Positions 1 to 64,000 of a DNA stretch of 64,000 nt are shown here, in pieces. The stretch is from Candidatus Moranbacteria bacterium GW2011_GWC2_40_12 (GTDB taxonomy: Bacteria; Patescibacteriota; Minisyncoccia; Moranbacterales; UBA11712): contig LBYD01000002.1 of assembly GCA_000995965.1 (NCBI GenBank), positions 71,889 through 135,888 on the forward strand, in the 5' to 3' direction. The notes below the pieces were generated by a model. That model was not told where the DNA came from. It made no database searches and saw only the letters and a list, made by a program, of their open reading frames with translations. The translations under genes and the position numbers were made by a program. Numbering within the stretch: position 1 is the first letter of the stretch; every line of letters begins with the position of its first letter.

Positions 1-802
1 CCCTCTTTTTAATTTCAGTCTTGGCAAAATTGAGCCCATAAAGCACCTTACTTTTGTCATACAGCTCCGTCTGCGGCGTGTTTATGTATTTGGCCGTTTT
101 CTCATCCCCGCCGGGAGCCACCCGCGCCGCAAACCCAACGACGCGTCCCATGATATCCTGAACCGGGAACACGATTCGATCCCTGAACCTGTCGTAATAT
201 TTCGTGTCCTGCGCCTGGTATTTTGAATTTGGTATTTTCTTTTCAAAACCTTTTTCAACCAATAAGCCGGTTTTTGCAATGTCAGCAACGCTGAAATTTT
301 TCTTTTTCAAAAACTCTAGCAGATTCCTCCAGCCTTCCGGCGCGTACCCCAGGCGGAATTTTTTTATTGTTTCATCCTCAAGACCGCGTCCGCGCAAGTA
401 TCCCAATATTTTTTCCTTCCCTCTCCCTTCCCAAAGATTTTTTTCGTACCATTTCGCCGCCAGTTCCAGAATATTGTACAGCTTCGGCTTCACGCTTTCT
501 TTTTCTTTGTCTCCTTTCTCAAATCTTTTGAGCTCAATTCCCGCTTTTTGGGCCAGCTGCTCAAGCGCTTCCCTGAATTCAAGCCCCTCCATCTCCATCA
601 CGAAAGTGAAAATATCCCCGCCTTTCCCGCAACCGAAACAATGAAAGCTCCGGCGTTCCTCACTCACCATGAATGAAGGCGTTTTTTCATTATGAAAAGG
701 GCAGAGAGCTCTCCAGGCGCTCCCTGCTTTTTGCAGCCGGACATATTCTCCGACCAGATCAACGACACTTATTCTGTTTTTTATATCTTCGACGTCGGAC
801 AT
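1..802 (-). CDS. dnaG: DNA primase DnaG, N-terminal part (3' end of gene lies beyond window start)
   Basis: Reverse-strand ORF from ATG at 800-802 with no stop before position 1. Translation MSDVEDIKNRISVVDLVGEY...CPFHNEKTPSF...FHCFGCG carries the CHC2 zinc finger of primase. The following segment resembles the TOPRIM N-terminal region. The ORF track missed it because it is open-ended. Confidence 0.85.
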   Translation of the reverse strand, partial: MSDVEDIKNRISVVDLVGEYVRLQKAGSAWRALCPFHNEKTPSFMVSEERRSFHCFGCGKGGDIFTFVMEMEGLEFREALEQLAQKAGIELKRFEKGDKEKESVKPKLYNILELAAKWYEKNLWEGRGKEKILGYLRGRGLEDETIKKFRLGYAPEGWRNLLEFLKKKNFSVADIAKTGLLVEKGFEKKIPNSKYQAQDTKYYDRFRDRIVFPVQDIMGRVVGFAARVAPGGDEKTAKYINTPQTELYDKSKVLYGLNFAKTEIKKR

Positions 803-886
803 TGAGTTCGCGTGGCGCACAACGCAAAACCAATAACGCATTAGAAAAATTCCATACATTCTGCGTTCTGCGTTCCAAGTTATACG

Positions 887-1159
887 TTATACGAGGAAAC
901 ACGTTTTCGCTTTGATTCCCTTGAGCTTGTTCAGCTCTTTCGCGAGCGCATCAATTTCCTTGGCCGTTCCCTCCGCCGCGACAACAATCAGTGCCAGACA
1001 ATTTTGAACGCAGTGCCGCTGGACATTCACTCCCAGCCGGGCCATGATGAGCCGGCCATTATTCGTCAGAATCCGGTTGACGCTTGCCGAAAGGCCCTTC
1101 CGGTCGCTCACAAAGATCGTGATGGTCGCAAGATGCATTTTTTTCTTTTTTTCAGGCAT
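887..1159 (-). CDS. small ACT/ferredoxin-like-fold protein (TM1266/NikR C-terminal-like)
   Basis: 90-aa ORF MHLATITIFVSDRKG...NRILTNNGRLIMARLGVNV. The beta-alpha-beta pattern is typical of ACT-like regulators. No database search was possible. Confidence 0.35.
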   Translation of the reverse strand: MPEKKKKMHLATITIFVSDRKGLSASVNRILTNNGRLIMARLGVNVQRHCVQNCLALIVVAAEGTAKEIDALAKELNKLKGIKAKTCFLV

Positions 1160-1236
1160 ACTATCACTCTAAACGATAAGCGAAAAATACTCAAATTTAT
1201 TTCTTTTTTCCAAATTTCCCCGATTTCCCGAATCTC

Positions 1237-1809
1237 CTACCTTCCAAACAACATTTTTTTGAATTCTTTCCGGTATTTCCCGTCAAACCGGACCCGGAGG
1301 AGTGAATTTTTGAGTTCTCCCTCATAAAAATCAGGATCTTCGGAAAGTTTCAGGAATTCTTTGAACTTGATCAGCCTCGTTTCCATTTTTTCTCCCGCGT
1401 CCGGACACGGTTCTTGAATTTTCACGCAATCTCGAGCGACAAAATAATATATCGTCCAAACAATTTTATTATAGGGTTTTATTTCCTTCCAGAGTATCCA
1501 TTCTTTGGAAGCGTATCCGGTTTCTTCCAGAAATTCTCTTTTTGCAGCTTGGATTGGAGACTCTCTTCCATCAACTCTGCCACCAGCTAAAGTATTTTTA
1601 CTTTTCTTCCAATCCGGCTGCTTCTGTCGGAGAATTATTATCCTTTTTCCAACAACTCCAACAATATTCACCGTATCCGGCCGCTTTATTTTTTCAAAAG
1701 TTGCCAGGCTTCCGTCGAACATTTTCTGCTTCCATTGCCAGACGTCGAAAATGACGCCCCTGAAAACACGTTTGGCATTTTTTGGCAGTGTTTTATCAAT
1801 GCTTGGCAT
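1237..1809 (-). CDS. Nudix hydrolase (ADP-ribose pyrophosphatase-like)
   Basis: Nudix box GGRVDGRESPIQAAKREFLEETG. The longer ORF extends to 1863, but that start would overlap the upstream dfx gene. The internal Met at 1807-1809 is the likelier start. Confidence 0.75.
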   Translation of the reverse strand: MPSIDKTLPKNAKRVFRGVIFDVWQWKQKMFDGSLATFEKIKRPDTVNIVGVVGKRIIILRQKQPDWKKSKNTLAGGRVDGRESPIQAAKREFLEETGYASKEWILWKEIKPYNKIVWTIYYFVARDCVKIQEPCPDAGEKMETRLIKFKEFLKLSEDPDFYEGELKNSLLRVRFDGKYRKEFKKMLFGR

Positions 1810-1816
1810 AATAATT

Positions 1817-2194
1817 TTAGCTTTTCCACAATCCGTGCAAGTTGCAGTATTCCCGCGCAACAATATTTTCCGCTTCGACGCAAAATTCCGCTTCGGGAGC
1901 GTCGCCTGGTTTCAGGAATTTTCGATAGACCTTCCCGTCTGCCAAAATCTCAATCCATTCGATATGGTGCTCCGGAATCATTGGGTGAGGAACTGACCCG
2001 ATTTTGACTTTCACGCCTTTTTCCGTTTTCTCAATCACCGGCACATGTTTTTCCGTGAGGCCTTCCTCCTCGGTCTTTTCCGCCAGAAGTTCCATCGGCT
2101 CGCCGCAACAGACAAGTTCGCCGACACCCGTGTGCAAAACTTCCACGATATTCCCGCACTCTGCGCATTTATAAATTTGGTTTAGTTCGGTCAT
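1817..2194 (-). CDS. dfx: desulfoferrodoxin / superoxide reductase (2Fe-SOR)
   Basis: N-terminal desulforedoxin motif [10 protein letters not shown]...CCGEPM, and C-terminal neelaredoxin-type His/Cys ligands ([13 protein letters not shown]...C). Confidence 0.8.
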
Positions 2195-2270
2195 ATATAT
2201 TTTCCTAATTATTATCTTTTATTTTTCTCAATCCTTCAAGGAATAATACTAAATCTGCCCTTAATATGTT

Positions 2271-3440
2271 TCAGCTGGCTCGATTCCGGCGCAACACGAA
2301 ATACAGAAAAAAGAACGCGACGGCCGCGTATCCGGCACTCAAGAAAAACGGGAGAGTTATATTCGCTTCAAAGGCCCATCCGGCAACAATTGGTCCCGAA
2401 ATCATGGAAAGCGACACGATCGAAGACGATATGCCGAGGATTTCTCCTTTTGCTCCGTCCTCCGCTTCGCCAGCGATGCGGCTGACCATAACCGCGCGAA
2501 GAAGGGACTGGCTGAAAGACAGAACAACGACCCCGAGGATGAAAATTAAAAGTAATTTCACGCTTACAATCAAAAATCCGGCGAGGCAGGCGAGAAGGCC
2601 TCCGAGAATAAGGCTGTTCTCTTCAAATTTTTTCAGCCAAAATTTTCGCAGCATGACTGCCTGATTGAACGCAATGATTACGCCCATGCCCGTGAGAAAA
2701 AGACCGGCTTCAAATGCGCCCAGGCCGAATTCGGCGCTGATATAAAGAGCAAATACAGCCTGCAATCCGGACATGGAAGCCAAAAATAGGAACCAGGAAA
2801 TGAAATAGGGCCGAAGTGAAACATTTTGAAAAGCTTTCACGATCGGGCGAAAGGGATTGAGGCTGATTTTGACTTTTCGAAGAACCGCATTTGATTCGGG
2901 AAGAAAGAAAAAAGCAACGATAGCGTTTGCAAGCGCCAAAAATCCCGTGAACCAGAAAGGAAGCGCGTGGGAAATCGAGCTCAAGACGCCTCCGATAAGC
3001 GGACCGACAATGAAGCCGATTCCGATGACCGCCCCAATGAGTCCAATGTTCGCCGTTCGCTCTTTGTCTGTTTTGGAAATATCAACCAAATAGCTTTGCG
3101 CTGTGGAGACGTTCCCCGCGGCCAGTCCGTCAATTATTCTCCCAAGAAAAAGAATCGGCAGAGTCCGCGCGCCCGCGAACACGAACCAGCCGGCTGAAGT
3201 GCTAAGGATACTCGCGATGAAGACCGGCCTTCTCCCGAACCGGTCCGAAAGAGCGCCCAGCACCGGCGCGCTCAAAAAAGAACACAGCGCGAAAATTGAA
3301 AAAAGCAGGGTAATAGTTTTAGGCGTTGCGCCGAAAGACTCGACATAAAAAGGAAGGACCGGCGCCACAACACCGAACCCGACAATATCAACAAAAACCG
3401 CCGCGAGGATTATGAATTTTTCTTTGGAAATTTTTATCAC
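2271..3440 (-). CDS. MFS transporter (DHA1/TetA-like)
   Basis: 12-TM profile with the MFS motif GALSDRFGRRPV after TM2. Length 389 aa. Confidence 0.85.
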   Translation of the reverse strand: MIKISKEKFIILAAVFVDIVGFGVVAPVLPFYVESFGATPKTITLLFSIFALCSFLSAPVLGALSDRFGRRPVFIASILSTSAGWFVFAGARTLPILFLGRIIDGLAAGNVSTAQSYLVDISKTDKERTANIGLIGAVIGIGFIVGPLIGGVLSSISHALPFWFTGFLALANAIVAFFFLPESNAVLRKVKISLNPFRPIVKAFQNVSLRPYFISWFLFLASMSGLQAVFALYISAEFGLGAFEAGLFLTGMGVIIAFNQAVMLRKFWLKKFEENSLILGGLLACLAGFLIVSVKLLLIFILGVVVLSFSQSLLRAVMVSRIAGEAEDGAKGEILGISSSIVSLSMISGPIVAGWAFEANITLPFFLSAGYAAVAFFFLYFVLRRNRAS

Positions 3441-3500
3441 GTTTTGTAATTTTCTTTCCCCGTATTATTTTTCATTTTATAAAAGCTAAAAAAATTTCTT

Positions 3501-4178
3501 CTATTCCAGTCCCCCGATCTCCCTTTCCAGCTTCTTGAGAAAATTTTCTGAAAATTTCATGCGCTTTCGAGCGATTTCCTTCGTTTTTTTTGTGTAAAGC
3601 GATTTCAGAATGTGTTTACCCTTCGTTTCCCATGAGAGTTGGGGGCTGTGTTTGGTTTTGTCCCTGAGACGCCCTTTGAGACTGCCTCCCAAATTTTCTT
3701 GGGCGTATTTCTCGATGTCCATTTTTCGGAAAATGTGAGCGTTGTTTTTTCCCACCCAAACGAATTGTCTCGCAATTCCGATTGCCCCGATCGTATCCAA
3801 TTTATCGGAATCGAATACGATTTGCGCTTCTTTAGTTTTTGGCTTGTTTTCGGTCCGGTAGCGATGCGTTATGATGCAGTCGCAAATATGCCGAATTTTC
3901 TCTTCCGAAAATCCCAGTTTTTGAAGAAACGGCCCGGCGATCTTCGCGCTTTCAATCGCGTGATCAAATTTGCCCGACTTGCTTTTCATTTCCTTGGACC
4001 CGCCGATGTCGTGGAGCAGAATCGCAATCTTCACTACTTCAAGATCAATTTTCTCGTCTTTCGAAATTTTCAGCGCGTTATTATACACCCGGTTCACGTG
4101 ATCCATATTATGAGCCGAGCATTTATCCCGCGCCATATACCCCTCGGCGAATTTTTTGATTTTTCCAAGCTTGTTCAT
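3501..4178 (-). CDS. HD-domain phosphohydrolase
   Basis: H...HD motif (ILLHDIGG) and a later D (VFDSDKLD), typical of the HD superfamily. Confidence 0.7.
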   Translation of the reverse strand: MNKLGKIKKFAEGYMARDKCSAHNMDHVNRVYNNALKISKDEKIDLEVVKIAILLHDIGGSKEMKSKSGKFDHAIESAKIAGPFLQKLGFSEEKIRHICDCIITHRYRTENKPKTKEAQIVFDSDKLDTIGAIGIARQFVWVGKNNAHIFRKMDIEKYAQENLGGSLKGRLRDKTKHSPQLSWETKGKHILKSLYTKKTKEIARKRMKFSENFLKKLEREIGGLE

Positions 4179-4223
4179 AAATTATATTCTCACCGAAGCC
4201 ATTCAAGGTCTCACCTCGAATGG

Positions 4224-4994
4224 CTACAGGCTTTCGATCACCTTTTTAAATTTCAGAACTTTTTCCCTGTCATTCCTGTCGAAAAGAAACGGTTCGACAT
4301 CGCGCGCCAAAATCTGAAAATCCAATCCCTCGCATTTTTGCAAAAGTTTTTTCTTGAGTGCCGGAATTGTCGCGATGCCGGTTTTTGCTTTGAGATATTT
4401 GAAATTGGGCTTTGTTTTAGAAAGCAGAAAAACAACGTCGAAAAAATCCCTTCCCAAGCTGCGTTTTCGGTTGAAGATCGCGAAAATTTTCTGGCTCAAA
4501 ATGACATCCGGCGGAGTCACCCTGATTTCGCGAAAAACGTCGAACTTATTGAGAAGATGTATGTCCGGCTCGTATTTCATTCCATGCGCGGCAGTGTCAA
4601 TCTGGATCAATATTTTTTCTTCTTTCGCGACAGCCAACCCATACTTTTGCAGAATTTCAGGAAATCTCACATAGCAGCGGAAAGCGCCTTTGGAAACAAT
4701 TCTCGTCTCGACCAAAAACCCTTCTTCTTCGAGTTCCTTTTTGACGCTGGAAGCGATGGCTGAAAATTCCGGCAATTTCAGCCCGAAGTTGTCAAAATCA
4801 AGATCTTCCGAAAACCGGGTGTTATTGTGCACGATGCGAAGCACCGTTCCGCCCAAAAAGGAAAGTTTTCTGCCGAGTTTGTGGCGAAATACGATGCCCA
4901 GAATCTTGTATTGCAGATATTCCTTATACAAGAACCTGGGAACGCCCCGCAATTCCGGGGGATATTCTTCGAGAATGTTTTTGATGTCAAGCAT
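4224..4994 (-). CDS. nucleotidyltransferase AbiEii/AbiGii-family toxin (type IV TA)
   Basis: N-terminal FLGGTVL...SEDLDFD nucleotidyltransferase motif. Length 256 aa. An 8-nt overlap with the upstream AbiEi-like gene suggests translational coupling. Confidence 0.7.
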   Translation of the reverse strand: MLDIKNILEEYPPELRGVPRFLYKEYLQYKILGIVFRHKLGRKLSFLGGTVLRIVHNNTRFSEDLDFDNFGLKLPEFSAIASSVKKELEEEGFLVETRIVSKGAFRCYVRFPEILQKYGLAVAKEEKILIQIDTAAHGMKYEPDIHLLNKFDVFREIRVTPPDVILSQKIFAIFNRKRSLGRDFFDVVFLLSKTKPNFKYLKAKTGIATIPALKKKLLQKCEGLDFQILARDVEPFLFDRNDREKVLKFKKVIESL

Positions 4995-5610
4995 ACACCC
5001 TTCTTAAGATGTTAATCTTTTTCTTCAACTGCCAGGAATTCGCAATAGTGAGATATTTCGCCATTTTTTGGCTTTTCAATATTTTTTTTATGATTTCGCG
5101 GTTGAGACGCATCTCGCGGAAGTCATCTGCCGTTTTGAGATCCTCTCGCAGATACAGAAAATCCAGAATGGCTTTTTCCGGATCGGCGATGAGAAATGAA
5201 TATTCTTTCGCCTTTGCCAGAGAATAACCGAAGAATAATTCTTTTTTGACCTTCTTATAGAGAAAATTCGTCGCGACTGCGTTGAGGTGCGCGCTCACGG
5301 TGCGCGTTTTGAGAGTTGAAACGGAAAGAATGCTGAAAACTCCTTCCGGAATAAGGCCGTGATAGGAAAGAGCGGTTTCGAGGCTCACATAGGAGGGCTC
5401 GTGGATTTTGTTGGCGATGAAGAAAAGTTTTCGCTCGTCAAGAGGCTGATCCGCGAAAATATAGAAATTACTGGCAATCTTCTTGAGGTATCCTTTCCCC
5501 TGCCATTCGCTGATTCGGCGCCGGTCGAATTTCGGGAACACGGTGAAGACGTCCCGCATGTCCACGAGAGGAAAACCGCCGAATTGCTTCTGAAAATTCA
5601 GGTAATTCAT
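4987..5610 (-). CDS. AbiEi-family antitoxin-like protein
   Basis: 207-aa protein immediately upstream of the AbiEii-like gene, overlapping it by 8 nt. The size and arrangement are those of AbiEi/AbiEii operons. Confidence 0.55.
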   Translation of the reverse strand: MNYLNFQKQFGGFPLVDMRDVFTVFPKFDRRRISEWQGKGYLKKIASNFYIFADQPLDERKLFFIANKIHEPSYVSLETALSYHGLIPEGVFSILSVSTLKTRTVSAHLNAVATNFLYKKVKKELFFGYSLAKAKEYSFLIADPEKAILDFLYLREDLKTADDFREMRLNREIIKKILKSQKMAKYLTIANSWQLKKKINILRRVYA

Positions 5611-5947
5611 AATTCCATATTATGTTATTTTTAACATATATTGGAATTATATCACCTTGTCGGCCTTTTGTCAAACTCCGCGTGCCGCCGCAAAATCCAG
5701 CCCTATTTCCCCGCCGCGGGGAGATTTATCCCGTACCACAGAAAGAAGTTTGCAGTATCCGACAGAGATTACAATTTTGCGTTTTTTATCCATCACCCTA
5801 CAGACTCATGCTACATTTCCTGTGGTATAAGACGAACCAATGCCACCGTTCCGATTAGTAAAAGATGATTTTACATGAGTTCATTAAGTTTATCTAATGT
5901 TTGTCTAAAAGTTTATCTAAAATATTCACACAAACAGTGACTTTTAG

Positions 5948-7633
5948 CTAAACTTTGCTCCATTTAGGGTATCTGGTTGTTCCCGTATTTACAATAGTTC
6001 TATCCTTTTTTGACATAGCATAGACGATATTCCTTATCTTATTCTTCTTCTGTTGTTCGTCTAAAATTCTAGGTAGTATATCTACAATTAATTTTTCGAT
6101 ATCATTTTTTGACGCTGTCTTATATTTTTCCAAATATTCAAGAATCATTTTTTTGTAATGATCGTCTTTAAATCCCCTCATCTTAATGTATTCACTTTTC
6201 TCTCCAGTTCGAGAAGCAACCATTGAAGAAATGTACAAATTAGGACTCCGCCCCTCAATTAGTCCGCGATTCCTAAGTTTTTTGTTTTCAATCGAGGAAA
6301 GTTCCTTTCTTTTTTGAACCTTGTCTAAAGCTATTATAGTTTTCAGGTCCAGATCTGGAATCTGGACAAGTTTTCTTGCATATTTGACATCTAGGACTTT
6401 TCCAATAATTACAAGCTTCACTTTATTTCCGGTCAAATCATATTCAGGGAGAGGGAAGAATCTATTTTTCTGAGATATAAACATCTTCTTTATCCCGCTC
6501 CCTATTGTATCAATCATATTTACATTAACCATCGCATCTGTGAGAAATTTATTTCTATAATACTCAGACGGGGAATCAGATTCTATTACATTCTCAATAG
6601 TCCCTGGAATAAAAGATCCGAGATTTGAAAAAACTAGATTATCATCTTCGTTTTCTACAACATTTATTTTTCCGCCTAATTCATAATCTTGGTGCGCAAT
6701 ACAATTATTGATAGCTTCTCGAATGGTTGCCGGATCATATCTATCAATTTCATCCGGGAATAGTGTTCTGTCGGAAATATACCTATAGCGCAAGTTTCTG
6801 ATTTTCTTATAAACATTGTCTACAGCTAAAATTAGAGGACAGCTGAAATGTTCATAATCTTTCTCAACTCCGTCTTTATTCTTTAAGATCCATGATATTT
6901 TTGCATTTGCGGGATTAATGAAGTGTTCTGATTCTGATTTTCCTAACAACACAATAGCAGTTCTGGTTATTTCGCTGTTTATTGTAATTTTTGCCTTATT
7001 CAAGAAAATTTCGTCACTCCAATTTCCAATTTCTTTTCCTGCAAGTTTAGGATTTTTGCGAGAGAAACCCTCTCTTGCTTTTTGAATCGCGATGGGATCT
7101 AAATCTTTAATTTTTGCGCCGTCACAAATTTGTGAACTCCAATCTTCTAATTTTGCCTGCGATCGAATCCTTTCTATTTTTTCGATACTTAATGGAACAA
7201 GACTTTCATTGTCTCTTGCATAATAGTGTCCCTGCCAAGCAGTCGGTATTCCTCTTGGCGCTGGTGGAATTTCAAAAATAATGACCCTCTTTCCATTTTT
7301 CTTAGCCTCATAAATTTCCACAAAAAAAATTCCGTTTATGGTTTGCTGAGCTATTTCATGTTTCAGGCTATTTAATTTAGAAAGATCCTTTCTATAGCTA
7401 GTTCCAATAATTTGCTTGTTGTTTTTGATACCAAAAATAAGCCAAGCAGAGTTTTTATTTTTTAAATTTGTCTCATTGCTAAGTGCGCTAAAGCATTTAC
7501 CAAGCTCCTTGAAATCAAAATTGGTTTTTGCTTCTTTCCATTCGACTACCTCATTTTCAGCCGGAAGAGAAAGAAGTAAATCGAGCTGTTTGATTATATT
7601 TTTCATAAAATATAGTTTATCTTTTCCTAACAT
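5948..7633 (-). CDS. AlbA_2 (Schlafen-like) domain + HATPase_c_4 ATP-binding protein (often annotated as putative transcriptional regulator / RecG-C-like)
   Basis: 561 aa. The N-terminal region has the divergent AAA/AlbA_2 signature. The central segment CIAHQDYELGGKINVV...NLGSFIPG resembles the HATPase_c_4 fold. Confidence 0.55.
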   Translation of the reverse strand: MLGKDKLYFMKNIIKQLDLLLSLPAENEVVEWKEAKTNFDFKELGKCFSALSNETNLKNKNSAWLIFGIKNNKQIIGTSYRKDLSKLNSLKHEIAQQTINGIFFVEIYEAKKNGKRVIIFEIPPAPRGIPTAWQGHYYARDNESLVPLSIEKIERIRSQAKLEDWSSQICDGAKIKDLDPIAIQKAREGFSRKNPKLAGKEIGNWSDEIFLNKAKITINSEITRTAIVLLGKSESEHFINPANAKISWILKNKDGVEKDYEHFSCPLILAVDNVYKKIRNLRYRYISDRTLFPDEIDRYDPATIREAINNCIAHQDYELGGKINVVENEDDNLVFSNLGSFIPGTIENVIESDSPSEYYRNKFLTDAMVNVNMIDTIGSGIKKMFISQKNRFFPLPEYDLTGNKVKLVIIGKVLDVKYARKLVQIPDLDLKTIIALDKVQKRKELSSIENKKLRNRGLIEGRSPNLYISSMVASRTGEKSEYIKMRGFKDDHYKKMILEYLEKYKTASKNDIEKLIVDILPRILDEQQKKNKIRNIVYAMSKKDRTIVNTGTTRYPKWSKV

Positions 7634-8237
7634 TCAATGTTTGGAAAATTCATTTTAATTAAATCCACCGCTTTTATTGCATTGTCTTTGACGCTATCCA
7701 GTCCATCCAGCACCAAATCCGCCTTATTTTTATGTTTATTATTTTTCGCTTGGTCTCTTGCTTCAACTTCATCCCAATTTTCCAGGACAAATGTCTTCCA
7801 AAAATAATCCGTGCGTCCTCTCTCCGTGATTCTTCTCTTCCTTTCCTCTTCGTCCAGAGTAATTAATATTCGTAGATCAGCAGAGGGATAGGGATAAGTC
7901 GTGTCCATGATGTTCATCTGCCTCATCGTGAATTTTTTGTCGCTGCCGTCAACGCTCAAGCGGACAAATTTATCATAATCAAAGAGTGGCGTGGCAACTT
8001 CTTCTCCTAACGGACGGCTCATGATCTTTTCAATCAATTCCCAATCGTAATTGTCGCAAGTGAAATAGTCGAGAAAAAAACATCCGCGTGCTTTGATTTC
8101 AAATAATGGTCTCCGGGAATTTTCCCGCAATTTTCTACGCCCATTTTTTCAATCAGCGCGTTTCGCAAAGTCGATTTCCCCACCGCCGGAAGGCCAAAGA
8201 TATTTATCAATAATTTAGTGTCCGATTTTTTCTTCAC
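7627..8237 (-). pseudogene. P-loop kinase/NTPase gene interrupted by a frameshift at an A7 homopolymer
   Basis: An ORF from 8237 (GTG start) carries Walker A FGLPAVGKSTL and ends at 8034. The rest of the protein continues in the +1 frame to 7627. The frames switch at the A7 run at 8074-8080, visible as GAGAAAAAAACATCC on the given strand. Confidence 0.5.
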
Positions 8238-8281
8238 TGGATTATTTGTCCTGCCCTAATGCTTAATTCAGAAAAGTGTTT

Positions 8282-8319
8282 GGCGTTCCGGTCAATGAAA
8301 GACCGGAACGCCCCTTTTT
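8282..8319. terminator. GC-rich hairpin (12-bp stem) with T-run, terminator-like
   Basis: GGCGTTCCGGTC-aatgaaa-GACCGGAACGCC followed by CCTTTTTC on the plus strand. It lies just downstream of the small minus-strand ORF at 8332-8496. Confidence 0.4.
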
Positions 8320-8331
8320 CATGGTCTCGAC

Positions 8332-8496
8332 TTAACGGTAAATCCTGCTCTTGTCTGGCTCGCACACATTGCAGACATCAATTTCTGCTTTGAGGCGAGA
8401 TCCGCTAAGGCTCCCTCCGCATTTGCTGCACGTCTTCCCCTTCTTATGGGTTTTAGTCCCCTTATCCTGCTTCGGCCTCCTTCCACGTCTTGCCAA
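8332..8496 (-). CDS. small basic zinc-ribbon protein (54 aa), TTG start
   Basis: SD AGGAGG sits 7 nt upstream of TTG (8494-8496). Translation MARRGRRPKQDKGTKTHKKGKTCSKCGG...VCNVCEPDKSRIYR has two CxxC pairs and a lysine/arginine-rich N-terminus. It is followed by the hairpin at 8282-8312. It is absent from the ORF track. Confidence 0.4.
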   Translation of the reverse strand: MARRGRRPKQDKGTKTHKKGKTCSKCGGSLSGSRLKAEIDVCNVCEPDKSRIYR

Positions 8497-8647
8497 AAAC
8501 CGGCCTCCTCTGCTGTTTTCCTGGGGTTAATATTTTGAGGAACTACATCAAATTTTCACTACTTTTATACTACACAATCCCGAGAGGATTGCCAATAAAA
8601 ATGACTAGGATAGACCTAGGCATTTCGAAAATACTGGGTTTTTATTT

Positions 8648-9400
8648 TTAACCGAAGAAAACCAACTTTATCCCGAAAATTATTGCGACGATGATAAACA
8701 CCGCCCGGACCCATTTGTCTCCTTTTTTGATTGCGATATGAGCGCCAAGATATCCGCCGATCAGGGACCCAGCGATAAAGATAATGCCATAGTAATAATT
8801 TATCAAGTGGTGGAAAGCAAATATAATGACCGAAAACAAGACATTGAAAAAAACAGCCACTTTGTCAGTCGCGTTAGCCTGAATGTATGTAAATCCAAGA
8901 ATCATAACAAAGAGATAAGCAACCAATATCCCTCCGCCCATTCCCAGAAAACCGTCATAAACTGACAAGAAAAAATATAGTATCATTCCTAGAAATAGCA
9001 TTTTGGATTGTGCCCGATTTTTTTCCAAAATTCCGATATCTTTTTTCCACAAAACGATTGGAAGAAGAGCCAGAATAACCAGTCCGATTACTTTCAAAAG
9101 CAACGCTTTGTCGATATCGACCAGCAAATTCGCACCGATAACCCCTCCGATAGTGCTAACAATCACCAGAGGAATAACGTATCTATAGACAATCTTTCCG
9201 GACCGAAAAAATTTTACCAGGGTTCCGGTAACTCCTCCCAGGGTTCCGAGCCTATTCGTCGCCACCGCAACATCCGGTGAAAGCCCGAGAAAAATAAAAA
9301 TGGGAATAGAAAGCAGTCCTCCGCCGCCGGAAGTCACCCCGCCAATGAAACTCGCGACAATTCCCGTAAGGAATACGGCTATGGCAATTACAATACTCAT
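8648..9400 (-). CDS. TauE/SafE (DUF81) family sulfite-exporter-like membrane protein
   Basis: 250 aa, about 8 TM segments with the internal duplication and Gly-rich helices typical of TauE/SafE. Confidence 0.75.
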   Translation of the reverse strand: MSIVIAIAVFLTGIVASFIGGVTSGGGGLLSIPIFIFLGLSPDVAVATNRLGTLGGVTGTLVKFFRSGKIVYRYVIPLVIVSTIGGVIGANLLVDIDKALLLKVIGLVILALLPIVLWKKDIGILEKNRAQSKMLFLGMILYFFLSVYDGFLGMGGGILVAYLFVMILGFTYIQANATDKVAVFFNVLFSVIIFAFHHLINYYYGIIFIAGSLIGGYLGAHIAIKKGDKWVRAVFIIVAIIFGIKLVFFG

Positions 9401-9407
9401 AAATTAT

Positions 9408-9851
9408 TTAGGCTTTCGTAATTCTTGAAATGTTTCCATTTAGCGTTATCGGCTGCATCGCCAAGATTTCTTCCTTATATGACGCGTCCGGAATTCCGTT
9501 ATACAAATATATGGGTTTTCCGAGAACGTGGGCGAATCCCATTTCAAGAAACGTGTTCCCTCCGATATAGTTCTCAATCCCGTTTTTTTCGAGATTCAAA
9601 ATGAGGAGTGCATCCGATTCTCCAATTATTTTATAATAAAGCTTGATAACATCCTCCCTAATTTTGCGGCGGAACGCCCCGTCTTTGCTTTTTTGTTTTT
9701 CCCTTTTGAATTCTTCCAGCGTCAGCTCACCGCGGAGAATACGCTGGCTGGTGATTGGGATATCCACTTCATGCCCCTGATTCATGAGCAGATCAGCGAC
9801 TTCTTTTATCTTCGGCGTGAAATCAATACTCCCGCAGATGACAATTTTCAT
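9408..9851 (-). CDS. nucleoside 2-deoxyribosyltransferase-like / Rossmann-like small protein
   Basis: 147 aa MKIVICGSIDF... pattern reminiscent of the NDT-like fold. Weak evidence. Confidence 0.3.
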   Translation of the reverse strand: MKIVICGSIDFTPKIKEVADLLMNQGHEVDIPITSQRILRGELTLEEFKREKQKSKDGAFRRKIREDVIKLYYKIIGESDALLILNLEKNGIENYIGGNTFLEMGFAHVLGKPIYLYNGIPDASYKEEILAMQPITLNGNISRITKA

Positions 9852-9872
9852 AATTTTTCGATTAATCTATTT

Positions 9873-11273
9873 TTAATACCGATAAAAATCGGGTTTGAAG
9901 GGGCCATTTTCGGGGATTCCGAGATATTCTGATTGTTCTTTCGTGAGTTTGGTGAGCTTCACTCCGAGTTTTCCGAGATGGAGCCGCGCCACTTCTTCAT
10001 CCAGTTCTTTGGGAAGAACGTGGACACCGACTGGATATTTTTTTGTCCAAAGTTCGAGTTGAGCCAGTGTTTGATTTGAAAAACTTGAACTCATCACGAA
10101 ACTGGGGTGGCCGGTCGCATTTCCGAGATTCATGAGCCGCCCTTCGGAGAGAAGATATATTTCATGGCCGCCCGGAAAAACATATTTGTCGACTTGCGGC
10201 TTGATGTTCACTTTTCGGATGCCCCTGGCCGCGTTCAGTTTTTCCACTTCGATTTCATTGTCAAAGTGCCCGATGTTCGAAACAATCGCCTGATTTTTCA
10301 TTTTTTTCATGTGTGCGAGGGTGATCACATTCCGATTTCCGGTGGCGGTGACATATATGTCGGCTTTGCCAAGCGTATCTTCGACCGTCGCCACTTCATA
10401 ACCTTCCATCGCCGCCTGGAGGGCGCAAATCGGGTCAATTTCCGTGATGATGACGCGTGACCCTTGCCCGCGAAGCGCTTGGGCGCAACCCTTTCCTACT
10501 TCGCCGTATCCGCACACTACCGCCGTTTTTCCTCCGAGCATCACGTCGAGCGCGCGGTTCAAACCGTCCACGACCGAATGGCGGCAGCCATAGATGTTGT
10601 CGAATTTACTTTTGGTCACCGAGTCGTTCACGTTGATCGCCGGGAATAATAATTTCCCCCTCTCAAATCTTTGATAAAGGCGATGCACACCGGTGGTCGT
10701 TTCTTCGGAAACGCCTTTGATTTTTTTCGCGGCGTTTGTCCAGCGCTGCGTATTTTTTTGATATTCTTTTTTCAGAATTTTCACGATCTCCCGAAAATCA
10801 GGTTCGGCCTTTTGGTAATTTTTTTCAAGAAGCTTCGGGTCTTTTTCCATTTCAACACCGAGATGAACGAGAAGCGTCGCGTCCCCGCCGTCGTCCACAA
10901 TGAGATCCGGGCCTTCCCCGTTCCCAAAGTTCAGCGCCTGCTCCGTGCACCACCAGTATTCCTCGAGTGTCTCGCCTTTCCAGGCAAAAACCGGCGTTCC
11001 GGCCTTGGCAACAGCCGCCGCCGCGTGATCTTGAGTGGAAAAAATATTACAGCTCGCCCAGCGGACTTGGGCCCCCAAGTCTTTGAGGGTCTCAATCAGT
11101 ACCGCCGTCTGAATCGTCATATGAAGCGAGCCGGTTATTTTCGCCCCCGCGAGCGGTTTTTTGGATGCGTATTTTTTCCGAATCGCCATCAGCCCCACCA
11201 TTTCTTCTTCGGCGATTTTGATTTCTTTGCGCCCCCATTCAGCTAGTTTAAAGTCTTTTACTTTGTAATCCAT
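9873..11273 (-). CDS. ahcY: adenosylhomocysteinase (S-adenosyl-L-homocysteine hydrolase)
   Basis: 466 aa. The N-terminus [25 protein letters not shown]...[15 protein letters not shown] and the NAD-binding [10 protein letters not shown] motif are unmistakable. Confidence 0.95.
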
Positions 11274-11401
11274 AGGATATTGAAATTGGTTGTCGGAAAA
11301 TCGTAATTGGTAATAGATACTGGAAAGTGGAATGTGGAACTTAATTTTTTATTTTCCAGTTTCTATTACTATTTTCAAATTTCAATCAACTAATTTCTGT
11401 G

Positions 11402-12346
11402 CTACAAATTAATTTCTTCCCTGTATGAAGCTTTGTATCTCTTCCTAAACTCTGCAAGCGAAAAAGAGTGCTCCTGCGTTCCATATTTCTCAATCGCGAA
11501 ACTCGCCGCGACGCTTCCGAGGCGCCCGCATTGGCGAAGATTATATCCTTTGTCGAGACCGAACAAAAATCCCGCCCGATAGGCGTCTCCCGCTCCGGTC
11601 GGGTCTTCTATTTTTTTCACTCGGCAGGCCTCAACCAGAATTTCCTGCCTGTCGCGTGTCTCAATGCGCGAACCTTTTTCGCCATATGTTATCACAAGCG
11701 TTTCTAGGTGCTTAAATATTTCTTTTTTGCCCCAGCCGGTCTTCTTTCGGATCATTTTTATTTCATAATCGTTGCCAATGAGAACGTCTGCCTGGCTAAT
11801 AGATTTTTTCAATTCGCTGTCCGAGAAAGCCGGGATCTGCTGACCGGGATCAAAAACTGCCTTGATGCCAAATCCCGCGCATTGAGACAAATGTCTGAGC
11901 ATTACGTTCTTTTGAGTCGGAGAAATGATGGCCCATTTTGGATTTTTATTCCCCTTTTTGAAAAATATATTCGGCGCTGAGCCGAGAGCGCCGTTATAGA
12001 ACGCTGTTATTTGGTTGTCATCGAGATCAGTAGTGATATAGCACGAAGCGGTGAATAGTTTTTTGTCTTTTTGTATTCGCTTGGTGCTAACTTTAATATT
12101 ATTTAGATATTTCAGATACTCCCCTCCATCTTGTCCGACTGAAGAAACAATTATCGGATCCGCGCCCAGTAATTTGATGTTATACGCGATGTTCCCCGCC
12201 GTCCCGCCTTTGCTTTTTCCCAATTTTTCCACCGTGAAACAGACATTCAAGATATGAATATTGTCCGGCAGGATATGATTTTTAAACCGGTCCGGAAAGT
12301 CCATGATGTGGTCATAGACCAGGGAACCGGAAACAATGATTGGCAT
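11402..12346 (-). CDS. PfkB-family carbohydrate/adenosine kinase
   Basis: TGAGDAYRAGFLFGL (PfkB signature 2) and an N-terminal GG motif. It lies next to ahcY, which suggests adenosine salvage. Confidence 0.85.
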   Translation of the reverse strand: MPIIVSGSLVYDHIMDFPDRFKNHILPDNIHILNVCFTVEKLGKSKGGTAGNIAYNIKLLGADPIIVSSVGQDGGEYLKYLNNIKVSTKRIQKDKKLFTASCYITTDLDDNQITAFYNGALGSAPNIFFKKGNKNPKWAIISPTQKNVMLRHLSQCAGFGIKAVFDPGQQIPAFSDSELKKSISQADVLIGNDYEIKMIRKKTGWGKKEIFKHLETLVITYGEKGSRIETRDRQEILVEACRVKKIEDPTGAGDAYRAGFLFGLDKGYNLRQCGRLGSVAASFAIEKYGTQEHSFSLAEFRKRYKASYREEINL

Positions 12347-12437
12347 GATATTAACTATTACAGGCAGGAAGCCTGGGGCGAAGTGAGAACGCTAGCTTCT
12401 CTATATTGCTATAATACACAGGAGTTGAAAGTTTGCC

Positions 12438-12474
12438 AATAATAAAGGACTCGGTGTAATTTCCACGCGAGTCC
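12438..12474 (-). terminator. rho-independent terminator of gene 12501-12836
   Basis: GGACTCG-loop-CGAGTCC hairpin followed on the minus strand by a T-rich run. Confidence 0.5.
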
Positions 12475-12500
12475 CTCGTTAGGTCGAAAATCCGGTAGAC

Positions 12501-12836
12501 CTACTCGTCTTTGATGACGAGCTTGAAACCATGCATAAGCATTCCGGCAGGTTCGACGGTGATTTTTTTCTTGTCGGTAAAGAAAGTTTGCATAAGACCG
12601 TTAAAATCCTCGGGGCTTGGCTCGAACTCAAACTTTTTCATCCTGCCCATAAAGGTTGGGCCTTCAAAGATGAGCCGTTGGCCTTCGGCGCTAATGGTAG
12701 CCTCTTTCTTAACCAAGGCCCGGGGAAACCGTTGGACAAAATCCTCCGAATAGGTTTCCGCGCCAGCAACAAGACTTATGCCGATTATCTTTCCGTCTGG
12801 ATTTTTAAGAACTTCTACCTCGATTTCGAGTGGCAT
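12501..12836 (-). CDS. hypothetical protein (paralog A of tandem pair)
   Basis: 111 aa. The motif DGKIIGISLVAGAETYSEDFVQRF aligns with EGKITGFTVIAQKQGEAEFFCKDF of the adjacent gene. Confidence 0.5.
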   Translation of the reverse strand: MPLEIEVEVLKNPDGKIIGISLVAGAETYSEDFVQRFPRALVKKEATISAEGQRLIFEGPTFMGRMKKFEFEPSPEDFNGLMQTFFTDKKKITVEPAGMLMHGFKLVIKDE

Positions 12837-12859
12837 AGATGCCTCCTTATTATATTAAG

Positions 12860-13192
12860 TTAAACATGTACAATCCTAAAACCAATGGTGTCGGGATGCA
12901 ATGGCTGACGAATCATAAATTGACCGCCACCGAGATAGAATTTTTCCAGCTCCTCGTAAACTTTCAGTTTGAGATGAAAAGCAACTTTTGCAGGCTGGAA
13001 AGGACAAGCCAAGTTGACTAAAACCAACGCATCGCCGGCCAGAAAGAAATTGGCCTTGTTAACACTGAACGCCAGACCAAAGTCTTTGCAGAAGAATTCT
13101 GCTTCGCCCTGCTTTTGGGCAATAACCGTGAATCCGGTGATTTTACCCTCGGCATCCCTGTCCAAGATAAAGTCCAGTTTGAATTCATACAT
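12860..13192 (-). CDS. hypothetical protein (paralog B of tandem pair)
   Basis: 110 aa, homologous to the downstream 111-aa protein. Separated from it by 23 nt on the same strand. Confidence 0.5.
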   Translation of the reverse strand: MYEFKLDFILDRDAEGKITGFTVIAQKQGEAEFFCKDFGLAFSVNKANFFLAGDALVLVNLACPFQPAKVAFHLKLKVYEELEKFYLGGGQFMIRQPLHPDTIGFRIVHV

Positions 13193-13398
13193 ACAGTTAT
13201 ATCCTCCTTATAAAATTGGGAAATAACGGCAATTTTGCTTTCAAGATAGAATAAGATAAGCGGAGCTTGGTGTCAAATGCGGATCACTGCGAAGAAAATT
13301 CCATTTTCTTCTTACGGGCCACCGAGCAAACAAACTGCCCGCGGTCAAGGTGGAGATTCATAAAAAATACACCCCGTTAGGGGGCGTATTTATATCTT

Positions 13399-13483
13399 CG
13401 GAGAGGGAGGGATTCGAACCCTCGATACCTTGCGGTATACCCGCTTTCCAAGCGAGCGCACTAGGCCACTATGCGACCTCTCC
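13399..13483 (-). tRNA. tRNA-Ser (anticodon GGA), class II with long variable arm
   Basis: The reverse complement folds as a cloverleaf. Acceptor stem GGAGAGG/CCTCTCC with discriminator G. Anticodon stem CTCGC/GCGGG with loop TTGGAAA (U33-GGA-A37). Long variable arm, T-arm GAGGGTTCGAATCCCTC. No encoded CCA. Confidence 0.8.
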
Positions 13484-13735
13484 AAAATTTTCTAATAATT
13501 TTTTAAACTCATTACCGCCTTTGTAGGATTTTATTTTTCTTTCTCTGGCCAACGCCTCTTTTCTATCCTTAAATTCTTCGAGATATACGACACTGAACGG
13601 ACCCCGATTTTTTGTTGATCTGTTTTTTCCTGTATTATGAAATGCTAAGCGTGTTTTTATATCATTAGTATACCCAATGTAATAACGTCGATCTTTTTCA
13701 CCTTTAATTACGTAAACGTTATGCATAACTTCCAA
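13469..13735 (-). CDS. GIY-YIG nuclease-domain protein (88 aa)
   Basis: VYVIKGEKDRRYYIGYTNDIKTRLAFHNTGK matches the GIY...YIG...R...H core. The last 15 nt, including the TAG stop, are the first 15 nt of the tRNA-Ser gene. Confidence 0.7.
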   Translation of the reverse strand: MEVMHNVYVIKGEKDRRYYIGYTNDIKTRLAFHNTGKNRSTKNRGPFSVVYLEEFKDRKEALARERKIKSYKGGNEFKKLLENFGEVA

Positions 13736-13752
13736 CCCCGCCAGGGCGGGGA

Positions 13753-13775
13753 CTAGGCCACTATGCGACCTCTCC
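13753..13775 (-). repeat. 23-nt duplicate of the 5' end of tRNA-Ser (direct repeat flanking the GIY-YIG ORF)
   Basis: CTAGGCCACTATGCGACCTCTCC occurs at 13461-13483 (tRNA 5' end) and again at 13753-13775. The hairpin CCCCGCCAGGGCGGGG lies between the second copy and the ORF start. Confidence 0.7.
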
Positions 13776-13783
13776 AGTTTTTC

Positions 13784-14113
13784 TTATTTGTCCTTTCTCG
13801 CCGCCCAGTTGAAAGAAAGAAAATATTTCTGCCATAATTGATCGGAAGAAGAATACTCATTTGATCCAAAAAAATAATCGGCAAGCATTTCGCGCATTCG
13901 GGTCAGCTCCTTGAGCCTTCTTCTGTTCTTGGGATCGGAAATTGTCAGTTCCGCCAGCTCCAAGGCGCGTTCGGCCGCGAGATTGCTGAATTCCGCATTT
14001 TTCCCGCGCCAATTTATGGCTCGCCCCGCCTCGCTCCCCACATTCGCCAGCTGTTCGGCAAGCGAAAAATTGTTCCAGCGGCCAGCGGATAAATTTTTGT
14101 GAATTCGGTTCAT
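13784..14113 (-). CDS. hypothetical protein
   Basis: 109-aa ORF overlapping the upstream gene by 4 nt (ATGA). Helical, no recognisable motif. Confidence 0.4.
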   Translation of the reverse strand: MNRIHKNLSAGRWNNFSLAEQLANVGSEAGRAINWRGKNAEFSNLAAERALELAELTISDPKNRRRLKELTRMREMLADYFFGSNEYSSSDQLWQKYFLSFNWAARKDK

Positions 14114-14451
14114 TTTTCAACCAATTTGTTTACTGTTTCGATGATTTTTTTTCTGACTTCCGGATCTTCCACATCCCTGCTCCGGTTATTTTGGGATGGA
14201 CGGATATTGATCATAGAATCAAATTCTACGAATCCTTCTCCCCCTATTCCCGGATATAAATTTATTCCCCAGAGATTTTTCTGCTCCGATCCTTTTTCCA
14301 GAAGAGCGGCCTCAAGATCGGCATGGAGCTCTGCGTCAACAGCCATAATCTTGCCTTTGGTATCGACAACCGCTTTCACAAAATTTCCGAACAATTTCTG
14401 CGCCATTTCATCCAGTTCTCTCAAAGTTATACCGTTTTTTATTATTTGCAT
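14110..14451 (-). CDS. hypothetical protein (possibly DUF5674-like)
   Basis: 113 aa MQIIKNGITLRELDEMAQKLFGNFVKAVVD...NLWGINLYP. Co-transcribed with the downstream 109-aa ORF. Confidence 0.4.
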   Translation of the reverse strand: MQIIKNGITLRELDEMAQKLFGNFVKAVVDTKGKIMAVDAELHADLEAALLEKGSEQKNLWGINLYPGIGGEGFVEFDSMINIRPSQNNRSRDVEDPEVRKKIIETVNKLVEK

Positions 14452-14574
14452 ATTATTTATCTTTTTGTTTAGTAATTTCAGACTAACTGAAAATTAACCA
14501 TAAATCAAGAAAAATAGTCCGTTCCGGAACATTGGAGCGAACTATAGTAATTGTGATTCCAAAATCGAAATCCT

Positions 14575-14636
14575 ATTTCTCCATCTTCCCGATCTCAATC
14601 ATTGTTTTGATGACCGTGTCGGGATTGAGGGATATC
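14575..14636 (-). repeat. 62-bp duplicate of the ppsA 3' end (direct repeat with 15360-15421)
   Basis: The two copies differ at one position (c vs t). The copy at 15360-15421 is the true end of ppsA (..MIEIGKMEK*). The copy at 14575-14636 lies 723 bp downstream, beyond the intervening gene 14635-15348. Confidence 0.8.
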
Positions 14637-15348
14637 AGCGTTCTTCAAAAACAACTTCCTTTCTGCTTATTTCTTTTGTTATTATTTCATTCAAATCCCA
14701 TTCAAGATTATCGTTTTTCAGAAAAACAAACATCGAACCCTCCCAGGAGCGGGTGATTTCATCCGCAGTATGTAAAAAGGTATTGTCCATCAATACTTTT
14801 GTTGACTTGCCCTCTTTCCAGGAACAGAAAAACGGTTTTGAAAAAGAAAGTTTCCAGCCAACTTGATTGTTATCTTTTCCTAATTTTATTTCGGTCACTG
14901 AATCCAAGTCTGCATTGCACTTGAAATCAATTTTACCACTGTCATGATGTGGCAACGAAACCGTTGTTAATATGCTATTTTTACTGTCCCTATGCCCTGG
15001 CAAACTAATAATCTCACTTTTATTTTTTGGAACCGCGCCTGCAAAGGAATCATAAAAGCATCCTGCCGGGCAATCTTGCGCAGCGCCATAAGAAATTTCA
15101 ACCACATAAAATTCTTCGTCGTTGATTTTGCTTTTTGAAGATTTGCATAAATGAATAAGGCTCGGAGGAAATTTTCTTTCTTTTATTACAAACTGGGCTA
15201 TTTCCGGACAGGCGGATAAATTCACGTACGAAGGAGAATCGCCAGTCTTTATTGGTAATTCATTTTTTTTTGTTAATAAAAAATATCCCGCCACGCCTAA
15301 TAAAAGCAAAATTACCAAGATTGACGAAAGTAATAATTTATTTTTCAT
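14635..15348 (-). CDS. secreted/membrane-anchored hypothetical protein
   Basis: 237 aa. N-terminal signal/TM segment LLLSSILVILLLLGVAGYFLL and a Cys-containing extracytoplasmic part. It sits between the two 62-bp direct repeats. Confidence 0.5.
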   Translation of the reverse strand: MKNKLLLSSILVILLLLGVAGYFLLTKKNELPIKTGDSPSYVNLSACPEIAQFVIKERKFPPSLIHLCKSSKSKINDEEFYVVEISYGAAQDCPAGCFYDSFAGAVPKNKSEIISLPGHRDSKNSILTTVSLPHHDSGKIDFKCNADLDSVTEIKLGKDNNQVGWKLSFSKPFFCSWKEGKSTKVLMDNTFLHTADEITRSWEGSMFVFLKNDNLEWDLNEIITKEISRKEVVFEER

Positions 15349-15357
15349 ATAGATAGT

Positions 15358-17847
15358 TTATTTCTCCATCTTCCCGATTTCAATCATTGTTTTGATGACC
15401 GTGTCGGGATTGAGGGATATCGAATCGATTTTTTCTTCAACAAGAAATTTGGCAAAATCAAGAAAGTCAGAAGGCGCCTGGCCGCAAATTCCGACTTTGC
15501 GGCGGGCGCGGTGGGCTTTTGCAATCACCTGCCGGATAAGTTCCTTCACGGCATCGTTCCTTTCGTCGTAAACGTGCGCCACTTTGGCGCTGTCGCGATC
15601 AACTCCGAGAGTAAGTTGCGTCAAATCGTTCGAACCGATGGAAAAACCGTCGAATATTTTGGAAAACTCCGAAGCCAAAATTACGTTGGAAGGAATTTCA
15701 CACATCACATAGACCTGAAGCCCATTTTTGCCACGTTCCAGGCCGTGTATTTTCATCTCCGAGAGCACTTTTTTTCCTTCTTCAACCGTCCGGCAGAATG
15801 GAATCATAGCTTTGAGGTTAGTGAGCCCCATCGCTTCGCGAACTTTTTTGAAGGCCAGGCACTCGAGTCGGAATCCTTCTTTATAGTCCGCGTCGTAGTA
15901 TCTAGATGCTCCCCGCCAGCCAATCATCGGATTCTCTTCGGCCGGCTCAAAACTTTTTCCGCCAATCAAAGTCGCGTATTCATTCGTTTTGAAGTCTGAC
16001 ATCCGCACAATCACGTCTTTTGGCCAAAATGCCGCGCAAATTCGCCCGATACCTTCTGCCAACTTATCTACAAAAAATTCTTCTTTGTTCTTGTAGCCCT
16101 GCGTGAGGTCATTGATTTTCTTTTTTTCTTCTTTATCTTTCACCTTTTCAAAATGGATGAGCGCCATCGGGTGAATTTTGATATATTCCGTGATGATGAA
16201 TTCTTCTCTCGCCAGCCCGACGCCATCATTTGGAATAAAAGTGAGATCAAATGCCTGGTCCGGATTCCCCACATTCATCATGATTTTCGTCCGCCGGCTG
16301 GCGGATGATTTTTTGATGTTCTTGAGATTTGTCGTTTTGATCTCAAATTTCAAAAGGCCGTCGTATATTTTTCCTTCTTCCCCTTCGGCGCAACATACAG
16401 TCACGGGCCGGGTGTCTTTGATGGCGCTTGTCGCGTTTCCGGTTCCAACAATGCACGGAATTCCCAGTTCCCGCGATACAATCGCCGCGTGTGATGTCCG
16501 CCCGCCGGAATTGGTGACGATAGCCGAGGCTATTTTCATAATTGGCTCCCAATCCGGATCCGTCATTTCCGTGACAAGCACTTCGCCTTTTTTGAAATCG
16601 GCGATTTTGGCCACGTCTTTGATCACATTGGCTTTCCCGGCGCCAATTTTACTTCCCACGGCCGCTCCCACGCACAAAATTTTGCTTTTTTCTTTCAAGA
16701 TATATTCCTCCAGCACATTTTTCTTTTTTTGCGATTGGACAGTTTCGGGACGAGCCTGGACGATATATAAATTTTTGTCGCGCCCGTCCTTCGCCCATTC
16801 GATATCCATTGGTTTTTTGTAATGTTCTTCAATCAGTGCTCCCCATCGGGCAAGCTGCAGCGCCTCCTGGTCAGAAAGGCAAAAATTATGCCGGTCTTCC
16901 TGCGAAACAATTGCGTTTTGAGTAGTTGATGTTCCTCCGATGCTATAGACTAGCTTGTTCTCTTTGCTCCCAAGTTTTTTTCCAATGATGGGCTTGAATC
17001 CTTTTTTGAGCATGGGCTTGTGAATAATGAACTCATCAGGATTCACCTTTCCTTTGACGATGTTTTCACCCAAGCCCCAAGATCCGTTAATGATGATAGC
17101 ATCTGAAAAACCCGATTCCGTATCGATCGTGAACATAACCCCGCTTGAAGCCTCATCGGAACGCACCATTTTTTGCACTCCAACTGAAAGAGCGATGCTG
17201 AGCTGATCAAACCCCTTGTCAACACGATAGGATATGGCCCGATCGGTGAAAAGAGAGGAAAAACATTTTTTGATAGATTCTAGAAGCTGATATTCTCCAG
17301 TCACATTGAGATATGACTCCTGTTGGCCGGCAAAAGAGGCATCGACGAGGTCTTCCGCCGTGGCACTGGAGCGAACGGCCACATCAACGCCGCCCGCGAA
17401 GTGGTTGGTATGGTCATTTTTGCTCCAAGAGATGTGAAAACTCTTGTGGGGATTGTATTCCTTGGAAAGCTTGGCGTAGTTTTCCACAATCGCGTTTCGG
17501 AGATCAATTGGAAATTCAGCCGCAAGAATTGCCTGGCGGACCCTGTAGCCATGCTCGGCCAAATTCCGCATATTGCCCGTATCAAGTCCTTTGAGAATTT
17601 TTTTTATCTCGCTATCCAGGCTATTTTGGGTAATGAAATAGCGATAGGCTTCGGCCGTCACCGAAAATCCGTCCGGAACCCGGATGCCTTTCTTTTTGAG
17701 ATTTGAATACATCTCGCCCAGTGATGCATTTTTCCCGCCGACTAGTTCAATGTCTTTGATTCCGGATTCGCGAAACCACACAATAAAATTTTTTTTTCCG
17801 CCCGAGGCTGAAAAGCCATTGGCAAGCATCTTTATTTTTTTTATCAT
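15358..17847 (-). CDS. ppsA: phosphoenolpyruvate synthase (pyruvate, water dikinase)
   Basis: 829 aa with all three domains: PPDK_N (GGKNASLGEM), a central His swivel domain and a C-terminal PEP-binding TIM barrel (..NDLTQLTLGVDRDS..). Confidence 0.95.
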   Translation of the reverse strand: MIKKIKMLANGFSASGGKKNFIVWFRESGIKDIELVGGKNASLGEMYSNLKKKGIRVPDGFSVTAEAYRYFITQNSLDSEIKKILKGLDTGNMRNLAEHGYRVRQAILAAEFPIDLRNAIVENYAKLSKEYNPHKSFHISWSKNDHTNHFAGGVDVAVRSSATAEDLVDASFAGQQESYLNVTGEYQLLESIKKCFSSLFTDRAISYRVDKGFDQLSIALSVGVQKMVRSDEASSGVMFTIDTESGFSDAIIINGSWGLGENIVKGKVNPDEFIIHKPMLKKGFKPIIGKKLGSKENKLVYSIGGTSTTQNAIVSQEDRHNFCLSDQEALQLARWGALIEEHYKKPMDIEWAKDGRDKNLYIVQARPETVQSQKKKNVLEEYILKEKSKILCVGAAVGSKIGAGKANVIKDVAKIADFKKGEVLVTEMTDPDWEPIMKIASAIVTNSGGRTSHAAIVSRELGIPCIVGTGNATSAIKDTRPVTVCCAEGEEGKIYDGLLKFEIKTTNLKNIKKSSASRRTKIMMNVGNPDQAFDLTFIPNDGVGLAREEFIITEYIKIHPMALIHFEKVKDKEEKKKINDLTQGYKNKEEFFVDKLAEGIGRICAAFWPKDVIVRMSDFKTNEYATLIGGKSFEPAEENPMIGWRGASRYYDADYKEGFRLECLAFKKVREAMGLTNLKAMIPFCRTVEEGKKVLSEMKIHGLERGKNGLQVYVMCEIPSNVILASEFSKIFDGFSIGSNDLTQLTLGVDRDSAKVAHVYDERNDAVKELIRQVIAKAHRARRKVGICGQAPSDFLDFAKFLVEEKIDSISLNPDTVIKTMIEIGKMEK

Positions 17848-17886
17848 TTTTATTTTTTATTATAACTTTACAGGCTGATTATACCA

Positions 17887-17918
17887 CAAAAAAAGAATGT
17901 TAGAAACATTCTTTTCCA
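17887..17918 (-). terminator. bidirectional rho-independent terminator downstream of pyk
   Basis: AGAATGTT-aga-AACATTCT hairpin flanked by A7 on one side and T5 on the other. Confidence 0.55.
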
Positions 17919-17940
17919 TGCTGAATAACAGCTTCTAACG

Positions 17941-19425
17941 CTAATGGATTTCTTCCACCTTTACCAGGCTCATATGCTCTTTTTTCATATGCGGACGGCC
18001 TGCCACAATCACAATTTTATCCTTTTTTTTGATCAGTTTGTTTTTTTTGAGGGTTGCGATTGATTTATCGAGAAGCTCGTCCAAATCCCGACAATCCGGG
18101 AGAACGAAACTCTCCGCTCCCCAGACCAATGTCAGCTGATTATGCGTTTTTTCTCTGTTGGTCATCACAAATATTCTCTCTTCCGGCCGATGCCGGGCGA
18201 CGATTCTGGCTGTATATCCTGAAACACTGGCCGCGACAATAGCTTTTGCTCCACTGTCCTTCACCAGCTCATGGGCCGACTGGGCAATTGCCGATGAGAC
18301 GGACATTTTCTCATCACCCAAAAATCCGTGCTCAAGATCGTCGAAAGGCGATTCTTCTGTTTTTTCAATTATTTTTCGCATCATTTTGACTGCTTCAATA
18401 GGATATTTCCCGCTAGCCGTTTCCCCGGAAAGCATCACTGCGTCCGCATGGTCGATAACGGCGTTTGAGACATCCGTTACCTCCGCTCGCGTTGGTCTGG
18501 GATTCCGGATCATGGAATCAAGCATTTGAGTCGCTACTATAGCCGGCTTCCCGGCCCGCAAAGACTTTGCCACCATTTCTTTTTGCAGAATGGGAAGTTC
18601 TTCCTGAGGCATTTCAATCCCCAAATCTCCGCGAGCGACCATGATTGCGTCGGATACAGCGAGAATTTCGTTGAAATTTTTTACTGCTTCCCTTCTTTCT
18701 ATTTTCGCGACTATCTGGGGAATCTTTTTTTCGTCGGTTATTTTTTTCCTTATCAGATCCTGAAGGTTTTTTATCTCTTTCGCATTCCGGACAAATGACA
18801 TGGCAATGAAGTCCGCGTCTTGAGAAAGGGCGAAGTCCAAAACTTCTTTGTCCTGGCTGGTGAGAGCCCCAAGCTTTGCTGAAATTCCGGGAATATTGAC
18901 CCCCTTCCTCATCTTAATGACCCCATCGTTTTCAGCGCGGCAATACAAACGCTTTTTGTCCTTTTTGAAAACAGAAAGTTTTATCAAGCCGTCCTCAATC
19001 AGAATTTCATTTCCGACTTTGACAAGCTTAGTCATTTCGGGAAGATCAAGAAATATTATTTTCTGTTTGCCGCTTTTCTTCACGAGCCTGCTGTTCCTGC
19101 CCGCCACCATCACAGTTTCGCCCTTTCTGATTCTTTCTTCCCGGTTCCCAATTGTCCTTATTCTCGGTCCTTGGAGATCCACCATTATTCCAATCGGCCT
19201 TTTTGTTTTCCAACTCACCTCGCGAATGTTCCTGATCGCTTTTTTATGCCACGAAAAATCACCGTGTGAAAAATTTAGCCGGGCGACATCCATTCCCTCT
19301 TTCAGCATTTGAGCTAGCACCGTTTTTTTTTCCGAAACCGGTCCGATAGTGGCGATAATTTTTGTTCGCTTTCCGCCCGAGGCGGATCCGCCTCTGGCGG
19401 ACATTTTTTCTCTTGTCATTTTCAC
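17941..19425 (-). CDS. pyk: pyruvate kinase
   Basis: 494 aa: RTKIIATIGP...NFSHG...MVARGDLG signature regions. Carries an unusual N-terminal extension MKMTREKMSARGGSASGGK. Confidence 0.95.
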   Translation of the reverse strand: MKMTREKMSARGGSASGGKRTKIIATIGPVSEKKTVLAQMLKEGMDVARLNFSHGDFSWHKKAIRNIREVSWKTKRPIGIMVDLQGPRIRTIGNREERIRKGETVMVAGRNSRLVKKSGKQKIIFLDLPEMTKLVKVGNEILIEDGLIKLSVFKKDKKRLYCRAENDGVIKMRKGVNIPGISAKLGALTSQDKEVLDFALSQDADFIAMSFVRNAKEIKNLQDLIRKKITDEKKIPQIVAKIERREAVKNFNEILAVSDAIMVARGDLGIEMPQEELPILQKEMVAKSLRAGKPAIVATQMLDSMIRNPRPTRAEVTDVSNAVIDHADAVMLSGETASGKYPIEAVKMMRKIIEKTEESPFDDLEHGFLGDEKMSVSSAIAQSAHELVKDSGAKAIVAASVSGYTARIVARHRPEERIFVMTNREKTHNQLTLVWGAESFVLPDCRDLDELLDKSIATLKKNKLIKKKDKIVIVAGRPHMKKEHMSLVKVEEIH

Positions 19426-19528
19426 ATTCAGTCACTTATTAGGATACATTTCTCATCTCAATTATAAACCAAAACAGACAACTGGAAAAGTGCTGTCTGC
19501 TTGGAAAAATACTATTGCGCAATAGCAA

Positions 19529-19870
19529 TTAATTTATCAGCTTGAACCCGCCAATAAGCGGCAATGGCTTCATCTCAGCTTTCGATGCGCTGATTATTCC
19601 CATAATCGCAGCCACTATCAGAAAGATTGTTCCCAGGGGAAGAATAATGAACCAGCCAATAAAAGGAATAATGCCGCCGACGATATTCACGACAACCGCA
19701 GCAAGAAGAAGATTCAGTTGCTGGTTGGCATGGAATTTCGCAAACGGGCTGTTTTTCGCGTCAGTCACGAGCGGAATGAAAAACAGGATCGGGATGATAT
19801 ATCCCACGATCGCCATGGCTTTATTTTTTTCCGCATCTTGCGGATCAGCTTTTTTTGTTTCCTCGGTCAT
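19529..19870 (-). CDS. DUF4870-family small membrane protein
   Basis: 113 aa with an FHANQ motif and two TM helices. Confidence 0.55.
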   Translation of the reverse strand: MTEETKKADPQDAEKNKAMAIVGYIIPILFFIPLVTDAKNSPFAKFHANQQLNLLLAAVVVNIVGGIIPFIGWFIILPLGTIFLIVAAIMGIISASKAEMKPLPLIGGFKLIN

Positions 19871-19950
19871 ATAGTCACCTCCTTGTCTGGTTAAAAGATT
19901 TGTTTCCTGATTTTATAATACCCAATCCGCCAAAAAAACACAAACCGTCA

Positions 19951-20352
19951 TCACAGATCCAGCTCCCTTAGAATTTCTTCCGGGATCGGGTCTCTTTTGG
20001 GGCTTACGCCCGGATACCGCCACGCACTGATCAAGCGAATTTTCTGAAGACCAATAGTTTTTTGATTCTCGCTCTCGGATTTTCCTTTGCTTTGATACAT
20101 TGCCCAAATTTCACGCGTCCAGACTCTTTTTCCGTCTTTCGTGATCAATGAGCTTGGCTGCATCACGGCAACGGTATTTTTAACGATTCCTTCCTCCACT
20201 CTCTGCGGATTTTTCACCACGCGCAAAATTCTTTGAGCCGTGAGGCCGTATTGTTTCATTTTGATAACTGCGTGCCGCGTCCATTCATACTTTTCCGTGT
20301 TTTTAGGGGCTTTGAATTGCATAATGACTCGGGCTTGGCTTTCGGAAAGCAA
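19951..20352 (-). CDS. hypothetical protein (DUF4258-like?)
   Basis: 133 aa with the WTRHAVIKMKQYGLT motif. Weak evidence. Confidence 0.35.
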   Translation of the reverse strand: MLSESQARVIMQFKAPKNTEKYEWTRHAVIKMKQYGLTAQRILRVVKNPQRVEEGIVKNTVAVMQPSSLITKDGKRVWTREIWAMYQSKGKSESENQKTIGLQKIRLISAWRYPGVSPKRDPIPEEILRELDL

Positions 20353-21243
20353 CTACACATCCATTCCCCGCAAAGCCTTTACCCGTTCCGCAATGGATGG
20401 ATGGGTCATGAAAAACGAAGATATTTTTTTGCCCTTGAAGGGATTGGCGATGAAGAGATGGGCTGTGGCGCGGTTAGCGCTGCGCAATGGCGTTGGATCC
20501 GCGGAAATTTTCTCGAGTGCGCTCGCGAGGCCTTCGGGATAGCGCGTAAGCAAAGCGCCGGATGCGTCGGCGAGATATTCACGTTTGCGGGAAACAGCCA
20601 GCTGGATAAGAGTTGCAGCAAATGGAGCAAGGATGGCCAAAACGACCGCTAAAATCAAAAATACAGGGCTCCTGCCCCGGTCTTCGCTGTCTCCTCCAAA
20701 CCACACCCAGCGTCGCAACCAGTCGGCCATCAGCGCAACAAAGCCGACCAGCACGACAATGACCGTCGAGAGAAGCATATCGCGATTGCCGATGTGCGAA
20801 AGTTCGTGGGCAATCACGCCCTCGAGTTCTTTTTTCTCGAGCCTTTCAATCAATCCCGCCGTGAGCGCGATAACCGCGTGCTGGGGATTGCGGCCGGTCG
20901 CAAACGCGTTTGGAGACGGGTCCTGTATGACGTATATTTTCGGAACGGGAAGACCGGCTGTGATGCAAAGATTTTCGACAATGTGATATATTTCTTTTGC
21001 ATTGTCGTGCGTAACTTCCTTGGCGCCGCTCATTGCCAGCACAATTTTATCGCTCCACCAGTATGATGCAACACTTATCAGCGTGCTGAAAACGACTGCC
21101 GCGACAAGGATCGCCGAGTTATTCATTGCGCCCGCGAAAACATATCCTACCCCGATAACGAATATCAAAAAACCCGTTATATATATCCAAGTCAGGCGGG
21201 TATTTTTATCAGCTTGGGTGTAGATTGTTGCCATAAATTTCAA
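20353..21243 (-). CDS. htpX: zinc metalloprotease HtpX (peptidase M48)
   Basis: HELSH zinc motif, 4 TM helices and the conserved C-terminal ...MTHPSIAERV... segment. Confidence 0.9.
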   Translation of the reverse strand: MKFMATIYTQADKNTRLTWIYITGFLIFVIGVGYVFAGAMNNSAILVAAVVFSTLISVASYWWSDKIVLAMSGAKEVTHDNAKEIYHIVENLCITAGLPVPKIYVIQDPSPNAFATGRNPQHAVIALTAGLIERLEKKELEGVIAHELSHIGNRDMLLSTVIVVLVGFVALMADWLRRWVWFGGDSEDRGRSPVFLILAVVLAILAPFAATLIQLAVSRKREYLADASGALLTRYPEGLASALEKISADPTPLRSANRATAHLFIANPFKGKKISSFFMTHPSIAERVKALRGMDV

Positions 21244-21379
21244 AAATCCTAAATCCTAAGCACCAAACTCTAAACAAATTCAAATTTTCAAAACCCAAAA
21301 TTCAAAACGTTTTGGATTTTGATTCTTAGAATTTTGATATTATTTAGGATTTCGATATTAGGATTTAGGATTTCAATTC

Positions 21380-21928
21380 CTAAAATTCCACTTTTACATT
21401 CTCCTTCTCTCCCGCTTCCGCCTCAAAAAATTCGCGGGCGGAAAATCCCAGCATGCCAGCAAACATATTATTCGGAAAGACTTGAATCTTCGTGTTGAAG
21501 TCGCGGACATTTCCGTTATAGAACCTTCGGGAAGCCTGGATCTTGTCCTCCGTGTCGGTGAGTTCTCGTTGGAGCTCGAGAAAATTCTGATTTGCTTTGA
21601 GATCGGGATAGGCTTCGGCAACCGCGAACAAGCTTTTGAGGGTGTCCGAAAGCATATTTTCGGCTTGCGCCTTATCGGCCGCCGATTGGGCTCCCATCGC
21701 CCTTGTCCGGGCTTCCGTCACTTTTTCGAATACTTCTTTTTCGTGAGTGGCATAACCCTTGACTGTCGAAACCAGGTTCGGAATGAGATCGTAGCGCCTT
21801 TTGAGCTGGACATCGATGTCGCTCCAAGCTTCATCTACCCGGTTTTTGAGCCGAATAAGCCCATTGTAGATCGCAATCGCCCAAACAATAAGGACGACGA
21901 TAATCCCCAATATTACCAACGTAATCAT
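21380..21928 (-). CDS. lemA: LemA-family protein
   Basis: An N-terminal TM helix followed by the conserved LemA core: NGLIRLKNRVDEAWSDIDVQLKRRYDLIPNLV...AYPDLKANQNF. Confidence 0.9.
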   Translation of the reverse strand: MITLVILGIIVVLIVWAIAIYNGLIRLKNRVDEAWSDIDVQLKRRYDLIPNLVSTVKGYATHEKEVFEKVTEARTRAMGAQSAADKAQAENMLSDTLKSLFAVAEAYPDLKANQNFLELQRELTDTEDKIQASRRFYNGNVRDFNTKIQVFPNNMFAGMLGFSAREFFEAEAGEKENVKVEF

Positions 21929-21985
21929 GACTATTGCTAATTAATGCTTAATAATCAATTTTAATAAAAATAATGAGCCGAAAGG

Positions 21986-22996
21986 CTACTGACCATTGTT
22001 TGCCGGTTCTTGTTCACTGCTTCTCTCTATCGCCGCTCTTATTAGTACGCGAGAGATCGATATATTTTCCCTTACTCTGTCTCCCTGATTTCCTAAATAA
22101 CTGGCTGATGAATTTCTGACAACATCGAGATTAGCTTTGCTGTCCTGCGCCCCGGCCACAATTCCTGATTCAATGCCGATCATCCCCTTCAGCTCATTTT
22201 TGAATATCCAGCCGAACTGAACCAGTAAGACTAAGATTAGCACCACCGACATCGAGAAAGCAAATTTTGGAAAAAATCCCATCCGTGATTCAACCGGAAC
22301 AAAATTTGGCGACGGGTCTTCCGTTCTGATTGCCCAATTCGGATTGTTCACAGATTTTTCTATCGGCAACGGCTGATTTTTTCTCTCAAGAGAATATTTT
22401 TTTATTTTTGAGATATTCGGAGTCTTTCTTGAGAACGCCGGCTTCGCGTTTCTATTTATTTTCAGGTTTATCGTTTCCATCTTCCTCTCTGCTGCAAAAG
22501 ATTTTTGGAGAACCGGTCTGGGGTTTGCGATCCCCAGCAATATATTTTTTGTCTCTTCTCTTTTCACACTCAAAACCTCGTTCTTTTTTTGCATCGGTTC
22601 CTTCCGCGCAGAAACAGCGCTTGGCAGAGCCTTCACGCCGACTTCTTCTTGATTTTTCTCCAATGGTTTCGCGATCCTAATTTGATGTTCCGCGATTTTC
22701 TCAAGAGGCGATGTTCCTTTGGCAACGATTTTTTCTTTTTGGTTGATTTTTTCCGTGTCCGACACCACGGACGAGTCAAGGTTTTTTGCTTCCGCTTTTC
22801 TCGCCTCCGCATCAGATAAAAACTCTGAAAACCATTCTACTTTCGTATACCATCGCTTGCCAATCCGGATTGAACCGATGTCGCCGCGGCGCGCCAAAAG
22901 TCCCAAATACTCCTGGGCATATTTTTTTTCTTTGGCAATCGCAGAAAGCAAAACAAATTTTTTCTTGAAATCCTCCATGACGAAATAATAACACAA
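21986..22996 (-). CDS. hypothetical membrane protein
   Basis: 336 aa. A charged, low-complexity middle region, one TM (VVLILVLLVQFGWIF) and a small C-terminal domain. Confidence 0.4.
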   Translation of the reverse strand: MCYYFVMEDFKKKFVLLSAIAKEKKYAQEYLGLLARRGDIGSIRIGKRWYTKVEWFSEFLSDAEARKAEAKNLDSSVVSDTEKINQKEKIVAKGTSPLEKIAEHQIRIAKPLEKNQEEVGVKALPSAVSARKEPMQKKNEVLSVKREETKNILLGIANPRPVLQKSFAAERKMETINLKINRNAKPAFSRKTPNISKIKKYSLERKNQPLPIEKSVNNPNWAIRTEDPSPNFVPVESRMGFFPKFAFSMSVVLILVLLVQFGWIFKNELKGMIGIESGIVAGAQDSKANLDVVRNSSASYLGNQGDRVRENISISRVLIRAAIERSSEQEPANNGQ

Positions 22997-23167
22997 AATA
23001 AAATTTCAAGCTACTGCCAGCAACCCGATATTTATCCATCGCCACAACAAAATAGTGCATCAACCAATAAACTGGAAACCGAAATATCGGGTTGCGGCGC
23101 GGATTCAACTTCAATTTTCATAAAAAGAAAATTTGCGGAAAATAAGCTATTTTGGTAAAATTCACCC

Positions 23168-23611
23168 ATGGACTGGAAAAATTATATTGTCATCATCGTT
23201 CCAATCACTATCGGGCTTTTCACCCAGGCTTTGAAATTTTTTCTTTATTCCCTGAAACACGGCTTCAAATGGGAATATGCCTTCACTCATGGCCACATGC
23301 CCAGCGCCCATACAGCCTTTGTTGTTTCAACCCTCACCAGTATTGGTTATTTCGAAGGAACAAACTCAGGCGTCTTTGCGCTGGCTTTCATTTTCGCCTT
23401 CATTATTATCGATGATGCCGTCCGCCTCCGGGTATTTCTGGGAGACCAGGGAAGATACCTGAATATGCTGGTCGACCAGCTCCCCGTAAACAAGAAAAAA
23501 TTCCCTCGCCTGAAGGAAAGAATTGGCCACCGTATTCCGGAGGTGATCATCGGCGGTGCTATCGGACTTATTTTTTCATTTGCTCTGATAAAACTTCTCG
23601 AATCACTTTAG
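23168..23611 (+). CDS. divergent PAP2-family protein (DUF212)
   Basis: GHMPSAHTA motif and 4 TM helices. Length 147 aa. Confidence 0.8.
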   Translation: MDWKNYIVIIVPITIGLFTQALKFFLYSLKHGFKWEYAFTHGHMPSAHTAFVVSTLTSIGYFEGTNSGVFALAFIFAFIIIDDAVRLRVFLGDQGRYLNMLVDQLPVNKKKFPRLKERIGHRIPEVIIGGAIGLIFSFALIKLLESL

Positions 23612-24875
23612 GGTCATTCCAGCGTATTCTTTCATCTCCAACGGCCATCGTTTCTTCCGCTCCTTTTCCGGTGACGACCACGACATCTCCGCGCTTTGCA
23701 ATTTGCAGGGCTTTTTTGATGGCCTCTCTCCGATCAAAAATACGCCAGGAATTTTCGTTTTCTTTTTTATGCTTCAAAACTCCAGCAAAAACTTCGTCAA
23801 TAATTTTTTGCGGATCTTCATTATATGGATCTTCATTTGTGACAATGCAAAAGTCTGTGTGCCGAGCCACAACTTCACCCATAATCGGCCGCTTGCCACG
23901 GTCCCTCTCTCCGCAGGAGCCGAATACCGCGATAACTTTCGTATATTCTCCCTTCAGCATACTTATATAATTATATAACTTTTTGAGGGAATCCGGCGTC
24001 ACGGCGTAATCGACGATTATTTCGAGGCCGCGATCGTTTTCGATCCGTTCCATCCTTCCCGGGACACCTTTTATCTTCGAAAGCGCTTCGGAAATTTTGG
24101 GAAGAGCAATGTTTTGCGAAAGTCCTGCGCACGTCGCCGCGAGAACGTTTTCGATATTAAATTCCCCCGGCAAGTTAAGTTGAAAGTTAGTCTCTAGTAT
24201 CTGAAACTTAGTATTTTGTATGCCTAGCTCTATATTTTTCGCCTCAATAAACTTGATTTTTTCAGCCAGAGGCTGATCCGCCTTTGGCGGAGATTTTTGA
24301 TTTTCTAAAAAATATCCATATTTCTCCTTCGCCTCATATTTCAAAAATTCCTCCGCCTTTTCCATCCCCAAATTCACTACTGCCGCCCCATTTTTATTTC
24401 TTGAAATCATTGCAAATAATTTTTCCTTCGCTTTTCTGTATTTTGACATTGTTTCATGATAATCGAGGTGCTCACGCGAAATATTTGTAATAACCGCCAC
24501 GTCAAATTTCACTCCCCAGGCTCGATTTTGGTCCAATGAGTGCGAAGTCACTTCGACAATGATATATTCACATTCCGCCAAAGCCGCTTTTTTCAGGAAT
24601 TCCTGCAGCTTGAAACTGGAAAAAGTCGTGAATTTCGTGTCGTTTACCCACTCTTTATCGCCGATTTTGAAATTGATCGTTGAAGCCATCGCGACTTTGT
24701 GACCGGCCTCTTCAAGGATTTTGGAAATCATCTGGCAAGTCGTCGTCTTCCCGTTCGTTCCCGTCACCCCGATAACTTTCAGTTTCCTCGACGGAAAACC
24801 GTACCAAACATTGGCCAGAATCGCCTGAAATAAATGGTATATATTTTTGATAGATTGAGGAATAAATTTCTTCAT
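23568..24875 (-). CDS. Mur ligase family protein (MurE/MurF-like)
   Basis: VIGVTGTNGKTTT P-loop, a central domain with a DxxNxxHxD-like segment (NISREHLDYH) and a C-terminal Mur ligase domain. Converges on the PAP2 gene with a 44-nt overlap. Confidence 0.8.
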   Translation of the reverse strand: MKKFIPQSIKNIYHLFQAILANVWYGFPSRKLKVIGVTGTNGKTTTCQMISKILEEAGHKVAMASTINFKIGDKEWVNDTKFTTFSSFKLQEFLKKAALAECEYIIVEVTSHSLDQNRAWGVKFDVAVITNISREHLDYHETMSKYRKAKEKLFAMISRNKNGAAVVNLGMEKAEEFLKYEAKEKYGYFLENQKSPPKADQPLAEKIKFIEAKNIELGIQNTKFQILETNFQLNLPGEFNIENVLAATCAGLSQNIALPKISEALSKIKGVPGRMERIENDRGLEIIVDYAVTPDSLKKLYNYISMLKGEYTKVIAVFGSCGERDRGKRPIMGEVVARHTDFCIVTNEDPYNEDPQKIIDEVFAGVLKHKKENENSWRIFDRREAIKKALQIAKRGDVVVVTGKGAEETMAVGDERIRWNDPKVIREVLSEQMKK

Positions 24876-24910
24876 TTTCCTAGTGAGCTAAGTCGGGCTT
24901 AGCTCAGTCA

Positions 24911-25930
24911 TTATAAAAGTCTTTTTATTTTCTGCAATACTTTATACAACCGGTATTTTCCTGGGTTCATCACAATATCCCAGCATCCTGGGAATTGAAT
25001 TGGTTCAACTCCCGACGCAAAACCGGTTTTGAATTTTGTGACTCCTGCCCAAGATCTGCCGCCTGTATCTTCAACTTTCACACCTCCGAAATCATATCGC
25101 TCGCATCCTGCTTTTTTCGCGTCGATAATCTGCTGCCACTGCAAAAGATATGGCGCCATAACTTCGCGGTGAATATTATCCGATGCGCCGTGCAAATAAG
25201 TCGCCGTTTTTCCGAAAAATAAAACCAGATTCGCGGCGATAACTTTTCCATTATATTCCGCGATATATAATTTAAGAATATCGCCAGGAATCGTTTCAAA
25301 CATTTTTCGGTAATAATTTTCCGGATGGGAAGTTATTTTGTCCCGCCCGGCGGTTATTTTAACCAACCGACAAAATTCATCTATATATTTTTCTTGCCGC
25401 GAAGAATGAACCACAATATTTTTTTTCTTTGCCAATTTGATGTTGTAGCGAGTTTTCTGCTTCATTCTTGCCAGTAATTCATCTTCATTTTTCGAAATAT
25501 CTAGGATTAAACTTTCTTTCGGCTGAACATCCACTGGCGCTTTTTTTATTTTAATATCACTCGATAAATTTTCTCTAACCAATTTCAACTCTTCCTCACT
25601 GTTTGGTTCTATTCTTACCCATCCAGCATTATTTTTTTGAACGATACCAATTAGATCATTCAGAAATTGTTTGAAAATTGAAAATTGAAAATTGAAAATT
25701 TTGATGACCGGTCCGCGCGGCACATAAAAATAATCCCCGACGATAGGCAAACCATGCGTTATGATACTAGCATGAACCAAAATTTCTCCTTCACCATCAC
25801 TTGCGGAAATATTATGTGTTTTTCGCCCTACGCTTTCCTGAAACTTCCGCCAATGATCCGATTGCAAAAAACTTCCGTCTGGCGAATTAGCTTGAACAAA
25901 ATTTAGAGACTTGTCATTCATAAATATCAT
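24911..25930 (-). CDS. FemAB-family peptidoglycan interpeptide-bridge aminoacyltransferase
   Basis: 339 aa with the GNAT-like duplicated FemAB architecture and the conserved C-terminal ...KFKTGF... region. Contains a 4x7-nt tandem repeat at 25673-25700. Confidence 0.7.
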   Translation of the reverse strand: MIFMNDKSLNFVQANSPDGSFLQSDHWRKFQESVGRKTHNISASDGEGEILVHASIITHGLPIVGDYFYVPRGPVIKIFNFQFSIFKQFLNDLIGIVQKNNAGWVRIEPNSEEELKLVRENLSSDIKIKKAPVDVQPKESLILDISKNEDELLARMKQKTRYNIKLAKKKNIVVHSSRQEKYIDEFCRLVKITAGRDKITSHPENYYRKMFETIPGDILKLYIAEYNGKVIAANLVLFFGKTATYLHGASDNIHREVMAPYLLQWQQIIDAKKAGCERYDFGGVKVEDTGGRSWAGVTKFKTGFASGVEPIQFPGCWDIVMNPGKYRLYKVLQKIKRLL

Positions 25931-26496
25931 TTCCCCAAATTCTTGAGTGCCGCTTTTATTCTACCCGACATATCTTTTTCATCCTTCGGCACACTTTTCA
26001 GGGCTTCGCGGGCCTGGGAAACAGAATATCCCAGAGAAACAAGCGCCTCAATAGCTTCTGAATCAGCTTTGGCCTCCCTTTGGTCTTCGCCGGGAAGCTC
26101 CGCAATCCTGTTTTTGAGTTCGAGAATGACTCGCTCGGCTGTCTTCTTTCCCACTCCCGAAACACGGGTGAGGATCGAAGAATCGCCTGATATAACCGCC
26201 GCCCGGATCGTTTTCGGTTCCGCAATGGAAAGGATTCCGACCGCCGCTTTTGGCCCAATCCCGGAGATGGAAATGAGGAGCTCGAACATTTCCAGCTCGT
26301 CCGGAATCAAAAAACCGTAAAGTGATAAAGTGTCCTCGCGGACATAGGTATGCGTGTACAATTCTATTTCTTTTTTTCCGGCGATTTTTCCCATCGTAAA
26401 ATCGGTGACGAATATTTTATATCCGACGCCGGAAACGTCCACGACGACGTAGTTATCGCGAAAAAAGGCGATTTTCCCCGTTATTTTGGCTATCAT
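25927..26496 (-). CDS. ruvA: Holliday junction DNA helicase RuvA
   Basis: MIAKITGKI...VDVSGVGYKIFV (OB domain), HhH motifs ISGIGPKAA and a C-terminal domain III. Confidence 0.9.
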   Translation of the reverse strand: MIAKITGKIAFFRDNYVVVDVSGVGYKIFVTDFTMGKIAGKKEIELYTHTYVREDTLSLYGFLIPDELEMFELLISISGIGPKAAVGILSIAEPKTIRAAVISGDSSILTRVSGVGKKTAERVILELKNRIAELPGEDQREAKADSEAIEALVSLGYSVSQAREALKSVPKDEKDMSGRIKAALKNLGK

Positions 26497-26671
26497 TGAT
26501 TATAGTATAAAGTATTTTGTATAAAGTATAAAGTATTTCTCCGTGGTAATCCGCTCTTTACAAAAATAGCCGGCTGTGTTAGAAATATAGAGTGTTTTAT
26601 ATAAATTTTTAGATTTTCAATTGTCATTTTGCATTTTGATTTTTGCATTTTGATTTTGAACGAAGTGAATT

Positions 26672-26938
26672 ATGCCGATTAAGCAAAGTGCCAAAAAATA
26701 TCTGCGCGCTTCGACAAAACGGGCCGCGCAAAACCTCTCGATCAAAAAAGCTTTCAAAGACGCGGTAAAAAAACTCAATGAGCTCGCTAAAGCGGGGAAG
26801 ATTGAAGATGCCAAAAAAATGTTCCCGACCGTCCAGAAAGCGCTCGACAAAGCCGCCAAAGTCGGCGTCATCGCCAAGCGCGCCGCCGCCCGCAAAAAAT
26901 CGCGGCTCGTGAAGATGATGAAGAAAGCTGGGAAATAA
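26672..26938 (+). CDS. rpsT: 30S ribosomal protein S20
   Basis: 88-aa basic helical protein MPIKQSAKKYLRASTKRAAQN... typical of bS20. Confidence 0.85.
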   Translation: MPIKQSAKKYLRASTKRAAQNLSIKKAFKDAVKKLNELAKAGKIEDAKKMFPTVQKALDKAAKVGVIAKRAAARKKSRLVKMMKKAGK

Positions 26939-27011
26939 TTCGGCTTTTCTCTTTTGACATATAAAAACTGCTTTGATAAAATAGAAATATCAAACAAAAA
27001 TCAGAGAAGAA

Positions 27012-27212
27012 ATGAACTCGTCTCCATCTAAAGCAACAATCCTATCTGAAATATCCCGTGACATTGCACAAGTGTTTTTTGCTTCGATGTTCGTTGGCCC
27101 CATCATAAGTGATGCTGTCAGCTGGCCGATAGTTTTTTCCGGGTTGGCCCTTTCGTTTTCCTGCTGGCTGCTGAGCTTATCCGTCGTCGTCAAAGAAAAA
27201 TCTTATGAATAA
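27012..27212 (+). CDS. small hydrophobic protein (66 aa), uncertain
   Basis: Two predicted TM helices. A further 26-codon hydrophobic ORF lies at 27224-27304. Confidence 0.2.
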   Translation: MNSSPSKATILSEISRDIAQVFFASMFVGPIISDAVSWPIVFSGLALSFSCWLLSLSVVVKEKSYE

Positions 27213-27419
27213 TATTTACCAAATTATGACCAGCCTCTATATTCTCGGCGCCTTGGTTGTCATTGCCTTGGCTTTGGCCATCATTGCTTTCAAGAAAAAA
27301 AGTTAATTTCATCTCCTAAAGAAAAAATAATCTTTGCATTATTTTGGTATAAGAAGATCGCGCCCGGATTTTTCCAAGCGCGATTTTTTATTTTTCTAAT
27401 CTCCGAGATTAGAATTCAA

Positions 27420-27887
27420 TCAGTCCGGATATATTGCTTCTCCGGAGGTTAGCTCCAGCCCGACGAATAACTTTGTCATTCCGTCAGAGATATGTTTCTT
27501 GTCTTTTTTCTTCATGCGTTTCCATTTTGCTTGAGCGATCGTCAAGCTCTCCTTGATACGCCCCAGCATATATATAACTACCCTTGCGTCTTCAGGAGCA
27601 TCATTGGCCAAGAGGACAGCGGCTCGATCAAAACCGTGCTGACAATGGAAAATTGAAAGAAGACCCAAGATGGAATGCATGATGTTTTTGAATCCTCTCC
27701 TTCTTTTGTGGATATAAGCCAGGAAAGCAATATCCGCGATGAGCTCCCATTCATATTTCACAGCCCCCGTATGCTTCTTGGAATATTCATTGATAACCCA
27801 AATTATTTCAGTCAATGAAGTCTCGGCATCAAAACCTTTGATTTCAACCAGAAGTTCTTCACTTAGCATCTCTTTCTCTCCCCTCAC
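27420..27887 (-). CDS. hypothetical protein (third gene of 3-gene operon)
   Basis: 155 aa, 4-nt overlap with the upstream gene. No recognisable motif. Confidence 0.45.
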   Translation of the reverse strand: MRGEKEMLSEELLVEIKGFDAETSLTEIIWVINEYSKKHTGAVKYEWELIADIAFLAYIHKRRRGFKNIMHSILGLLSIFHCQHGFDRAAVLLANDAPEDARVVIYMLGRIKESLTIAQAKWKRMKKKDKKHISDGMTKLFVGLELTSGEAIYPD

Positions 27888-28405
27888 AACCCCAGCTCTT
27901 TTTCCAGAGCGGCGATTTGTATTTCAATAGCGTTTTTGGTTTGTGATGCGTCCGCAAGTTTGGCTTTTAAGTCAATCCATTTTCCGATCTTGTCGAGATG
28001 TTCGCGCAAATACGTGCCATCATCTTCTTTGTTTGCGATCGTACTAAGATTCTTCAGCAAATCAGCAAACTTCGGATATTTTTCGATGATTTTGCGAGCG
28101 TCTTCAATCGCGCATTCGGGCAATAAGTCCAGATCTACCACATGAACATACTTCCGGTACACATATCCGGTCAACGAAATGGAAATCATAAATGCGAAGG
28201 TTGCTGCGCCAGACATGGCAAGTGCAATGATCGTTGAATTTATCACGTCCCATCTCATTTTAAACCAAAATATTATTACACCCGGAATGATCAAGTCAAC
28301 CAGTATGGCTAATCCAGCTCCATATTCCAAGGCTGCTTTATGAATCTTTGGGTGCGCTAAGTACCACCGCGCCACTTTCCTTTGAAACGGAGTGAGTTTT
28401 TTCAT
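27884..28405 (-). CDS. hypothetical membrane protein with C-terminal coiled coil (second gene of operon)
   Basis: 173 aa with two TM helices, then a charged helical tail. 4-nt overlaps on both sides. Confidence 0.45.
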   Translation of the reverse strand: MKKLTPFQRKVARWYLAHPKIHKAALEYGAGLAILVDLIIPGVIIFWFKMRWDVINSTIIALAMSGAATFAFMISISLTGYVYRKYVHVVDLDLLPECAIEDARKIIEKYPKFADLLKNLSTIANKEDDGTYLREHLDKIGKWIDLKAKLADASQTKNAIEIQIAALEKELGL

Positions 28406-28698
28406 TGATTCCTCCTAATGATGCAGTTTAGATCCTCTACGAGCCCCTGCTGCTTCGTGAATATGACAAACCCTATCTCAAGCTTTTTCAGCTCCGCCAC
28501 CCAGGGGTAGAACTCAACCTTCATAAGATAAATCCGAACTCCGTTGTCAGTTATGGTCATACCATCATATAGCCATAGATTCTTTAGATCGGCGGATGAA
28601 ATATAGGCGACACGATCATTTTCTACTCCCCGCAAAACATTGTTTCCTAAAACAACCTCGTATAGGATTCTCGGGGCCATAGTGTCTCCTTTATTCAA
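28402..28698 (-). CDS. hypothetical protein (first gene of operon)
   Basis: 98 aa, probably soluble. Confidence 0.4.
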   Translation of the reverse strand: MNKGDTMAPRILYEVVLGNNVLRGVENDRVAYISSADLKNLWLYDGMTITDNGVRIYLMKVEFYPWVAELKKLEIGFVIFTKQQGLVEDLNCIIRRNQ

Positions 28699-28854
28699 TT
28701 GTTAAACAACAGCTCTTTATAGGTATATCCCGAATTATTGTCAATATAATTTACTATTTTTATGCAATTTATCGCTTTTATATCCGTATTAATTGATTAT
28801 TATTTTCTATTGTTGACAATTTTGTTGACAGCATAATTTGTTAATGATACTCTT

Positions 28855-28938
28855 TTGTCATCCCCGCGAAAGCGGGGATCCAGGGATTTTACACTTAACG
28901 ATATTCAACTGGATCCCGGATCAAGTCCGGGATGACAA
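28855..28938 (+). promoter_or_regulatory. multi-stem GC-rich structured element in the 5' leader of the TrmB-like regulator gene
   Basis: Outer 9-bp stem TTGTCATCC/GGATGACAA enclosing three hairpins (see finding 6 for the stem sequences). Preceded by tandem TTGACA boxes at 28818-28835. Confidence 0.5.
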
Positions 28939-29711
28939 AGCGAAAAAACAATGAAAAACCTATGACTCTCGAAAAACAGCTCGAACAACTTGGATTTCAC
29001 GAAAAGGAAGCGAAAGTCTATCTCGCCTGCCTTCAGCTCGGGCAGGATACAGCCTATCATATCGCCCAGAAGTGCGGCCTCAAACGCGCAACGGTCTATT
29101 TCACGCTCAATCTCCTCGTTGAACGGGGTCTCGTTTCCATTTGGAAAACAAAAAAAGCGACGCTATGGCGCGCCGCCAATCCCAAAAAGTTATTTACTCA
29201 AATTAAACGCAAAGAAGAAACGCTCACAGAGATATTTCCCCTGCTCCAGTCAATCTATAACTTCGACGAAGACCGGCCAAATATTCAAGTTTTCGAGGGG
29301 CAAGCGGGCGTCCGGCAAATTTATTCTGAAATTATTGACTATCTCGCCAAGGGAAAAGAAATCCTCTGCTGGGGAGACTTATCTCATGCTTGGAATCTTT
29401 TGGAAGATATCACCCACAAGTATCTCAAGCAGTCGCAAAACCGCCGCTACAAAATTCGGGAAATTCTGAATGATAGCGAGAAAAACAAAGAATATGTGAA
29501 ATTAATCCGAAAAAACAAAAATCCGAATCACAAAATTCGGTTTCTCGTGGATGATCAAATATTTTCCGGCAACGACAATGTTGTCTTCGGAGATAAACTT
29601 GTCATCTTTTCGACCCAAAACAAACTTTTCGCCACCGTCATCGAAAGCCAGGACATTGCCAGATCCTACAAAATCCTCTTCAACCTCGCCTGGCAGAATG
29701 CGGCAAGCTAA
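28932..29711 (+). CDS. TrmB-family transcriptional regulator
   Basis: N-terminal wHTH LEKQLEQLGFHEKEAKVYLACLQLGQDTAYHIAQKCGLKRATVY, typical of TrmB. The true start is probably the Met at 28962. Confidence 0.7.
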   Translation: MTKRKNNEKPMTLEKQLEQLGFHEKEAKVYLACLQLGQDTAYHIAQKCGLKRATVYFTLNLLVERGLVSIWKTKKATLWRAANPKKLFTQIKRKEETLTEIFPLLQSIYNFDEDRPNIQVFEGQAGVRQIYSEIIDYLAKGKEILCWGDLSHAWNLLEDITHKYLKQSQNRRYKIREILNDSEKNKEYVKLIRKNKNPNHKIRFLVDDQIFSGNDNVVFGDKLVIFSTQNKLFATVIESQDIARSYKILFNLAWQNAAS

Positions 29712-29793
29712 TCTCTTCCTAATCTCGTTGATTAGGAATCACATAGTTCAATATAATTACGAATAATCTTCACTACAACTAGTTGTAGTGAAA

Positions 29794-29841
29794 TAAAAAA
29801 AACACACCAGTAATCTAGTTTACTGGTGTGAATTATTTTTA
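29794..29841. terminator. bidirectional terminator (two adjacent perfect hairpins)
   Basis: A 20-bp palindrome CACTACAACTAGTTGTAGTG at 29771-29790. Then hairpin CACACCAG-...-CTGGTGTG flanked by A8 upstream and a T-rich run downstream. Confidence 0.6.
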
Positions 29842-29856
29842 CAAAAAAGCTGCGGC

Positions 29857-30318
29857 CTATTTCTTCAATTTCAGCCGATAGACATTCGTTTCCCGCGGCT
29901 TGAATTTGAGTTTTTGATAAAGTTTGTTCGCCGCGGCGCGCTTGGGATTGCTTGTAAGCTCAATACTAACTATTCCCTTTTTCTTTGCCCGTCCGATGAC
30001 ATGACTCATTATCTTTTTTCCAAGCCCTTTTCCCTGATGCTTCGGATGCACAACAACATCCTCAATTCGCGCCACTGTTTTGTCCATTACCTCCATAAGA
30101 TGCAAACTTGCCATACCAGAAACTTTTCCAGCAACCTCTATAACATGAATTTCCAGGAATGGATGGCCAACAAGTTTTTGAAGTCTTGTTATATTGATAC
30201 TTTTACCCTTTCCCGGCGAAAGCACCTCCAGCAACTCATTGATATCCTTCACAATATTTTCGGTGAATACAACCTCTCTTGTAAGCCGAAATATTTTTGA
30301 TTTACTTTTATTTTTCAT
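29857..30318 (-). CDS. GNAT-family N-acetyltransferase
   Basis: Motif A: VVVHPKHQGKGLGKKIM. Confidence 0.85.
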   Translation of the reverse strand: MKNKSKSKIFRLTREVVFTENIVKDINELLEVLSPGKGKSINITRLQKLVGHPFLEIHVIEVAGKVSGMASLHLMEVMDKTVARIEDVVVHPKHQGKGLGKKIMSHVIGRAKKKGIVSIELTSNPKRAAANKLYQKLKFKPRETNVYRLKLKK

Positions 30319-30328
30319 AGATTAATTA

Positions 30329-31306
30329 CTATACTGAAGCAATAAACTTGTCCAGCGCCAGTTCTATTTCGATTTTTCCTGTCTTGGCTCCAAAATCAAT
30401 CTCGCAGAGATCTTTGTACAGCTTCTTGAGCTGATCGAGTGAAAAATTCCTCCCTTGTTCGAGGCTTTTTCGGGCAACAAACGGATGGAGTTTCAACTTT
30501 TGGGCGATTTCGCGTTCGGAGACATTTTTTTCGGCGAGTGCTTTCACTTTTAAGAGATTTCGGAATTGATAAAAATACATCGAAAGAAGATAAAAAGGAT
30601 CTTCCCCGGCGCTCAAGTGGTTATGAAGAAGCCCCGCAGCTGTTTTTTTGTCCTGCCGCGCCAATGAATCAATTGTTTTGAAAATATCAGTATCAATTTT
30701 CGATTTCACGAGAAGATTAATGTCTTCTTCGGAAATTTCCCCCTTGCTCCTATATCCGACAAGTTTTTCAATTTCTTTCGAGAGAAGCGAGAGATTGTTC
30801 CCGACAAAAATTGAAAGCTTCTCCGTTACCTTTGGGCTGATAGAAACTTTGTCTTCCCCAATCGCCCGAATTTCCCCAATTATCCAATTTGTCAGTTTCG
30901 ATCCATCCAAGAGACCGAACTCCTGCTTTTTTGTTTTTTCAAGAAGAAATTTCGCCAGTTTCAATTTTTTGTCGATTCTTTCTTTTTCCCAGAAAACGAG
31001 AGTGAGGTCTTTTATTTCTCCTTTATCCGCCTTTTTCAGAAAATCGAGAAGCTCCAAGTCTTGCGCCGCTGTTTTGTTTTGAAGAATATTTTTCACAATT
31101 GCCAATTTCTTGTTTGAAAACAATCCTCCCGAAGAAAGTTTGATGATAAGATCGCTAATTTTTGCTCCTGGTTCAACAAAGTCAAAAACAAAAAGGGTGC
31201 CGCCCTCTTTGTATTTTTCGGTAAATTTGTTTTTTATTTCGGCAAGTTTCCGATTCGAACGAAATCCATCCTCGCCGTAAAGGAATATTATCATGATTCT
31301 CAACAT
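30329..31306 (-). CDS. holA: DNA polymerase III delta subunit
   Basis: N-terminal IIFLYGEDGF...KLAEIKNKF (delta N-domain) and a helical C-terminal half. Length 325 aa. Confidence 0.7.
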   Translation of the reverse strand: MLRIMIIFLYGEDGFRSNRKLAEIKNKFTEKYKEGGTLFVFDFVEPGAKISDLIIKLSSGGLFSNKKLAIVKNILQNKTAAQDLELLDFLKKADKGEIKDLTLVFWEKERIDKKLKLAKFLLEKTKKQEFGLLDGSKLTNWIIGEIRAIGEDKVSISPKVTEKLSIFVGNNLSLLSKEIEKLVGYRSKGEISEEDINLLVKSKIDTDIFKTIDSLARQDKKTAAGLLHNHLSAGEDPFYLLSMYFYQFRNLLKVKALAEKNVSEREIAQKLKLHPFVARKSLEQGRNFSLDQLKKLYKDLCEIDFGAKTGKIEIELALDKFIASV

Positions 31307-31336
31307 TCAATGTTAGGGTTCCCCCAGCATTGAATG

Positions 31337-32443
31337 TTATTGCACTTCCCACTTCAGCGCTTGACCTGGCTCCAATACCTCCACCCAAATCTGCCCCGGA
31401 ACAAACTTCACTTCCTGTCCGGATTCATCATACATAAAAAGCTTCGACGCCCATTTCGATTTGTCTTTTTTCCAGCGGCCTTTTGTCTCTTTTCCGTTGA
31501 AATAGTAGAACGCGTCACCCTCGCTCACGCTGTCAAATTGCGGGTCTCCAATTTGAACATTGTTGTATTGGCCTTCGATCTGTTCCGAAGAAGCAATAAC
31601 AACCGCTATATTTTTTGGTGCCAGCCTTTTTCCGTTATTGGCATCCGTATCAGCTACCTTATTCCAGAAACGAAGATAAGAGTTTGTGGCTTTGTCATAG
31701 TCATATTCAGCCGCGTACGGTCCGGCAAAACCCACCCGCAGATGTCCTCCATTCGGACGCTGATCCGCCGGCGCTTCCGCTTGATGAGCGTAACCGGAGA
31801 ATTTATTTTCCATGCGATAATTTCTGGCCTTAGCGCATTCCAGCAGTTTTTCAAACTTTGCAAAACCATTATCAGGAGCTGGAATTCCAGCTTTTCGAAA
31901 ACCGCATTCGGAGGCTTTATTTCCAAAGCTGCCGTTAAGGTCAAGGTTATCGATAACACCTTTGTTCAAAATGTCACCGGCAAAATGCGATCCGCCCCAA
32001 TGGGCAAAAATCGCGTCCCAGCCGGCGGCAAGAGCAATGTAGTCATGGCGTGAAGATCGTATTGATCCGACTTCCGGAGGATTGTTGCAGACATAAAGGC
32101 CTGTGAGCCGAGTGATGCTGGCTGTGATAGCCGGCATTTCCAGAACAAGGTCCGCATCCGAAAATCCGCTGTCAGGCCGCACCGAAAGGTCAGCCGCTTG
32201 CATCACTGCAATTGGCCGGCGATTCCAATTGTCGCACGGCAAATTCGTGAACGGGCTTACTTCTCCGGTATTAAGCGGCGCACCCATATCGACATCCCCT
32301 TTCATGGAGTCGAGATCCAAAGGTCCGGCTTTTCTTTTGCCAAACCAGCCAAGAAAATATCCAGCGATTATTATTATAACTACCAGCACGGCGACGCATA
32401 TGACTTTCGTCTTTGTGCTCATTTCTTTGATTCTGTCGAGCAT
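31337..32443 (-). CDS. DUF3048-domain lipoprotein-like protein (YerB-like)
   Basis: N-terminal TM/signal segment, then RPIAVMQ... and conserved Trp/Gly-rich segments of DUF3048. GC content is higher than the flanks. Confidence 0.55.
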   Translation of the reverse strand: MLDRIKEMSTKTKVICVAVLVVIIIIAGYFLGWFGKRKAGPLDLDSMKGDVDMGAPLNTGEVSPFTNLPCDNWNRRPIAVMQAADLSVRPDSGFSDADLVLEMPAITASITRLTGLYVCNNPPEVGSIRSSRHDYIALAAGWDAIFAHWGGSHFAGDILNKGVIDNLDLNGSFGNKASECGFRKAGIPAPDNGFAKFEKLLECAKARNYRMENKFSGYAHQAEAPADQRPNGGHLRVGFAGPYAAEYDYDKATNSYLRFWNKVADTDANNGKRLAPKNIAVVIASSEQIEGQYNNVQIGDPQFDSVSEGDAFYYFNGKETKGRWKKDKSKWASKLFMYDESGQEVKFVPGQIWVEVLEPGQALKWEVQ

Positions 32444-32572
32444 ATTTTTGGGAATTGAGAATTTAGAATCGAGAATTGTGAATGGGAATCAAGAACAAAG
32501 AACCCGGGATTCTAGATTCAATATTCCCATTCTAAGTTCAAAATTCGCAATTCTAAATTCTTTAAAGAGTTA

Positions 32573-33436
32573 TTATTTTTGGCAAGCGGGACAAAAAAAA
32601 GTCCCTCTCTGCCCCATTTTTTCCCTTAGGACTATTGTATCACATCTCGAACATCTTTTTCCAGCCCGGCGGTAGACTTTGAGTACCTCCTGAAATTTTC
32701 CCGGCGCGCCAGCTGTGTCACGATAATCGCTGTCCGATGTTCCTCGCAATTTTGTGGCTTTTTTAAGGATTTTTTTGATTGCATTGTATAGTTTTCGCCT
32801 TTCTTCTCCGCTCAATGTGTCGGCTGGCCGGCTTGGCAAAATTCCGGCCTCAAACAAAATTTCGCTTACATATATATTCCCTATCCCGGCGATTTTGCTT
32901 TGGTCCATAAGCAGCATCTTTATTTTTGTTTTCCGATTGTCCAGAATTTCATCGAGTTTATTCAGGGTGAACCCCTGACTCATCGCATCGACCCCCAAGC
33001 TTCCAATTTCTTTGATTTCATCAATTTTGTCAGTATCCGCCAAAATTATTTTCCCAAACTTCCGCAAATCAGAAAACTCGAGCGTCCGTCCGGACTTCAA
33101 AAAGAATACGTGATGAATATATTGATTTACTTTTTCATCAAAATAGTCTTTCTCCTTGACTTTGCGCTTTGAGCTTTGCGTTTTGCGCTTGACCAGCAAA
33201 TGCCCTGTCATCTTGAGATGTATGTATATCGTCTTCCCTCCCGACAAGTCTATAAATATATTTTTTCCGACCCTTTTTGCTGCTAATATTTCCCTGTCCT
33301 TTATCCCTTTCTTGAATTTATCCAACGGCATCTTCACCGATTTTTTCCAATCACTCCAAAAACCGATGACCGTGTCGCCTTTTATTTTTTGGTTTAGATC
33401 GTCAACAATTGTTTGAACTTCCGGTAATTCCGGCAT
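32573..33436 (-). CDS. mutM: formamidopyrimidine-DNA glycosylase (Fpg/MutM)
   Basis: Starts MPELPEVQT (catalytic Pro2/Glu3), has an H2TH region and a C-terminal zinc finger CSRCDTIV...CPACQK. Confidence 0.9.
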   Translation of the reverse strand: MPELPEVQTIVDDLNQKIKGDTVIGFWSDWKKSVKMPLDKFKKGIKDREILAAKRVGKNIFIDLSGGKTIYIHLKMTGHLLVKRKTQSSKRKVKEKDYFDEKVNQYIHHVFFLKSGRTLEFSDLRKFGKIILADTDKIDEIKEIGSLGVDAMSQGFTLNKLDEILDNRKTKIKMLLMDQSKIAGIGNIYVSEILFEAGILPSRPADTLSGEERRKLYNAIKKILKKATKLRGTSDSDYRDTAGAPGKFQEVLKVYRRAGKRCSRCDTIVLREKMGQRGTFFCPACQK

Positions 33437-33496
33437 ATTTATTGTTAAGTGTCTCGTCCGCATTCCTTTCCGGCCGAACGGACAGACCTCTAAAAA

Positions 33497-35152
33497 TTAA
33501 TTTGGGTATTTATCGATGGTGGCTTTATTTGCCTCATTTCTCTTGAGATATATCACCGCATAATCGTCGCCGTATATTTTCGCCCAGTCCGGATTTTCCT
33601 GAATGATTTTGGGAAGATTCATTCCCCAAGGAGTGATGTCATGCGAATAGAAAAACACCGCATTGAAATCATACACCCGATCAATTTTTTCGAAAATATC
33701 CGCGTTCTCCTGCATTGGTTTATACACTTCGCCAAAAAAGGAATCGGGATAGGCTTCCGGACGGTTATCCACAAAGACTTTTTCGCTTTTGGGAAGATAA
33801 AAAATGAGATATCCGCCAATGTCATAGTTGTTGAAAACCGGCCCTTGGATATTCTCTTTTCGGAAAAATTCGGCCGCTTGAGTCACTCCCGGCAAAAGCC
33901 CGGTTCCTATCTTTTCCGAGTGAAAACTCACATATTCGAAGTTGCACCAAAGGCCAACGACAGCCAATATAATATACAATACGGCAATGCCATTTTCTTT
34001 CGCGATATTTATTTCGCCTTTTTTTTGCCCGAAAACAGCTTGAAAATTATAAGCCAGAGCCGGAAGAGCGAAAAATCCAAGCAGCGTGAAATTTCGGATG
34101 GCCACCCAGCCCAAGACCCCAAAAAATATGGAAAATATAAAATAGACAAGCGATATTTTTTTGCGATTGACAAAAAAAAGCAGGACAAAGCTCAAGGCCA
34201 ACAAGATCAAAACGGATTTTATGAGGGAAAAATTCGGATTCATCACCCCGTAATTTTCAACAAAACGGACCGACTTGTTTTCCACAATCGTATAGCCATA
34301 ATTTTTGAAAATTTTGAGCGGATAGAGAAGGCCCCTGATCCCGAAAGGGTTCACCAGCGATGCCAGACAAGTGGAAAAAAGAACAATTGCCAAAATTTTT
34401 ATCTTTTTTATTTTTTTTGTAAATTCTTCGTCAGTCAATTTTTGAAAAATAATTTGCGCAATTTCAGAAAACCAAAAAGTCCCAATCAAAAATAATCCCA
34501 GAAAAAAATAGACATGGGAATTTACCCAGACAATCTGAAGAGGGATAAGAAAAAATAGCCCTCTCCAGTTCATTTTCCCCTCCGAGTATTTCCAGAGTAA
34601 AAAGAGAAATATTGCTGAGAAAATAACACTGAAGACTTCCGGCCGGATTTCCGTCCTTTCGGCCATTAGCGGCGCGAGAAAAAAAGCGAAAAGCGCGGCC
34701 AAGGTGAAATTTGATTCCCGGCTTGCTATCCGGAAAAAAACCGCAAATGCGGCCAGACTCAAAAGAATATAGAAAAGCGAGAGGCCGCTGAACCCGAAAA
34801 ATTTCCAAATATAATGAAATGCCACCCCGGATCCCCAGTGATGGTTCACGACCGGAAAATCCGGGTTTGTGAAGGAATAGTAATTTTCATGAAGGGGAGA
34901 ATTTTTTTCAAACAGATTGAAATCGTTTTCAACCACCCATCTCCCGTTCTCGAGATGCCGCCCTAAATCCGCCGTCGCGAGATTAATCTTCCTCGCATAC
35001 AAAAACCCGACCCAAAGAAGAAGGAAAATAAAAATCCCGATTTTTATAAAAAATTTCTTGTCTCCACCCATAAAAAAGAAAAATAACTTCTTGATAGCGG
35101 GTATACAGTATACTGGATAACCATAAACAGAAAAATTCGCAACTTTTCTCAA
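33497..35152 (-). CDS. polytopic membrane protein, GT-C-fold glycosyltransferase-like (YfhO/ArnT-like)
   Basis: 551 aa, at least 12 TM helices in the N-terminal two-thirds and a soluble C-terminal domain. Confidence 0.4.
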   Translation of the reverse strand: MRKVANFSVYGYPVYCIPAIKKLFFFFMGGDKKFFIKIGIFIFLLLWVGFLYARKINLATADLGRHLENGRWVVENDFNLFEKNSPLHENYYSFTNPDFPVVNHHWGSGVAFHYIWKFFGFSGLSLFYILLSLAAFAVFFRIASRESNFTLAALFAFFLAPLMAERTEIRPEVFSVIFSAIFLFLLWKYSEGKMNWRGLFFLIPLQIVWVNSHVYFFLGLFLIGTFWFSEIAQIIFQKLTDEEFTKKIKKIKILAIVLFSTCLASLVNPFGIRGLLYPLKIFKNYGYTIVENKSVRFVENYGVMNPNFSLIKSVLILLALSFVLLFFVNRKKISLVYFIFSIFFGVLGWVAIRNFTLLGFFALPALAYNFQAVFGQKKGEINIAKENGIAVLYIILAVVGLWCNFEYVSFHSEKIGTGLLPGVTQAAEFFRKENIQGPVFNNYDIGGYLIFYLPKSEKVFVDNRPEAYPDSFFGEVYKPMQENADIFEKIDRVYDFNAVFFYSHDITPWGMNLPKIIQENPDWAKIYGDDYAVIYLKRNEANKATIDKYPN

Positions 35153-35198
35153 GGATATTGGCGTAATTTTCTGTTTTTTTTCTGCTGATCTGCAGCCT

Positions 35199-37856
35199 TT
35201 ATACTTCTCCCCAATTGTCTCCGACCTTCACATCCGCGATTAGCGGAACGGAAAGTTTGTAGACACTTTCCATCGCCGACTTGATATCTTTCGCGAATCT
35301 TTTGGATTCTTTTTCCGGAACTTCGAATAAAAGTTCATCGTGGATCTGGAGAATCATCCTCGACGCGGGATATTTTTCCGCAATCAGTTTGTCAGCCTCA
35401 ATCATAGCCAGTTTGATGATGTCAGCCGCCAGGCCCTGGATGGGCATATTCACCGCCATTCTCTCGGCTTGGTTTCGAAGCTGAATATTTGAGGAATTTA
35501 TTTCCGGGATATAGCGCCTTCTTCCTAATTCCGTTTCGACAAAACCATTTTCCCGCGCCAAAATTTTCACCTCATCCAGAAACTGGGCAACTTGGGGATA
35601 GTTGGAAAAATATTTTCGGATAAATTCTTTTGCTTCTTCCTGCGAAACTCCCGCCGATTGCGAAAACCCGAAAGTGCTCATTCCGTAGATGATTCCGAAA
35701 TTCAGAGCTTTCGCGGAGCGGCGCATCTTGTCGGTTACTTTATCGATTTCAACCTTGCCAATTCTCGCAGCCGTGGCCGTGTGGATATCTTCCTTGTTTA
35801 AAAATGTAGTAATCATTCTCACGTCTCCGGATAGATGAGCCGCGATGCGCAGTTCAATCTGTGAATAATCGGCGCTCACCAATCGATAACCCTCTTCGGC
35901 TTCGAAAGCAGTGCGGATAATTTGGCCGAGATCGGTCCGAATGGGAATATTCTGAAGGTTCGGCTCCGAGGAAGAAAGCCGGCCGGTCGCCGTCACCGCC
36001 TGATTGAATGTGGTATGAATTCTTGAAGCGCTGTCCGTCATTTTCGGCAAAGTATCAAGGTAGGTGGTTTTCAACTTGAAGAGCTCCCGATATTCTTCGA
36101 TTTTTTCAACGACCGGATGAAGTGTTTTTATTTTTTGAAGTTCAGGTGAAGCCGTTGAAAAACCGGTTTTTCCTTTTTTGATGTCTTTTGTCGGTATCTT
36201 CAGGTTCTCAAAAAGAACCTCCCGGAGCTGGACGGAGGAGTTGACGTTGAAATCTTCACCTGCCACTTTTTGAATTTCTTTTTCCAGTTTCTTGACTCGC
36301 TGGTCAAGTTTGGCCGATATGCCCCTGAGAACGGTCTTGTTTATTCTTATCCCGACTTTTTCCATTCTTGACAAAATTTCCGCAAGCGGCATTTCCAACC
36401 TTTCGAAAAGTTCTTTTAGTGTTTTTTCCTTGCCCTCGGAAATTTGCTGCCGGCTGATTTCTTCAAGTTTTTTCCCGAGCTTTTCCTTGAGAGCGAAATT
36501 ATATGCCGTTTTTTTGCATATCTTTTCAATCTGCCCTTCATCCTCTTGAAAAACAAGGGAGGCCTGCCCTGTTTTTTTATTATCTTTTGGAACCATTATT
36601 CCGAGCTCCTGCATCGCGAGATCTTCCCAAGTGAGATTTGACCCTGAGCTCAAAAGATAGGCCGCGAGCTGGACGTCAAAAGAAATTCCCCGCAAATTTA
36701 TTCCTGCCTTGTCAAAAATATGCCATTCCCTTTTGAGATCGAAGCCGATTTTTTCAATTTTTTCATTTTCCAGAATTCTTTTGAGACTCTCGCTGATTCT
36801 CGGTATGTAATTGGAAGAGCGGGAATCTCCGCTTATCGCAATACCTCGGCTGTCTGTAGCGATTGAAATTATTTTGGGTGTTTCTCCAAGCTCAAAGGCT
36901 TCAATTTTTTTCCATTCGACTTTTCCCGTCTCTTCCGGGCCAACAGAATCATTTTTCTGCAGATTTTTCATATGATCTTCATAACCCGGCAGGCGGCGAA
37001 GAAGCGAGAAAAACTCAAGCTCCCGCATGAGGTTGATGACCTCGACACGGCTGAAATCTTCAGCAAGGCACTTTTCAATGTCAAAATCAACCGGTACATT
37101 TTCAACGAGACGCGCCAAGCGTTTGCTAAAAAATGCCTGGAGCTTGTCTTTTTCCAATTTTTTTCGGATCCCTTCTCTTATATTGGGAAGATTTTTATAA
37201 ACTTCTTCGATAGTATTGTATTTTTTTAGAAGTTCGGTGGCCGTTTTTTCTCCAACTCCGCGGACACCCGGAAGATTGTCCGAAGGATCCCCCCGAAGCC
37301 CCTTGTAGTCAATCATCTGGTCGGGCTTAAGACCGTACCGCTCAAAAATTTCTTTTTCGCCATAAAGAACGGAGTCGCTCATCCCTTTCCGAAGAGCGAA
37401 AACTTTCACTTTGTCGTCAACGAGTTGCAGCGTATCCAGGTCTCCGGTCACAATAATCACTTCTACGTCCGGATGGATTTTTTCCGTTTTTCGGGCGAAG
37501 GTGGCAATAAGGTCATCGGCTTCATATCCTTTTTTTTCCACAACAGGAATATTGAATGCCTCGACAATTTTTTTCACTAGTGGAATTTGCTCATAGAGGT
37601 CATCCGGGGCCTTCACCCTGGTCGCCTTATAGCTCTTGAACTCTTTGTGCCGGAAGGTCGGCTCCTTGAGATCAAAAGTCGCCGCGATGTAATCGGGCTT
37701 GAAGCGGTTGAGGACATTGAGCAGGACGGAAGTGAACCCATAAACCGCGTTCACGATTTCCCCCTTTCTTGTGGTCAGCGGAGGAAGAGCGTGGTAAGCG
37801 CGGTGAATGATGGCGTTGGAGTCGATGAGGATAAACTTTTTTTTTGGAGATGGCAT
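35199..37856 (-). CDS. polA: DNA polymerase I
   Basis: 885 aa with a 5'-3' exonuclease domain (LIDSNAIIHRAYHAL), a 3'-5' exo-like middle and polymerase motifs (DYSQIELRI, QIHDELLFEV). Confidence 0.95.
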   Translation of the reverse strand: MPSPKKKFILIDSNAIIHRAYHALPPLTTRKGEIVNAVYGFTSVLLNVLNRFKPDYIAATFDLKEPTFRHKEFKSYKATRVKAPDDLYEQIPLVKKIVEAFNIPVVEKKGYEADDLIATFARKTEKIHPDVEVIIVTGDLDTLQLVDDKVKVFALRKGMSDSVLYGEKEIFERYGLKPDQMIDYKGLRGDPSDNLPGVRGVGEKTATELLKKYNTIEEVYKNLPNIREGIRKKLEKDKLQAFFSKRLARLVENVPVDFDIEKCLAEDFSRVEVINLMRELEFFSLLRRLPGYEDHMKNLQKNDSVGPEETGKVEWKKIEAFELGETPKIISIATDSRGIAISGDSRSSNYIPRISESLKRILENEKIEKIGFDLKREWHIFDKAGINLRGISFDVQLAAYLLSSGSNLTWEDLAMQELGIMVPKDNKKTGQASLVFQEDEGQIEKICKKTAYNFALKEKLGKKLEEISRQQISEGKEKTLKELFERLEMPLAEILSRMEKVGIRINKTVLRGISAKLDQRVKKLEKEIQKVAGEDFNVNSSVQLREVLFENLKIPTKDIKKGKTGFSTASPELQKIKTLHPVVEKIEEYRELFKLKTTYLDTLPKMTDSASRIHTTFNQAVTATGRLSSSEPNLQNIPIRTDLGQIIRTAFEAEEGYRLVSADYSQIELRIAAHLSGDVRMITTFLNKEDIHTATAARIGKVEIDKVTDKMRRSAKALNFGIIYGMSTFGFSQSAGVSQEEAKEFIRKYFSNYPQVAQFLDEVKILARENGFVETELGRRRYIPEINSSNIQLRNQAERMAVNMPIQGLAADIIKLAMIEADKLIAEKYPASRMILQIHDELLFEVPEKESKRFAKDIKSAMESVYKLSVPLIADVKVGDNWGEV

Positions 37857-37938
37857 ATTTATCGCCTTTTAATGCAAAATGCAAATATCAAAAATCAAAA
37901 TGAAAATCCAAAATAAAATATTTTTGAATTTTACATTG

Positions 37939-38460
37939 TCACTTTGAATTTTGATTTTTAAATTTTGAATTTATAATGATTTTCCTCGCATCCCCGTCGA
38001 GATGTTCAAATTCCAGCCAAATGGCACGACTGGGAATTATAGCCTTCATCCTCTCCGCCCACTCGACAATCACAATATTATTTTCCCCGGTGATAATTTC
38101 TTTCCAGCCCAATTCTATAATATCCCGTGATTTAACTCGATAACAATCTATGTGATAAACGTTTAAGGTTTGGCCTTGAGGAATTCCCCGACTTGTCGGG
38201 GAAGGGAAGGGCCGAACCTTGGAAAAATTTTGACTTTTAATTTTGTAGTGCTTCATCACCACAAACGTCGGGCTCGTGTAAGGACCTTTGATTTTCAGCC
38301 CCCGCAAAACTCCCTGCGCGAAAGTCGTTTTCCCGCTTCCAAGCTCACCCGTAAGACAGATTATCTCACCACCGCGCAATTCTTGGGACAACACTTCACC
38401 CAGTTTTCGGGTTTCACTAGCGCTTTTCGTAAAAAATGTTTCCAAATTACCAATAGCCAA
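37939..38460 (-). CDS. tsaE: tRNA threonylcarbamoyladenosine biosynthesis ATPase TsaE
   Basis: Walker A GELGSGKTT and the conserved TSPTF motif. Confidence 0.85.
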   Translation of the reverse strand: MAIGNLETFFTKSASETRKLGEVLSQELRGGEIICLTGELGSGKTTFAQGVLRGLKIKGPYTSPTFVVMKHYKIKSQNFSKVRPFPSPTSRGIPQGQTLNVYHIDCYRVKSRDIIELGWKEIITGENNIVIVEWAERMKAIIPSRAIWLEFEHLDGDARKIIINSKFKNQNSK

Positions 38461-38506
38461 TTACAAATTACGTTTATGTAATTGTCGCATAAATCCTGAT
38501 TTTGGC

Positions 38507-38558
38507 AAAGAAAAAAGGCCAGCCTCATCACGGATGCGTCCGCAATGAAAACTGGCCT
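38507..38558 (-). terminator. terminator downstream of lipoprotein gene
   Basis: GGCCAG...CTGGCC stem enclosing the CGGACGCATCCG palindrome, followed on the minus strand by a T-rich run. Confidence 0.45.
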
Positions 38559-38586
38559 TAGTTATCCTTCTTTTTTGGTGCCACTC

Positions 38587-39027
38587 TTACCGCAGCCGGC
38601 GGCTTCGGTAAAATTCCAATTCACCCAATTGACGAGCCCTTTGTTCGAGCTTAGAACGGTAATCCCGCTCCAAAGAATCGAACTCCTGCCCGTAAGCTTC
38701 TCTCGCTTCTCCGCAGAGAATTGGGGGAGCATGGGCACCGCGCGGAAACCCGTGCTCAAAATCACGCCGAGCAGCCGCCCGCGCCTCATCGCGCATGGCG
38801 TTCTTGGCGGCATCGTAATCGCGCTGGGCTTCTTGCAGTCTGCGGTCAAGATAAGCCGACCGTTTGACTACAGAAAGCGGCGCCCGGTTCCAATCAACGT
38901 TTGGGCCACTGGAAGACCCGACGTAATTAATTGGATCGAAAACGAGTATGCCGCCCACAGTACCGCAGCCCGCGATCCCTGACTGCAGCAGCGCTACCAG
39001 GACTATAACCTCAAAAATTTTCCTCAT
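38587..39027 (-). CDS. lipoprotein (hypothetical)
   Basis: The start MRKIFEVIVLVALLQSGIAGCG contains a lipobox. The track ORF extends to 39234, but the signal-peptide Met is the likelier start. GC-rich. Confidence 0.45.
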   Translation of the reverse strand: MRKIFEVIVLVALLQSGIAGCGTVGGILVFDPINYVGSSSGPNVDWNRAPLSVVKRSAYLDRRLQEAQRDYDAAKNAMRDEARAAARRDFEHGFPRGAHAPPILCGEAREAYGQEFDSLERDYRSKLEQRARQLGELEFYRSRRLR

Positions 39028-39250
39028 CGGATTCCTCCTGCCTCGAAATAAGATCAAATAACTCCTGGGCTGACCACTCCTCCTGGATTCTTTCCAGTTC
39101 ATATCTTGCTTCGATATGCGGGGGCAGAAAAACTTCATCGTAAACAATCTTGACTTCCCGGCCAGTGCGCGGAACTTGCTCACCGGCAAAAGCTGCAGTT
39201 GCCCCAAAAAACATAACCATCGCCAAAATGACAAGGAACTTTCTGATCAT
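39011..39250 (-). CDS. small secreted protein (hypothetical)
   Basis: 79 aa with a signal peptide MIRKFLVILAMVMFFGATAAFA. Confidence 0.4.
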   Translation of the reverse strand: MIRKFLVILAMVMFFGATAAFAGEQVPRTGREVKIVYDEVFLPPHIEARYELERIQEEWSAQELFDLISRQEESDEENF

Positions 39251-39373
39251 AGTTATTTTCCTTTTTCTTTTTATTTAACCTGTTATTTTACACCCAAAAC
39301 CGGCTTTTGTCAACGGTCGGGAAACACTCCCTAAAATAGCCCTATTTTATGCCCCAATTCGATGTTTCACGCC

Positions 39374-39411
39374 AAAAAAAATTTGCCCAGGCGGAACTGC
39401 CTGGGCTTTTT
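39374..39411. terminator. bidirectional terminator
   Basis: GCCCAGGC-ggaact-GCCTGGGC flanked by A8 and T5. Confidence 0.55.
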
Positions 39412-39431
39412 ACATTGACTGCCGGTATTCT

Positions 39432-39728
39432 CTATAAGCAACCGTTTGTCATATACACTTCAGAGCTGCTCAGCGGTATTTTGTGGGCAGGACGCTGAAA
39501 TGGAATTACGCTCTTCCTTGCCGCGCTCCTGTCGCCTCTCCACCAGAGAGCGCTAAGGCCTTCCTTTGAGTGGCAGTGGCTGCAGTTTATAGATGACGGG
39601 TATCCTCTGATCCTCCAGGTGTATTCATTTTGCGCCTGGAAAGACGCAGATGGGCAGCACCCCGCCAAAGCAATGAAAATTATCAAACAAGTTCCGAGCA
39701 CGATGACTAGAACTTCGGCATTTTTCAC
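39432..39728 (-). CDS. small Cys-rich membrane-anchored protein (hypothetical)
   Basis: 98 aa with an N-terminal TM helix and several Cys/His residues. Confidence 0.3.
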   Translation of the reverse strand: MKNAEVLVIVLGTCLIIFIALAGCCPSASFQAQNEYTWRIRGYPSSINCSHCHSKEGLSALWWRGDRSAARKSVIPFQRPAHKIPLSSSEVYMTNGCL

Positions 39729-39870
39729 GGCAGCCTCCTTTATCTCTTTTTGAATACTATATAGAACAATTCCGCCATAAAGTCAATACAAAAACCGATT
39801 GACACCGCTTGCGCCATTTGATATTCTAAAAAACCAATCAATCTTCACATAAAAATTCGTAAAGAATCCC

Positions 39871-40998
39871 ATGCCGCTTTCTATTCAGGACCAAATAAAA
39901 AATCAAATCGATGCTTCCCAAAGTATTTTGATACTCACCAAGCCCAAAGCTTCGAGCGATGCAGTCTCGGCAAGCTGGGGCTTTTTTCATTTGCTCAAAA
40001 ATCTTGGAAAGAATCCAGTGATTCTGGAAAACAACCCTCAAGCCGAAAAACTGAAATTCCTCCCTCTCCCGGAAAAAATGGAAAAGAAAATCACCGGAGC
40101 GCGGGATTTTGTTTTGTCTTTCAACACCAAATACAACAAAATCATCAGTTCCCGCGTCGAAGAAAAAGAAGAGGCCTTTGAAATCTATATCACGCCGGAA
40201 AAAGAAGCGATTGACCCGCGCGATTTTTCGTTCATCCCCGCCAAGTTCAAATACGACCTTGTTGTCGTGATCGGCTGCCAAAATTTGGATGATCTTGGCG
40301 AAATCAAGGAAAAAAACAGCGACCTTTTTTTTGAGCTCCCGGTCGTGAACATCGACAATTCGCCCGCCAACGAAAATTTCGGGCAGTTCAATCTTGTTGA
40401 TACCACCGCCTCTTCCGTTTCGGAAGCGCTTTGTGAATTTTCGAAAGGCTTCGATGAAAAACATATGAATCCAGCCTCGGCCCAGTGCTTCCTCGCGGGA
40501 ATAGTTTCCGCCACTTCCAATTTTCAAAGCGAACGGACGACTCCCCAGACCTTCCTCGCCGCTTCGTGGCTCATCGAGAAAGGCGCCAGCCAGCAGGAAA
40601 TCGTCCGCCATCTCATGAAAACCCAGTCTTTCCCCTTTATGAAGCTCTGGGGGCGGGTTATGGCCCGGCTCAACTGGGACGAAAAACTGAAGCTGGCCTG
40701 GTCACTGGTGTCGCTTGAGGATTTTGTCCTGAGCCGGACGACCGAGACGGATTTGCCGCTGATACTCGAAAAGATCAAAGACAATTTTTCCTCGGGAAAC
40801 ACTTTTGCCATCATTTTCAGCGAATCGCTCAAAAAAAATATCGCGCTCCTCAAGACCAATGACCTGCCGTCGCTTCGAAATCTGGAAAAGCTTTTCAACG
40901 GAGAAATAAAAAACGGACATCTGTCCGTCGAATTTCTGGGAAAAGATATCTTGGAGGCGGAAAAAGAGATGATGGAGAAATTGAAAACTCTAAAATAG
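39871..40998 (+). CDS. DHH-family phosphoesterase-like protein (NrnA-like, catalytic motifs degenerate)
   Basis: 375 aa with DHH/DHHA1-like architecture. The expected DHH motif reads IDNSP. Confidence 0.5.
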   Translation: MPLSIQDQIKNQIDASQSILILTKPKASSDAVSASWGFFHLLKNLGKNPVILENNPQAEKLKFLPLPEKMEKKITGARDFVLSFNTKYNKIISSRVEEKEEAFEIYITPEKEAIDPRDFSFIPAKFKYDLVVVIGCQNLDDLGEIKEKNSDLFFELPVVNIDNSPANENFGQFNLVDTTASSVSEALCEFSKGFDEKHMNPASAQCFLAGIVSATSNFQSERTTPQTFLAASWLIEKGASQQEIVRHLMKTQSFPFMKLWGRVMARLNWDEKLKLAWSLVSLEDFVLSRTTETDLPLILEKIKDNFSSGNTFAIIFSESLKKNIALLKTNDLPSLRNLEKLFNGEIKNGHLSVEFLGKDILEAEKEMMEKLKTLK

Positions 40999-41014
40999 CT
41001 CAAAGGAGGCGATA

Positions 41015-41206
41015 ATGAAAGTAACGACCATTGTTCTTTTTGTAACCGAAGAAGGTGATAAAATTCACATCACTGAATATCCTGGGAAGTACACCCAGGA
41101 ACTCGGAATAACTTCTCGGCTCACTTCCCAAAACCATTTTCTTCCTCCGGAAGAGGCTCTTAGGTTTATCAGGAGGAGAATTGAAGAACATGGAGTAAAG
41201 CGCTAA
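41015..41206 (+). CDS. small hypothetical protein (63 aa)
   Basis: Strong SD (AAAGGAGGCG) 5 nt upstream of the ATG, and a terminator hairpin at 41223-41251. Confidence 0.45.
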   Translation: MKVTTIVLFVTEEGDKIHITEYPGKYTQELGITSRLTSQNHFLPPEEALRFIRRRIEEHGVKR

Positions 41207-41222
41207 CAGTTCCCTTCTTAAT

Positions 41223-41251
41223 GGCCTCGGAATTTTCGAGGCCAATTTTTT
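41223..41251 (+). terminator. rho-independent terminator
   Basis: GGCCTCG-gaatttt-CGAGGCC followed by AATTTTTTT. Confidence 0.55.
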
Positions 41252-41260
41252 TGATATCTT

Positions 41261-42262
41261 CTATTTTGCAAATATCTCCTTCGCCGCGTCCCAAAATTCT
41301 GGCTTCGCGTGCTTTGTTTTGAGCCAATACCACCATTCAGCTCCCCAAAGATAGTTTTCCGGAAAACCCACAAGCTTCGCGTATTCGATATTTTCCCGAA
41401 ATTGCTTGAGGCTCATTGATTTTTCCTGCTCCTCGAGCGGCAAATCATAAATCAGTTTCGGTCCCCAAGGCTCGGTCTGAAGCTCCGAGACGATAATCGG
41501 CTTCCCGGGAAAAAATAAATGCACGATATTGGCCTTTAGCCAGAAAAATCTCGGGGGAAGAGGGTATTTGAAATATCCAATCGGATCTTTGTGGATAATC
41601 CGATACATGGTTGTTCCAAAAATATCGGCCCGCTTGGCCGCCCGCACCCAGATGGAAAGCTCCCCGCTGTCCGTCACCATTATTTGATGGCTTGAATCAA
41701 TTTCGCGCACTTTTGCCACTTCCCTGTCAAGAAATCCCTTTTCCGTCGTCGTGCATTCTCCAAAAGGAAGAAAAGGCTCATTGTCCACTTGCCAGAGATA
41801 TAAATTGGGAATATTTTTGTAGCGCTCAACCTCTTTTGACATCGCCGAGAGAATTTTTTCCTGTTTTTCCGACTCGGTGAGTTTATCCGCCCAAAACGGC
41901 GCATGGCATTCCGGCCAGCGTGGAAGCTTTCGACCGATGACCAAGATCAATTGCGCATTTCTTTTTTGCGCTTCCTCAATCATCCAGTCATAATCCGAAA
42001 AATCATACCTCCCCTCCTCCTCTTCAATGTCCTGCCAATAAATAGGGAGTCGGATTCTTTTCGCGCCGAGATCATCGAGAACGGCCAAATACGCTTCCCG
42101 CCAGTCAAGCCCCATCTCCGTCGCGAACATTTTTGAAAAGGCCACACCCCACTTGATATCGCCGTTTTTTTCCGCAAGGCCGGCCGGTTTTCGAATAAGA
42201 AAAAAGAATCCGGCCACAAGAGCCATAATGATCAACAAAAATACTTTTCTTCTAAGTTTCAT
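41261..42262 (-). CDS. membrane-anchored glycoside hydrolase (GH5-like TIM barrel)
   Basis: N-terminal TM helix. LWQVDNEP contains the catalytic acid/base NEP motif, and the later segment ...ELQTEPW... fits a nucleophile Glu. Confidence 0.55.
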   Translation of the reverse strand: MKLRRKVFLLIIMALVAGFFFLIRKPAGLAEKNGDIKWGVAFSKMFATEMGLDWREAYLAVLDDLGAKRIRLPIYWQDIEEEEGRYDFSDYDWMIEEAQKRNAQLILVIGRKLPRWPECHAPFWADKLTESEKQEKILSAMSKEVERYKNIPNLYLWQVDNEPFLPFGECTTTEKGFLDREVAKVREIDSSHQIMVTDSGELSIWVRAAKRADIFGTTMYRIIHKDPIGYFKYPLPPRFFWLKANIVHLFFPGKPIIVSELQTEPWGPKLIYDLPLEEQEKSMSLKQFRENIEYAKLVGFPENYLWGAEWWYWLKTKHAKPEFWDAAKEIFAK

Positions 42263-42345
42263 TTATTAGATATTAGATTGGAGTAATGTATATAATCTTA
42301 ATTTTTATGCATATGCATAAAAATTAAGATTCCCCTGAAAAAACT

Positions 42346-43254
42346 TCATTTGAAAATAACCAGCATTGTCCCGAAAGTTACTGAAAGAATTCCCGCCATT
42401 TTTGTGATGATATTGAGAATTGAGAATCTTTCGACAAAAATATTCTTGAGATAAAAAGACAAAAACAGGGCAAACACGAAGGTGAGAAGATATTGCACCG
42501 AAACAAACGAGCTTATGACTGCCACACTGCCGAGCATAATGCTGTAGTTCACGAGCAAAGTGCCGGCTCCGGCGGTGGTTTTCGCGACAATCGTTCCGGC
42601 AAAATTTTCGAAATTTTCCTTTCTTTTTTTCTTTCTGACCCCGTCAAGCACAGCTTTTCTGAATTCTGGAATGAGAAGCGAGGCGAGAGCCGCGAACAAA
42701 ATTCCCCCGCGGCTCAAGATGTATCCGCTCACGAAAGCCTGGTGATTATATCCATATTTCAAAAGCACCATTGAGAATGCCGCCAGCACCCCAGCGGCGA
42801 CTGTCCCGCGCCAGTGGAAAAAAAATCTCCCGGCATAAAATTTGTAGGAAATGAGCGCGCCTCCGATCACGAGAAAAATTATACCGCCGGCTTCGCGCGA
42901 AGAAAATGAATCATTGAGAATCATTTTCGCGCAAATCGTCGTGACGACTGTCGAGGTCGCCCCAAAAAGAACATAGACCCTCGGAGCCGAAGAGCGGATC
43001 AGCGCGCGGAAAAGAAAGGCGAGAGAGAGAAAAAGCAGGATTCCCGAAAGAAAAGAAATCAGAAACGGAATAACTCCAAACCATTTGAGCCCGAAAGGCG
43101 CGAACCCAAGGCTGAAAACGGAAAAAATGCCGACGTAGAAAGTATAAAGAGGCCAGTTTTTCATGCGGGCGGCCAGAATATATTTGCTCATCACCGATTC
43201 GACGGCGAGGAGCGCGTATCCCAAAATGGCAATGGTCATCCAATTCATCTTCAT
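42346..43254 (-). CDS. DMT/EamA-like transporter
   Basis: 302 aa with 10 TM helices in two halves. Confidence 0.5.
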   Translation of the reverse strand: MKMNWMTIAILGYALLAVESVMSKYILAARMKNWPLYTFYVGIFSVFSLGFAPFGLKWFGVIPFLISFLSGILLFLSLAFLFRALIRSSAPRVYVLFGATSTVVTTICAKMILNDSFSSREAGGIIFLVIGGALISYKFYAGRFFFHWRGTVAAGVLAAFSMVLLKYGYNHQAFVSGYILSRGGILFAALASLLIPEFRKAVLDGVRKKKRKENFENFAGTIVAKTTAGAGTLLVNYSIMLGSVAVISSFVSVQYLLTFVFALFLSFYLKNIFVERFSILNIITKMAGILSVTFGTMLVIFK

Positions 43255-43265
43255 TCACTTGGAAA

Positions 43266-44519
43266 CTAAGTTTCCAAGTAGTTATTTTTGCATATTTTCG
43301 CGTATTCCAGCGCGCTCGGGCGGACTTTCCTTTCCATAGTTTTATAATCCATTTCCACCAGCCCAAACCGCGGCCAAAAGCCTTTGTCCCATTCAAAATT
43401 GTCGAGAAACGACCAGTGAAAATACCCACGGACATCCACGCCTTCTCGAATGGCTTTATGAACGTGGAAGAGATAATTTTTTATAAACCCTGCCCTTTTC
43501 CGGTCCTTCGCGTCAGGAATTCCGTTTTCCGTGATGTAAATGGGAAGATTATATTTCTTGAGATCCATGAGAATATAGTACATGCCTTCCGGAACAATCT
43601 GCCGTCCCATATCATTTTCTTGATATTTTTCTTCATGCAATAAGGCCGAAAGTGAAAAAGGGACTCTCATATAATGCTGCGCGCCGATGAAATCCAAATG
43701 ACCAATCGTTTGTTTGATCAAATATTCGTTAGTAAAATGCTTAGCGAGAAACAAAAGGAAACCTGTTTGAAAAATTCCATTTCTATTATCAAAGAAATTC
43801 AACCATTCAGTGAACCCCACCATGGCTTGCGGTTTTTTCTTGTGAATCTCCGCATATGCTAATTTATGCGCCTTGATAAGATTTTTATAAACTCGAAAAG
43901 CTTCGAAAATGTTATGTTTCTGCGGCGGTCGATAACCCTTAATGTATCCTCCGCCGATTATCAGGATTGGCTCATTGAAAGTCAGCCAAAAAATCACGTC
44001 ATCGGAAAATTCTTTTACTATCTTCGCAGAATATCTCTTAAAATAGTCCGGAGATTTTTTATTCTCCCACCCCCCCTTTCGCGAAAACCACACAGGAAGA
44101 GTGTAATGCCATAGCGTCACAAACGGCTCCATTCCCCGCGCGCGGATGGCTTTCAATACTTTTCGGTAATGTTCGATTTCTTTTTCGTCAAATTTTCCTT
44201 CTTCCGGCTCGATCCGCGACCATTCAATGGAAATCCGAAAAGCGTTGAGACCAAGAGATTTGGCGATATCCAAATCTTCTTCGTAGCGGTTATAGTGGTC
44301 GCAGGCCCGGCCCGAGATATAATTTTCCGGGTCGAACATTTCTGGGAATTTCTTTTGCTGCCATTTCGCCCATTTGGTTTTGGCTTCGCTCGCGAGGCGT
44401 TTCGCGTTTTTCTTTTCCCACTCGCTCCAGTCATTCCGGCTCCCGCCTTCAACCTGATGGGCCGCCGTTGCCGCGCCCCACAAAAAACCATCGGGAAATT
44501 TTTTGTTTTTATTTTTCAT
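43266..44519 (-). CDS. GH1 beta-glucosidase
   Basis: FPDGFLWGAATAAHQVEG N-terminal signature, TLNEP and ITENG catalytic motifs. The track ORF starts further upstream (44621), but the Met at 44519 gives the canonical N-terminus. Confidence 0.9.
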   Translation of the reverse strand: MKNKNKKFPDGFLWGAATAAHQVEGGSRNDWSEWEKKNAKRLASEAKTKWAKWQQKKFPEMFDPENYISGRACDHYNRYEEDLDIAKSLGLNAFRISIEWSRIEPEEGKFDEKEIEHYRKVLKAIRARGMEPFVTLWHYTLPVWFSRKGGWENKKSPDYFKRYSAKIVKEFSDDVIFWLTFNEPILIIGGGYIKGYRPPQKHNIFEAFRVYKNLIKAHKLAYAEIHKKKPQAMVGFTEWLNFFDNRNGIFQTGFLLFLAKHFTNEYLIKQTIGHLDFIGAQHYMRVPFSLSALLHEEKYQENDMGRQIVPEGMYYILMDLKKYNLPIYITENGIPDAKDRKRAGFIKNYLFHVHKAIREGVDVRGYFHWSFLDNFEWDKGFWPRFGLVEMDYKTMERKVRPSALEYAKICKNNYLET

Positions 44520-44595
44520 GCTTTGCCCTAATTTTACTATTTTTGTGAAATAATATCTAGTTGTGCTTTCAAGCAGAATGAAATAAAATACAATT

Positions 44596-47500
44596 ATGCC
44601 TGAAGAGACAAATAAAAACAAAACTGCTGGAGAAATACACGGCCATCACGAGGAGGAAGTCAGCCGGATCCTCTCCAAGATGAAACACGAATCCGAAGAA
44701 CAGCAAGCGGCCAGCCTGGCCGCTACTTTAGGTTTTCCTTATATCGATCTCAATATTTTCCCCATTGATCCGGAGACACTCCAAGTCATTCCGAAAGAAG
44801 ATGCTCTGAGACTTGAACTGGTTCCCATTCAAAGAGCCGGGAAAAATGTGAGCTTGGCTATTTCAAACATTTCTCACCCGGATCTCAAGAAATATCTTGA
44901 GAAACTGGAAAAAGAAGAGGGATACCGGCTGAAAATTTTCATATCTTCAAAAACCGGTTTCCAGAAAACCTTGGAGCGATACAAATTCATCGCTTTGGCC
45001 GATAATCTGGAAGACTTGCGCTTGACACTTTCCGGAACAGACCTCGCGGAATTTGAAAAAAATCTGAGAGATGTCATTGACCTCAAAAAAAGAATCACCG
45101 AAATACCCACGACGGAGGTGATAAACATCATCATGGCCGGCGCCGTAAAAATGGAGGCTAGTGATATCCATTTTGAACCTCAACAGGACGGCATCCGTTT
45201 GCGCTATAGATTGGACGGAATTCTTCAAAACATCACCGATCTTCCTTCGCAGGTATACCACTATATCCTTTCCCGGGTGAAAATTCTTTCCGGAATGAAA
45301 ATAAATATCCGAGACGTCGCTCAAGATGGGCATTTTTCCATCGAAATTGAGGAGAACGAAATAGACGTCCGTGTTTCAATTCTCCCCGGAAATTTTGGGG
45401 AGAATATAGTGATGCGCCTCCTGAATCAACGCTCCATAGCCTTGAAATACGACGACCTTGGCCTTCGAGGACTGGCCTATGACAAGCTCCGGGAGGAAAT
45501 GAAAAAGCCCAATGGGATAATCCTCAACACCGGCCCCACCGGATCGGGAAAAACGACAACGCTCTATGCCATTGTCAACACCCTCAACTCCCCGGAAGTG
45601 AAAATTATCACTGTTGAAGATCCGGTTGAATACAAAATAAAGGGAATTTCCCAGACCCAAGTTTCCAAATCGCGCGGATATACCTTCGCCAATGCTCTTC
45701 GGGCCATTGTCCGTCAGGATCCGGATGTTATTTTGGTCGGTGAAATAAGAGATGATGAAACGGCTCAAATTGCTGTCCACGCGTCCCTTACCGGACACCT
45801 GGTTCTTTCAACCCTCCACACCAATAGCGCTGTTGAAACGACGCCGAGGCTCACCGATATGGGAATAAAGCCTTCGCTCATTCCCGCGGCGGTGAATGCC
45901 ATTATCGCCCAGCGCCTGGTTCGAAAACTCTGTCCGGTCTGCAAGGAAAAGTATACTCCCGCCCGGGAAAGCGTGGAAAGCGTGAGGAAAATTCTCTCAG
46001 TAATATCTCCCAAGGCAAAACTTTCTGTCCCAAAAAATATTGATTCTTTTTTCCGGGCCAAGGGATGCCCGAAATGCCGCGGACTGGGATATAAGGGCCG
46101 GATTGGAATCTTCGAAATTCTGACTCTGAATGAAGAAATTTCCCAAAAAATAACTGAAATGGCCTCGGAATCGGAAATTTTATCTCTCGCCCTTGAAGCC
46201 GGAATGGTTACAATGCTTCAAGACGGGATTTTGAAAGCCCTCGAAGGAATAACTTCCCTCGAAGAAGTTCAAAGGGTGACTGGAGAAGGAAAGTTTTTGG
46301 AAGAACTCTATGAAAAAATCATTACCCAGCTGCTTCTCCGTTCCGTTTTGATAAGAAAAGACATCGCCCAAAAAATAGAGGGCATAAAAAATGATTTCTC
46401 AAAATATCAGGAACTGGTGAACACGGCCAACCCAGAAGAGATACTAAGCCTAATCATTGCTGCCGGAATCAAACTTCAGGCCGGCGACATTCATATCGAG
46501 CCGGAAGAAAATATTGTGAAAATCCGCTTCCGAATTGATGGAATTCTTCAAGATGCCGCCCAAATACCCCTATCAGATTACCCGCATGTTATGGGTGATA
46601 TCAAAATTCTCTCCGGTTTCAAGGCGACTGACGTTGAATCCGGGGTGAAGGACAGCCGGTTTTCCATAAGCCTGGAAGAAGGTGTATTTTCCGAAATTGC
46701 AAAGAGGGAAATTGATGTCCGCGTTTCAATAATTTTGGGCGGCTATGGGGAAACGGTCGTTATGCGGCTTCTCGGCCAAGGCGACCAGGAGACTGACATC
46801 TTTAAGCTCGGCATCCGCCAGCAGAATCTGGACAGGCTTTTGGAAAAAATAAAAAAGCCCAATGGGATAATCCTCAACACCGGCCCCACCGGATCGGGAA
46901 AAACGACAACTCTTTATTCTTTGCTTTCTCTTCTCAACAAGCCGGGTGCAAAAATTATAACCGTTGAAGACCCAATCGAATACCGTCTCAAAGGCATCCT
47001 GCAGACTCAAGTGAATGAAAAGAAGGGTTACACTTTCCCAATGGCTCTGCGCGCGCTTCTCCGCCAAAATCCGGATATCATGATGATTGGTGAAATCCGC
47101 GATGAAGAAACCGCGAAAATTTCCGTTCAGGCGGCGCTCACCGGTCATCTAGTTCTTTCAACGCTTCACACAAACAACGCGGCCAGCTCCATTCAGCGGC
47201 TCATCAATATGAGCGTCAACCCAACTGATATTGCTTCATCGGTAAATGCTTTCATGGCCCAACGCCTGGTGCGTTTTCTTTGCCAATCCTGCAAGAAAAA
47301 AGTGCGGCCAAGCCAGAAAGTGAAGAGCCAGATTGAAAGAATGCTTGGAACGATATCGGAAAAAGCGGGAATCGAAGTCCCGAAAAAAGTTGATTATATT
47401 TTCGAAGCGCAAGGCTGTCCAGAGTGCAACAACATCGGCTACAAGGGAAGAACTGCGGTCAGTGAAATAATGGATATGACAAAAGAGATGGAAGAGCTTG

Positions 47501-47640
47501 TCACCCGAGGACCGACTACCTCCGAGGTGGAAGATCTTGCCAGGAAACAAGGAATGCTGACCATGGCCCAAGACGGGATTCTGAAGGTCGTTGAAGGGAT
47601 CACGACTATGGAAGAAGTGGAAAGAGTAACAGAGGAATAA
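44596..47640 (+). CDS. tandem-duplicated GspE/PilB-type secretion/pilus ATPase (two complete N-domain + ATPase modules in one 1014-aa protein)
   Basis: Each half has a T2SSE_N-like domain and an ATPase core containing Walker A, Asp box, Walker B and His box, followed by a tetracysteine motif (see finding 2 for the motif sequences). Confidence 0.85.
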   Translation: MPEETNKNKTAGEIHGHHEEEVSRILSKMKHESEEQQAASLAATLGFPYIDLNIFPIDPETLQVIPKEDALRLELVPIQRAGKNVSLAISNISHPDLKKYLEKLEKEEGYRLKIFISSKTGFQKTLERYKFIALADNLEDLRLTLSGTDLAEFEKNLRDVIDLKKRITEIPTTEVINIIMAGAVKMEASDIHFEPQQDGIRLRYRLDGILQNITDLPSQVYHYILSRVKILSGMKINIRDVAQDGHFSIEIEENEIDVRVSILPGNFGENIVMRLLNQRSIALKYDDLGLRGLAYDKLREEMKKPNGIILNTGPTGSGKTTTLYAIVNTLNSPEVKIITVEDPVEYKIKGISQTQVSKSRGYTFANALRAIVRQDPDVILVGEIRDDETAQIAVHASLTGHLVLSTLHTNSAVETTPRLTDMGIKPSLIPAAVNAIIAQRLVRKLCPVCKEKYTPARESVESVRKILSVISPKAKLSVPKNIDSFFRAKGCPKCRGLGYKGRIGIFEILTLNEEISQKITEMASESEILSLALEAGMVTMLQDGILKALEGITSLEEVQRVTGEGKFLEELYEKIITQLLLRSVLIRKDIAQKIEGIKNDFSKYQELVNTANPEEILSLIIAAGIKLQAGDIHIEPEENIVKIRFRIDGILQDAAQIPLSDYPHVMGDIKILSGFKATDVESGVKDSRFSISLEEGVFSEIAKREIDVRVSIILGGYGETVVMRLLGQGDQETDIFKLGIRQQNLDRLLEKIKKPNGIILNTGPTGSGKTTTLYSLLSLLNKPGAKIITVEDPIEYRLKGILQTQVNEKKGYTFPMALRALLRQNPDIMMIGEIRDEETAKISVQAALTGHLVLSTLHTNNAASSIQRLINMSVNPTDIASSVNAFMAQRLVRFLCQSCKKKVRPSQKVKSQIERMLGTISEKAGIEVPKKVDYIFEAQGCPECNNIGYKGRTAVSEIMDMTKEMEELVTRGPTTSEVEDLARKQGMLTMAQDGILKVVEGITTMEEVERVTEE

Positions 47641-47646
47641 ATATAA

Positions 47647-47811
47647 AAAAGCCTTTCAATCTGTAGACAAATCCCGCAACTAGGGAATCGCGGGGCAGGA
47701 ACAGTGCCGAGGAGCGGCTAAGCCGAAACCGGGCCGTCCATGTCTGGGCAAAAAAGTCCCCAGGAAGGAAAGTTACGAGCTCCCCTTATGTCTACAGATT
47801 GAAAGGCTTTT
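47647..47811 (+). ncRNA. candidate structured RNA / palindromic element (unknown class)
   Basis: A perfect 23-bp closing stem AAAAGCCTTTCAATCTGTAGACA / TGTCTACAGATTGAAAGGCTTTT encloses a 119-nt insert that is visibly GC-richer than the flanks (about 60% GC). The insert contains UCCCGCAAC and GGAAGGAAAG motifs. Confidence 0.35.
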
Positions 47812-47933
47812 AAAGTTCGTTAAATAAGTCCCTTTTTCGCAGGACAGTCCAGTCTATCATAGGCAATATTTTTTGTCAAGAAGTGCTAAATGCCTTATAC
47901 TACCAATAAAATACGACATTCCGAATACCAATT

Positions 47934-48944
47934 ATGATTACCTCCTCTGCTGAACAAATCGATGATACAAAGCTTGATATAACCTTGCGGCCGCAAGCTT
48001 TTTCGGAATACGTCGGTCAAGAGAATACAAAGAAAAACCTGAATATTCTCATAAAAGCCGCTCAAAAACGAAAAGAGCCTATCGAGCACGTCCTCCTTTA
48101 CGGACCGGCGGGCTTGGGAAAAACGACCTTAGCCCACATCATAGCCAATGAAATGGGAGCTAATATTCGCACTACGTCCGGACCGGCCATTGAAAAAGTA
48201 GGAGACCTTGGCTCGATTCTGACAAATTTAAGCGACGGAGATATTCTTTTCATTGACGAGATCCACCGGCTGAACAAACTCATTGAAGAAGTTCTTTACC
48301 CGGCAATGGAAGACTTCAAGCTGGATATTATTATCGGAAAAGGGCCCTCGGCAAAAACTCTCCAGCTTGATCTTCCGCGATTCACGCTGATCGGAGCCAC
48401 AACCCGCCTGGGATCAATATCCTCGCCGCTTCGCAATCGCTTTGGCGTCATTCACCGCCTTGATTTTTATGAGAATGAGGATATTGAGAAAATACTCCAC
48501 CGCTCGTCGAAAATTCTTGAGATCCCAATCGACAGTGCCGGAGCCGCTTCAATTTCCCGTTCCAGCCGCCGCACGCCTCGAGTGGCCAACCGGCTTTTAA
48601 AACGGGTTCGCGATTTCACCCAGGTCGAAAACGAGAAAGAAATAAACGAAAAATTGACTCTCCAGGCTCTCAAAAATCTTGAAATTGACGCGCTTGGCCT
48701 CGAGCCCACTGACCGGCATATCCTTGCGACTATCATTGAAAAATTCTCCGGCGGACCGGTTGGCATCCAGACACTAGCTGCCGCTACAATGGAAGAGACT
48801 GAAACTATCGAAGATGTTTATGAGCCATTTCTTCTCCAAATCGGATTTCTAGCTCGCACTCCCCGCGGAAGAGTCGCCACGGAACAGGCTTACAAACATT
48901 TAGGAATAGAGTATAATAAAGAAAACCAGAATAAGCTATTGTAA
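47934..48944 (+). CDS. ruvB: Holliday junction DNA helicase RuvB
   Basis: [12 protein letters not shown]..., Walker [16 protein letters not shown] and a winged-helix C-terminus. Confidence 0.95.
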
Positions 48945-48953
48945 CCAAAAGTC

Positions 48954-49172
48954 ATGCCGCTAATTTCAATATTTTACTTGATCCTCGTTCTTGTCTATCT
49001 CGCCATCGGCGCAGCAATTATTTTTCATATGCTTTACTACCGGATAAATCGAAAAGTGGCTACGGTAATGTTCTTCATATACTCAACCGGGGGCATAATA
49101 CTTCTTACTTCAAATTTTTTCCTCTTCCGGATAGTCAATTGGTATAATATTTTCTCCGACTCTGGATTCTAA
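48954..49172 (+). CDS. small membrane protein (72 aa)
   Basis: Two TM helices. Starts 10 nt after the ruvB stop. Confidence 0.35.
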   Translation: MPLISIFYLILVLVYLAIGAAIIFHMLYYRINRKVATVMFFIYSTGGIILLTSNFFLFRIVNWYNIFSDSGF

Positions 49173-49213
49173 TATTTATTACGCTCTCTTGGATAATAAA
49201 CTTCATCAAAGAT

Positions 49214-49780
49214 ATGTTTGAAGAAATAAATTTTCCCGGCCAGCACGAACAAGAGAAAATCATCTTATTTCTTCGCCGCCACTGGTTTATATTTTTGATG
49301 CGTATCATCCTTATCCTGATTTCGATCATTGCACTTGTGATGATTTATTTTTTCTTCAGTACAGATGATCCCAACCTCAAAGAAAGCACCTATTATAACC
49401 TTCTTCTTTTCGGCGAGAGTCTGGCCACCCTTTTTATTTGGAATTTCTTTTTCATTATGTGGCTCGACTTTTATCTCGACGCCTGGATTGTCACCGACGA
49501 GCGAATAATAAACATCGAACAGCGGGGTTTTTTCACAAGAAAAATTTCAGAACTTAAGCTCACCAAAATCCAGGACGTCTCTTCAGAGATTATTGGCGCG
49601 ATTCCCACCCTATTGAATTATGGAAATATTCACGTTCAAACGGCCGGAGAGAAAGAGCATTTTGTTTTTATCCAGATACCTGATCCTAATTATGTGAAGA
49701 GCGTAATTGTCGAACTTCAGGAGAAAGAAAGAGTTTCCGAAGAAAAAGAGCTGGGAAAAATCATCAGAGGAGGGAAATGA
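49214..49780 (+). CDS. membrane-flanked bacterial PH-domain (bPH_2/YdbT-like) protein
   Basis: 188 aa: two TM helices followed by the ...TDERIINIEQRGFFTRKISELKLTKIQDV... PH-like segment. Confidence 0.45.
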   Translation: MFEEINFPGQHEQEKIILFLRRHWFIFLMRIILILISIIALVMIYFFFSTDDPNLKESTYYNLLLFGESLATLFIWNFFFIMWLDFYLDAWIVTDERIINIEQRGFFTRKISELKLTKIQDVSSEIIGAIPTLLNYGNIHVQTAGEKEHFVFIQIPDPNYVKSVIVELQEKERVSEEKELGKIIRGGK

Positions 49781-49917
49781 GTCCAGATTTTCTATTCAGG
49801 CAAATATCATTTGTCAAGATTGGATCTATACTTAAAGCCTCGGCCAATGTTTGGGCTGAACCAAACAAAAATAATATATTTTCTGGCAGCTATTTTTGAG
49901 CTGTTTTTGTTTATACG

Positions 49918-51216
49918 ATGATATACAAACATTCGTATTTCAAATTAGACGCCGAAAGCAAAAAGGTCTTTGATGAAAACAATAAAGAGCTGGCGCTAAC
50001 GGGCAACGCTTATCGTTTGCTTGTTTTCTTGTGTGATAAAAGAAATGCCACCATAACTGACATAAATGACTATTTCGATCCGGCAGGAGCCAAAGACTAT
50101 ACTGGAAATCATATCCGGCAGTATCGATATAAAATACATTCCATTATAGGCTATGGAATAATTGCCTATAAAAACAATATCTATTCAATAAATGGTACGA
50201 TCTCAAAATATAGAAATAACGCGGATTTAGAGTTGGCCACCATAAAAATACAGGAGTCTGAAAAAAATCAGGCGGAAAAAGAGACAGAAAAAAATGAGTT
50301 TGAAACATCTCGACGAAAAAGAAATAAATTGTCCAAAAAAGAAAAACTGGTTATTCCGTCCTTATTAGTCTTTTTGATAATTTTTAGCACGGTTGTTCTG
50401 AAAGATAAAAATAAAAATTACGGTATAGCTAAAAAATCAAATCTAGTCAACGAAATAGCGGAAAATTCGAATTTAAAGCCTCAAGGTGACATGCTATTGA
50501 TTCCGGCCGGGGAATTTTTCATGGGAAGCACCGAGAAACAAGCCATTGAAGCCTGGCGAAAAAATGACGGCGGTTATGATAAGGAGGATTATCTGGCGGA
50601 ATATCCCCAGCGAAAAATAATGCTTGGAAATTTTTATATCGATAAGAAAGAAGTGTCCAACAGCGACTATAAAATGTTTGTCGATGCACGAAACCATATT
50701 GCTCCCGCGCTTTGGAGCGATCAAAATCTCAATTCGCCGAGCCTTCCCGTTGTTGGAGTTGACTGGAATGATGCTGAGGCTTTTTGCCGATGGCTTGGGA
50801 AAAGATTGCCCACTGAAGCCGAATGGGAAAAAGCCGCTCGCGGACCAGACGGAAGAATTTGGCCTTGGGGAAATGCATGGGATCCGGCCAAGGATAATCA
50901 CGGCATGGGCACTGAATATGGCTTTGATGAAAGTGACGGTTACAAATACACCGCGCCTGTCGGCACTGAACTTGGCGTCAGTCCTTATGGAGCTTTGAAT
51001 ATGGCAGGTAATGTCTATGAATGGGTAGCTGATGATTTCAACGCTTATCCGGAAAATGACAAATATTCCCAGCAAGATTTCAATAAAGGATTCAAAGTTT
51101 TCAAAGGGGGGGCATATACCGATGGCCAAAGCGATCAACGTCCTGCCTCAAGAATTGGCTACCAAAAGGATTATAAGGATGTTGATATCGGTTTTCGTTG
51201 CGCGAAAAATGAGTAA
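49918..51216 (+). CDS. one-component membrane protein: CadC/OmpR-type winged-helix N-terminus, single TM, extracytoplasmic FGE-sulfatase (SUMF1-like) domain
   Basis: N-terminal LTGNAYRLLVFLCDKRNATITDINDYF (trans_reg_C-like), TM VIPSLLVFLIIFSTVVL, then FGE-sulfatase motifs (see finding 10). Confidence 0.55.
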   Translation: MIYKHSYFKLDAESKKVFDENNKELALTGNAYRLLVFLCDKRNATITDINDYFDPAGAKDYTGNHIRQYRYKIHSIIGYGIIAYKNNIYSINGTISKYRNNADLELATIKIQESEKNQAEKETEKNEFETSRRKRNKLSKKEKLVIPSLLVFLIIFSTVVLKDKNKNYGIAKKSNLVNEIAENSNLKPQGDMLLIPAGEFFMGSTEKQAIEAWRKNDGGYDKEDYLAEYPQRKIMLGNFYIDKKEVSNSDYKMFVDARNHIAPALWSDQNLNSPSLPVVGVDWNDAEAFCRWLGKRLPTEAEWEKAARGPDGRIWPWGNAWDPAKDNHGMGTEYGFDESDGYKYTAPVGTELGVSPYGALNMAGNVYEWVADDFNAYPENDKYSQQDFNKGFKVFKGGAYTDGQSDQRPASRIGYQKDYKDVDIGFRCAKNE

Positions 51217-51255
51217 TACGTCATAGAAAATTCACTTTAAACAAAACTTTTATTG

Positions 51256-51286
51256 CCGTAATACGAGTTTATTACGGTCTTTTTTG
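51256..51286 (+). terminator. rho-independent terminator
   Basis: CCGTAAT-acgagttt-ATTACGG followed by TCTTTTTTG. Confidence 0.55.
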
Positions 51287-51291
51287 TTAGG

Positions 51292-53709
51292 ATGCGCGCA
51301 GGATTAATTATTAATAAAAATCCTATGAAAAAGTTTCTTATCGCTAGCCTGATAGCTACAAGTGCACTTGGCTTTCTTGCTTTAGAAAATCCCGCTAAAG
51401 CCGATTCTGGGCCGCATATTGTTATTAATGAAATCCAACTCTCCGGTGCGCTCAGCAATGACGAATTTATCGAATTGTTCAATCCCGCTGATGATCCGAT
51501 TGATCTAGAAGGATATAAATTGAGTAAAAAGACCAAAACAGGCAGTTCGGAAAGCATTCTTATCAGCACAACTAAATTTCTGGGAACCATTCAGGCACAC
51601 GGATATTTTCTGGTTGCCCATCCAAATTACCAAGATGCAATTTTCGCCGATCTCCCTTATTCTGGTTCTACTTACTATATTTCGGGCGACAATACCGTCT
51701 TTTTGTATGATAAAGACGGAATACTTTTAGATAAGGTCGGCTTTGGAGCAGTGGATTATGCAAATTCTGAAAGCAAACCGGCGATAAATCCTGATGCTAA
51801 TCAGAGCCTATGCAGAACAAATTTCATAGACACGGATGACAATGCAGCTGATTTTTCAATATCTAACTCTCCCTCACCTCAAAACAGCAGTTTTGCTGGA
51901 AGCAACAATGAAGAACTTTCGGATTTAGATGACGGAGAATCACCGGCAGATATTGAAGATGTTGGAGATATTGAAGATGCTTTTTCGGACGCATCGGGCT
52001 CTTGCGTTTCGGAATCACCAGACATAAATCTCAATGAAATTTTTCCATATCCGGCCAGTGGAGAAGAATTTGTCGAAGTCATAAACACCGGAGAAAGCTG
52101 TGTGGATGTTTCCGGCTGGAAAATAATGGATGAATCCGGTCATAAAAAGGAATTTCCGGAAAATTCAACAATAGGACCAGGAGAGTATTTTTTTCTTAAG
52201 GGAAATTTTTATCTCAACAATGATTCTGATACGGTATATCTTCTGAATCGAGAAGCAGATACAAAAAATGACGCACTGGATAGTATCCGATATGAAAAGA
52301 CCCGGAAGAACTATTCTTTCAGCTTGGGCGGAGAAAATTGGCGCTGGACATCCGAATTTACTCCTGGAGATGAGAATACTTTTGATTCTTCCGAGAGCGC
52401 TGGAAACAAAGATGAAAGTATTGCCGACTCGGGAAAAGCAAGCTTAACGGACTCTGAAAATGTATATATCAATGAAATCCTTGCCAATCCCAAGGACGGG
52501 TCGGCCGATGAGTATATAGAAATAGTCAATGGCGAAAGCGGCCCAGTTGATTTGCACGGTTGGATGATTCGCGACGACTCGAAATCAGGGAAATACGTTT
52601 TCAAAGAGCATGTGGAGATCGGACCCGGAGGATATCTTGCGCTATATAAATCCGAATCAAAAATCTCGCTAAACAATTCCAAGGAGTCTGTTTATTTATA
52701 TAACCCCGCAGGAAAAATCGTTTCCAGCGCTTCCTATGAAAAATCCCAAAAAAATGCCTCTTACAATTTCGACGGAAAAAACTGGAAATGGAGCAAATAT
52801 CTCACTCCCGGCGAGACAAACAAGTTTGATTCCCAGCCGTCGGTGAAAATCAAAAAACCAAAAAAAGCATTCAAAGATCTTTTTACTGAATTTTCCGCCA
52901 AGGCCAAAGACAAAGAAACAAAGAAGCTCAAATACATCTGGGATTTCGGTGACGGGAAGAAAAGCTATCTCGCGAAGACTTCCCACAAATATCAGGGCAC
53001 CGGAAAATACACTGTGACACTGACCGTCAGCGATGATTCCCAAACAATTGAGAAAAGCTTCACAATCTCGGTGAAAAATTATCCCCTGCCCGATCTCGAG
53101 ATCGTGAAAATTGTGCCTAATCCCACCGGAGCGGATTCGAACAATGAAACAATTGATCTCAAAAACAGTTCTGGAAAGAAAGTTGACCTTCAGGGCTGGA
53201 AAATTGCGACGGGAGCGGAAGAAAAAGTGTATAACCATCCGCTAAGCGACGGAATAGCTCTAGGCCCGGGTGAAATAAAAACTATTACCCGCGAAGTGTC
53301 CAGATTTTCTCTCAACAACAAAGCCGGGAAAGTGCGCCTTATCTCCCCCGACGACAAAATCGCGGATGAAGTTGAATATTCAAAAGACAAAATCGCCGAA
53401 GGCGAGGCTTATGTGAAAACCAACGAGGAATGGCGATGGATCTCTCCGCCGGATAATTCTTCAAAAAAAGAGGACCCTTCCAAAGAAGATTCTAGTGATG
53501 TTGAAAATGATGAGAATAACTCGAATGACAATGGAGATATCCTTGGCGCAATAGATGAAAATCAAACGGATTTCGCTCCAAAATTAACCCTGTATACTCC
53601 CGAAGATAAATTTATATTTCTCAAATTTTTCGGCCTATTGGGCTACAAACCGCAAGAAGAAAACTTCTGCCCCGTGAATCAATCGCCCATTAACCTTGCT
53701 TATTTCTGA
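51292..53709 (+). CDS. secreted protein with four lamin-tail domains (LTD) and a PKD domain
   Basis: Signal peptide MKKFLIASLIATSALGFLA and four repeats of the INEI..EF(I/V)E(L/V).N....DLSGW.I pattern. PKD motif KYIWDFGDGKKSYLAKTSHKYQGTGKYTVTLTVSDD. Acidic low-complexity linkers. Confidence 0.65.
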   Translation: MRAGLIINKNPMKKFLIASLIATSALGFLALENPAKADSGPHIVINEIQLSGALSNDEFIELFNPADDPIDLEGYKLSKKTKTGSSESILISTTKFLGTIQAHGYFLVAHPNYQDAIFADLPYSGSTYYISGDNTVFLYDKDGILLDKVGFGAVDYANSESKPAINPDANQSLCRTNFIDTDDNAADFSISNSPSPQNSSFAGSNNEELSDLDDGESPADIEDVGDIEDAFSDASGSCVSESPDINLNEIFPYPASGEEFVEVINTGESCVDVSGWKIMDESGHKKEFPENSTIGPGEYFFLKGNFYLNNDSDTVYLLNREADTKNDALDSIRYEKTRKNYSFSLGGENWRWTSEFTPGDENTFDSSESAGNKDESIADSGKASLTDSENVYINEILANPKDGSADEYIEIVNGESGPVDLHGWMIRDDSKSGKYVFKEHVEIGPGGYLALYKSESKISLNNSKESVYLYNPAGKIVSSASYEKSQKNASYNFDGKNWKWSKYLTPGETNKFDSQPSVKIKKPKKAFKDLFTEFSAKAKDKETKKLKYIWDFGDGKKSYLAKTSHKYQGTGKYTVTLTVSDDSQTIEKSFTISVKNYPLPDLEIVKIVPNPTGADSNNETIDLKNSSGKKVDLQGWKIATGAEEKVYNHPLSDGIALGPGEIKTITREVSRFSLNNKAGKVRLISPDDKIADEVEYSKDKIAEGEAYVKTNEEWRWISPPDNSSKKEDPSKEDSSDVENDENNSNDNGDILGAIDENQTDFAPKLTLYTPEDKFIFLKFFGLLGYKPQEENFCPVNQSPINLAYF

Positions 53710-53758
53710 AAATAACCTTCAACAAATAATTCGCTCCTATTCGCTTTTAATTCGCTCT

Positions 53759-54760
53759 TTATTTGCGAGTGTTTAACGTCGTTATCGGCCGCGATTGCGT
53801 AATGTAGAAATTCCCCTTTTCGAGCGCCCATTCGATGTCTTGAGGTTTTTTATAATGTTTTTCAACTCTATCGCAAAGTTTGGCTAATTCGACAATTTGC
53901 TTACTGGTCAGTTTCTGCTGATTTTGTTTTTTTCTTGAAACCGGCTTCCATTCTACACCTTCGCCTTTCTTTTTTATAATCATCCTTGATTGTTCGGAAA
54001 AATTTATATCAATGTTGCTAAATTCTCTTTTGTTCACCACATATGTGTCCGGCGTGATTTGGCCCGACACAATCGCTTCTCCCAGCCCATATCCAGCTTC
54101 AATCACCATTTGGTTTTTGTCTTCCGTCACCGGATGCACCGTAAAACAAACTCCGGAAATTTCCGACTGGACCATTTTTTGAACGACTACCGCGACGCTC
54201 ACCGGATAGGAATCTTTGATTTTTGATGTCCCAGCCCGAATTTTTTGCTGGTGCTTTTTTGAAAATACCCCTTTTTCAAAGGCGTAGAACAAGGCCCTTT
54301 GCGTAAAAAGCGACGACCAGCATTTTTTGATGTTTTCAAAAATATTTTTTTCGGTAGTGTTGAGATAGGTTTCGAGCTCGCCCGCCCAGGAAGCAACCGC
54401 CGAATCTTCGGCCGTTGCGCTGCTGCGTACCGCAACGTGCGGAGCTTTTAGTTTTTTGAATTCGGCTAAAAATAATTTGGCGAGATCTTTCGGCATGGGA
54501 ACGTCATGAATCATATCTCGGATTTCATGCGATGCTCTGTCCACCGAACTCATATCCTTATAATTTATTTTTTTTAGTATTGAAACAATATCAACTCCAA
54601 GATCCGTTTCTTCCAAAAAACGGTCGAAGGCGTCAATGATAATCACAAATCCCGGCGGGACCGAAATCCCCGCCTGTGTCATTTCTCCCAACGATGCACC
54701 TTTCCCGCCGGCAATTCCGACATCTTTTTTTGAGATTTCTTTGAATGTTTTTGTGAACAT
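53759..54760 (-). CDS. stand-alone PPDK_N (PEP synthase/PPDK N-terminal ATP-grasp-type, PEP/pyruvate-binding) domain protein
   Basis: GGKGASLGEM, AVRSSATAED and DIEWA...FYITQSRPIT motifs. It has no His swivel domain or TIM barrel. Length 333 aa. Confidence 0.8.
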   Translation of the reverse strand: MFTKTFKEISKKDVGIAGGKGASLGEMTQAGISVPPGFVIIIDAFDRFLEETDLGVDIVSILKKINYKDMSSVDRASHEIRDMIHDVPMPKDLAKLFLAEFKKLKAPHVAVRSSATAEDSAVASWAGELETYLNTTEKNIFENIKKCWSSLFTQRALFYAFEKGVFSKKHQQKIRAGTSKIKDSYPVSVAVVVQKMVQSEISGVCFTVHPVTEDKNQMVIEAGYGLGEAIVSGQITPDTYVVNKREFSNIDINFSEQSRMIIKKKGEGVEWKPVSRKKQNQQKLTSKQIVELAKLCDRVEKHYKKPQDIEWALEKGNFYITQSRPITTLNTRK

Positions 54761-54772
54761 AATATTGGATTT

Positions 54773-55528
54773 TTATTTTTTAACTGTCAAAAGCGCTTCG
54801 AGATGCTGCCGCTGCGAAACTTCAACATCCCGGAATCCAATTTCTTGGAGCATTTTTACGAGTTCCCCCTCTCGCATGATAACACCAGGCTGCATATCCC
54901 CTTCGTAATGCCTAATCCATTCTTTTCTTTTTTCTTCATCCGGAATATTTTGAAACTGTTCGTTCGCGTATTTGATCTCTTTTTGAAATATATCCTCGTC
55001 ATCCGGCATAATCTTGTCCGCGGTGATGAATTCACCTCCAGGTTTCAAAACCCGATAAATTTCTTTTAGGACCGCTCTTCTATAATCATTTCTGAAATTA
55101 TGAATCGTGAATCCAGACGCGACTATCGAAACGGAATTATCCGGAATTTTTTTCAAAAATTTCAGCGCGTCATCTTGGCGAAGCTCGATCCTACCTTCCT
55201 TAATATATTGTCCCAAATTTTCCTGCGCTTGGCGAATCATCCCCGCGTCGTTGTCAGCACCGATAATTTTGACATTTGCATTGGCTTTGAGAATTTCTTC
55301 CGCCGTGAAGCCCTTTCCAGTCCCAATTTCCACGATTTCTGAAAAACCATCCGCATCAAGCTCTGGACTTTCAATATTTTTGACTGCCTTTGCCACTTCG
55401 CCTCCAACTAAACTCTGCATCTCGTCATGATGCGGCATGGCATAGCGGATTGTTTCCAGCTCCTGAAGCCTCGCAAACCGCTGATTAGGAATGATATTTT
55501 CATTTTCGTCTTTTTCCTCAAGAGTCAT
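54773..55528 (-). CDS. class I SAM-dependent methyltransferase
   Basis: Motif I VEIGTGKG and post-I LKPGGEF. Confidence 0.8.
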   Translation of the reverse strand: MTLEEKDENENIIPNQRFARLQELETIRYAMPHHDEMQSLVGGEVAKAVKNIESPELDADGFSEIVEIGTGKGFTAEEILKANANVKIIGADNDAGMIRQAQENLGQYIKEGRIELRQDDALKFLKKIPDNSVSIVASGFTIHNFRNDYRRAVLKEIYRVLKPGGEFITADKIMPDDEDIFQKEIKYANEQFQNIPDEEKRKEWIRHYEGDMQPGVIMREGELVKMLQEIGFRDVEVSQRQHLEALLTVKK

Positions 55529-55530
55529 AA

Positions 55531-56946
55531 TTATTTTCTTTTCAAAATTTTCACAACCCCCTTATCCGCATCCACCTCCACCAGATCGCCATCTTTGATA
55601 ACGTCCGTCGCGACGTGAGTTCCAACTAAGCAGGGTATTTTTAGCTCCCGAGAAATAATCGCCGCGTGTGACAGCAGGCCTCCTTCGTTCGTTACCAGAG
55701 CACTTGCCTTGCCGGCTATATCCATAACATTCGGCTGGGTCATTTGGGTCACAAGGATCTGCCCTTTTCGGAATTCTTTTCTTAAGCGTCTTGCATTTTC
55801 AATATCACCGGATAGTAAAATTTTTGCAACACCTCTAGCAATTCCAGAATTCGCCGAAATGCCTTTTATTTCATTGGTTTTAGCTATTTCATACAGCTCT
55901 TTTAGCTCTCTCTTCGCTAGTTTTTCAGCTTGAATGCCTGATTTGTATATGGCCCTGTTGTTTTTCCACAACACAGCGAAGCTTTTTTTTCTGTCCTTCC
56001 TTTCCTTTTCGGACAATTTTTTTCCTCTTATTAAAACTGCCTGAATATCTTTGAGAAGATATATTTTCTCTAAATTCACGATGGACTCGCCCGTTCTTTT
56101 CCCGATTTCTTCGAACAGGGGGATACAATTATAGTCGCTTCCCGCCCAAAGAGATTTTATTCTCATTCTTGCTAGCGCGAATTTTTGCAATACATCAACT
56201 AATTGCTTAATATTATTATACTTTTTTATAATTTTAGCCTGCTCCTGCCTCAACTTTTTCTTCTCTGCAATTATATTTTTTAACTTTTTATTTTTTTTGT
56301 CTTGCCTAAACCTTTCATTTATCGTATCTTGCGCTTCTTGTCTTGTTGAGTGAAAAAAAACAAGCCAGGGGTATTTTTCCAGATGACTGTTTATCATTTT
56401 CCTTGAAAAAGGTTTTATTAGAATTTTCTGCCAATCAATGAGCTCCTTATTGACTTCGTCTAATTCGACTGGCGTCATGAGCGCCAAAGCGTCTTTTTTT
56501 GAAACAGATTTTTCTAATTCCTTAACCAAATAATGCATCCCTTCTGCTTGCGTAACCTTGAATATCCCTATCGCGTATGACCATAATTTCACTGATTTTT
56601 CAACATATTTCAGCAAGGCTAGGTTTGACAGCTTTCTAAAATTTGCTTTTCTCAATTCTTTGTAAAAAGAATCGTATTCCCGACAAAATTTCTCTACTAT
56701 ACGAAAATAATTATCAATAGATTTTTTCTTGAGAAATATTTTCCCTTTCTCTGTGTTTGCTTTGAAATCTTTTTTGGAATAATAGTATGAAATATTATTA
56801 TTCCGGGAAATAGCAAAAGCTCGTTCAATTTTATTCCATGGGACAACCGCCTTGTATTTCGAATAAGAAATAATCTGATTCTGAAGCGTCTGGTGAAACT
56901 GAAAAGCGCTCCAAAAATATTTGTATGGAGATTTGCTCTTTTTCAT
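55531..56946 (-). CDS. PEP-utilizers (phospho-His swivel) domain protein with unknown 370-aa N-terminal domain (paralog 1)
   Basis: C-terminal ILVTQMTQPNVMDIAGKASALVTNEGGLLSHAAIISRELKIPCLVG matches the mobile His domain of PpsA/PPDK/RPH. Confidence 0.75.
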   Translation of the reverse strand: MKKSKSPYKYFWSAFQFHQTLQNQIISYSKYKAVVPWNKIERAFAISRNNNISYYYSKKDFKANTEKGKIFLKKKSIDNYFRIVEKFCREYDSFYKELRKANFRKLSNLALLKYVEKSVKLWSYAIGIFKVTQAEGMHYLVKELEKSVSKKDALALMTPVELDEVNKELIDWQKILIKPFSRKMINSHLEKYPWLVFFHSTRQEAQDTINERFRQDKKNKKLKNIIAEKKKLRQEQAKIIKKYNNIKQLVDVLQKFALARMRIKSLWAGSDYNCIPLFEEIGKRTGESIVNLEKIYLLKDIQAVLIRGKKLSEKERKDRKKSFAVLWKNNRAIYKSGIQAEKLAKRELKELYEIAKTNEIKGISANSGIARGVAKILLSGDIENARRLRKEFRKGQILVTQMTQPNVMDIAGKASALVTNEGGLLSHAAIISRELKIPCLVGTHVATDVIKDGDLVEVDADKGVVKILKRK

Positions 56947-56966
56947 GAGAAAAAATTTAATCAGAA

Positions 56967-57899
56967 TTATTTAATCTCCTTCTCTTCAAAATCTCGGAAT
57001 TGCGCAATCACTTTTCCATCGTCATCTACTCGGAATCTTATTTCTTCGCAGTTTTTCATCTCAATTTCCTGGTTTCCGTTTTCTTTTTGGAAATATTCGT
57101 TCAGGAAGTAGCCAAAAACGTCCACATGGCTATTGCCGACAACCCTAATATTTTTGGAATGATTCAAGTGATTCTGCTGATGGACTTTTGCTCCATGTTC
57201 GATCAACTTGATAATTTGCGAAAACTGTTTTTCGAATTTGTCTTTTGCCGTGATTGCGTGAGGAAATAATTGCTGGATCGCTTCCGAATGGCGGTAATAA
57301 TTTCCCCACCAGGAACCCTGATCGTCCGCATTTATAATTTCCCGGGATTTCATCCATTTTTCTTTGACGTCTATTTCTTCAAGAGCTTCCCAATTGATGT
57401 CTGTCCGCAAATACTTGTCGGGATTATAAATCCCGATCAGGAGGGCATCCTTGACACTGAGTCCTAGCGCCCTGATAACTCTGATTTTTTCAAACGGAAT
57501 ATCCTGGACATGCTTTCCCGATCTTTTTTCTTCATCATGCCTTATTATTTCAAACCCTCTCCTTTCCGCTTCCTCAAGATATATTTTTGTCGTGCTCAAA
57601 GACCTGTCCTCCTCGCTCGAAAAAAACAAAAAAGCGTCCTTTTGCGGATCGAATTGGTCAAAAAATTTGACCGCCGCCTGCAGGGCAATTTCAATTCCTT
57701 GTTCCGTGAGATCAAAGACTTGATCCTTATAGTCAACCGGGCCGGTAGGTGTTTCTGATTTTTCAACGCGAGCATAGTTTTTATATTGGCTCGCCGAATG
57801 CCTGATTATATGGGCAGTAAACAAAGACTGTTTCTCGTCTTCCTTTTTTTCCGTTGCCGCATCAGCGATCACAGTTTCCCCTTCAATTTTTTTTAACAT
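56967..57899 (-). CDS. histidine-phosphatase-superfamily-like protein
   Basis: N-terminal HIIRHSAS (RHG-like) and later VVGNSHVDVF (second His motif). Tentative. Confidence 0.35.
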   Translation of the reverse strand: MLKKIEGETVIADAATEKKEDEKQSLFTAHIIRHSASQYKNYARVEKSETPTGPVDYKDQVFDLTEQGIEIALQAAVKFFDQFDPQKDAFLFFSSEEDRSLSTTKIYLEEAERRGFEIIRHDEEKRSGKHVQDIPFEKIRVIRALGLSVKDALLIGIYNPDKYLRTDINWEALEEIDVKEKWMKSREIINADDQGSWWGNYYRHSEAIQQLFPHAITAKDKFEKQFSQIIKLIEHGAKVHQQNHLNHSKNIRVVGNSHVDVFGYFLNEYFQKENGNQEIEMKNCEEIRFRVDDDGKVIAQFRDFEEKEIK

Positions 57900-57964
57900 A
57901 AATTTAAACCTAAAAATTACCTGAAATATTTCAGCTTACAAATTCCGCTCTGCTTTCAAAAACA

Positions 57965-58561
57965 CTAAAAATCAAACTTCTTTTTTTCTTCCTGGCGTAA
58001 ACGATCGCTTAATCTTGCTCGATAATTTTGCACCAGATTTTTTATTAATTCTGGTCGCGACTCAATGTTGAAACCCAAATTTCTTAGATCATAACCTATG
58101 CTGTGTATTGCCCTTTGAATCATTTCTTCGTTGTAGATTATTTTTTCTCCGTCAGATTTCCTTGTTCTATCCTCGATTAATTCTGGTTTTATTTCCACTT
58201 CTGCAATATTTCCTTCTTTATCCACATATAATAGTTCGATGTAAGGATGCTTTATAAGCATAGCGGTTAGGCTGCCGAATCCCGGCACAATTCTTGATGT
58301 TGCTTCGGGTGGTAATTGCGGTATTTCATTTGCCAACATAACAATCTTTTTATGAAGTCGAATATAGCTCGCCAAATCCTTTGCTCTTCCTTCTTTTTCA
58401 AGCTTTTCCTGCATTTGCGGCATTTCCTCTTTTTTTCCGACAAGAATTGCCGCACCGCTGTCGGGGGTTTCGGATTCAAAACCCTCCTCATTGAGACCCT
58501 TTTTTACCTCCGGGTCGATTTCCATGTTTGGCATAGATTCTCCTCTTTCCTTATATGGCAT
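57965..58561 (-). CDS. hypothetical protein
   Basis: 198 aa, acidic N-terminus, no recognisable motif. Confidence 0.4.
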   Translation of the reverse strand: MPYKERGESMPNMEIDPEVKKGLNEEGFESETPDSGAAILVGKKEEMPQMQEKLEKEGRAKDLASYIRLHKKIVMLANEIPQLPPEATSRIVPGFGSLTAMLIKHPYIELLYVDKEGNIAEVEIKPELIEDRTRKSDGEKIIYNEEMIQRAIHSIGYDLRNLGFNIESRPELIKNLVQNYRARLSDRLRQEEKKKFDF

Positions 58562-58595
58562 GCTGCCAACTTCGGAAAGAAATAATTATGGTTGC

Positions 58596-60144
58596 TTAAA
58601 TTGTATACAAAACATCTTTCACGACAAGTCTTTCCCGCCCTTCCACGAATTTATCATATCCAAATTCAAGGTATTTTGAAAGAAACAGGGCTTCTTCTTT
58701 CGTTTTTATTTTGTAATCAGGATTATCCTTTTGTATTTTCGAAAATGCCGCGTCGGATACCAGTTTTTCCGCCAGTTCGGACAAAAGGCCGTCCGATTTT
58801 GTGTAGTTCATCCCGATTTTCATTCCGGCGCCGTTGGCAAACGGCACTTTCTCGCGATATGCAATATATTTCGGAAGACATTTTGAAGCTATTCTCCTGA
58901 GAATCATCTTTGTGAAATCTTTCCCCTTATATTTCCCAACTTTAAAAGAGCCAGGAAGCGACATGGCATATTTCACTATTTGCGTATCGAAGAAAGGGCA
59001 ACGGGTTTCAACCGCGTGTCTCATTGCCAATTTGTCAATCCTCATAAGATTCCCTTTTGACATGGAATCGAGAAGCATTTTGCATCCAAGATTGATTTTT
59101 GATTTATCAATTTCCAAAAATTCATTGTATCCGGCAAAAATTTCGTCAGATCCCTCGCCGGTGAGCACAACTTTGTATCCCAAATTATGTGCGAATTTTG
59201 ATATCACGTTATTGGCAAAGGAATGCCGGACTATATTTGGATCATACGTTTCGAGATGATATATGACGCCAGGCAATTCTTTTTCATAATCTATATCCGG
59301 ATCAACTATTTTATATTTCCATTTCTTTTTCCTGCATAAGCCGATAGCCGCCTTATAGTCCGACGAATCTTTGTATCCCAATATCAGAGCTGTCACATCC
59401 GGATGGAATCTTGTCGCAAGTTCCATCACAAGACTGCTGTCAACTCCTCCGCTTAAAAATACAGCTATCGGAAATGTTGTTTGCACTCGTTTTTTCACGG
59501 CATCTTCTATTAGGATAGACAACTCTTTTGAAGCATCTTCTCTGGTGATTTTCTTTTCCGTTACTGGCAAATGAAAATACTTGTGAAATTTTCCTTTGTA
59601 GAAATAATTTCCGGGAGGAAACTCGTGGATCTTTTTTATGCCGGGAAGACTGATTAGCGCTTTTATCTCTGATGCTAGATAAAAATTATTATTGTTGCAA
59701 AATGCGTAATAAAGAGGCTTGACACCCAGAGGATCGCGCGCCGCAAAAACTTTCTCTTTTTTCACGTCATAAACAGCGAAAGCAAACATTTCAGAATCAA
59801 TCTTAATGTACCATTTTCTCTTTGTATTCTTCCCATAAATGAGGCAAAATTTCGGTGTCGTTTTCCGTTTTGATGATATGACCAAGAGACCGAAGTCTTT
59901 TTGCGAGCTTCACATGATTGAAAATTTCGCCGTTCTGGGTCGCATAAATTGTTTTTTCTTCGTTTGCTTTCGGCTGTCTCCCGGACTCCTCATCTACGAT
60001 TGCAAGCCGATTAGCGCCAAGGGCAGCACCTTTAAAAACTTCGTATTCATAAGGGTGATTTCCCCGATGTTTGATCTCTGAAAGAGCTTTTTTGATCTTT
60101 TTTCTGTTATCCCTATGTGATCCTATTATGGCTATCCCGCACAT
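58596..60144 (-). pseudogene. asnB: asparagine synthetase (glutamine-hydrolysing) AsnB-type amidotransferase, interrupted by a 1-nt frameshift
   Basis: The N-terminal Ntn glutaminase fragment (MCGIAII...) ends at 59803. The synthetase domain (SEMFAFAVYD..., PP-loop AVFLSGGVDSS) continues in the +1 frame from 59885. Deleting one A from the A4 run in GAGAAAATGGTAC restores ...LWEEYKEKWYIKIDSEMFAFAVYD. Confidence 0.7.
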
Positions 60145-60161
60145 ATAGCTTTCGAAAATGA

Positions 60162-61742
60162 TTATTTTTTTGTGTTCAATAATCTTACAACCCCTCGAAC
60201 GGCGTCCACTTCAATTTCGTCTCCTGTCCTGACAATTCTCGTGGCAATTCGAGTGCCAACAACGCAGGGCAGTTTGAATTCACGGCTAATGATCGCTGCG
60301 TGGCAGGACATTCCGCCTTCATCCGTCACCACCGCGGTAGCTTTCCGGAACACGGGAATAAATTCTATTGTGGTCATATAAGTGACCAGAATTTCTCCTT
60401 TTTTGAATTCCGAAATTCCCGACGCGTCTTCAAGCACTCTGGCAATTCCCCGGATTTTCCCTCTCGAGGCTGCCAATCCTTTGAACTGCGAAATGTTCGC
60501 ATATTTTTTGAACGGCTCACCGATGTTTTCTTTTCTTATCAACACTTCGATATTTTTTTTGCCGGAAATGATATTCATTTCTCCCTTTTTTATAACAATC
60601 CCAAATCCATTCTTTTGCCTGTCAGCAATTTCTTTTTTTGAAATTATTTTTCCGGTCTTCAAAAATTCTCCGACTTCGGGATACGAGCAATATAAGATAT
60701 CATCTCTGGTTATGCCGGCCCTTCTGGCAACTTCATCCAGCAGATTATTGTAGCTCAAAAGCGCCTTGGTGAAATATCCCTTTGCCCAGTCCCTTTGGGC
60801 AATAAGCTCCGAAAGGGCATCAAGCGCGTGCACTACGTCTTTCGGAGGCTTCAGCTCTGTGATAATTTTCTGCCTTTGCTTGTTCAGCTGGGCAAAATTA
60901 TCCAAGATTTCTCTCAACTTTTCATCTGGTTTTTGTTTAGCGACAATGGCTTGTCTGAAAAGATCAACCCATTTTTCTCTCGACCAGCCCCCACTAACAT
61001 ATTCCGTGTTGATCCACTCATATTTTTGGATATGTTTTTCAAACAATATATTTTCGCGTTTATAACTTCTCAATTTCAGCGAAATATTTTTGTTGTTTTC
61101 ATTTTCAAATAAGCTTCTAATTTTTTTATTTTTATAAAGTTCCAACGCGACTTGATGGAAATTCTTCTGTTCGGTAAAAGCAACAGTCTCGCCCGTGTTG
61201 ACGGAAAGCAGTTCTTTGTAGGCTTGAAATTCCCTCTCTTTTTTCAATTCTTTCAGGCGTTTTCTCAAAAATTTGATTATCCGCCAGTTTTCATCAAAGC
61301 ACGCTTCAATTCCCCAAAGCTGAACGGTTATCAAAGGGCAGGCCATTATCGCTTCGATAAATCCGTCGTAAAGTTTTTTTAATTCATTATTCGACAGCAA
61401 GGACAAATTGTCCTGGTCGATTTCCATGCATTTGAAAAATACCGCACCGAATATTTCATTTGTTCTTTTTCCGAAATCCCCGACAAAGTTAGGATTACTG
61501 TCGATGCTTCTTTGGACATCTTTGTATTTGTCTTTGCTTGAAAACTGGTTTTTGTCATAGAAAACATAGCAGCCTTTCCCGGGAACACCGACGACTATCT
61601 GGCAGTCGAACCAAAAGTTGACCACCGGCGCCCAGCCCCTGCCTTTCATCCCGTGCATGAGAAAACTGAAGTGATGAAGGCTGGCATTTCTCCGATGCGC
61701 CCAGAACCAGATTACTTTTTTGCTATTTTTTTTCTTGGCCAT
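60162..61742 (-). CDS. PEP-utilizers (phospho-His swivel) domain protein with unknown 420-aa N-terminal domain (paralog 2)
   Basis: C-terminal ILVTYMTTIEFIPVFRKATAVVTDEGGMSCHAAIISREFKLPCVVG. Confidence 0.75.
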   Translation of the reverse strand: MAKKKNSKKVIWFWAHRRNASLHHFSFLMHGMKGRGWAPVVNFWFDCQIVVGVPGKGCYVFYDKNQFSSKDKYKDVQRSIDSNPNFVGDFGKRTNEIFGAVFFKCMEIDQDNLSLLSNNELKKLYDGFIEAIMACPLITVQLWGIEACFDENWRIIKFLRKRLKELKKEREFQAYKELLSVNTGETVAFTEQKNFHQVALELYKNKKIRSLFENENNKNISLKLRSYKRENILFEKHIQKYEWINTEYVSGGWSREKWVDLFRQAIVAKQKPDEKLREILDNFAQLNKQRQKIITELKPPKDVVHALDALSELIAQRDWAKGYFTKALLSYNNLLDEVARRAGITRDDILYCSYPEVGEFLKTGKIISKKEIADRQKNGFGIVIKKGEMNIISGKKNIEVLIRKENIGEPFKKYANISQFKGLAASRGKIRGIARVLEDASGISEFKKGEILVTYMTTIEFIPVFRKATAVVTDEGGMSCHAAIISREFKLPCVVGTRIATRIVRTGDEIEVDAVRGVVRLLNTKK

Positions 61743-62646
61743 GTTTCATTTTTTCTAAATCAATTAAACCCTCAAATTTTTTTCCCGGATAAAATTCTCC
61801 TGCCACTTTAATTTTGGGAGGATCGGAATTAATAAAATCTATCTCAAATGATCCTGATTCCCTAATAATTCCACCAGTTTTTTTGAAGAATTCTTCCGAC
61901 GCCAGTTCCTCTGCGCTCATCCCATCCTCAAAAACCAAATATTTTTTGAGAAATGCCATCACCGGAAAAGAATGCGTCACATCAATCTGGAGATACGGAT
62001 CGCCGGCAGGCTGTTTGCCTCCGGCTTCTTTTTGCCTGTCCAATAAATTCAGATGATGGCTAAATCCAAAATAGCGCTTCGCAAAAATATCTGCAAGCTC
62101 ACCGTAGGTCGTTTCAAAGCGCCTGGCCGGAAACGGATCATTTTCTTCATCAAACATTTCGGACAAAACCTTCATATCCATCCTGTTCCTTATTTCCGCT
62201 TCTTTTGCTTCGCCATTTAGATCCGGATATTCTTTTTCTATCTCTTCAACAATCATTGGCTGCATTTCTTTCTGCATAGCGACAATCCTGCCAAGATCCG
62301 CTGCGTACTTTTTTTCCTTGGCGTCTTCGAGCGGTTGAAATGGCACTTCAAGTTTTTCATCTTTTCTGATATATTCTTTGGTCCGATGGCTCGTGCCACT
62401 CAATTCCTCCTGGGCGATATTCGCTGTATCCACAGCTCTTTGCACAGAGCTTGTAGCAACTCGGGCAAGCCCGATCCCATCCTTAGCATCCAATTTATCA
62501 AAGCCTTGCCTGACTGAATCATCAAAATACGCAGCTTTGGCATTTTTTTCTCCCGCCGCGCTAAGTTTCGGACCGTGGCGAAAAACAATAACTCTCAAAG
62601 TCACTTTTCCCTTGCTATCAAGATTTATTTCTTTTTCTATTGACAC
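61723..62646 (-). CDS. histidine-phosphatase-superfamily protein
   Basis: LRVIVFRHGPK (RHG motif) near the N-terminus and a later THS motif. Length 307 aa. Confidence 0.45.
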   Translation of the reverse strand: MSIEKEINLDSKGKVTLRVIVFRHGPKLSAAGEKNAKAAYFDDSVRQGFDKLDAKDGIGLARVATSSVQRAVDTANIAQEELSGTSHRTKEYIRKDEKLEVPFQPLEDAKEKKYAADLGRIVAMQKEMQPMIVEEIEKEYPDLNGEAKEAEIRNRMDMKVLSEMFDEENDPFPARRFETTYGELADIFAKRYFGFSHHLNLLDRQKEAGGKQPAGDPYLQIDVTHSFPVMAFLKKYLVFEDGMSAEELASEEFFKKTGGIIRESGSFEIDFINSDPPKIKVAGEFYPGKKFEGLIDLEKMKHGQEKK

Positions 62647-63968
62647 TATTTTTTCCTTTTTATTATCTTGATTATACCACGATCCGCGTCCACTTCCACG
62701 AGATCGCCATCGTGCAAAACTTTGGTCGCGATTTTCGTGCCGATGATGCAGGGCTTGTTAAGCTCGCGTGAAACAATCGAGGCGTGCGAAGTAATACCTC
62801 CCTCATTGGTGACAAAAGCGCCGGCTCGTTCCATAAGAGGAATAAAATCCACCGAGGTCATGGCAGTGACAATAATATCGCCGTCTTTGAATTTTCCAAA
62901 ATCTTTTTTTTCCAGAATTATTTTAGCTGTCCCCACTATTTTCCCCTTATTTGCTATCATACCTTTGATTTCCCCGCCCACTGATATTTTATCCTCGTCT
63001 TTGATGCTATTTATTTCATCAATGAAAGGCACTATTTCTTTCTTCGTCAGGATTTTGTAACCTGGCAATGCATCGGCATAAATAATTCCCGTCCAATCTC
63101 TATTTTTAATTATTCGAGCAATTTTTTTGTCATTTTCAAAATGCAACTTGAAAATTTCCTCAGGTGTCAACTTCCAGCAATCCCTCCAATCTTTCGATTC
63201 ATTATCCAGCGCAATTTCTTTGAATAATGGCCGATAAGCAAGACTGGCCCGGCAGAATACATATTTGCGATATTCATTGAGGATTGTTCCTACTTGCAAA
63301 ACCTCGGCCAGCTGCGTAATTTCGGCATTCTTTTTCTCTTTGAGTTTTCTCTTCGCTATTTTTATTTTTTCTTTATGGTTTTGCAGTATATTTTCTTTCT
63401 CTTTTTTGCAATCATACTTATTGAGCGCCATCAGTTGTTTCATTATGTCCTTTCTCGTCCACGGATCCTCATTGAAATTCACAGGTACAAAATGATACTT
63501 CGCATAATATTTTTCGAAAATCTCTGAAGCTTTCGGAAATTTTTTTATATTATTTGTCTTTATCCCGTGTTTTCGTAAATATATGCATAAATCGAGCAAA
63601 TCAAGCCGAGATTCCACTAGGGGGGTGTGTTTTGGAGGGTAAGTGATTTCCGCAACCAGAAATTCAAGCTCATTCTGGCCAATATTCGGATAATATAATC
63701 TTAATTTATCAACCAGCAATCCGTGGACGAGTCTCCCGATAGCCGTGGTTATATATAGCCCCGCCGACAAATTGAGATTGGCCTTTATGTAGTTTTTATA
63801 TTCCCGCTCGCCCGCCTTTTTTTCCAATGCATCACTTGCTCCCAATAAATTATTGCCGTGTTTTTGGTAAGCTGATTGTAGTTTTCCAAATTTAGCTGGA
63901 TTCAAACATATTTCGCAAATTTTTTTGTGATAATTGTCTGAATTATCTTGGCTATGATGAGCAAACAT
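62646..63968 (-). CDS. PEP-utilizers (phospho-His swivel) domain protein with unknown 340-aa N-terminal domain (paralog 3)
   Basis: C-terminal IIVTAMTSVDFIPLMERAGAFVTNEGGITSHASIVSRELNKPCIIG. Confidence 0.75.
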   Translation of the reverse strand: MFAHHSQDNSDNYHKKICEICLNPAKFGKLQSAYQKHGNNLLGASDALEKKAGEREYKNYIKANLNLSAGLYITTAIGRLVHGLLVDKLRLYYPNIGQNELEFLVAEITYPPKHTPLVESRLDLLDLCIYLRKHGIKTNNIKKFPKASEIFEKYYAKYHFVPVNFNEDPWTRKDIMKQLMALNKYDCKKEKENILQNHKEKIKIAKRKLKEKKNAEITQLAEVLQVGTILNEYRKYVFCRASLAYRPLFKEIALDNESKDWRDCWKLTPEEIFKLHFENDKKIARIIKNRDWTGIIYADALPGYKILTKKEIVPFIDEINSIKDEDKISVGGEIKGMIANKGKIVGTAKIILEKKDFGKFKDGDIIVTAMTSVDFIPLMERAGAFVTNEGGITSHASIVSRELNKPCIIGTKIATKVLHDGDLVEVDADRGIIKIIKRKK

Positions 63969-64000
63969 GATTGATCCGTTTTTTACGACGAATAAGTGTT

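Follow-up and report, generated by a model that had tools for sequence, protein, structure and literature searches.

A minimal GIY-YIG nuclease gene inserted at a tRNA-Ser gene of Candidatus Moranbacteria, and an apparent family of tRNA-invading cassettes

In a 64,000-nucleotide stretch of the genome of Candidatus Moranbacteria bacterium GW2011_GWC2_40_12 (contig LBYD01000002.1, positions 71,889 to 135,888; hereafter 'the window'), the 5' end of a tRNA-Ser gene is present twice, and a short open reading frame (ORF) of the GIY-YIG nuclease type lies between the two copies and ends within the tRNA itself. Such an arrangement raises the question of whether a mobile element has entered the tRNA gene, whether the nuclease is a host gene coupled to the tRNA, or whether the repeat is the product of a local rearrangement. 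A homing-type element had been proposed on reading the nucleotide sequence (the original prediction), and the analysis described here re-examined the locus, its relatives and the wider family to which the ORF belongs.

The tRNA was predicted to be complete, and both ARAGORN (13398-13484, minus strand) and the Rfam tRNA family (RF00005; 13399-13483, 54.7 bits) agree on a class II tRNA-Ser(GGA) (Table 1). The exact direct repeat is also real, but is 25 nt long rather than the 23 first given: it consists of TGGAGAGGTCGCATAGTGGCCTAGT, the T preceding the tRNA and the first 24 nt of the tRNA (nt -1 to 24), with copies at 13460-13484, where its last 24 nt begin the intact tRNA, and at 13752-13776, 292 bp away. 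The 24-nt core matches twice in the 64 kb, as against 0.00 matches expected from shuffled sequences. The upstream partial copy adjoins the upstream flank and appears to be the remnant of the gene's original 5' end, since the equivalent copy in a syntenic relative carrying a similar insert (L152, see below) is placed exactly at the tRNA 5' end of six relatives in which the gene is uninterrupted.

Table 1. Features of the tRNA-Ser locus, in window coordinates.
Feature	Position	Strand	Basis
Intact tRNA-Ser(GGA), class II, without encoded CCA	13399..13483	-	ARAGORN and Rfam RF00005
Upstream partial tRNA-Ser copy, tRNA nt -1 to 24	13752..13776	-	Exact repeat of 13460-13484
GC hairpin CCCCGCC-CT-GGCGGGG, element signature	13736..13751	-	Read directly and folded
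TTGGAAGTT, anticodon-loop remnant (TTGGAA = nt 33-38), directly 5' of ATG	13727..13735	-	Comparison with L001 and L002
GIY-YIG nuclease ORF, 85 aa from ATG	13469..13726	-	Pfam PF01541, E=8.1e-17
Possible intrinsic terminator 3' of the tRNA, CGCCCC-CTAAC-GGGGTG then T run	13362..13386	-	By eye; weak

The hairpin following this upstream copy, CCCCGCCCTGGCGGGG (minus strand, 13736-13751), folds with a 6-bp stem and a 4-nt loop; it was considered as an intrinsic terminator and rejected, there being no T run after it. The sequence TTGGAA, which is that of the tRNA anticodon loop (nt 33-38), resumes 3' of the hairpin, so that the hairpin stands in for tRNA nt 25-32 and tRNA-derived sequence continues beyond it. 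A simple truncated duplicate was accordingly rejected as a description of the upstream pseudo-copy, and while the insertion of about 290 bp that had been predicted is borne out by the six empty relatives, its placement after nt 23 in the D-loop is not, as tRNA-derived sequence in the upstream copy extends as far as the anticodon loop, the hairpin taking the place of nt 25-32. Similar remnants are found at the same place in other loci: L001 carries TTGGAAAGCGT, in which 11 nt match the tRNA of that locus exactly, and L002 carries TTGGAAAG..GTATG. The purine run GGAAG within the remnant in the window may act as a ribosome-binding site.

Between the two copies, the hairpin and a GIY-YIG ORF are present as described in the original prediction, which had given the latter 88 codons. 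This corresponds to the longest version of the ORF (13469-13735), with a TTG start at 13735; the ATG at 13726, which gives 85 aa and matches the public gene call P0001, is the likelier start. The ORF has no stop codon of its own, borrowing the TAG of the tRNA D-arm (13469-13471, tRNA nt 13-15). It does end inside the tRNA, through an overlap of 15 nt, but this is composed of four codons (G-E-V-A) and the stop, not five codons. No other ORF of any length is present in the 292-bp insert, which encodes no integrase, transposase or recombinase, and a search of all six-frame ORFs of the window with a profile hidden Markov model (HMM) of the family matched this ORF alone. In two further public gene calls, P0002 and P0003, the pseudo-tRNA and hairpin have been annotated as coding for protein. 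A consensus terminator scan gave no call for the terminator-like hairpin after the tRNA, and the sequence immediately 5' of the partial tRNA copy, on the minus strand, gave no sigma-70-like promoter.

The encoded protein matches Pfam PF01541 with 61.7 bits (cut-off 22.6), and profile comparison with the PDB identified the UPF0213 structures 1zg2 (E=1e-15) and 1ywl (E=2.4e-13); no NCBIfam model scored above its cut-off for the 85-aa protein. An AlphaFold model (pLDDT 87.8) has the element order E-E-H-E-H-H, the three-stranded sheet with helices of the GIY-YIG fold, and its top Foldseek matches were 1zg2 and 1ywl (ranks 1-2), Slx1 and I-TevI. The catalytic set Y5, Y16, R26, H30 and E62 is present; these residues, together with G18 and K66, are kept in 90-91 of 91 family members, and none of the aligned family cores has an in-frame stop. 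Such invariance of catalytic residues in cores free of stops indicates that the ORF family is under purifying selection. Classical GIY-YIG homing endonucleases are ~200-270 aa long and combine an N-terminal catalytic domain with a C-terminal DNA-binding domain. Here the catalytic domain takes up the whole 85 aa and the C-terminal DNA-binding domain is absent, so the claim that the protein is of a size typical for GIY-YIG homing endonucleases was not upheld; both sequence and the structural model instead point to a minimal single-domain GIY-YIG protein of the UPF0213/Slx1 type. Bacillus subtilis YazA and Escherichia coli YhbQ belong to this UPF0213/Slx1-like group, which shares the minimal architecture and provides the best sequence and structure matches, but whose members are regarded as housekeeping or repair proteins.

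The original prediction had called for comparison with orthologous tRNA-Ser loci lacking the insert, and six syntenic relatives (L092, L102, L147, L149, L170 and L176) were found to have the same tRNA uninterrupted. A PPDK-like gene is common to all six, with 86-89% amino acid identity across its full length, and the uninterrupted tRNA lies behind the same terminator and promoter-like flank. The contrast between empty and filled sites in otherwise colinear relatives, as seen with homing genes, indicates that the cassette in the window is an insertion. The syntenic locus L152 has a clean ~290-bp insert with the same layout, the ORF of which has only 59% amino acid identity to that of the window; it represents an independent insertion of the same design. 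More widely, the same 36-nt anticodon and variable arm as in the window tRNA were found at 96 metagenome loci, of which 86 were informative: 8 have the ORF at the 5' end and ~70 are empty, 20 of the latter with an identical 24-nt 5' segment. tRNAs of one and the same sequence are found at filled and at empty sites. Within the species, the site was filled in 24 of 24 contigs, recovered through exact-protein look-ups of both flanking ORFs, and hence there is no polymorphism at this level. As a separate observation, this genome has five extra ORFs at its tRNA-Ser locus, which is a variable spot.

The fixed arrangement in those 24 contigs is also what would be expected of a domesticated host gene, in which the nuclease is co-transcribed with the tRNA for the maintenance of the tRNA locus, its repair or RNA metabolism, the tRNA fragment and hairpin serving as a leader or regulatory sequence. 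An intact ORF under purifying selection, a strict and very tight same-strand coupling to the tRNA, the resemblance to UPF0213/Slx1-type structures rather than to phage homing enzymes and the observation by Bujnicki and colleagues (PMC1564403) that this lineage occurs in a fusion with a TrmH-like tRNA methyltransferase are all compatible with such a role. This explanation is nonetheless improbable: most of the close relatives that share the tRNA and its synteny lack the gene, and the family as a whole occupies ~17 tRNA types in lineages that cross phyla, with degenerate, tandem and ORF-less copies, chimeric tRNAs and foreign pseudo-copies.

The family was surveyed in 80 homologous genome loci, the best 80 of 332 obtained with one peptide pattern, a sample biased towards one clade. 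A tRNA on the same strand lies within 150 nt of the ORF in 72 of the 80 loci and one on the opposite strand in none (0/80), the background tRNA density in the locus flanks being 0.117 per kb. The loci come from many bacterial phyla, the tRNAs joined to the ORF have ~17 anticodon types, and a partial second copy of the tRNA is found on the far side of the ORF. Two layouts can be distinguished: 'down', the type of the window, in which a dead copy is followed by the ORF and the live tRNA, and 'up', in which the live tRNA is followed by the ORF and a dead copy. Integration at the 5' side, held to be unusual in the original prediction, is indeed the layout in the window, but is one of two within a family that also enters at the 3' side. 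A 3' pseudo-half downstream of the live tRNA is present in 1 of 54 'down' loci; a model in which the element carries a whole replacement tRNA is thus unfit for the window's type, and fits several 'up' loci.

Recurrence of this kind bears on explanations that invoke no dedicated mobility, namely a local tandem duplication that trapped a small ORF, the remnant of an integrase or transposase island, or an intron-like RNA element. Slippage can produce direct repeats around an ORF, tRNA genes commonly host integrase-bearing islands, and the variable spot with its five extra ORFs would suit such a history. Against this, the combination of ORF, hairpin and partial tRNA recurs across ~17 tRNA types and at 72 of 80 loci, which effectively refutes the reading; furthermore, the 292-bp insert has a single ORF and neither integrase nor transposase, and the repeat is of the tRNA 5' end, not the 3' end. 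Nor does an intron account for the insert, which has no room for one of group I or group II: Rfam at E<=1 over 13200-14000, searched for ribozymes and introns, matched the tRNA only, and exon sequence is duplicated, whereas a group I intron would have a ribozyme core. Explanations of this type are consequently given very little credence.

A tree of the proteins suggests how cassettes and tRNAs are associated. The nearest protein neighbour has the same tRNA amino acid identity in 58 of 74 cases, compared with 17 expected and a value reached in 0 of 1000 shuffles, and 45 of these 58 neighbours carry a different taxon label; the tree was built by neighbour-joining from some 80 residues, and taxa were labelled by MAG title. 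Protein clades therefore seem to follow tRNA identity across phyla, each cassette being tied to one identity. Other loci record the exchange of tRNA segments. In L123 and L143 the intact tRNA is chimeric, its 5' acceptor strand fitting the 3' strand worse than the upstream copy does, as predicted by an element-borne replacement segment. Together with the second 5' segment present in the window, these chimeras fit the proposal that the tRNA was kept intact through a replacement 5' segment. The pseudo-copies of L045, L046 and L062 are well-formed but different tRNA-Ser 5' halves. L001 is a tandem array with a truncated ORF, and L093, L118 and L157 resemble ORF-less remnants. No family relative was found in a scan of IMG/VR, and tblastn against phages and plasmids gave distant YazA-type matches only (34-42% identical), so that carriage by phages is unsupported. 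A full-text literature search, the scope of which excluded most subscription journals, found no published description of tRNA-linked GIY-YIG cassettes, the closest accounts being those of the Ssn nucleases (PMC11893778) and of T4 SegB (PMC2330249). Judged by the sequences compared, the locus belongs to a large family of tRNA-invading cassettes, undescribed in the literature searched.

The family hairpin motif, YCCCGCC-loop-GGCGGGR, is strongly enriched on the side of the ORF that carries the pseudo-tRNA: a regular expression matched it there in 33 of the 51 'down' loci and 15 of the 16 'up' loci, with 8 matches as background in 273 kb of flanking sequence. Its stem covaries, one pair being C:G in 67 instances and T:A in 37. 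In sister elements the hairpin may lie in the anticodon loop, replace the whole anticodon arm or lie in the D-loop, and the same sequence is kept across all tRNA identities. It is the signature of the cassette and, by analogy with the Ssn family, the probable site of the nuclease.

A precedent for such a pairing is provided by SsnA of Neisseria meningitidis, a 94-aa single-domain GIY-YIG protein with catalytic residues Y6, Y17 and E64, whose cleavage is confined to single-stranded DNA (ssDNA), at a position a few nt 5' of a hairpin with the stem core TCCCGC/GCGGGA (PMC11893778). The NTS sequence of the Ssn system is CGTCATTCCCGCG-MAV-GCGGGAATCYRG, the authors likened the NTS-ssnA-NTS layout to an insertion sequence, and tRNA is nowhere mentioned in their paper (PMC11893778). 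The cassette shares with the Ssn proteins (cd10448) the bare GIY-YIG domain, of 85 aa as against 94 aa in SsnA, with Y5/Y16/E62 at nearly the same positions as Y6/Y17/E64, as well as a gene accompanied by a conserved GC hairpin, the stem core YCCCGC/GCGGGR being common to both. It differs in that its hairpin is embedded in a dead copy of a tRNA and as a rule present on a single side, in that the gene is joined directly to a live tRNA, and in that the protein is closest in sequence to the UPF0213 structures. The Ssn SRM regular expression, HGTCWY..YYVSBRH..WNVSBRG..RNCYNB, matched three times in 389 kb of loci, one match overlapping an element hairpin (the first hairpin of L045). Of the plasmid and phage matches of UPF0213 type, the one locus inspected, a homologue on a Sphingomonas plasmid (L181), was examined as a possible Ssn-type gene; it adjoins nrdR and an RNA methyltransferase and has no tRNA, hairpin or SRM flanks.

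Other mobile sequences show partial similarities. Integrase-bearing islands and prophages likewise insert in tRNA genes, bring a restoring tRNA segment and leave a partial direct repeat. In tRNA-integrating elements, crossover frequently takes place in the anticodon loop or the T loop. Such islands extend over kilobases, carry an integrase gene and give rise to a repeat of the 3' part of the tRNA, whereas the cassette is 292 bp, has a hydrolytic nuclease as its sole gene and duplicates either the 5' or the 3' part. Rickettsia palindromic elements and REP/BIME sequences are also short GC-rich palindromes with presence/absence polymorphism, but the RAYT proteins associated with the latter are HUH transposases and the cassette encodes a GIY-YIG protein. 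In this genome, 15-16-nt units of the form TCCGCC..GGCGGA are inserted in frame in protein genes.

A further analogy is to the Seg and Mob endonucleases of T-even phages and to I-TevI, which have the GIY-YIG fold, are selfish genes in or between conserved genes and vary in presence among relatives. These spread through break-induced gene conversion with co-conversion of the flanks, which for the cassette is a proposal. By this analogy, the protein could be a classical homing endonuclease that cuts the duplex tRNA-Ser(GGA) gene, which is then repaired from a filled allele, the hairpin-substituted copy being a cleavage-resistant remnant. The empty and filled sites in syntenic relatives would be expected on this basis, as would the tracking of tRNA identity by protein clades; the hairpin invariably occupies or replaces one arm of the dead copy, the D-arm or the anticodon arm, as though to remove a recognition site, and the chimeric tRNA of L123 fits a co-conversion tract ending inside the tRNA. 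There is also a precedent in SegB, a GIY-YIG endonuclease that acts in the tRNA gene cluster of phage T4 (PMC2330249). By contrast, the Seg and Mob genes are phage-borne, whereas no member of the cassette family was found in IMG/VR, and they have neither a partial target duplicate nor a signature hairpin, both of which the cassette possesses. In the phage systems immunity arises through polymorphism or disruption of the target, but if the target of the cassette is within the tRNA it is regenerated: an unaltered and presumably cleavable tRNA adjoins the ORF, and the occurrence of identical tRNAs in both states means that no immunity is evident. The 85-aa protein lacks the DNA-binding domain, and the maintenance of one hairpin sequence across all tRNA identities goes beyond what erasing a target requires. 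Classical homing is thus unlikely, if the best of the alternatives, and of the homing-type element first proposed it is the variable presence among relatives that stands, while the regenerated target and the identical filled and empty tRNAs tell against it.

The preferred explanation, to which we assign a probability of roughly 0.55, is that the 292-bp insert is a selfish cassette, and that recombination through tRNA-derived homology, stimulated by the nuclease, copied it into the genome's single tRNA-Ser(GGA) gene. Read 5' to 3' on the minus strand, the locus consists of the old tRNA 5' end (nt 1-24), the GC hairpin, the anticodon-loop remnant, the nuclease gene and the complete tRNA; although the original gene is interrupted, a full tRNA is left downstream of the cassette, so that the host loses nothing. 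The tRNA-derived segments at the ends of the cassette would act as homology arms. Because tRNA genes are nearly identical across species, an exchange of DNA would allow homologous recombination or gene conversion to place a copy of the cassette in the corresponding tRNA gene of a second genome. The nuclease would stimulate copying by making a break. It is marginally favoured that it does so in an Ssn-like manner, binding its own hairpin in ssDNA and cutting a few nt away within tRNA-homologous sequence; cleavage of the intact tRNA gene as duplex DNA is the slightly less favoured possibility. Expression of the ORF would ride on transcription of the tRNA, and a cut by RNase P at tRNA +1 would remove its last four codons and stop, in which case full-length protein could arise from the unprocessed precursor only.

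Several points weigh against the selfish cassette. A nuclease that cuts the donor does not by itself explain spread; the repeats of L001 and L072 take in 6-11 nt of tRNA leader, which suggests that host sequence was duplicated, rather than an arm imported; the site does not vary among the 24 contigs of the species; only 33 of the 51 'down' loci matched the hairpin expression; and the intact tRNA appears to be regenerated, whereas classical homing predicts destruction of the target. More tentatively still, the family may constitute a new class of autonomous mobile element, in which the sole protein, a single-domain GIY-YIG nuclease of ~85 aa, would recognise the element's own hairpin in ssDNA, and the ends of the element would be pieces of the target tRNA gene instead of transposon termini. 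Elements of this class would overwrite tRNA genes with themselves and either a replacement segment or a whole tRNA, and would cross phyla by virtue of tRNA conservation.

The cassette family has practical consequences for genome analysis: partial tRNA copies and ORFs reading into tRNAs are likely to be mis-called in annotation, as in P0002 and P0003, and the repeats of cassettes can break contigs during assembly. The Ssn nucleases are the only characterised minimal GIY-YIG members and are of interest as ssDNA-cutting tools, for which the family offers dozens of natural combinations of protein, hairpin and tRNA in the search for new specificities. If the proposed explanation is correct, minimal GIY-YIG proteins would gain a biological context in mobility and tRNA loci, and a single 85-aa protein with a single hairpin would be able to invade tRNA genes that are essential and single-copy while the host survives, in many bacterial phyla and especially in the genome-reduced Patescibacteria.

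The only tRNA gene in the 64-kb window, tRNA-Ser(GGA), carries a cassette at its 5' end, in which a GC-rich palindrome and a GIY-YIG ORF lie between exact copies of a repeat derived from the tRNA itself. The 24-mer at the start of the tRNA occurs twice in the window, relative to an expectation of 0.00 from shuffled sequences, and the ORF matches the Pfam GIY-YIG model with E=8.1e-17. This layout of tRNA, repeat, hairpin and ORF had been correctly described in the original prediction apart from small counts, as judged by ARAGORN, Rfam and Pfam: the repeat is exact but 25 nt rather than 23 nt long, and the ORF does end inside the tRNA, its TAG stop being tRNA nt 13-15, with an overlap of four codons plus the stop rather than five codons. 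The junction also required correction, having been placed after tRNA nt 23 in the D-loop. The TTGGAA found 3' of the hairpin, previously overlooked, is the anticodon-loop sequence of tRNA-Ser itself, so the upstream copy is a 5' tRNA portion in which the hairpin substitutes for nt 25-32; a copy ending at nt 24 is ruled out, since anticodon-loop sequence resumes after the hairpin. A promoter scan of the locus found no consensus promoter directly upstream.

Features of the window at the tRNA-Ser(GGA) locus and elsewhere
Feature	Position	Strand	Remarks
tRNA-Ser(GGA)	13398-13484 (ARAGORN); 13399-13483 (Rfam)	minus	Rfam tRNA model, 54.7 bits
Direct repeat (tRNA first 24 nt + preceding T)	13460-13484 and 13752-13776		exact; spacing 292 bp
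Palindrome CCCCGCC-CT-GGCGGGG	13751-13736	minus	between repeat copies
TTGGAAGTT		minus	between palindrome and ORF
GIY-YIG ORF	start ATG 13726 or TTG 13735; stop TAG 13471-13469	minus	between repeat copies
Five ORFs (four without known family, one DUF5674)	12501-13192 and 13784-15348		both sides of tRNA, between PPDK-like gene and PfkB
PPDK-like gene	15358-17847		
Palindromes TCCGCC-N3-4-GGCGGA, 15-16 nt	16290-16305, 19372-19401, 24277-24291		in frame inside protein genes
Inverted hairpin-motif pair, TGTCATCCCCGCGAAAGCGGGGATCCAG and TGTCATCCCGGACTTGATCCGGGATCCAG	28856-28883 and 28909-28937	+ and -	intergenic, without GIY-YIG gene alongside

Scanning public metagenome contigs with the 36 nt of the tRNA spanning the anticodon and variable arm identified 96 loci, 86 of which had enough upstream sequence for occupancy to be counted. 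A GIY-YIG ORF abuts the tRNA 5' end in eight of these 86 and nothing does so in approximately 70, including 20 with a 5' segment identical to that of the window. More than 12 metagenome loci, from close relatives, have a PPDK-like gene directly upstream of the tRNA (85-89% amino acid identity to that of the window where complete), and several have a PfkB gene directly downstream (75-78% identity). When seven syntenic loci were aligned, six of them (L092, L102, L147, L149, L170 and L176) showed the upstream gene's terminator hairpin and promoter-like sequence in colinear order up to the tRNA; the seventh, L152, harbours a clean insert of around 290 bp after tRNA nt 24. This has the same design, with CCCCGCC-TT-GGCGGGG followed by TTGGGAAG, the ORF and the tRNA. 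The protein encoded by this insert shares only 59% identity with that of the window, which argues for separate acquisition or fast evolution rather than simple shared ancestry, and the upstream copy in L152 differs from the live tRNA by two substitutions, as expected of a dead remnant. The arrangement in the window, filled in all 24 contigs read for its own species, is an insertion into the tRNA gene, as had been proposed, and empty sites exist.

The tRNA-Ser locus is variable beyond the cassette, as the tRNA stands alone between the PPDK-like gene and PfkB in the syntenic relatives L097, L140 and L148, where the window has five further ORFs. A contig of the same species (L184, 1-269; GCA_001000395.1, LCHJ01000005.1) begins with an opposite-strand gene fragment resembling, by eye only, the C-terminus of an rve-type (DDE) transposase; as this lies around 90 nt downstream of the expected tRNA position, the contig lacks both tRNA and cassette.

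A word-indexed protein search recovered 13 relatives of the ORF, of which nine end in G-x-V/F-A, the translated tRNA-Ser 5' end, and two are mis-called, with the pseudo-tRNA and hairpin translated as protein. The public gene calls P0002, P0003 and P0007 extend the GIY-YIG ORF upstream through the pseudo-tRNA and hairpin (e.g. MEGSHSGLVPAVAGLES), an annotation artefact that could mask the true arrangement. A search of GTDB with the family alignment, using a single genome for each species, yielded 332 confirmed loci, and among the best 80, all derived from a single peptide pattern, a same-strand tRNA is found within 150 nt of the ORF in 72 and an opposite-strand tRNA in none; the density in the remaining flanks, 0.117 tRNAs per kb, would account for approximately three by chance. 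The ORFs are tied to tRNAs of around 17 anticodon types: Ser GGA/CGA/TGA/GCT, Tyr, Gly CCC/GCC/TCC, Pro GGG/CGG/TGG, Glu CTC/TTC, Thr, His, Lys and Asp. Thr TGT, which would have been the eighteenth, belongs to a neighbouring tRNA in L022 and not to the one tied to the ORF. Record titles place the cassettes in many Patescibacteria lineages and in Bacteroidota, Ignavibacteria, Planctomycetes and Omnitrophota, among others.

Two layouts are found, both with exactly one intact tRNA copy. In the 'down' layout (51 ORFs, including that of the window), a dead 5' tRNA copy precedes the ORF and the live tRNA follows, often containing the ORF stop. In the 'up' layout (16 ORFs), the live tRNA is followed, 0-4 nt later in most loci, by the ATG of the ORF, which ends in the D-arm of a second tRNA copy that runs on to its own 3' end. 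Several 'up' loci (L016, L028, L057, L072, L073, L030 and L011) have a second hairpin-bearing pseudo-half upstream of the live tRNA. The split outer tRNA then encloses, in order, a hairpin, the live tRNA, the ORF and another hairpin, and the cassette seems to bring an entire replacement tRNA with it. A basal clade (L066, L078, L083 and L084, from Bacteroidetes, Falkowbacteria and Moranbacteria records) has neither adjacent tRNA nor hairpin motif, and tRNA linkage therefore marks a sub-clade rather than every close homologue.

The dead copy almost always contains an interruption made up of the unit YCCCGC(C)-N2-7-(G)GCGGGR, present one to four times. A unit matching this pattern is present within 130 nt upstream of the ORF in 33 of the 51 'down' loci (downstream in two) and downstream of it in 15 of the 16 'up' loci, relative to a background of only eight matches in 273 kb of more distant flank. 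In a set of 127 units gathered with a more permissive pattern, C:G accounts for 67 and T:A for 37 at one stem pair, and a second pair alternates between C:G, T:A and G:C; such compensation, evident even within one locus (TCCCGC..GCGGGA and CCCCGC..GCGGGG in L001), indicates that the pairing itself is conserved. The hairpin lies between anticodon nt 35 and 36 in several Ser-GGA and Tyr loci, replaces exactly the 17-nt anticodon arm in Thr and Gly loci, replaces nt 23-33 or 25-32 in Ser-GCT loci and the clade of the window, and occupies the D-loop or T-loop in others. As the same hairpin sequence accompanies different tRNAs in different phyla, it belongs to the cassette rather than to the tRNA.

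Other palindromes are found elsewhere in the window. Both members of the intergenic inverted pair match the published motif of the Ssn nucleases, single-domain GIY-YIG enzymes including SsnA of Neisseria meningitidis, and closely resemble the Neisseria hairpin repeat NTS. The in-frame palindromes look like tiny mobile palindromes of the Rickettsia palindromic element kind: the one within the PPDK-like gene contributes four residues (SASR) and is absent from 12 of 13 aligned relatives, being present only in L148, and pyruvate kinase gains an N-terminal SARGGSASGG from two in tandem.

The cassette protein is a bare GIY-YIG catalytic domain. The family profile matches the UPF0213 proteins BH0048 (1zg2, E=1e-15) and EF2693 (1ywl, E=2.4e-13), followed by Slx1 at around 1e-3 and, more weakly, I-TevI and UvrC; an AlphaFold model (pLDDT 87.8) has the expected strand-strand-helix-strand-helix-helix order, and Foldseek matches the same proteins. 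No NCBIfam model names the window protein, which by sequence belongs with the UPF0213/Slx1-like proteins. Residues G18, R26, H30, E62 and K66 are invariant in 91 family members, Y5 and Y16 are conserved in 90, and none of the 91 aligned cores contains an in-frame stop, so the predicted nuclease activity is very probably maintained by selection. In known homing enzymes of the GIY-YIG type, the chain is two to three times as long and includes an extra DNA-binding domain. The window protein has no such additional domain, and the premise that it is a typical homing endonuclease was mistaken.

In a neighbour-joining tree based on around 80 residues, with taxon labels taken from MAG titles, clades track tRNA identity and not host label. 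Of 74 proteins, 58 have a nearest neighbour attached to a tRNA with the same amino acid identity, as opposed to 17 expected and a level reached in none of 1000 shuffles, and the taxon labels differ in 45 of these 58 pairs; for instance, Glu-CTC cassettes occur in Planctomycetia and Omnitrophota, and Pro cassettes in Bacteroidota and Microgenomates. GIY-YIG proteins have independently been listed among genes predicted to be donations from Patescibacteria to other bacteria (PMC12455944). In L123 and L143, the 5' acceptor strand of the live tRNA, GGAAGGG, is opposed to CCTCTCC with one mismatch and one wobble, whereas GGAGAGG in the dead copy would pair perfectly; as GGAAGGG is the acceptor sequence in related genomes, the live tRNA seems to be chimeric, joining a 5' segment of foreign origin to the resident 3' part. 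The dead copy of L045, L046 and L062 is a well-formed but different tRNA-Ser 5' half. There are also signs of a cycle of decay and amplification, in a tandem array with a truncated ORF (L001), second degenerate ORFs in several family loci and apparent ORF-less remnants. The core idea of a mobile mini-element regenerating its tRNA is supported, and the probability that the cassette is a mobile, selfish insertion is estimated at about 85%.

Some metagenome loci have a tRNA inside a tRNA and no ORF (L093, L118 and L144 most clearly, also L157 and L168). The outer tRNA-Ser is decayed and split in the anticodon loop, where a complete tRNA-Ser(GGA) is inserted between a leader of around 55-75 nt and a trailer of around 10-25 nt (8 nt in L118), after which the outer 3' half follows; these may be cassette remnants or non-autonomous relatives. 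In L097 and L099, also without an ORF, the first tRNA-Ser copy is broken in the T-arm by around 34 nt (CCCGCCCCGCACC...GGTGGG) and a different tRNA-Ser(GGA) follows.

Nuclease-stimulated recombination through tRNA homology is judged a slightly better than even proposition as the means of spread. The tRNA-derived end segments would act as homology arms, allowing a cassette entering a new cell to recombine into the matching tRNA gene regardless of the surrounding genes; this alone would suffice to keep lineages with one tRNA identity. A break made by the nuclease would raise the frequency of recombination. Were this break made by classical homing, the nuclease would cut the intact duplex tRNA gene. 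However, the cassette regenerates the same tRNA sequence beside itself, identical tRNA sequences occur both filled and empty, such that no immunity is visible, and the protein is a catalytic domain alone; of the original homing interpretation, the selfish mobile insertion is retained and the homing mechanism is slightly disfavoured. An alternative is suggested by the Ssn nucleases, the only single-domain GIY-YIG enzymes so far characterised as sequence-specific, which recognise a hairpin (stem core TCCCGC/GCGGGA) solely when the DNA is single-stranded and cleave a few nt to its 5' side (PMC11893778). Hairpins of this kind flank the Ssn genes, an organisation that the authors liken to an insertion sequence (PMC11893778). 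The cassette is similar to Ssn in the size of its protein and in its hairpin core, although the published Ssn motif does not match the cassette hairpins, apart from one match overlapping the first hairpin of L045, and tRNA linkage is absent from the Ssn description. By analogy, the nuclease may bind the cassette's own hairpin in single-stranded DNA and cut the adjoining tRNA-homologous sequence, yielding a recombinogenic end able to pair with any copy of that tRNA gene. Such action is slightly favoured over duplex cutting, as the hairpin core is the same and the hairpin travels with the ORF; that a donor-side cut would drive spread is the weakest step of the mechanism.

The ORF is presumably expressed by read-through from tRNA transcription. 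As its stop codon is part of the tRNA, cleavage by RNase P would yield an mRNA lacking a stop, and the protein is probably made at a low level linked to tRNA processing. At 'up' loci, maturation of the tRNA 3' end would release an mRNA starting at or beside the AUG.

The cassette works like a free-standing homing endonuclease gene but, without a DNA-binding domain or disruption of its target, falls outside the definition of such genes. It likewise falls outside that of integrase-type islands, which also restore the tRNA they interrupt, having neither a recombinase nor a 3' repeat. Within the incomplete coverage of the searchable literature, no account of tRNA-linked GIY-YIG cassettes was found, and the cassette is placed among selfish nuclease-gene elements. 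A single odd locus is the entry to an element family that, while without description in that literature, is widespread and built on a minimal nuclease.

Follow-up and report, generated by a model that had tools for sequence, protein, structure and literature searches.

A tandem-duplicated PilB/GspE-family ATPase of Candidatus Moranbacteria with an identical tract in its two Walker A regions

We describe here a gene encoding two PilB/GspE-type ATPase modules in a single chain. The protein is a tandem-duplicated member of the extension-type PilB/GspE branch of the PilT/VirB11-like secretion ATPases, and the gene, far from being an oddity of one genome, represents a conserved family across Candidatus Moranbacteria (Patescibacteria/CPR), very small groundwater bacteria that have not been cultured. 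The whole explanation that we favour and regard as probable combines an old in-place duplication, two working catalytic sites, a ring of three chains in which the modules would alternate (A3B3) and conversion of a short tract from module B to module A.

Two ATPase modules in one chain

The gene lies in a window of 64,000 nucleotides, which is the whole stretch of DNA analysed (Table 1). As the earlier note had proposed, one uninterrupted frame holds two PilB/GspE ATPase units: Pfam T2SSE (PF00437) matches the protein in two stretches (770.9 bits for the whole protein, cut-off 24.9), the best of which, aa 171-560, spans positions 7-370 of the 370 of the profile. The domain order is N1 (MshEN), N2 and CTD (module A), linker, then N2 and CTD again (module B), and N1 is an alpha/beta domain in the AF2 single-chain model. 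The catalytic motifs announced for each half were all located in both: Walker A GPTGSGKT (aa 313-320 in module A, aa 763-770 in module B), the Asp box (ITVEDPVEY and ITVEDPIEY, respectively), Walker B (DPDVILVGEIRD in module A, NPDIMMIGEIRD in module B), the same His box GHLVLSTLHTN, and a four-Cys motif made of two CxxC pairs per module (CPVC...CPKC, aa 446-494; CQSC...CPEC, aa 896-944). The four-Cys motif, a putative zinc site, is a mark of the PilB/GspE extension type and is lacking in PilT. The halves share 51% identity across 398 aa in BLASTP. In DNA they are diverged, as had been claimed, with in-register identities outside the tract discussed below of about 0.45-0.72 in the ATPase cores and about 0.2-0.35, which is random, in the N-terminal part.

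Table 1. Features of the ATPase gene and its neighbours in the window
Feature	Position	Strand	Remarks
DHH/DHHA1 phosphoesterase	39871..40998	+	375 aa, NrnA/TM1595-like; conserved upstream neighbour of the ATPase gene
Three-gene cassette: GH5-like, EamA-like transporter, GH1 beta-glucosidase	41261..44519	-	Pfam; between the DHH and ATPase genes
Two-module PilB/GspE-family ATPase gene	44596..47640	+	1014 aa; ORF without internal stop
N1 / MshEN (T2SSE_N) domain	44728..44982	+	aa 45-129; Pfam PF05157, E 4.7e-09, single stretch
Module A core: N2 + ATPase CTD with four-Cys motif	45106..46275	+	aa 171-560; Pfam T2SSE
59-nt tract, module A copy	45502..45560	+	KKPNGIILNTGPTGSGKTTT; exact identity; likely conversion recipient
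Inter-module linker	46285..46437	+	aa 564-614, about 50 aa, mostly helical in the AF2 model
Module B core: N2 + ATPase CTD with four-Cys motif	46438..47637	+	aa 615-1014; without N1
59-nt tract, module B copy	46852..46910	+	exact identity; usual module B state; likely donor
ruvB	47934..48944	+	Pfam RuvB_N, AAA_lid_4, RuvB_C; conserved downstream neighbour

The idea of two complete modules, each with its N-domain, stands for the two N2 + CTD cores but not for N1: Pfam finds T2SSE_N in the module A part only and no second MshEN/T2SSE_N domain before module B, where there is just the linker. The duplicated unit is about 450 aa long and comprises linker, N2 and CTD, N1 being left out. Helices of the linker are modelled by AF2 at 566-580, 588-594 and 601-610, with low confidence at 575-581. 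By eye, this linker resembles the one preceding N2 of module A. MshE-type c-di-GMP receptors carry in their N-terminal domain the motif RLGxx(L/V/I)(L/V/I)xxG(L/V/I)(L/V/I); a regular expression for this motif, RLGxx(L/V/I)2xxG(L/V/I)2, had no match in the window protein or in proteins P0001-P0270.

Among PDB sequences, Geobacter PilB comes first for the whole protein (E 5e-112, the top-scoring stretch lying in module A). With module B alone as query, Geobacter PilB is found at E 1.4e-92 and PilT only at about 1e-30. Taking both queries, matches to PilB/GspE/PilF range from E 1e-83 to 1e-112 and those to PilT from 1e-27 to 1e-32, GspE/EpsE being found at 1e-102 to 1e-104 with the whole protein and at 1e-82 to 1e-87 with module B alone. 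A PilT-like module B, making the protein a fusion of extension and retraction ATPases, was rejected, PilB being by far the better match. In Foldseek, PilF/PilB cores align over about 390 columns with a TM of about 0.9 normalised to the target, the output not stating which module is aligned, and none of the matched PDB chains spans both modules. Taken separately, neither module reaches the NCBIfam cut-offs for PilB (TIGR02538: 508.4 for A and 419.1 for B, cut-off 675.65) or GspE (TIGR02533: 494.0 and 427.9, cut-off 630.25); the whole protein exceeds them (915.6 and 909.4, respectively) because the scores of the two modules add up. No description of a PilB/GspE protein with two ATPase modules was found in the full-text literature searched, most subscription journals being beyond its reach.

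Conservation and origin of the duplication

An intact two-module frame with two Walker A boxes is present in 79 of 80 loci of other species-level genomes, mostly labelled Moranbacteria. Proteins of about 1005-1030 aa form more than 120 clusters at 90% identity, and at 50% identity about 14 clusters consist of full-length proteins with two modules. The motifs are kept in almost all representatives of the 50% clusters and are invariant, Cys positions included, in an alignment of 94 sequences. Two exceptions were seen: module B of P0128 is devoid of the four-Cys motif, and the independently duplicated P0135 has Thr in place of Lys in its first Walker A.

Mean identity reaches 0.694 among A modules and 0.667 among B modules, but 0.492 when the A module of a protein is compared with its own B module, and a neighbour-joining tree places A and B modules in two distinct clades. 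Judged from these comparisons, the duplication is old and took place before the radiation of the family. Whole-module concerted evolution was ruled out, A-B identity across genomes (0.490) equalling that within proteins. The origin of the family is an in-place duplication of the 450-aa unit in a single-module gene that already lay between the DHH gene and ruvB, since single- and triple-module versions share the TsaE / DHH / GspE / RuvB locus: the single-module P0136 sits in DHH-GspE-RuvB and the triple-module P0013 in TsaE-DHH-GspE. More distant double-module proteins adjoin TsaE, RuvB, RuvC or YebC.

Proposed arrangement of the modules in a ring

Characterised members of the family are described as hexamers of N2(n)+CTD(n+1) packing units (PMC6858323). 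Proteins encoded at the DHH/GspE/RuvB locus have 1, 2 or 3 modules, numbers that all divide 6. By analogy with the characterised members, three chains would likely form one six-module ring, in which A and B would alternate (A3B3) and which would hold three N1 domains, not six. Two copies of the triple-module ortholog would suffice for a ring of this kind. Hydrolysis of ATP at the A and B sites would bring about the usual N2/CTD closure, a movement that rotates the platform protein and adds pilin subunits in characterised relatives. In the AF2 single-chain model (pTM 0.54) the domains are good, the relative placement of the modules being not confident.

Alternatively, six chains could build a stacked double ring, with a hexameric A ring and a B ring on top of it, as in KaiC, p97/NSF and ClpB. 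Tandem-duplicated ring ATPases often stack, the linker is long enough for either geometry and, N2 and CTD being complete in both modules, each of them could in principle form a homotypic ring. We nevertheless hold this arrangement to be unlikely. PilT/VirB11-like ATPases work as a single ring that meets the membrane platform by one face, and the sole N1 domain is found at the A end. PMC6858323 describes single rings only, and the presence of 1, 2 and 3 modules at one locus, fitting divisors of 6, points weakly in the same direction.

Starting from the single ring of alternating modules, a more far-reaching proposal can be made, which is tentative and rather doubtful: the Moranbacteria PilB-type motor might be a covalent A3B3 ring, or (ABB')2 in the triple-module relative, whose neighbouring sites would be permanently non-equivalent and in which only three (or two) N1 would contact partners. 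If this were true, the A3B3 ring would suit a three-fold platform protein, for which PulF is a reported case (PMC10790770), and the recurrent micro-conversion of the P-loop described below would be maintained because both kinds of site must stay kinetically matched.

Genomic neighbourhood and possible role

The gene had been called stand-alone, without adjacent pilus or T2SS genes. The lack of such genes is borne out, as the annotated ORFs of the window were found to include no gene for PilC/GspF, PilM/N/O, a pilin or a prepilin peptidase, and, at 80 orthologous loci, the recurrent neighbour families that were read or annotated comprise no pilus component. The neighbourhood is fixed: a DHH gene is present in 65 of 81 loci, usually directly upstream of the ATPase gene and on the same strand, and ruvB, downstream, in 66 of 81. 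The DHH protein matches TM1595 (PDB 5o4z, E 2e-12) and NrnA (1e-08), and its orthologs match Pfam DHH. The DHH and ATPase genes are directly adjacent in most loci; the cassette lying between them in the window was seen elsewhere only in the close relatives L001, L005 and L078 and, partially, in L006 and L010. The structured element in the spacer had no credible Rfam match.

A putative role of the double-module ATPase in pilus assembly is indicated by homology. In some relatives (L018, L019 and L021), a second, single-module PilB-like gene stands directly beside the double one, so that the latter may not be the canonical pilus motor. It could even be neither a pilus nor a secretion motor and work with its DNA-metabolism neighbours (DHH, RuvB/RuvC/YebC, PolA, Fpg), for example in DNA uptake or translocation. 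The absence of pilus genes nearby and a linkage to TsaE, DHH, ruvB, ruvC and yebC that persists down to about 40% identity are consistent with such a role, as is the view, expressed in PMC6744442, that CPR bacteria rely on pili and competence for DNA uptake. However, the neighbourhood may be synteny inherited in small, slowly rearranging genomes, its variants being local rearrangements of one region. Moreover, the sequence is that of a typical PilB/GspE, with four-Cys motif and N1 domain, and the likeness to the archaeal branch-migration ATPase PINA is confined to the P-loop (39.8 bits, cut-off 800). We consider a function in DNA metabolism quite improbable and keep to a putative PilB-type motor.

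Catalytic sites of the two modules

Both modules appear functional, all nucleotide-binding and catalytic motifs being kept. Both are under strong purifying selection, as measured against L001 (dN/dS 0.022 in the A core, 0.049 in the B core, dS > 1), and a frameshifted or fused pseudogene was ruled out by conservation and dN/dS. At non-synonymous sites, module B has evolved about 1.8 times faster than module A (dN 0.065 vs 0.036), and the module B P-loop deviates in some distant members (GPTGAGKT, GPTSAGKT). Both traits would suit one module having become a regulatory pseudo-ATPase that binds ATP without hydrolysis, as does the alpha subunit in F1 alpha3beta3. We give little credit to this possibility: the variant P-loops still match GxxxxGK[T/S], and the Walker A Lys/Thr, the Asp-box Glu, the Walker B Glu and the His box are found in both modules of essentially all members. 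With every catalytic motif kept in both modules, asymmetry between the A and B sites is not visible in the sequence.

An identical tract across the Walker A regions

The 59/59 identity between the two Walker A regions, reported in the earlier note, was confirmed. The two copies start 1350 nt (450 codons) apart and are bounded directly by a mismatch at either end, and identity of the A and B flanks around them falls to 0.5-0.6. When codons were redrawn according to the usage of the gene itself, with the amino acids fixed, the longest exact match in register measured 12.8 nt on average and 24 nt at most in 200 simulations. Codons for the same amino acid are identical at 19 of 20 positions in the tract, as against 73 of 174 (42%) elsewhere in the gene. 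The longest exact A/B runs in orthologs measure 8-41 nt. Finally, the module A copy of the tract encodes PNGIIL, whereas nearly every ortholog has PNGM(I/V)L at this place in module A and PNG(I/V)(I/F)L in module B.

Retained ancestry cannot account for the identity, because synonymous sites are saturated with respect to the nearest sequenced relative. The identity is best explained by recent short-tract intragenic gene conversion, and the earlier suggestion of such conversion or of recent partial homogenisation is thus supported by run length, codons, orthologs and the Ile of module A. Conversion was likely from module B to module A, a direction for which a single diagnostic codon (ATG to ATA) is the main evidence. 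Among the recent ancestors of the source population, the Walker A region of module B would have overwritten that of module A, and this place would have been affected because nowhere else do the modules stay as alike in DNA as at the invariant P-loop.

At the Walker A box, similar but weaker signals are seen throughout the family. DNA identity between the two modules of the same gene is there 0.756, compared with 0.694 across genomes (baseline excess elsewhere, 0.013-0.033); 23 of 79 genomes lie in the top 5%, and exact runs with p <= 0.01 were found in 16 of 79. P0131 is a mosaic of 0.47-0.97 DNA identity with an exact run of 74 nt. The same process probably operates at a lower level in other family members.

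Chance combined with codon bias, or selection at the nucleotide level (RNA structure, binding site), would offer an explanation without conversion. The amino acids are indeed invariant at the tract and, in pooled orthologs, identical codons are somewhat more frequent at Walker A (56%) than elsewhere (49%). Such an origin is very improbable in our opinion: none of the 200 simulations and no ortholog run went beyond the maxima given above, dS exceeds 1 with the nearest relative, and the replacement of Met by Ile in module A is a non-synonymous trace left by copying. In addition, the tract is only 75-86% identical in nucleotides between orthologs, which argues against a sequence-specific element.

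An assembly artefact, in which separate pilB-like genes or a collapsed repeat would have been joined and the 59-nt identity would mark the false join, can practically be dismissed: an exact 59-nt repeat within one gene can mislead short-read assemblers, but the 3045-nt gene with both 59-mers was recovered with 0 mismatches in seven independent assemblies (JGI, NCBI, ENA) from different pipelines, the 59-mers sit mid-module, away from the junction, between clearly module-specific flanks, and a continuous frame exists without any long repeat in the 79 loci elsewhere. Neither of the faults that the earlier note had envisaged, a misassembly joining two pilB-like genes and a stop or frameshift between the halves, was seen, the junction being an open reading frame in all these loci. 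The exact protein is indexed in 38 blocks. Two of the ENA record names contain k141 and one k127, values which, if they denote assembler k-mer sizes, exceed the 59-nt repeat. No in-frame deletion variants arising from recombination between the 59-mers were found among shorter matches, all of which are simple truncations.

Significance and comparison with known systems

PilB/GspE motors are normally studied as homohexamers. The firing order of their six sites and the working symmetry of the ring are still debated (PMC6858323). Fused two- or three-module chains would fix which sites neighbour each other and would allow one type of site to be mutated without touching the other, for which engineering is needed in other systems. 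The family would also provide a clean, datable case of a ring ATPase moving from homomer towards hetero-ring, with single, double and triple stages all preserved at the same locus. Short-tract conversion only where the DNA of the paralogous halves stayed similar would represent local, not whole-module, concerted evolution. For CPR biology, the family adds a conserved PilB-like ATPase located outside a pilus operon, beside recombination genes.

Among known systems, PilB of Geobacter (5TSG/5ZFR/6OLJ) and Myxococcus (3JC8) displays the N1(MshEN)-N2-CTD order of module A, with the same Walker A, Asp box, Walker B, His box and four-Cys motif and a Foldseek TM of 0.88-0.91 normalised to the target. 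PilB is, however, a single-module chain of about 570 aa forming a homohexamer, whereas the Moranbacteria protein has a second N2-CTD unit in the same chain and, unlike PilB, is encoded without pilM/N/O/C or pilin genes nearby. GspE/EpsE (PDB 1P9R, 4KSR, 4PHT) has the core fold and motifs in common, four-Cys included; it is single-module, in contrast to the double-module protein described here, and has GspL and GspF as partners in diderm bacteria. The outer-membrane secretin is missing from CPR bacteria (PMC6744442). PilF of Thermus thermophilus (6F8L, 5IT5), whose core is the best Foldseek match (TM 0.92 normalised to the target), is also enlarged (about 900 aa) with repeated parts. These repeats are N-terminal domains of GSPII/MshEN type and the ATPase core of PilF is single, whereas the Moranbacteria protein repeats the ATPase core and keeps a single N1.

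Outside this family, KaiC, p97/NSF and ClpB likewise have a ring-ATPase domain duplicated in tandem inside one chain, six such chains forming two stacked rings. In F1/V1-ATPase (alpha3beta3) and Rvb1/Rvb2, alternating paralogues descended from a duplicated ring ATPase make up a six-site ring of two module types, the arrangement that, by analogy, the A3B3 model would predict here. Those rings are composed of separate polypeptides, whereas the Moranbacteria modules are covalently joined, and one of the two types is non-catalytic in F1, whereas both Moranbacteria modules look catalytic.

A two-module extension-type ATPase

The earlier note described a PilB/GspE-family gene encoding two complete ATPase units in a single reading frame, and this architecture was confirmed. 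The ATPase cores of the two halves, modules A and B, share 45-72% DNA identity outside one 59-nt tract, in the same register as the tract, in agreement with the divergence reported in that note. The two copies of the tract are identical over 59 nt, are directly flanked by a mismatch on each side and lie 1350 nt, i.e. exactly 450 codons, apart. An alignment of the two protein halves over 398 aa gives 51% identity. As also claimed, both contain the Walker A motif GPTGSGKT, the Asp box and the His box GHLVLSTLHTN, and both possess a Walker B with the catalytic Glu and two CxxC pairs. One claim has to be modified: instead of a T2SSE_N domain in each half, Pfam gives one N1/MshEN (former T2SSE_N) match, at aa 45-129, and A-B DNA identity in the N-terminal third is at the random level in this register. 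Since N1/MshEN is single and a mostly helical linker of about 50 aa precedes module B in the AF2 model, the repeated unit would be linker, N2 and CTD rather than a whole PilB. The N domain also lacks the c-di-GMP motif known from MshE-type proteins.

With the whole protein (module A providing the best stretch) and with module B alone as queries, the best solved relatives are Geobacter and Myxococcus PilB, Thermus PilF and Vibrio GspE, with E values of 1e-83 to 1e-112, whereas PilT and PilU match at only 1e-22 to 1e-32. In Foldseek searches the AF2 model (mean pLDDT 80.5, pTM 0.54) aligns with PilF/PilB/GspE cores over about 390 columns with a TM of 0.9, normalised to the target; no PDB chain covering both modules was found. 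Because the PilB/PilF/GspE matches are far stronger than those to PilT/PilU, both modules belong to the extension type, and a PilB-PilT fusion is ruled out. From its sequence the ATPase can be assigned at the family level: it belongs to Pfam T2SSE, each module alone scores less than NCBIfam demands of a PilB or GspE equivalog, and only the sum of its two modules lifts the whole protein above those cut-offs.

Nothing in the sequences suggests that module B is a dead site. Across a 94-sequence alignment both modules have invariant catalytic motifs and four invariant Cys, which are also kept in almost all divergent representatives, the exceptions being P0128, whose module B is without the four-Cys motif, and P0135, with a Lys to Thr change in the first Walker A. 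Compared with the nearest species (locus L001, 89% aa identity), the A core has a dN/dS of 0.022 and the B core one of 0.049, module B evolving about 1.8 times faster than module A.

Coordinates and context of the features discussed (window positions unless a homologous locus, L, is named)
Feature	Position	Strand	Size and context
AbiEii-type toxin gene region	4224-7633	-	
Complete PPDK	15358-17847		
DHH/DHHA1 phosphoesterase	39871-40998	+	375 aa; distantly like T. maritima TM1595 and NrnA
GH5-like hydrolase, EamA-like transporter, GH1 beta-glucosidase cassette	41261-44519	-	between DHH and ATPase genes
17-nt inverted repeat	44501-44517 / 44607-44623		94% complementary
Two-module ATPase gene	44596-47640	+	one uninterrupted ORF, 1014 aa
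59-nt tract, module A	45502-45560		
59-nt tract, module B	46852-46910		
Structured RNA candidate	47651-47806	+	~155 nt; spacer between ATPase stop (47640) and ruvB start (47934)
Closing stem of RNA candidate	47647-47669 / 47789-47811		23 bp
PEP-utilising enzyme pieces	53759-56946; 60162-63968	-	paralogous genes
Second single-module PilB-like gene	L018 11013-12797		594 aa; directly follows double gene; incomplete in L019, L021
GGDEF-like protein	L035 11110-12231		373 aa; between double ATPase and ruvB
Single-module version P0136			565 aa; between DHH and ruvB
Triple-module version P0013	L088 8001-12383 (JGI 3300022698, 77-kb contig)		1460 aa; modules A, B, B'; behind TsaE-DHH
Double-module P0131	L091 3226-6213 (GCA_021733405.1)		behind PolA-TsaE
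Double-module P0135	L092 6001-9144 (GCA_964384625.1), also L093		1047 aa; behind ECF sigma / anti-sigma pair

A real gene, duplicated in place

The possibility that two separate genes were joined by misassembly, raised with the initial observation, was examined against public assemblies. An exact copy of the protein occurs in 38 indexed blocks of them, and the 3045-nt gene with both 59-mers is found with 0 mismatches in seven loci (JGI, NCBI GCA_003510405.1, ENA); a partial protein, 100% identical, is labelled Candidatus Moranbacteria bacterium RIFOXYD1_FULL. A scan for orthologs covering one genome per species gave 80 loci; apart from a single truncated one, they have an uninterrupted ORF of about 1005-1030 aa that encodes two Walker A boxes and is open across the junction of the halves. 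With identical assemblies and continuous orthologous ORFs, the public data, as far as they go, exclude a misassembly, a chimera or a pseudogene. Records are labelled Moranbacteria or Moraniibacteriota for 37 of the 80 loci and Parcubacteria, Patescibacteria or Paceibacter-type for 18; another 12 are labelled otherwise (Bdellovibrionales, Bathyarchaeia, Saccharibacteria), which we take to be mislabelled bins because their synteny is the same.

When 1.84 billion cluster representatives were searched with HMMER, about 14 clusters at 50% identity matched across the full two-module length, the other matches being ordinary PilB-like proteins of about 550 aa aligning to module A and N1. Across 79 genomes mean identity is 0.694 among A modules and 0.667 among B modules, and that between A and B is the same within one protein (0.492) as between different genomes (0.490), which indicates that the modules have evolved independently since an old duplication. 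A and B modules likewise form separate clades in a neighbour-joining tree.

The locus is stable across orthologs, the usual order being TsaE(-), DHH phosphoesterase(+), ATPase(+), ruvB(+), bPH protein, LTD/PKD protein, yebC and ruvC. Single- and triple-module versions, P0136 and P0013, occupy the same neighbourhood, and more distant double-module proteins adjoin RuvB, TsaE, RuvC or YebC; the duplication thus took place in situ. P0013 is carried by one contig only. The longest exact in-register run between its diverged modules spans just 21 nt, which rules out a collapsed repeat. In P0130 and P0131, A and B are sister branches of the tree. The halves of P0131 are 74% identical; their DNA identity is a mosaic ranging from 0.47 to 0.97, and one exact run spans 74 nt. 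This points either to a separate, younger duplication or to strong homogenisation by extensive gene conversion. P0135 is an independent, different fusion: besides two T2SSE modules it has apparently N-terminal T2SSF (platform-protein) Pfam matches, and its context is not CPR-like in look.

Probable gene conversion between the modules

The earlier note had proposed intragenic gene conversion or very recent partial homogenisation as the origin of the 59-nt tract, and five results favour gene conversion over chance or retained ancestry. Chance is contradicted by codon resampling with the protein sequence kept, in which the longest run averages 12.8 nt and reaches at most 24. Codons for the same amino acid are identical at 19 of 20 positions in the tract, against 42% elsewhere in the gene. 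In orthologs, in-register runs extend over only 8-41 nt and the tract region is 75-92% identical between modules. As to ancestry, dS already exceeds 1 towards the nearest relative (L001) and the halves split long before, so their synonymous identity is not ancestral.

Module A here reads PNGIIL, whereas almost all orthologs have PNGM(I/V)L at this place and PNG(I/V)(I/F)L in the corresponding part of module B. Module B would therefore be the donor, a direction that rests mainly on one codon. The event postdates the split from relatives of 89-91% identity, and the tract is fixed in all seven assemblies. Such local homogenisation is not confined to this genome: 16 of 79 genomes show runs at p <= 0.01, most of which end at Walker A or Walker B, and at Walker A within-genome A-B DNA identity exceeds the cross-genome value by 0.061, compared with 0.013-0.033 elsewhere. 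Recombination would require short near-identical stretches, which the invariant P-loop could still supply between the modules.

A structured RNA candidate and neighbouring genes

The 293-nt ATPase-ruvB spacer contains a conserved structured RNA candidate with strong covariation. The window copy folds with an MFE of -74 kcal/mol (z = -6.3), and the profile matches 76 loci, always on the + strand. In a 29-sequence alignment, compensatory double changes occur in 14 of 25 pairs and 96% of cells are paired, versus 26-51% in slid controls. The element stays behind the ATPase gene where ruvB is elsewhere (L088, L090); where genes are inserted (L043, L050), it apparently keeps closer to ruvB. For the window copy Rfam 15 yielded nothing at E <= 1, and for two orthologous copies it gave only matches far below gathering scores, the best being a terminator-like hairpin at the element edge. 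In five loci, L035, L046, L053, L056 and L057, a GGDEF-like gene (RAGGDEF, read by eye) separates the double ATPase gene from ruvB.

Upstream, the DHH phosphoesterase is a conserved same-strand neighbour in 65 of 81 loci; NrnA, one of its distant relatives, is a nanoRNase / dinucleotide phosphodiesterase. The three-gene cassette, an insertion that breaks this otherwise conserved adjacency, is limited to the sub-lineage of the window, L001, L005 and L078. An inverted repeat brackets the divergent promoter region and the ATPase start codon, and may be due to chance since the sequence is A/T-rich.

Elsewhere in the window, which has a complete PPDK at 15358-17847, several paralogous genes encode isolated PEP-utilising enzyme pieces, namely PPDK_N alone (333 aa) and a PEP-utilizers mobile domain ending proteins of 471, 526 and 440 aa; their neighbours include genes for a methyltransferase and an asparagine-synthase-like protein. 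A further region, which may be a small defence island, combines a Schlafen/AlbA_2 + HATPase_c_4 protein with an AbiEii-type nucleotidyltransferase toxin gene that is directly preceded on the same strand by a 207-aa ORF of no known family.

Cellular role and proposed assembly

In line with the earlier note, which saw no other pilus or T2SS genes adjacent, the annotated ORFs of the 64-kb window yielded no pilus or secretion gene, and neither did the neighbour families read or annotated at orthologous loci. In some relatives an extra single-module PilB-like gene adjoins the double gene; their sub-clade (L018, L019, L021) has NusA upstream and is without the DHH and ruvB neighbours. Genes for type IV pilus and competence components are general among CPR bacteria (PMC6744442). 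For the cellular role, which we infer, the persistent DHH, ruvB, ruvC, yebC, polA and fpg neighbours may represent inherited synteny or hint at DNA uptake.

Databases name the two-module proteins only 'GspE/PulE family protein' or 'PilB', and full-text literature searches turned up no PilB/GspE described as having two ATPase cores. As judged from the genomes, the two-module ATPase is real and widespread in one CPR lineage, and its predicted structural consequence is testable. Three double chains, or two triple chains, would probably close one six-module ring in which module types alternate and which would have only three or two N1 domains, respectively. The module counts at this locus, 1, 2 and 3, are all divisors of six, a suggestive but weak argument for such a ring. 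Stacking into a double ring, as in KaiC or p97, is also conceivable. Characterised members form hexameric rings in which flexible linkers connect N2(n)+CTD(n+1) packing units, and PilB displays a C2 pattern of closed and open interfaces (PMC6858323); the simplest extrapolation from them is one six-module ring.

Follow-up and report, generated by a model that had tools for sequence, protein, structure and literature searches.

A structured small RNA family encoded next to ruvB in Moranbacteria and related Patescibacteria

What is the G+C-rich palindrome that lies between a pilB-like gene and ruvB in the genome of Candidatus Moranbacteria bacterium GW2011_GWC2_40_12? In the window (the whole stretch of 64,000 nucleotides analysed here), we found a perfect 23-bp inverted repeat, in which positions 47647-47669 (AAAAGCCTTTCAATCTGTAGACA) pair with their exact reverse complement at 47789-47811. 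The G+C content of the 119 nt enclosed was 58.8%, compared with 44% in the left flank, 34% in the right flank, and 42.9% in the window. The first-pass annotation had reported both the perfect stem and the GC-rich interior, and both were computed to be true. It had read the element either as a structured noncoding RNA, perhaps an SRP-like one, or as a REP/MITE-like mobile palindrome. The two genes that border the element are as follows.

44596-47640, plus strand: pilB-like gene, 1014 aa, with the Pfam domains MshEN and two T2SSE ATPase domains
47934-48944, plus strand: ruvB, with the Pfam domains RuvB_N, AAA_lid_4, and RuvB_C; divergent neighbour of the element

The element is a small RNA of a newly described, strongly conserved noncoding RNA family of Moranbacteria and related Patescibacteria, whose members are about 170-200 nt long. 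RuvB homologues placed the source organism in Candidatus Moranbacteria, within the candidate phyla radiation (CPR; Patescibacteria). We are highly confident that the minus strand encodes a true, new structured RNA here. In total, 129 distinct homologous sequences were gathered from genomes and metagenomes of Moranbacteria and related Patescibacteria, and sequence patterns were used to gather the members. In the genome scan, one genome per GTDB species was searched for the exact pattern GGTTTCGGCT-N6-8-TCCTCGNCAC, which yielded 116 loci, namely 82 true members and 34 chance matches in unrelated phyla. The members were labelled as Moraniibacteriota, as Parcubacteria or Patescibacteria group, or as Elulimicrobium, or they were mislabelled, and none of the 34 chance matches exceeded 13 bits with the covariance model. 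The metagenome scan used an independent P1/P2 pattern (CTGTAGACA-N3-4-GGGG-N5-6-TAWCTTTY), and all of its 59 loci, which were absent from the seed, were strong model matches (86-173 bits). The covariance model R1 scored the window at 155.6 bits (E = 4e-40; minus strand, 47645-47813), a match that is partly by construction because the window sequence was in the R1 seed. In addition, among the best 120 RuvB matches listed, every contig with a 74-100% identical RuvB had a homologue of the element in the interval from the pilB-like gene to ruvB. The core of the element remained conserved while RuvB diverged to about 61-75% identity. No family members were found in a viral contig collection.

The conserved fold is a four-way junction, which consists of the closing stem P1, the hairpins P2 and P5, and a long bulged arm, P3-P4. 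It was derived by reading the alignment manually and with RNAalifold. The parts of the RNA in the window are listed below from the 5′ to the 3′ end.

47789-47811, minus strand: 5′ strand of P1, AAAAGCCUUUCAAUCUGUAGACA in RNA sense
47765-47787, minus strand: hairpin P2, which reads AAGGGGAG-CUCGUAA-CUUUCCUU in the window clade
47756-47761, minus strand: 5′ strand of P3, GGGGAC, with its partner GUUCCU at 47697-47702
47703-47755, minus strand: central arm, enclosed by P3
47750-47755, minus strand: U6 internal loop of the central arm
47749-47737 and 47713-47706, minus strand: doubly bulged helix, GCC-CA-GA-CAU-GGA with UCC-UC-GGC
47727-47724, minus strand: UUCG-type apical loop, which caps the variable P4
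47705-47703, minus strand: unpaired ACU, which joins the central arm back to the 3′ strand of P3
47697-47702, minus strand: 3′ strand of P3, GUUCCU
47673-47694, minus strand: hairpin P5, CCCGCGAUU-CCCU-AGUUGCGGG
47647-47669, minus strand: 3′ strand of P1, UGUCUACAGAUUGAAAGGCUUUU

About nine bases are unpaired in the junction. The window thus carries P1-P5 together with the inner P1 CUGUAGACA/UGUCUACAG and the bulged helix GYC-MA-GA-YNU-GG/CC-UC-GRC. The local hairpins that had been named at first reading do exist in this fold, with CCCGC..GCGGG being helix P5 and CGGCTAAGCCG the tip of P4. The minimum free energy fold of the single window sequence gave P1, P2, and P5 correctly and mispaired the centre, where a local CUGGG/CCCAG hairpin appeared in place of the long-range P3. 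RNAalifold, run on a MAFFT alignment with misplaced gaps, did not recover P3 for that reason. P3 was therefore entered manually and later confirmed on the alignment, and the pairing register of P2 in the window clade was set by hand.

Covariation was strong in two sets of sequences. In the seed alignment of 65 sequences, 90.9% of the cells were paired, against 44-51% when the partners were slid by 1-3 columns; compensatory changes were seen at 43 of the 62 pairs, and none of 500 shuffles attained any of the observed pairing measures. Among 47 distinct metagenome sequences found with the independent pattern, the corresponding values were 92.4% and 41-47%. Furthermore, 14 of the top 15 column pairs in APC-corrected mutual information were proposed base pairs, and a search for pseudoknots by the same measure gave nothing convincing. 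One further candidate pair, which joins the final base of the P2 loop to the R of CCUCGRC, was canonical in 100% of cases and was dropped, as it follows the two-clade split.

The helices differ in how they vary. Within P1, the inner 9 bp are conserved and the outer 13 bp are variable, often with a mismatch between the two parts; on its 5′ strand the inner 9 nt (CUGUAGACA) are kept family-wide, and the outer 13 nt vary. Compensatory changes affect 18 of its 23 pairs, for example CUGUAGAC/GUCUACAG to CUGCAGGC/GCCUGCAG. The closing stem can also be substituted from CUGUAGACA/UGUCUACAG to UUGCAGGCA/UGCCUGCA, and the core is near-invariant in the same alignments. A stem of 21-23 bp is a conserved feature of the whole family, which runs counter to the earlier argument that 23 bp of perfect pairing is long for a housekeeping RNA. 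P2, which reads UUGGGGRC-UUCUAUCUUUU-GUCCUCAA in the main clade, was 93.7% paired with compensatory changes at six of eight pairs, and the long-range 6-bp helix P3 was 94.8% paired with changes at four of six (for example GGCGUC/GACGCU and GGCAAC/GUUGCU). In P5, the compensatory pairs numbered 8/8 in the seed and 7/8 in the metagenome set. The doubly bulged helix has the consensus 5′-GYC[MA]GA[YNU]GG with 5′-CC-UC-GRC; its P3a part covaries as GYC/GRC and becomes AUC/GAU in metagenome members. In the metagenome set, which was unselected on the central arm, CMAGA, GG, and CCUCG never varied. In the same set, the apical GGU[UUCG]GCU was changed to UUCC, UCUC, GGU[GCAA]GCU, or a long insertion. 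Large insertions can occur in the P2 loop, whose sequence is clade-specific, and a long hairpin or other sequence may stand in place of the U6 loop. As these loops vary while CMAGA, GG, and CCUCG stay constant, the invariant part of the RNA is the junction with the bulged helix.

The strand was decided by the alignment. As a single sequence, the element folded far better than its shuffles on either strand (z = -7.0 on the plus strand and -7.8 on the minus strand); both strands fold well, and single-sequence folding therefore cannot give the strand. However, when the helix cells were read as minus-strand RNA, there were 2902 Watson-Crick pairs, 684 G·U pairs, and 96 A·C cells. The excess of G·U over A·C places the RNA on the minus strand, because a plus-strand reading turns the 684 into mismatches. 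The near-identical strain variant L002 has two changes in the 3′ strand of P1 (the left arm on the plus strand), which give G·U pairs in minus-strand RNA and A·C mismatches on the plus strand. The sole reverse-strand model match in 0.75 Mb reached 21.6 bits. No conserved ORF was seen in the alignments of the element, and an internal AUG was not conserved. Thus, the proposal of a structured noncoding RNA was borne out by covariation, whereas the plus strand that had been folded for it was not the strand of the RNA.

None of the known RNA families accounted for the element. With Rfam 15 at gathering thresholds, the only match in the whole window was a tRNA at 13399-13483. When E <= 10 was allowed in the region 47500-48000 and in three other members (L019, L025, and L085), no SRP, 6S, RNase P, or tmRNA match appeared, and the sub-threshold matches (UnaL2, snoRNAs, mcrA, MCS4, L10 leader, rnk_pseudo, and mir-5592) were spurious. 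The Rfam scan suggested in the first-pass annotation therefore gave no SRP, RNase P, or 6S match, and its SRP-like reading did not survive in any of these four members. In addition, no riboswitch of Rfam matched the members scanned, and ARAGORN found no tRNA or tmRNA in 47400-48000, so that a tRNA or tmRNA identity was rejected on both searches. Searches of the full-text literature on noncoding RNAs of Patescibacteria/CPR turned up nothing relevant to such an RNA.

The likeness to SRP RNA and RNase P RNA had been drawn from the strings UCCCGCAAC, GGAAGGAAAG, and GGAAAGUUACGAGCUCC. All of them are present on the plus strand; because the RNA is on the minus strand, they lie on the wrong strand. 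Moreover, the P2 region holds GGAAGGAAAG and GGAAAGUUACGAGCUCC in the window clade, and the main clade reads GGGGGCUUCUAUCUUUUGUCC there. The strings are thus real, their proposed meaning does not hold, and the likeness is due to chance. SRP RNA (RF00169) was rejected as no model match was found and the apical loop, which is UUCG, GCAA, or an insertion, lies about 9-12 bp from the conserved bulge; long apical insertions are incompatible with SRP helix 8. RNase P RNA was rejected as it had no Rfam match and the main clade lacks the GGAAAGU..GAGCUCC string, which in the window lies on the non-functional strand. RNase P RNAs of types A and B are roughly 300 nt or more in length, whereas the element has 165-190 nt.

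The palindrome does not behave as a mobile element. With up to three mismatches, the arm sequence occurred at two sites in the 64-kb window, which are the arms themselves, and none of 100 shuffled sequences was matched. The search for extra copies, which had also been suggested, gave a single covariance-model match in the window, and the pattern occurred once in the complete 1.05-Mb genome CP064994.1. Each locus yielded one model match, apart from L021, which has two in tandem. No flanking direct repeat (target-site duplication) was seen by eye at the element. The arms diverge by compensatory changes, which are expected of an RNA helix and not of transposon ends. A REP/MITE identity was therefore set aside, with one copy, arms that change by compensation, and a site that is fixed in 135 of 136 loci.

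That fixed site is next to ruvB, which was the divergent upstream neighbour in 135 of the 136 loci with enough sequence (median distance of 191 nt from the 5′ end of the model to the ruvB start). The pilB-like gene lay convergently downstream in 102 of 126 loci, and more distant neighbours varied by lineage. A same-strand ORF was found directly downstream in 18 loci, in some of them beyond a terminator. These ORFs are mutually unrelated, including SET-domain proteins in one clade, secreted hypothetical proteins, and others, and they look like insertions. Meanwhile, ruvA is not linked to ruvB and is located at 26086-26496 in the window; its presence there refutes the idea that the small RNA substitutes for a missing RuvA.

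The transcription signals around the element are listed below, with those of the small RNA on the minus strand.

47873-47901, plus strand: ruvB promoter, TTGTCA-17-TATACT
47851-47879, minus strand: small RNA promoter, with the -35 TTGACA at 47879-47874 and the TG-extended -10 TAGACT at 47856-47851
47812-47845, minus strand: predicted 5′ leader, with the putative start G47845
47640-47650, minus strand: U-tract UUUUUUAUAUU, which starts within the last four pairs of P1

The small RNA promoter has an A-rich spacer of 17 nt and scored 10/12 with TG in the consensus scan. The sigma-70-type arrangement TTGACA(A)n...TGnTAnnnT with a 17-nt spacer was present in 121 distinct upstream regions, and the promoter lies about 40 nt upstream. 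In addition, a conserved R-U-C lies 6-8 nt past the -10 across the members, and the leaders are about 35 nt long at the median; judging from this motif, the small RNA likely starts at R-U-C, near 47845. A leader hairpin (GUCCUGCGAAAAAGGGAC, 47845-47828) was seen in the window clade only. The ruvB promoter is closely packed against these signals. In the window clade, the -35 elements of ruvB and the small RNA overlap by 5 bp on opposite strands (47873-47879), and ruvB has TTGTCA-17-TAnnnT in 25 members. In the main clade, an extended -10 of ruvB (TGnTAnAAT) lies a few bp from the -35 of the small RNA.

At the other end, the U-tract adjoins the stop codon of the pilB-like gene (47638-47640), and the element begins 6 nt past that stop. 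The outer P1 of the window clade (GCCUUUC/GAAAGGC) is followed by U6 on the minus strand and by U4 on the plus strand. In this clade, the G+C-rich outer P1 leads into UUUUUUAUAUU, and transcription of the small RNA is probably terminated by P1 itself, with the U-tract completing a likely intrinsic terminator. The other clades have a canonical terminator apart from P1, a median of 38 nt further on, which was detected in 71 of 121 regions versus 10 in shuffles. Terminator-like hairpins were also present on the opposite strand in 54 of 121 regions, compared with the 71; terminators on both strands are expected in a zone between convergent genes, and these hairpins do not discriminate between strands. 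Termination is at most a secondary role of the element. Taken together, these signals suggest that the small RNA is an independent transcription unit with its own promoter.

What the small RNA does may be approached from its pattern of conservation. The invariant bases of the small RNA sit in the doubly bulged helix and the loops are replaceable, and we therefore favour a trans-acting, protein-binding RNA. On the evidence of the alignments, this pattern favours a surface for protein or tertiary contacts over base-pairing, and it fits a ligand-binding or self-cleaving RNA equally well. Protein binding as the mode of action is thus put forward tentatively. The whole statement, that a new minus-strand RNA family with its own transcription unit acts in trans by binding protein, has in our judgement about an even chance of being right. 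Under the favoured reading, the sigma-70-type promoter at 47879-47851 would drive the small RNA from a start near 47845, and the transcript would end at the U-tract after P1 in the window clade or at the separate terminator in other clades. The mature RNA would be stable and would bind a protein in trans, with the bulged helix and the junction as the recognition surface. P1 would shield the ends of the RNA and might be a processing stem, and the peripheral loops would be caps only. In the window clade, the outer P1 with its U-tract would double as a terminator facing the pilB-like gene. Since the promoters are arranged back-to-back, the small RNA and ruvB probably share promoter occupancy or compete for it. 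The near-absolute adjacency to ruvB could reflect a locus-specific role in cis and not in trans, and the pairing with ruvB possibly ties the RNA to DNA repair or recombination.

Several other functions were weighed against this reading. It should be noted that the small RNA could belong, as a highly divergent representative, to a functional class already known, 6S RNA foremost. A 6S-like RNA would act as a promoter decoy to which the sigma-70 RNA polymerase holoenzyme binds; P1 would stand in for the DNA downstream, the junction for the open bubble, and the bulged central arm for the duplex upstream (-35). Its size, long closing stem, single copy, and strong promoter with leader agree with this, as do an apical loop that tolerates changes and a conserved inner P1 that might be the template of a product RNA. 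Moreover, 6S RNA is hard to find by homology in new phyla. However, the 6S models of Rfam stayed silent at E <= 10 in four diverse members, the site of the bubble is occupied by two 8-bp hairpins with 6-8 covarying pairs each, and the core is conserved far above the usual level of 6S RNA. We consider this function unlikely, and we place a cis-acting riboswitch or attenuator at the same level. Such a sensor would let a ligand or factor choose between a stop at the terminator and read-through, either antisense into the pilB-like gene or into a same-strand downstream gene. The order of promoter, fold, and terminator is that of a riboswitch, invariant junction and bulge bases with variable outer helices are typical of aptamers, and the 18 loci with a same-strand ORF and the 102 of 126 with a convergent pilB-like gene offer possible targets. 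Nevertheless, most loci have no same-strand gene and the ORFs present are unrelated; as no coherent gene follows the element, a classical riboswitch is disfavoured. Furthermore, no alternative pairing of P1 with the terminator was evident, P1 is itself the terminator stem in the window clade, and the adjacency to ruvB upstream is tighter than any adjacency downstream.

A small RNA that acts by base-pairing is also doubtful, and slightly more so. Here the pyrimidine-rich P2 loop (CUAUCUUUU), U6, and CCUC would pair with purine-rich ribosome-binding sites of target mRNAs, and the promoter, terminator, and size of the RNA as well as C/U-rich stretches resembling anti-Shine-Dalgarno seeds would suit it. 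However, the single-stranded parts are the least conserved, with the P2 and U6 loops changed or replaced, the CCUC motifs sit in helices, and covariation-backed structure of this extent is unusual in seed-type small RNAs. Another reading is a Holliday-junction mimic that would bind or titrate the branch-migration and resolution machinery of RuvA-RuvB-RuvC, comparable to 6S RNA in its imitation of an open promoter. This role would account for a four-helix-junction RNA kept beside ruvB in 135 of 136 loci with ruvA elsewhere; yet the junction has about nine unpaired bases, RNA helices are A-form, and conservation of gene order alone could give the adjacency, so that we regard such a mimic as very unlikely. 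It is even harder to believe that termination or insulation between the ruvB promoter and the pilB-like gene is all that the element does, with an incidental inner structure. The window clade does have an A-tract, a G+C-rich stem, and a U-tract 6 nt past the pilB stop, and terminator-like hairpins occur on both strands of the intergenic region. But the conserved 120-nt core, four compensating internal helices, and a promoter of its own would all be superfluous, and most clades have a separate ordinary terminator after the element. The least credible explanation, to which we give almost no weight, is one along the lines of the earlier reading, namely a divergent SRP, RNase P, or tmRNA, or REP/MITE-like palindromic DNA. 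It draws on the terminal inverted repeat, which is long and perfect, and on the short plus-strand matches to E. coli 4.5S RNA and RNase P helix P4. Those strings occur in the window clade only and on the wrong strand, Rfam and ARAGORN were negative, and the element has a single copy at a fixed site with arms that compensate, G·U pairs included.

To our knowledge, CPR bacteria have tiny genomes and nearly no experimentally known regulators or noncoding RNAs beyond the universal ones. The small RNA is lineage-wide and has a near-invariant core, 43 of 62 covarying pairs, and a strong promoter of its own, which puts it in the same evidential class as OLE, raiA, and, before its function was found, 6S RNA. 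Orphan structured RNAs of this kind later gave new biology. The family is missing from Rfam 15, and current annotation pipelines therefore pass over the gene in every Moranbacteria genome, an omission that our covariance model R1 could mend immediately. The constant association with ruvB provides a testable hypothesis of a link to DNA repair or recombination. Even if the function proves to be an ordinary one, for example that of a divergent 6S RNA, a missing piece would be added to the core set of RNAs known from Patescibacteria.

The comparison with known systems sets the small RNA apart from each of them while showing some shared traits. Like REP/MITE elements, it has a perfect terminal inverted repeat and is intergenic; unlike them, it is single-copy and syntenic in more than 100 genomes, has a conserved, structured core and its own promoter, and shows G·U covariation on one strand only. 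With the 4.5S SRP RNA it shares paired ends, a bulged conserved helix with a tetraloop, and a few strings on the plus strand. However, the helix-8 motifs of SRP RNA (a GNAR loop by symmetric and asymmetric loops, and GGAA/AGCA) are absent here, and the small RNA has the extra arms P2 and P5. Y RNA and YrlA resemble it in a long end-to-end stem, a conserved inner segment, and a cloverleaf-like module, whereas no T-loop or D-loop signatures were seen in the small RNA. In addition, no rsr (Ro60) gene was seen near the element, its neighbours being ruvB and the pilB-like gene. The 6S RNA (ssrS, RF00013) is closer in general outline, with a length of about 170-190 nt, a long closing stem at the ends, a single copy, a stand-alone gene with a strong sigma-70-type promoter and leader, and a variable apical region. 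Nevertheless, the centre of the small RNA is a four-way junction with two stable hairpins and no open bubble, its core is highly conserved, its position is fixed beside ruvB, and no 6S model matched it. The raiA motif RNA and OLE RNA often have their own promoter and terminator, and their biochemical functions are at most partly known. The small RNA differs from both in its Patescibacteria hosts, its junction topology, its neighbours, and its negative Rfam result, and it is shorter than OLE RNA; like them, it is a lineage-restricted RNA with strong covariation, several helices, and invariant internal loops and junctions.

The small RNA was present in two tandem copies in L021, the homologous locus of the single-cell genome AM-311-N19 (6611-6787 and 6989-7158, both on the minus strand), where the copies lie about 200 nt apart and each is followed by its own terminator. 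This is the sole multi-copy case among the loci seen. In addition, insertions within the RNA were found in some related loci. For instance, in two metagenome members (L178, 6003-6257, and L180, 8279-8532), about 85 nt of inserted AT-rich sequence takes the place of the central arm's apical tetraloop. Meanwhile, in the clade of L062, L066, L085, L116, L117, L119, L121, and L125, a long hairpin replaces the U6 internal loop, and a SET-domain (methyltransferase-like) gene has been inserted downstream on the RNA strand, past a terminator. Furthermore, one lineage (L011) carries a 106-aa ORF immediately downstream of the small RNA on the same strand (4408-4728, minus). This ORF has a strong ribosome-binding site, its N-terminus resembles a signal peptide, and no terminator separates it from the small RNA.

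It should be noted that the record titles of some loci (Bathyarchaeia archaeon, Fimivivens, and Bdellovibrionales) conflict with the contig content. The loci concerned are L076, L121, and some 25 that bear the title "uncultured Bdellovibrionales bacterium". Each of these contigs has a Moranbacteria-type small RNA, which is adjoined by a Moranbacteria-type ruvB wherever upstream sequence exists. The conflict is probably caused by mis-binning or placeholder taxonomy.

Four other inverted repeats were found in the window:
21244-21373, inverted repeat with 65-nt arms at 75% complementarity and no spacer
32458-32561, inverted repeat with 25-nt arms at 88% and a 54-nt spacer
37877-37972, AT-rich 46-nt inverted-repeat pair
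42294-42331, perfect palindrome of 19+19 bp

The genes around the small RNA and ruvB, together with ruvA, are as follows:
44596-47640, plus strand, pilB-like gene whose 1014-aa product is unusual in fusing an MshEN domain to two complete ATPase domains of the T2SSE (type II/IV secretion) type
48954-49172, plus strand, 72-aa ORF immediately 3′ of ruvB
26086-26496, minus strand, ruvA

In most of the related loci that were inspected, the pilB-like product is conserved, with a length of 1007-1014 aa; the gene calls in L003 and L008 are shorter. The 72-aa ORF had no match in a Pfam search, but most related loci have an equally long gene call at this position. The ruvA gene was identified by tblastn of the window with an E. 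coli RuvA sequence as the query (39% identity, E = 1e-20). In most bacteria, ruvA is located directly upstream of ruvB. Here, ruvA lies about 21 kb away from ruvB, and the slot immediately upstream of ruvB is occupied by the divergently transcribed small RNA.
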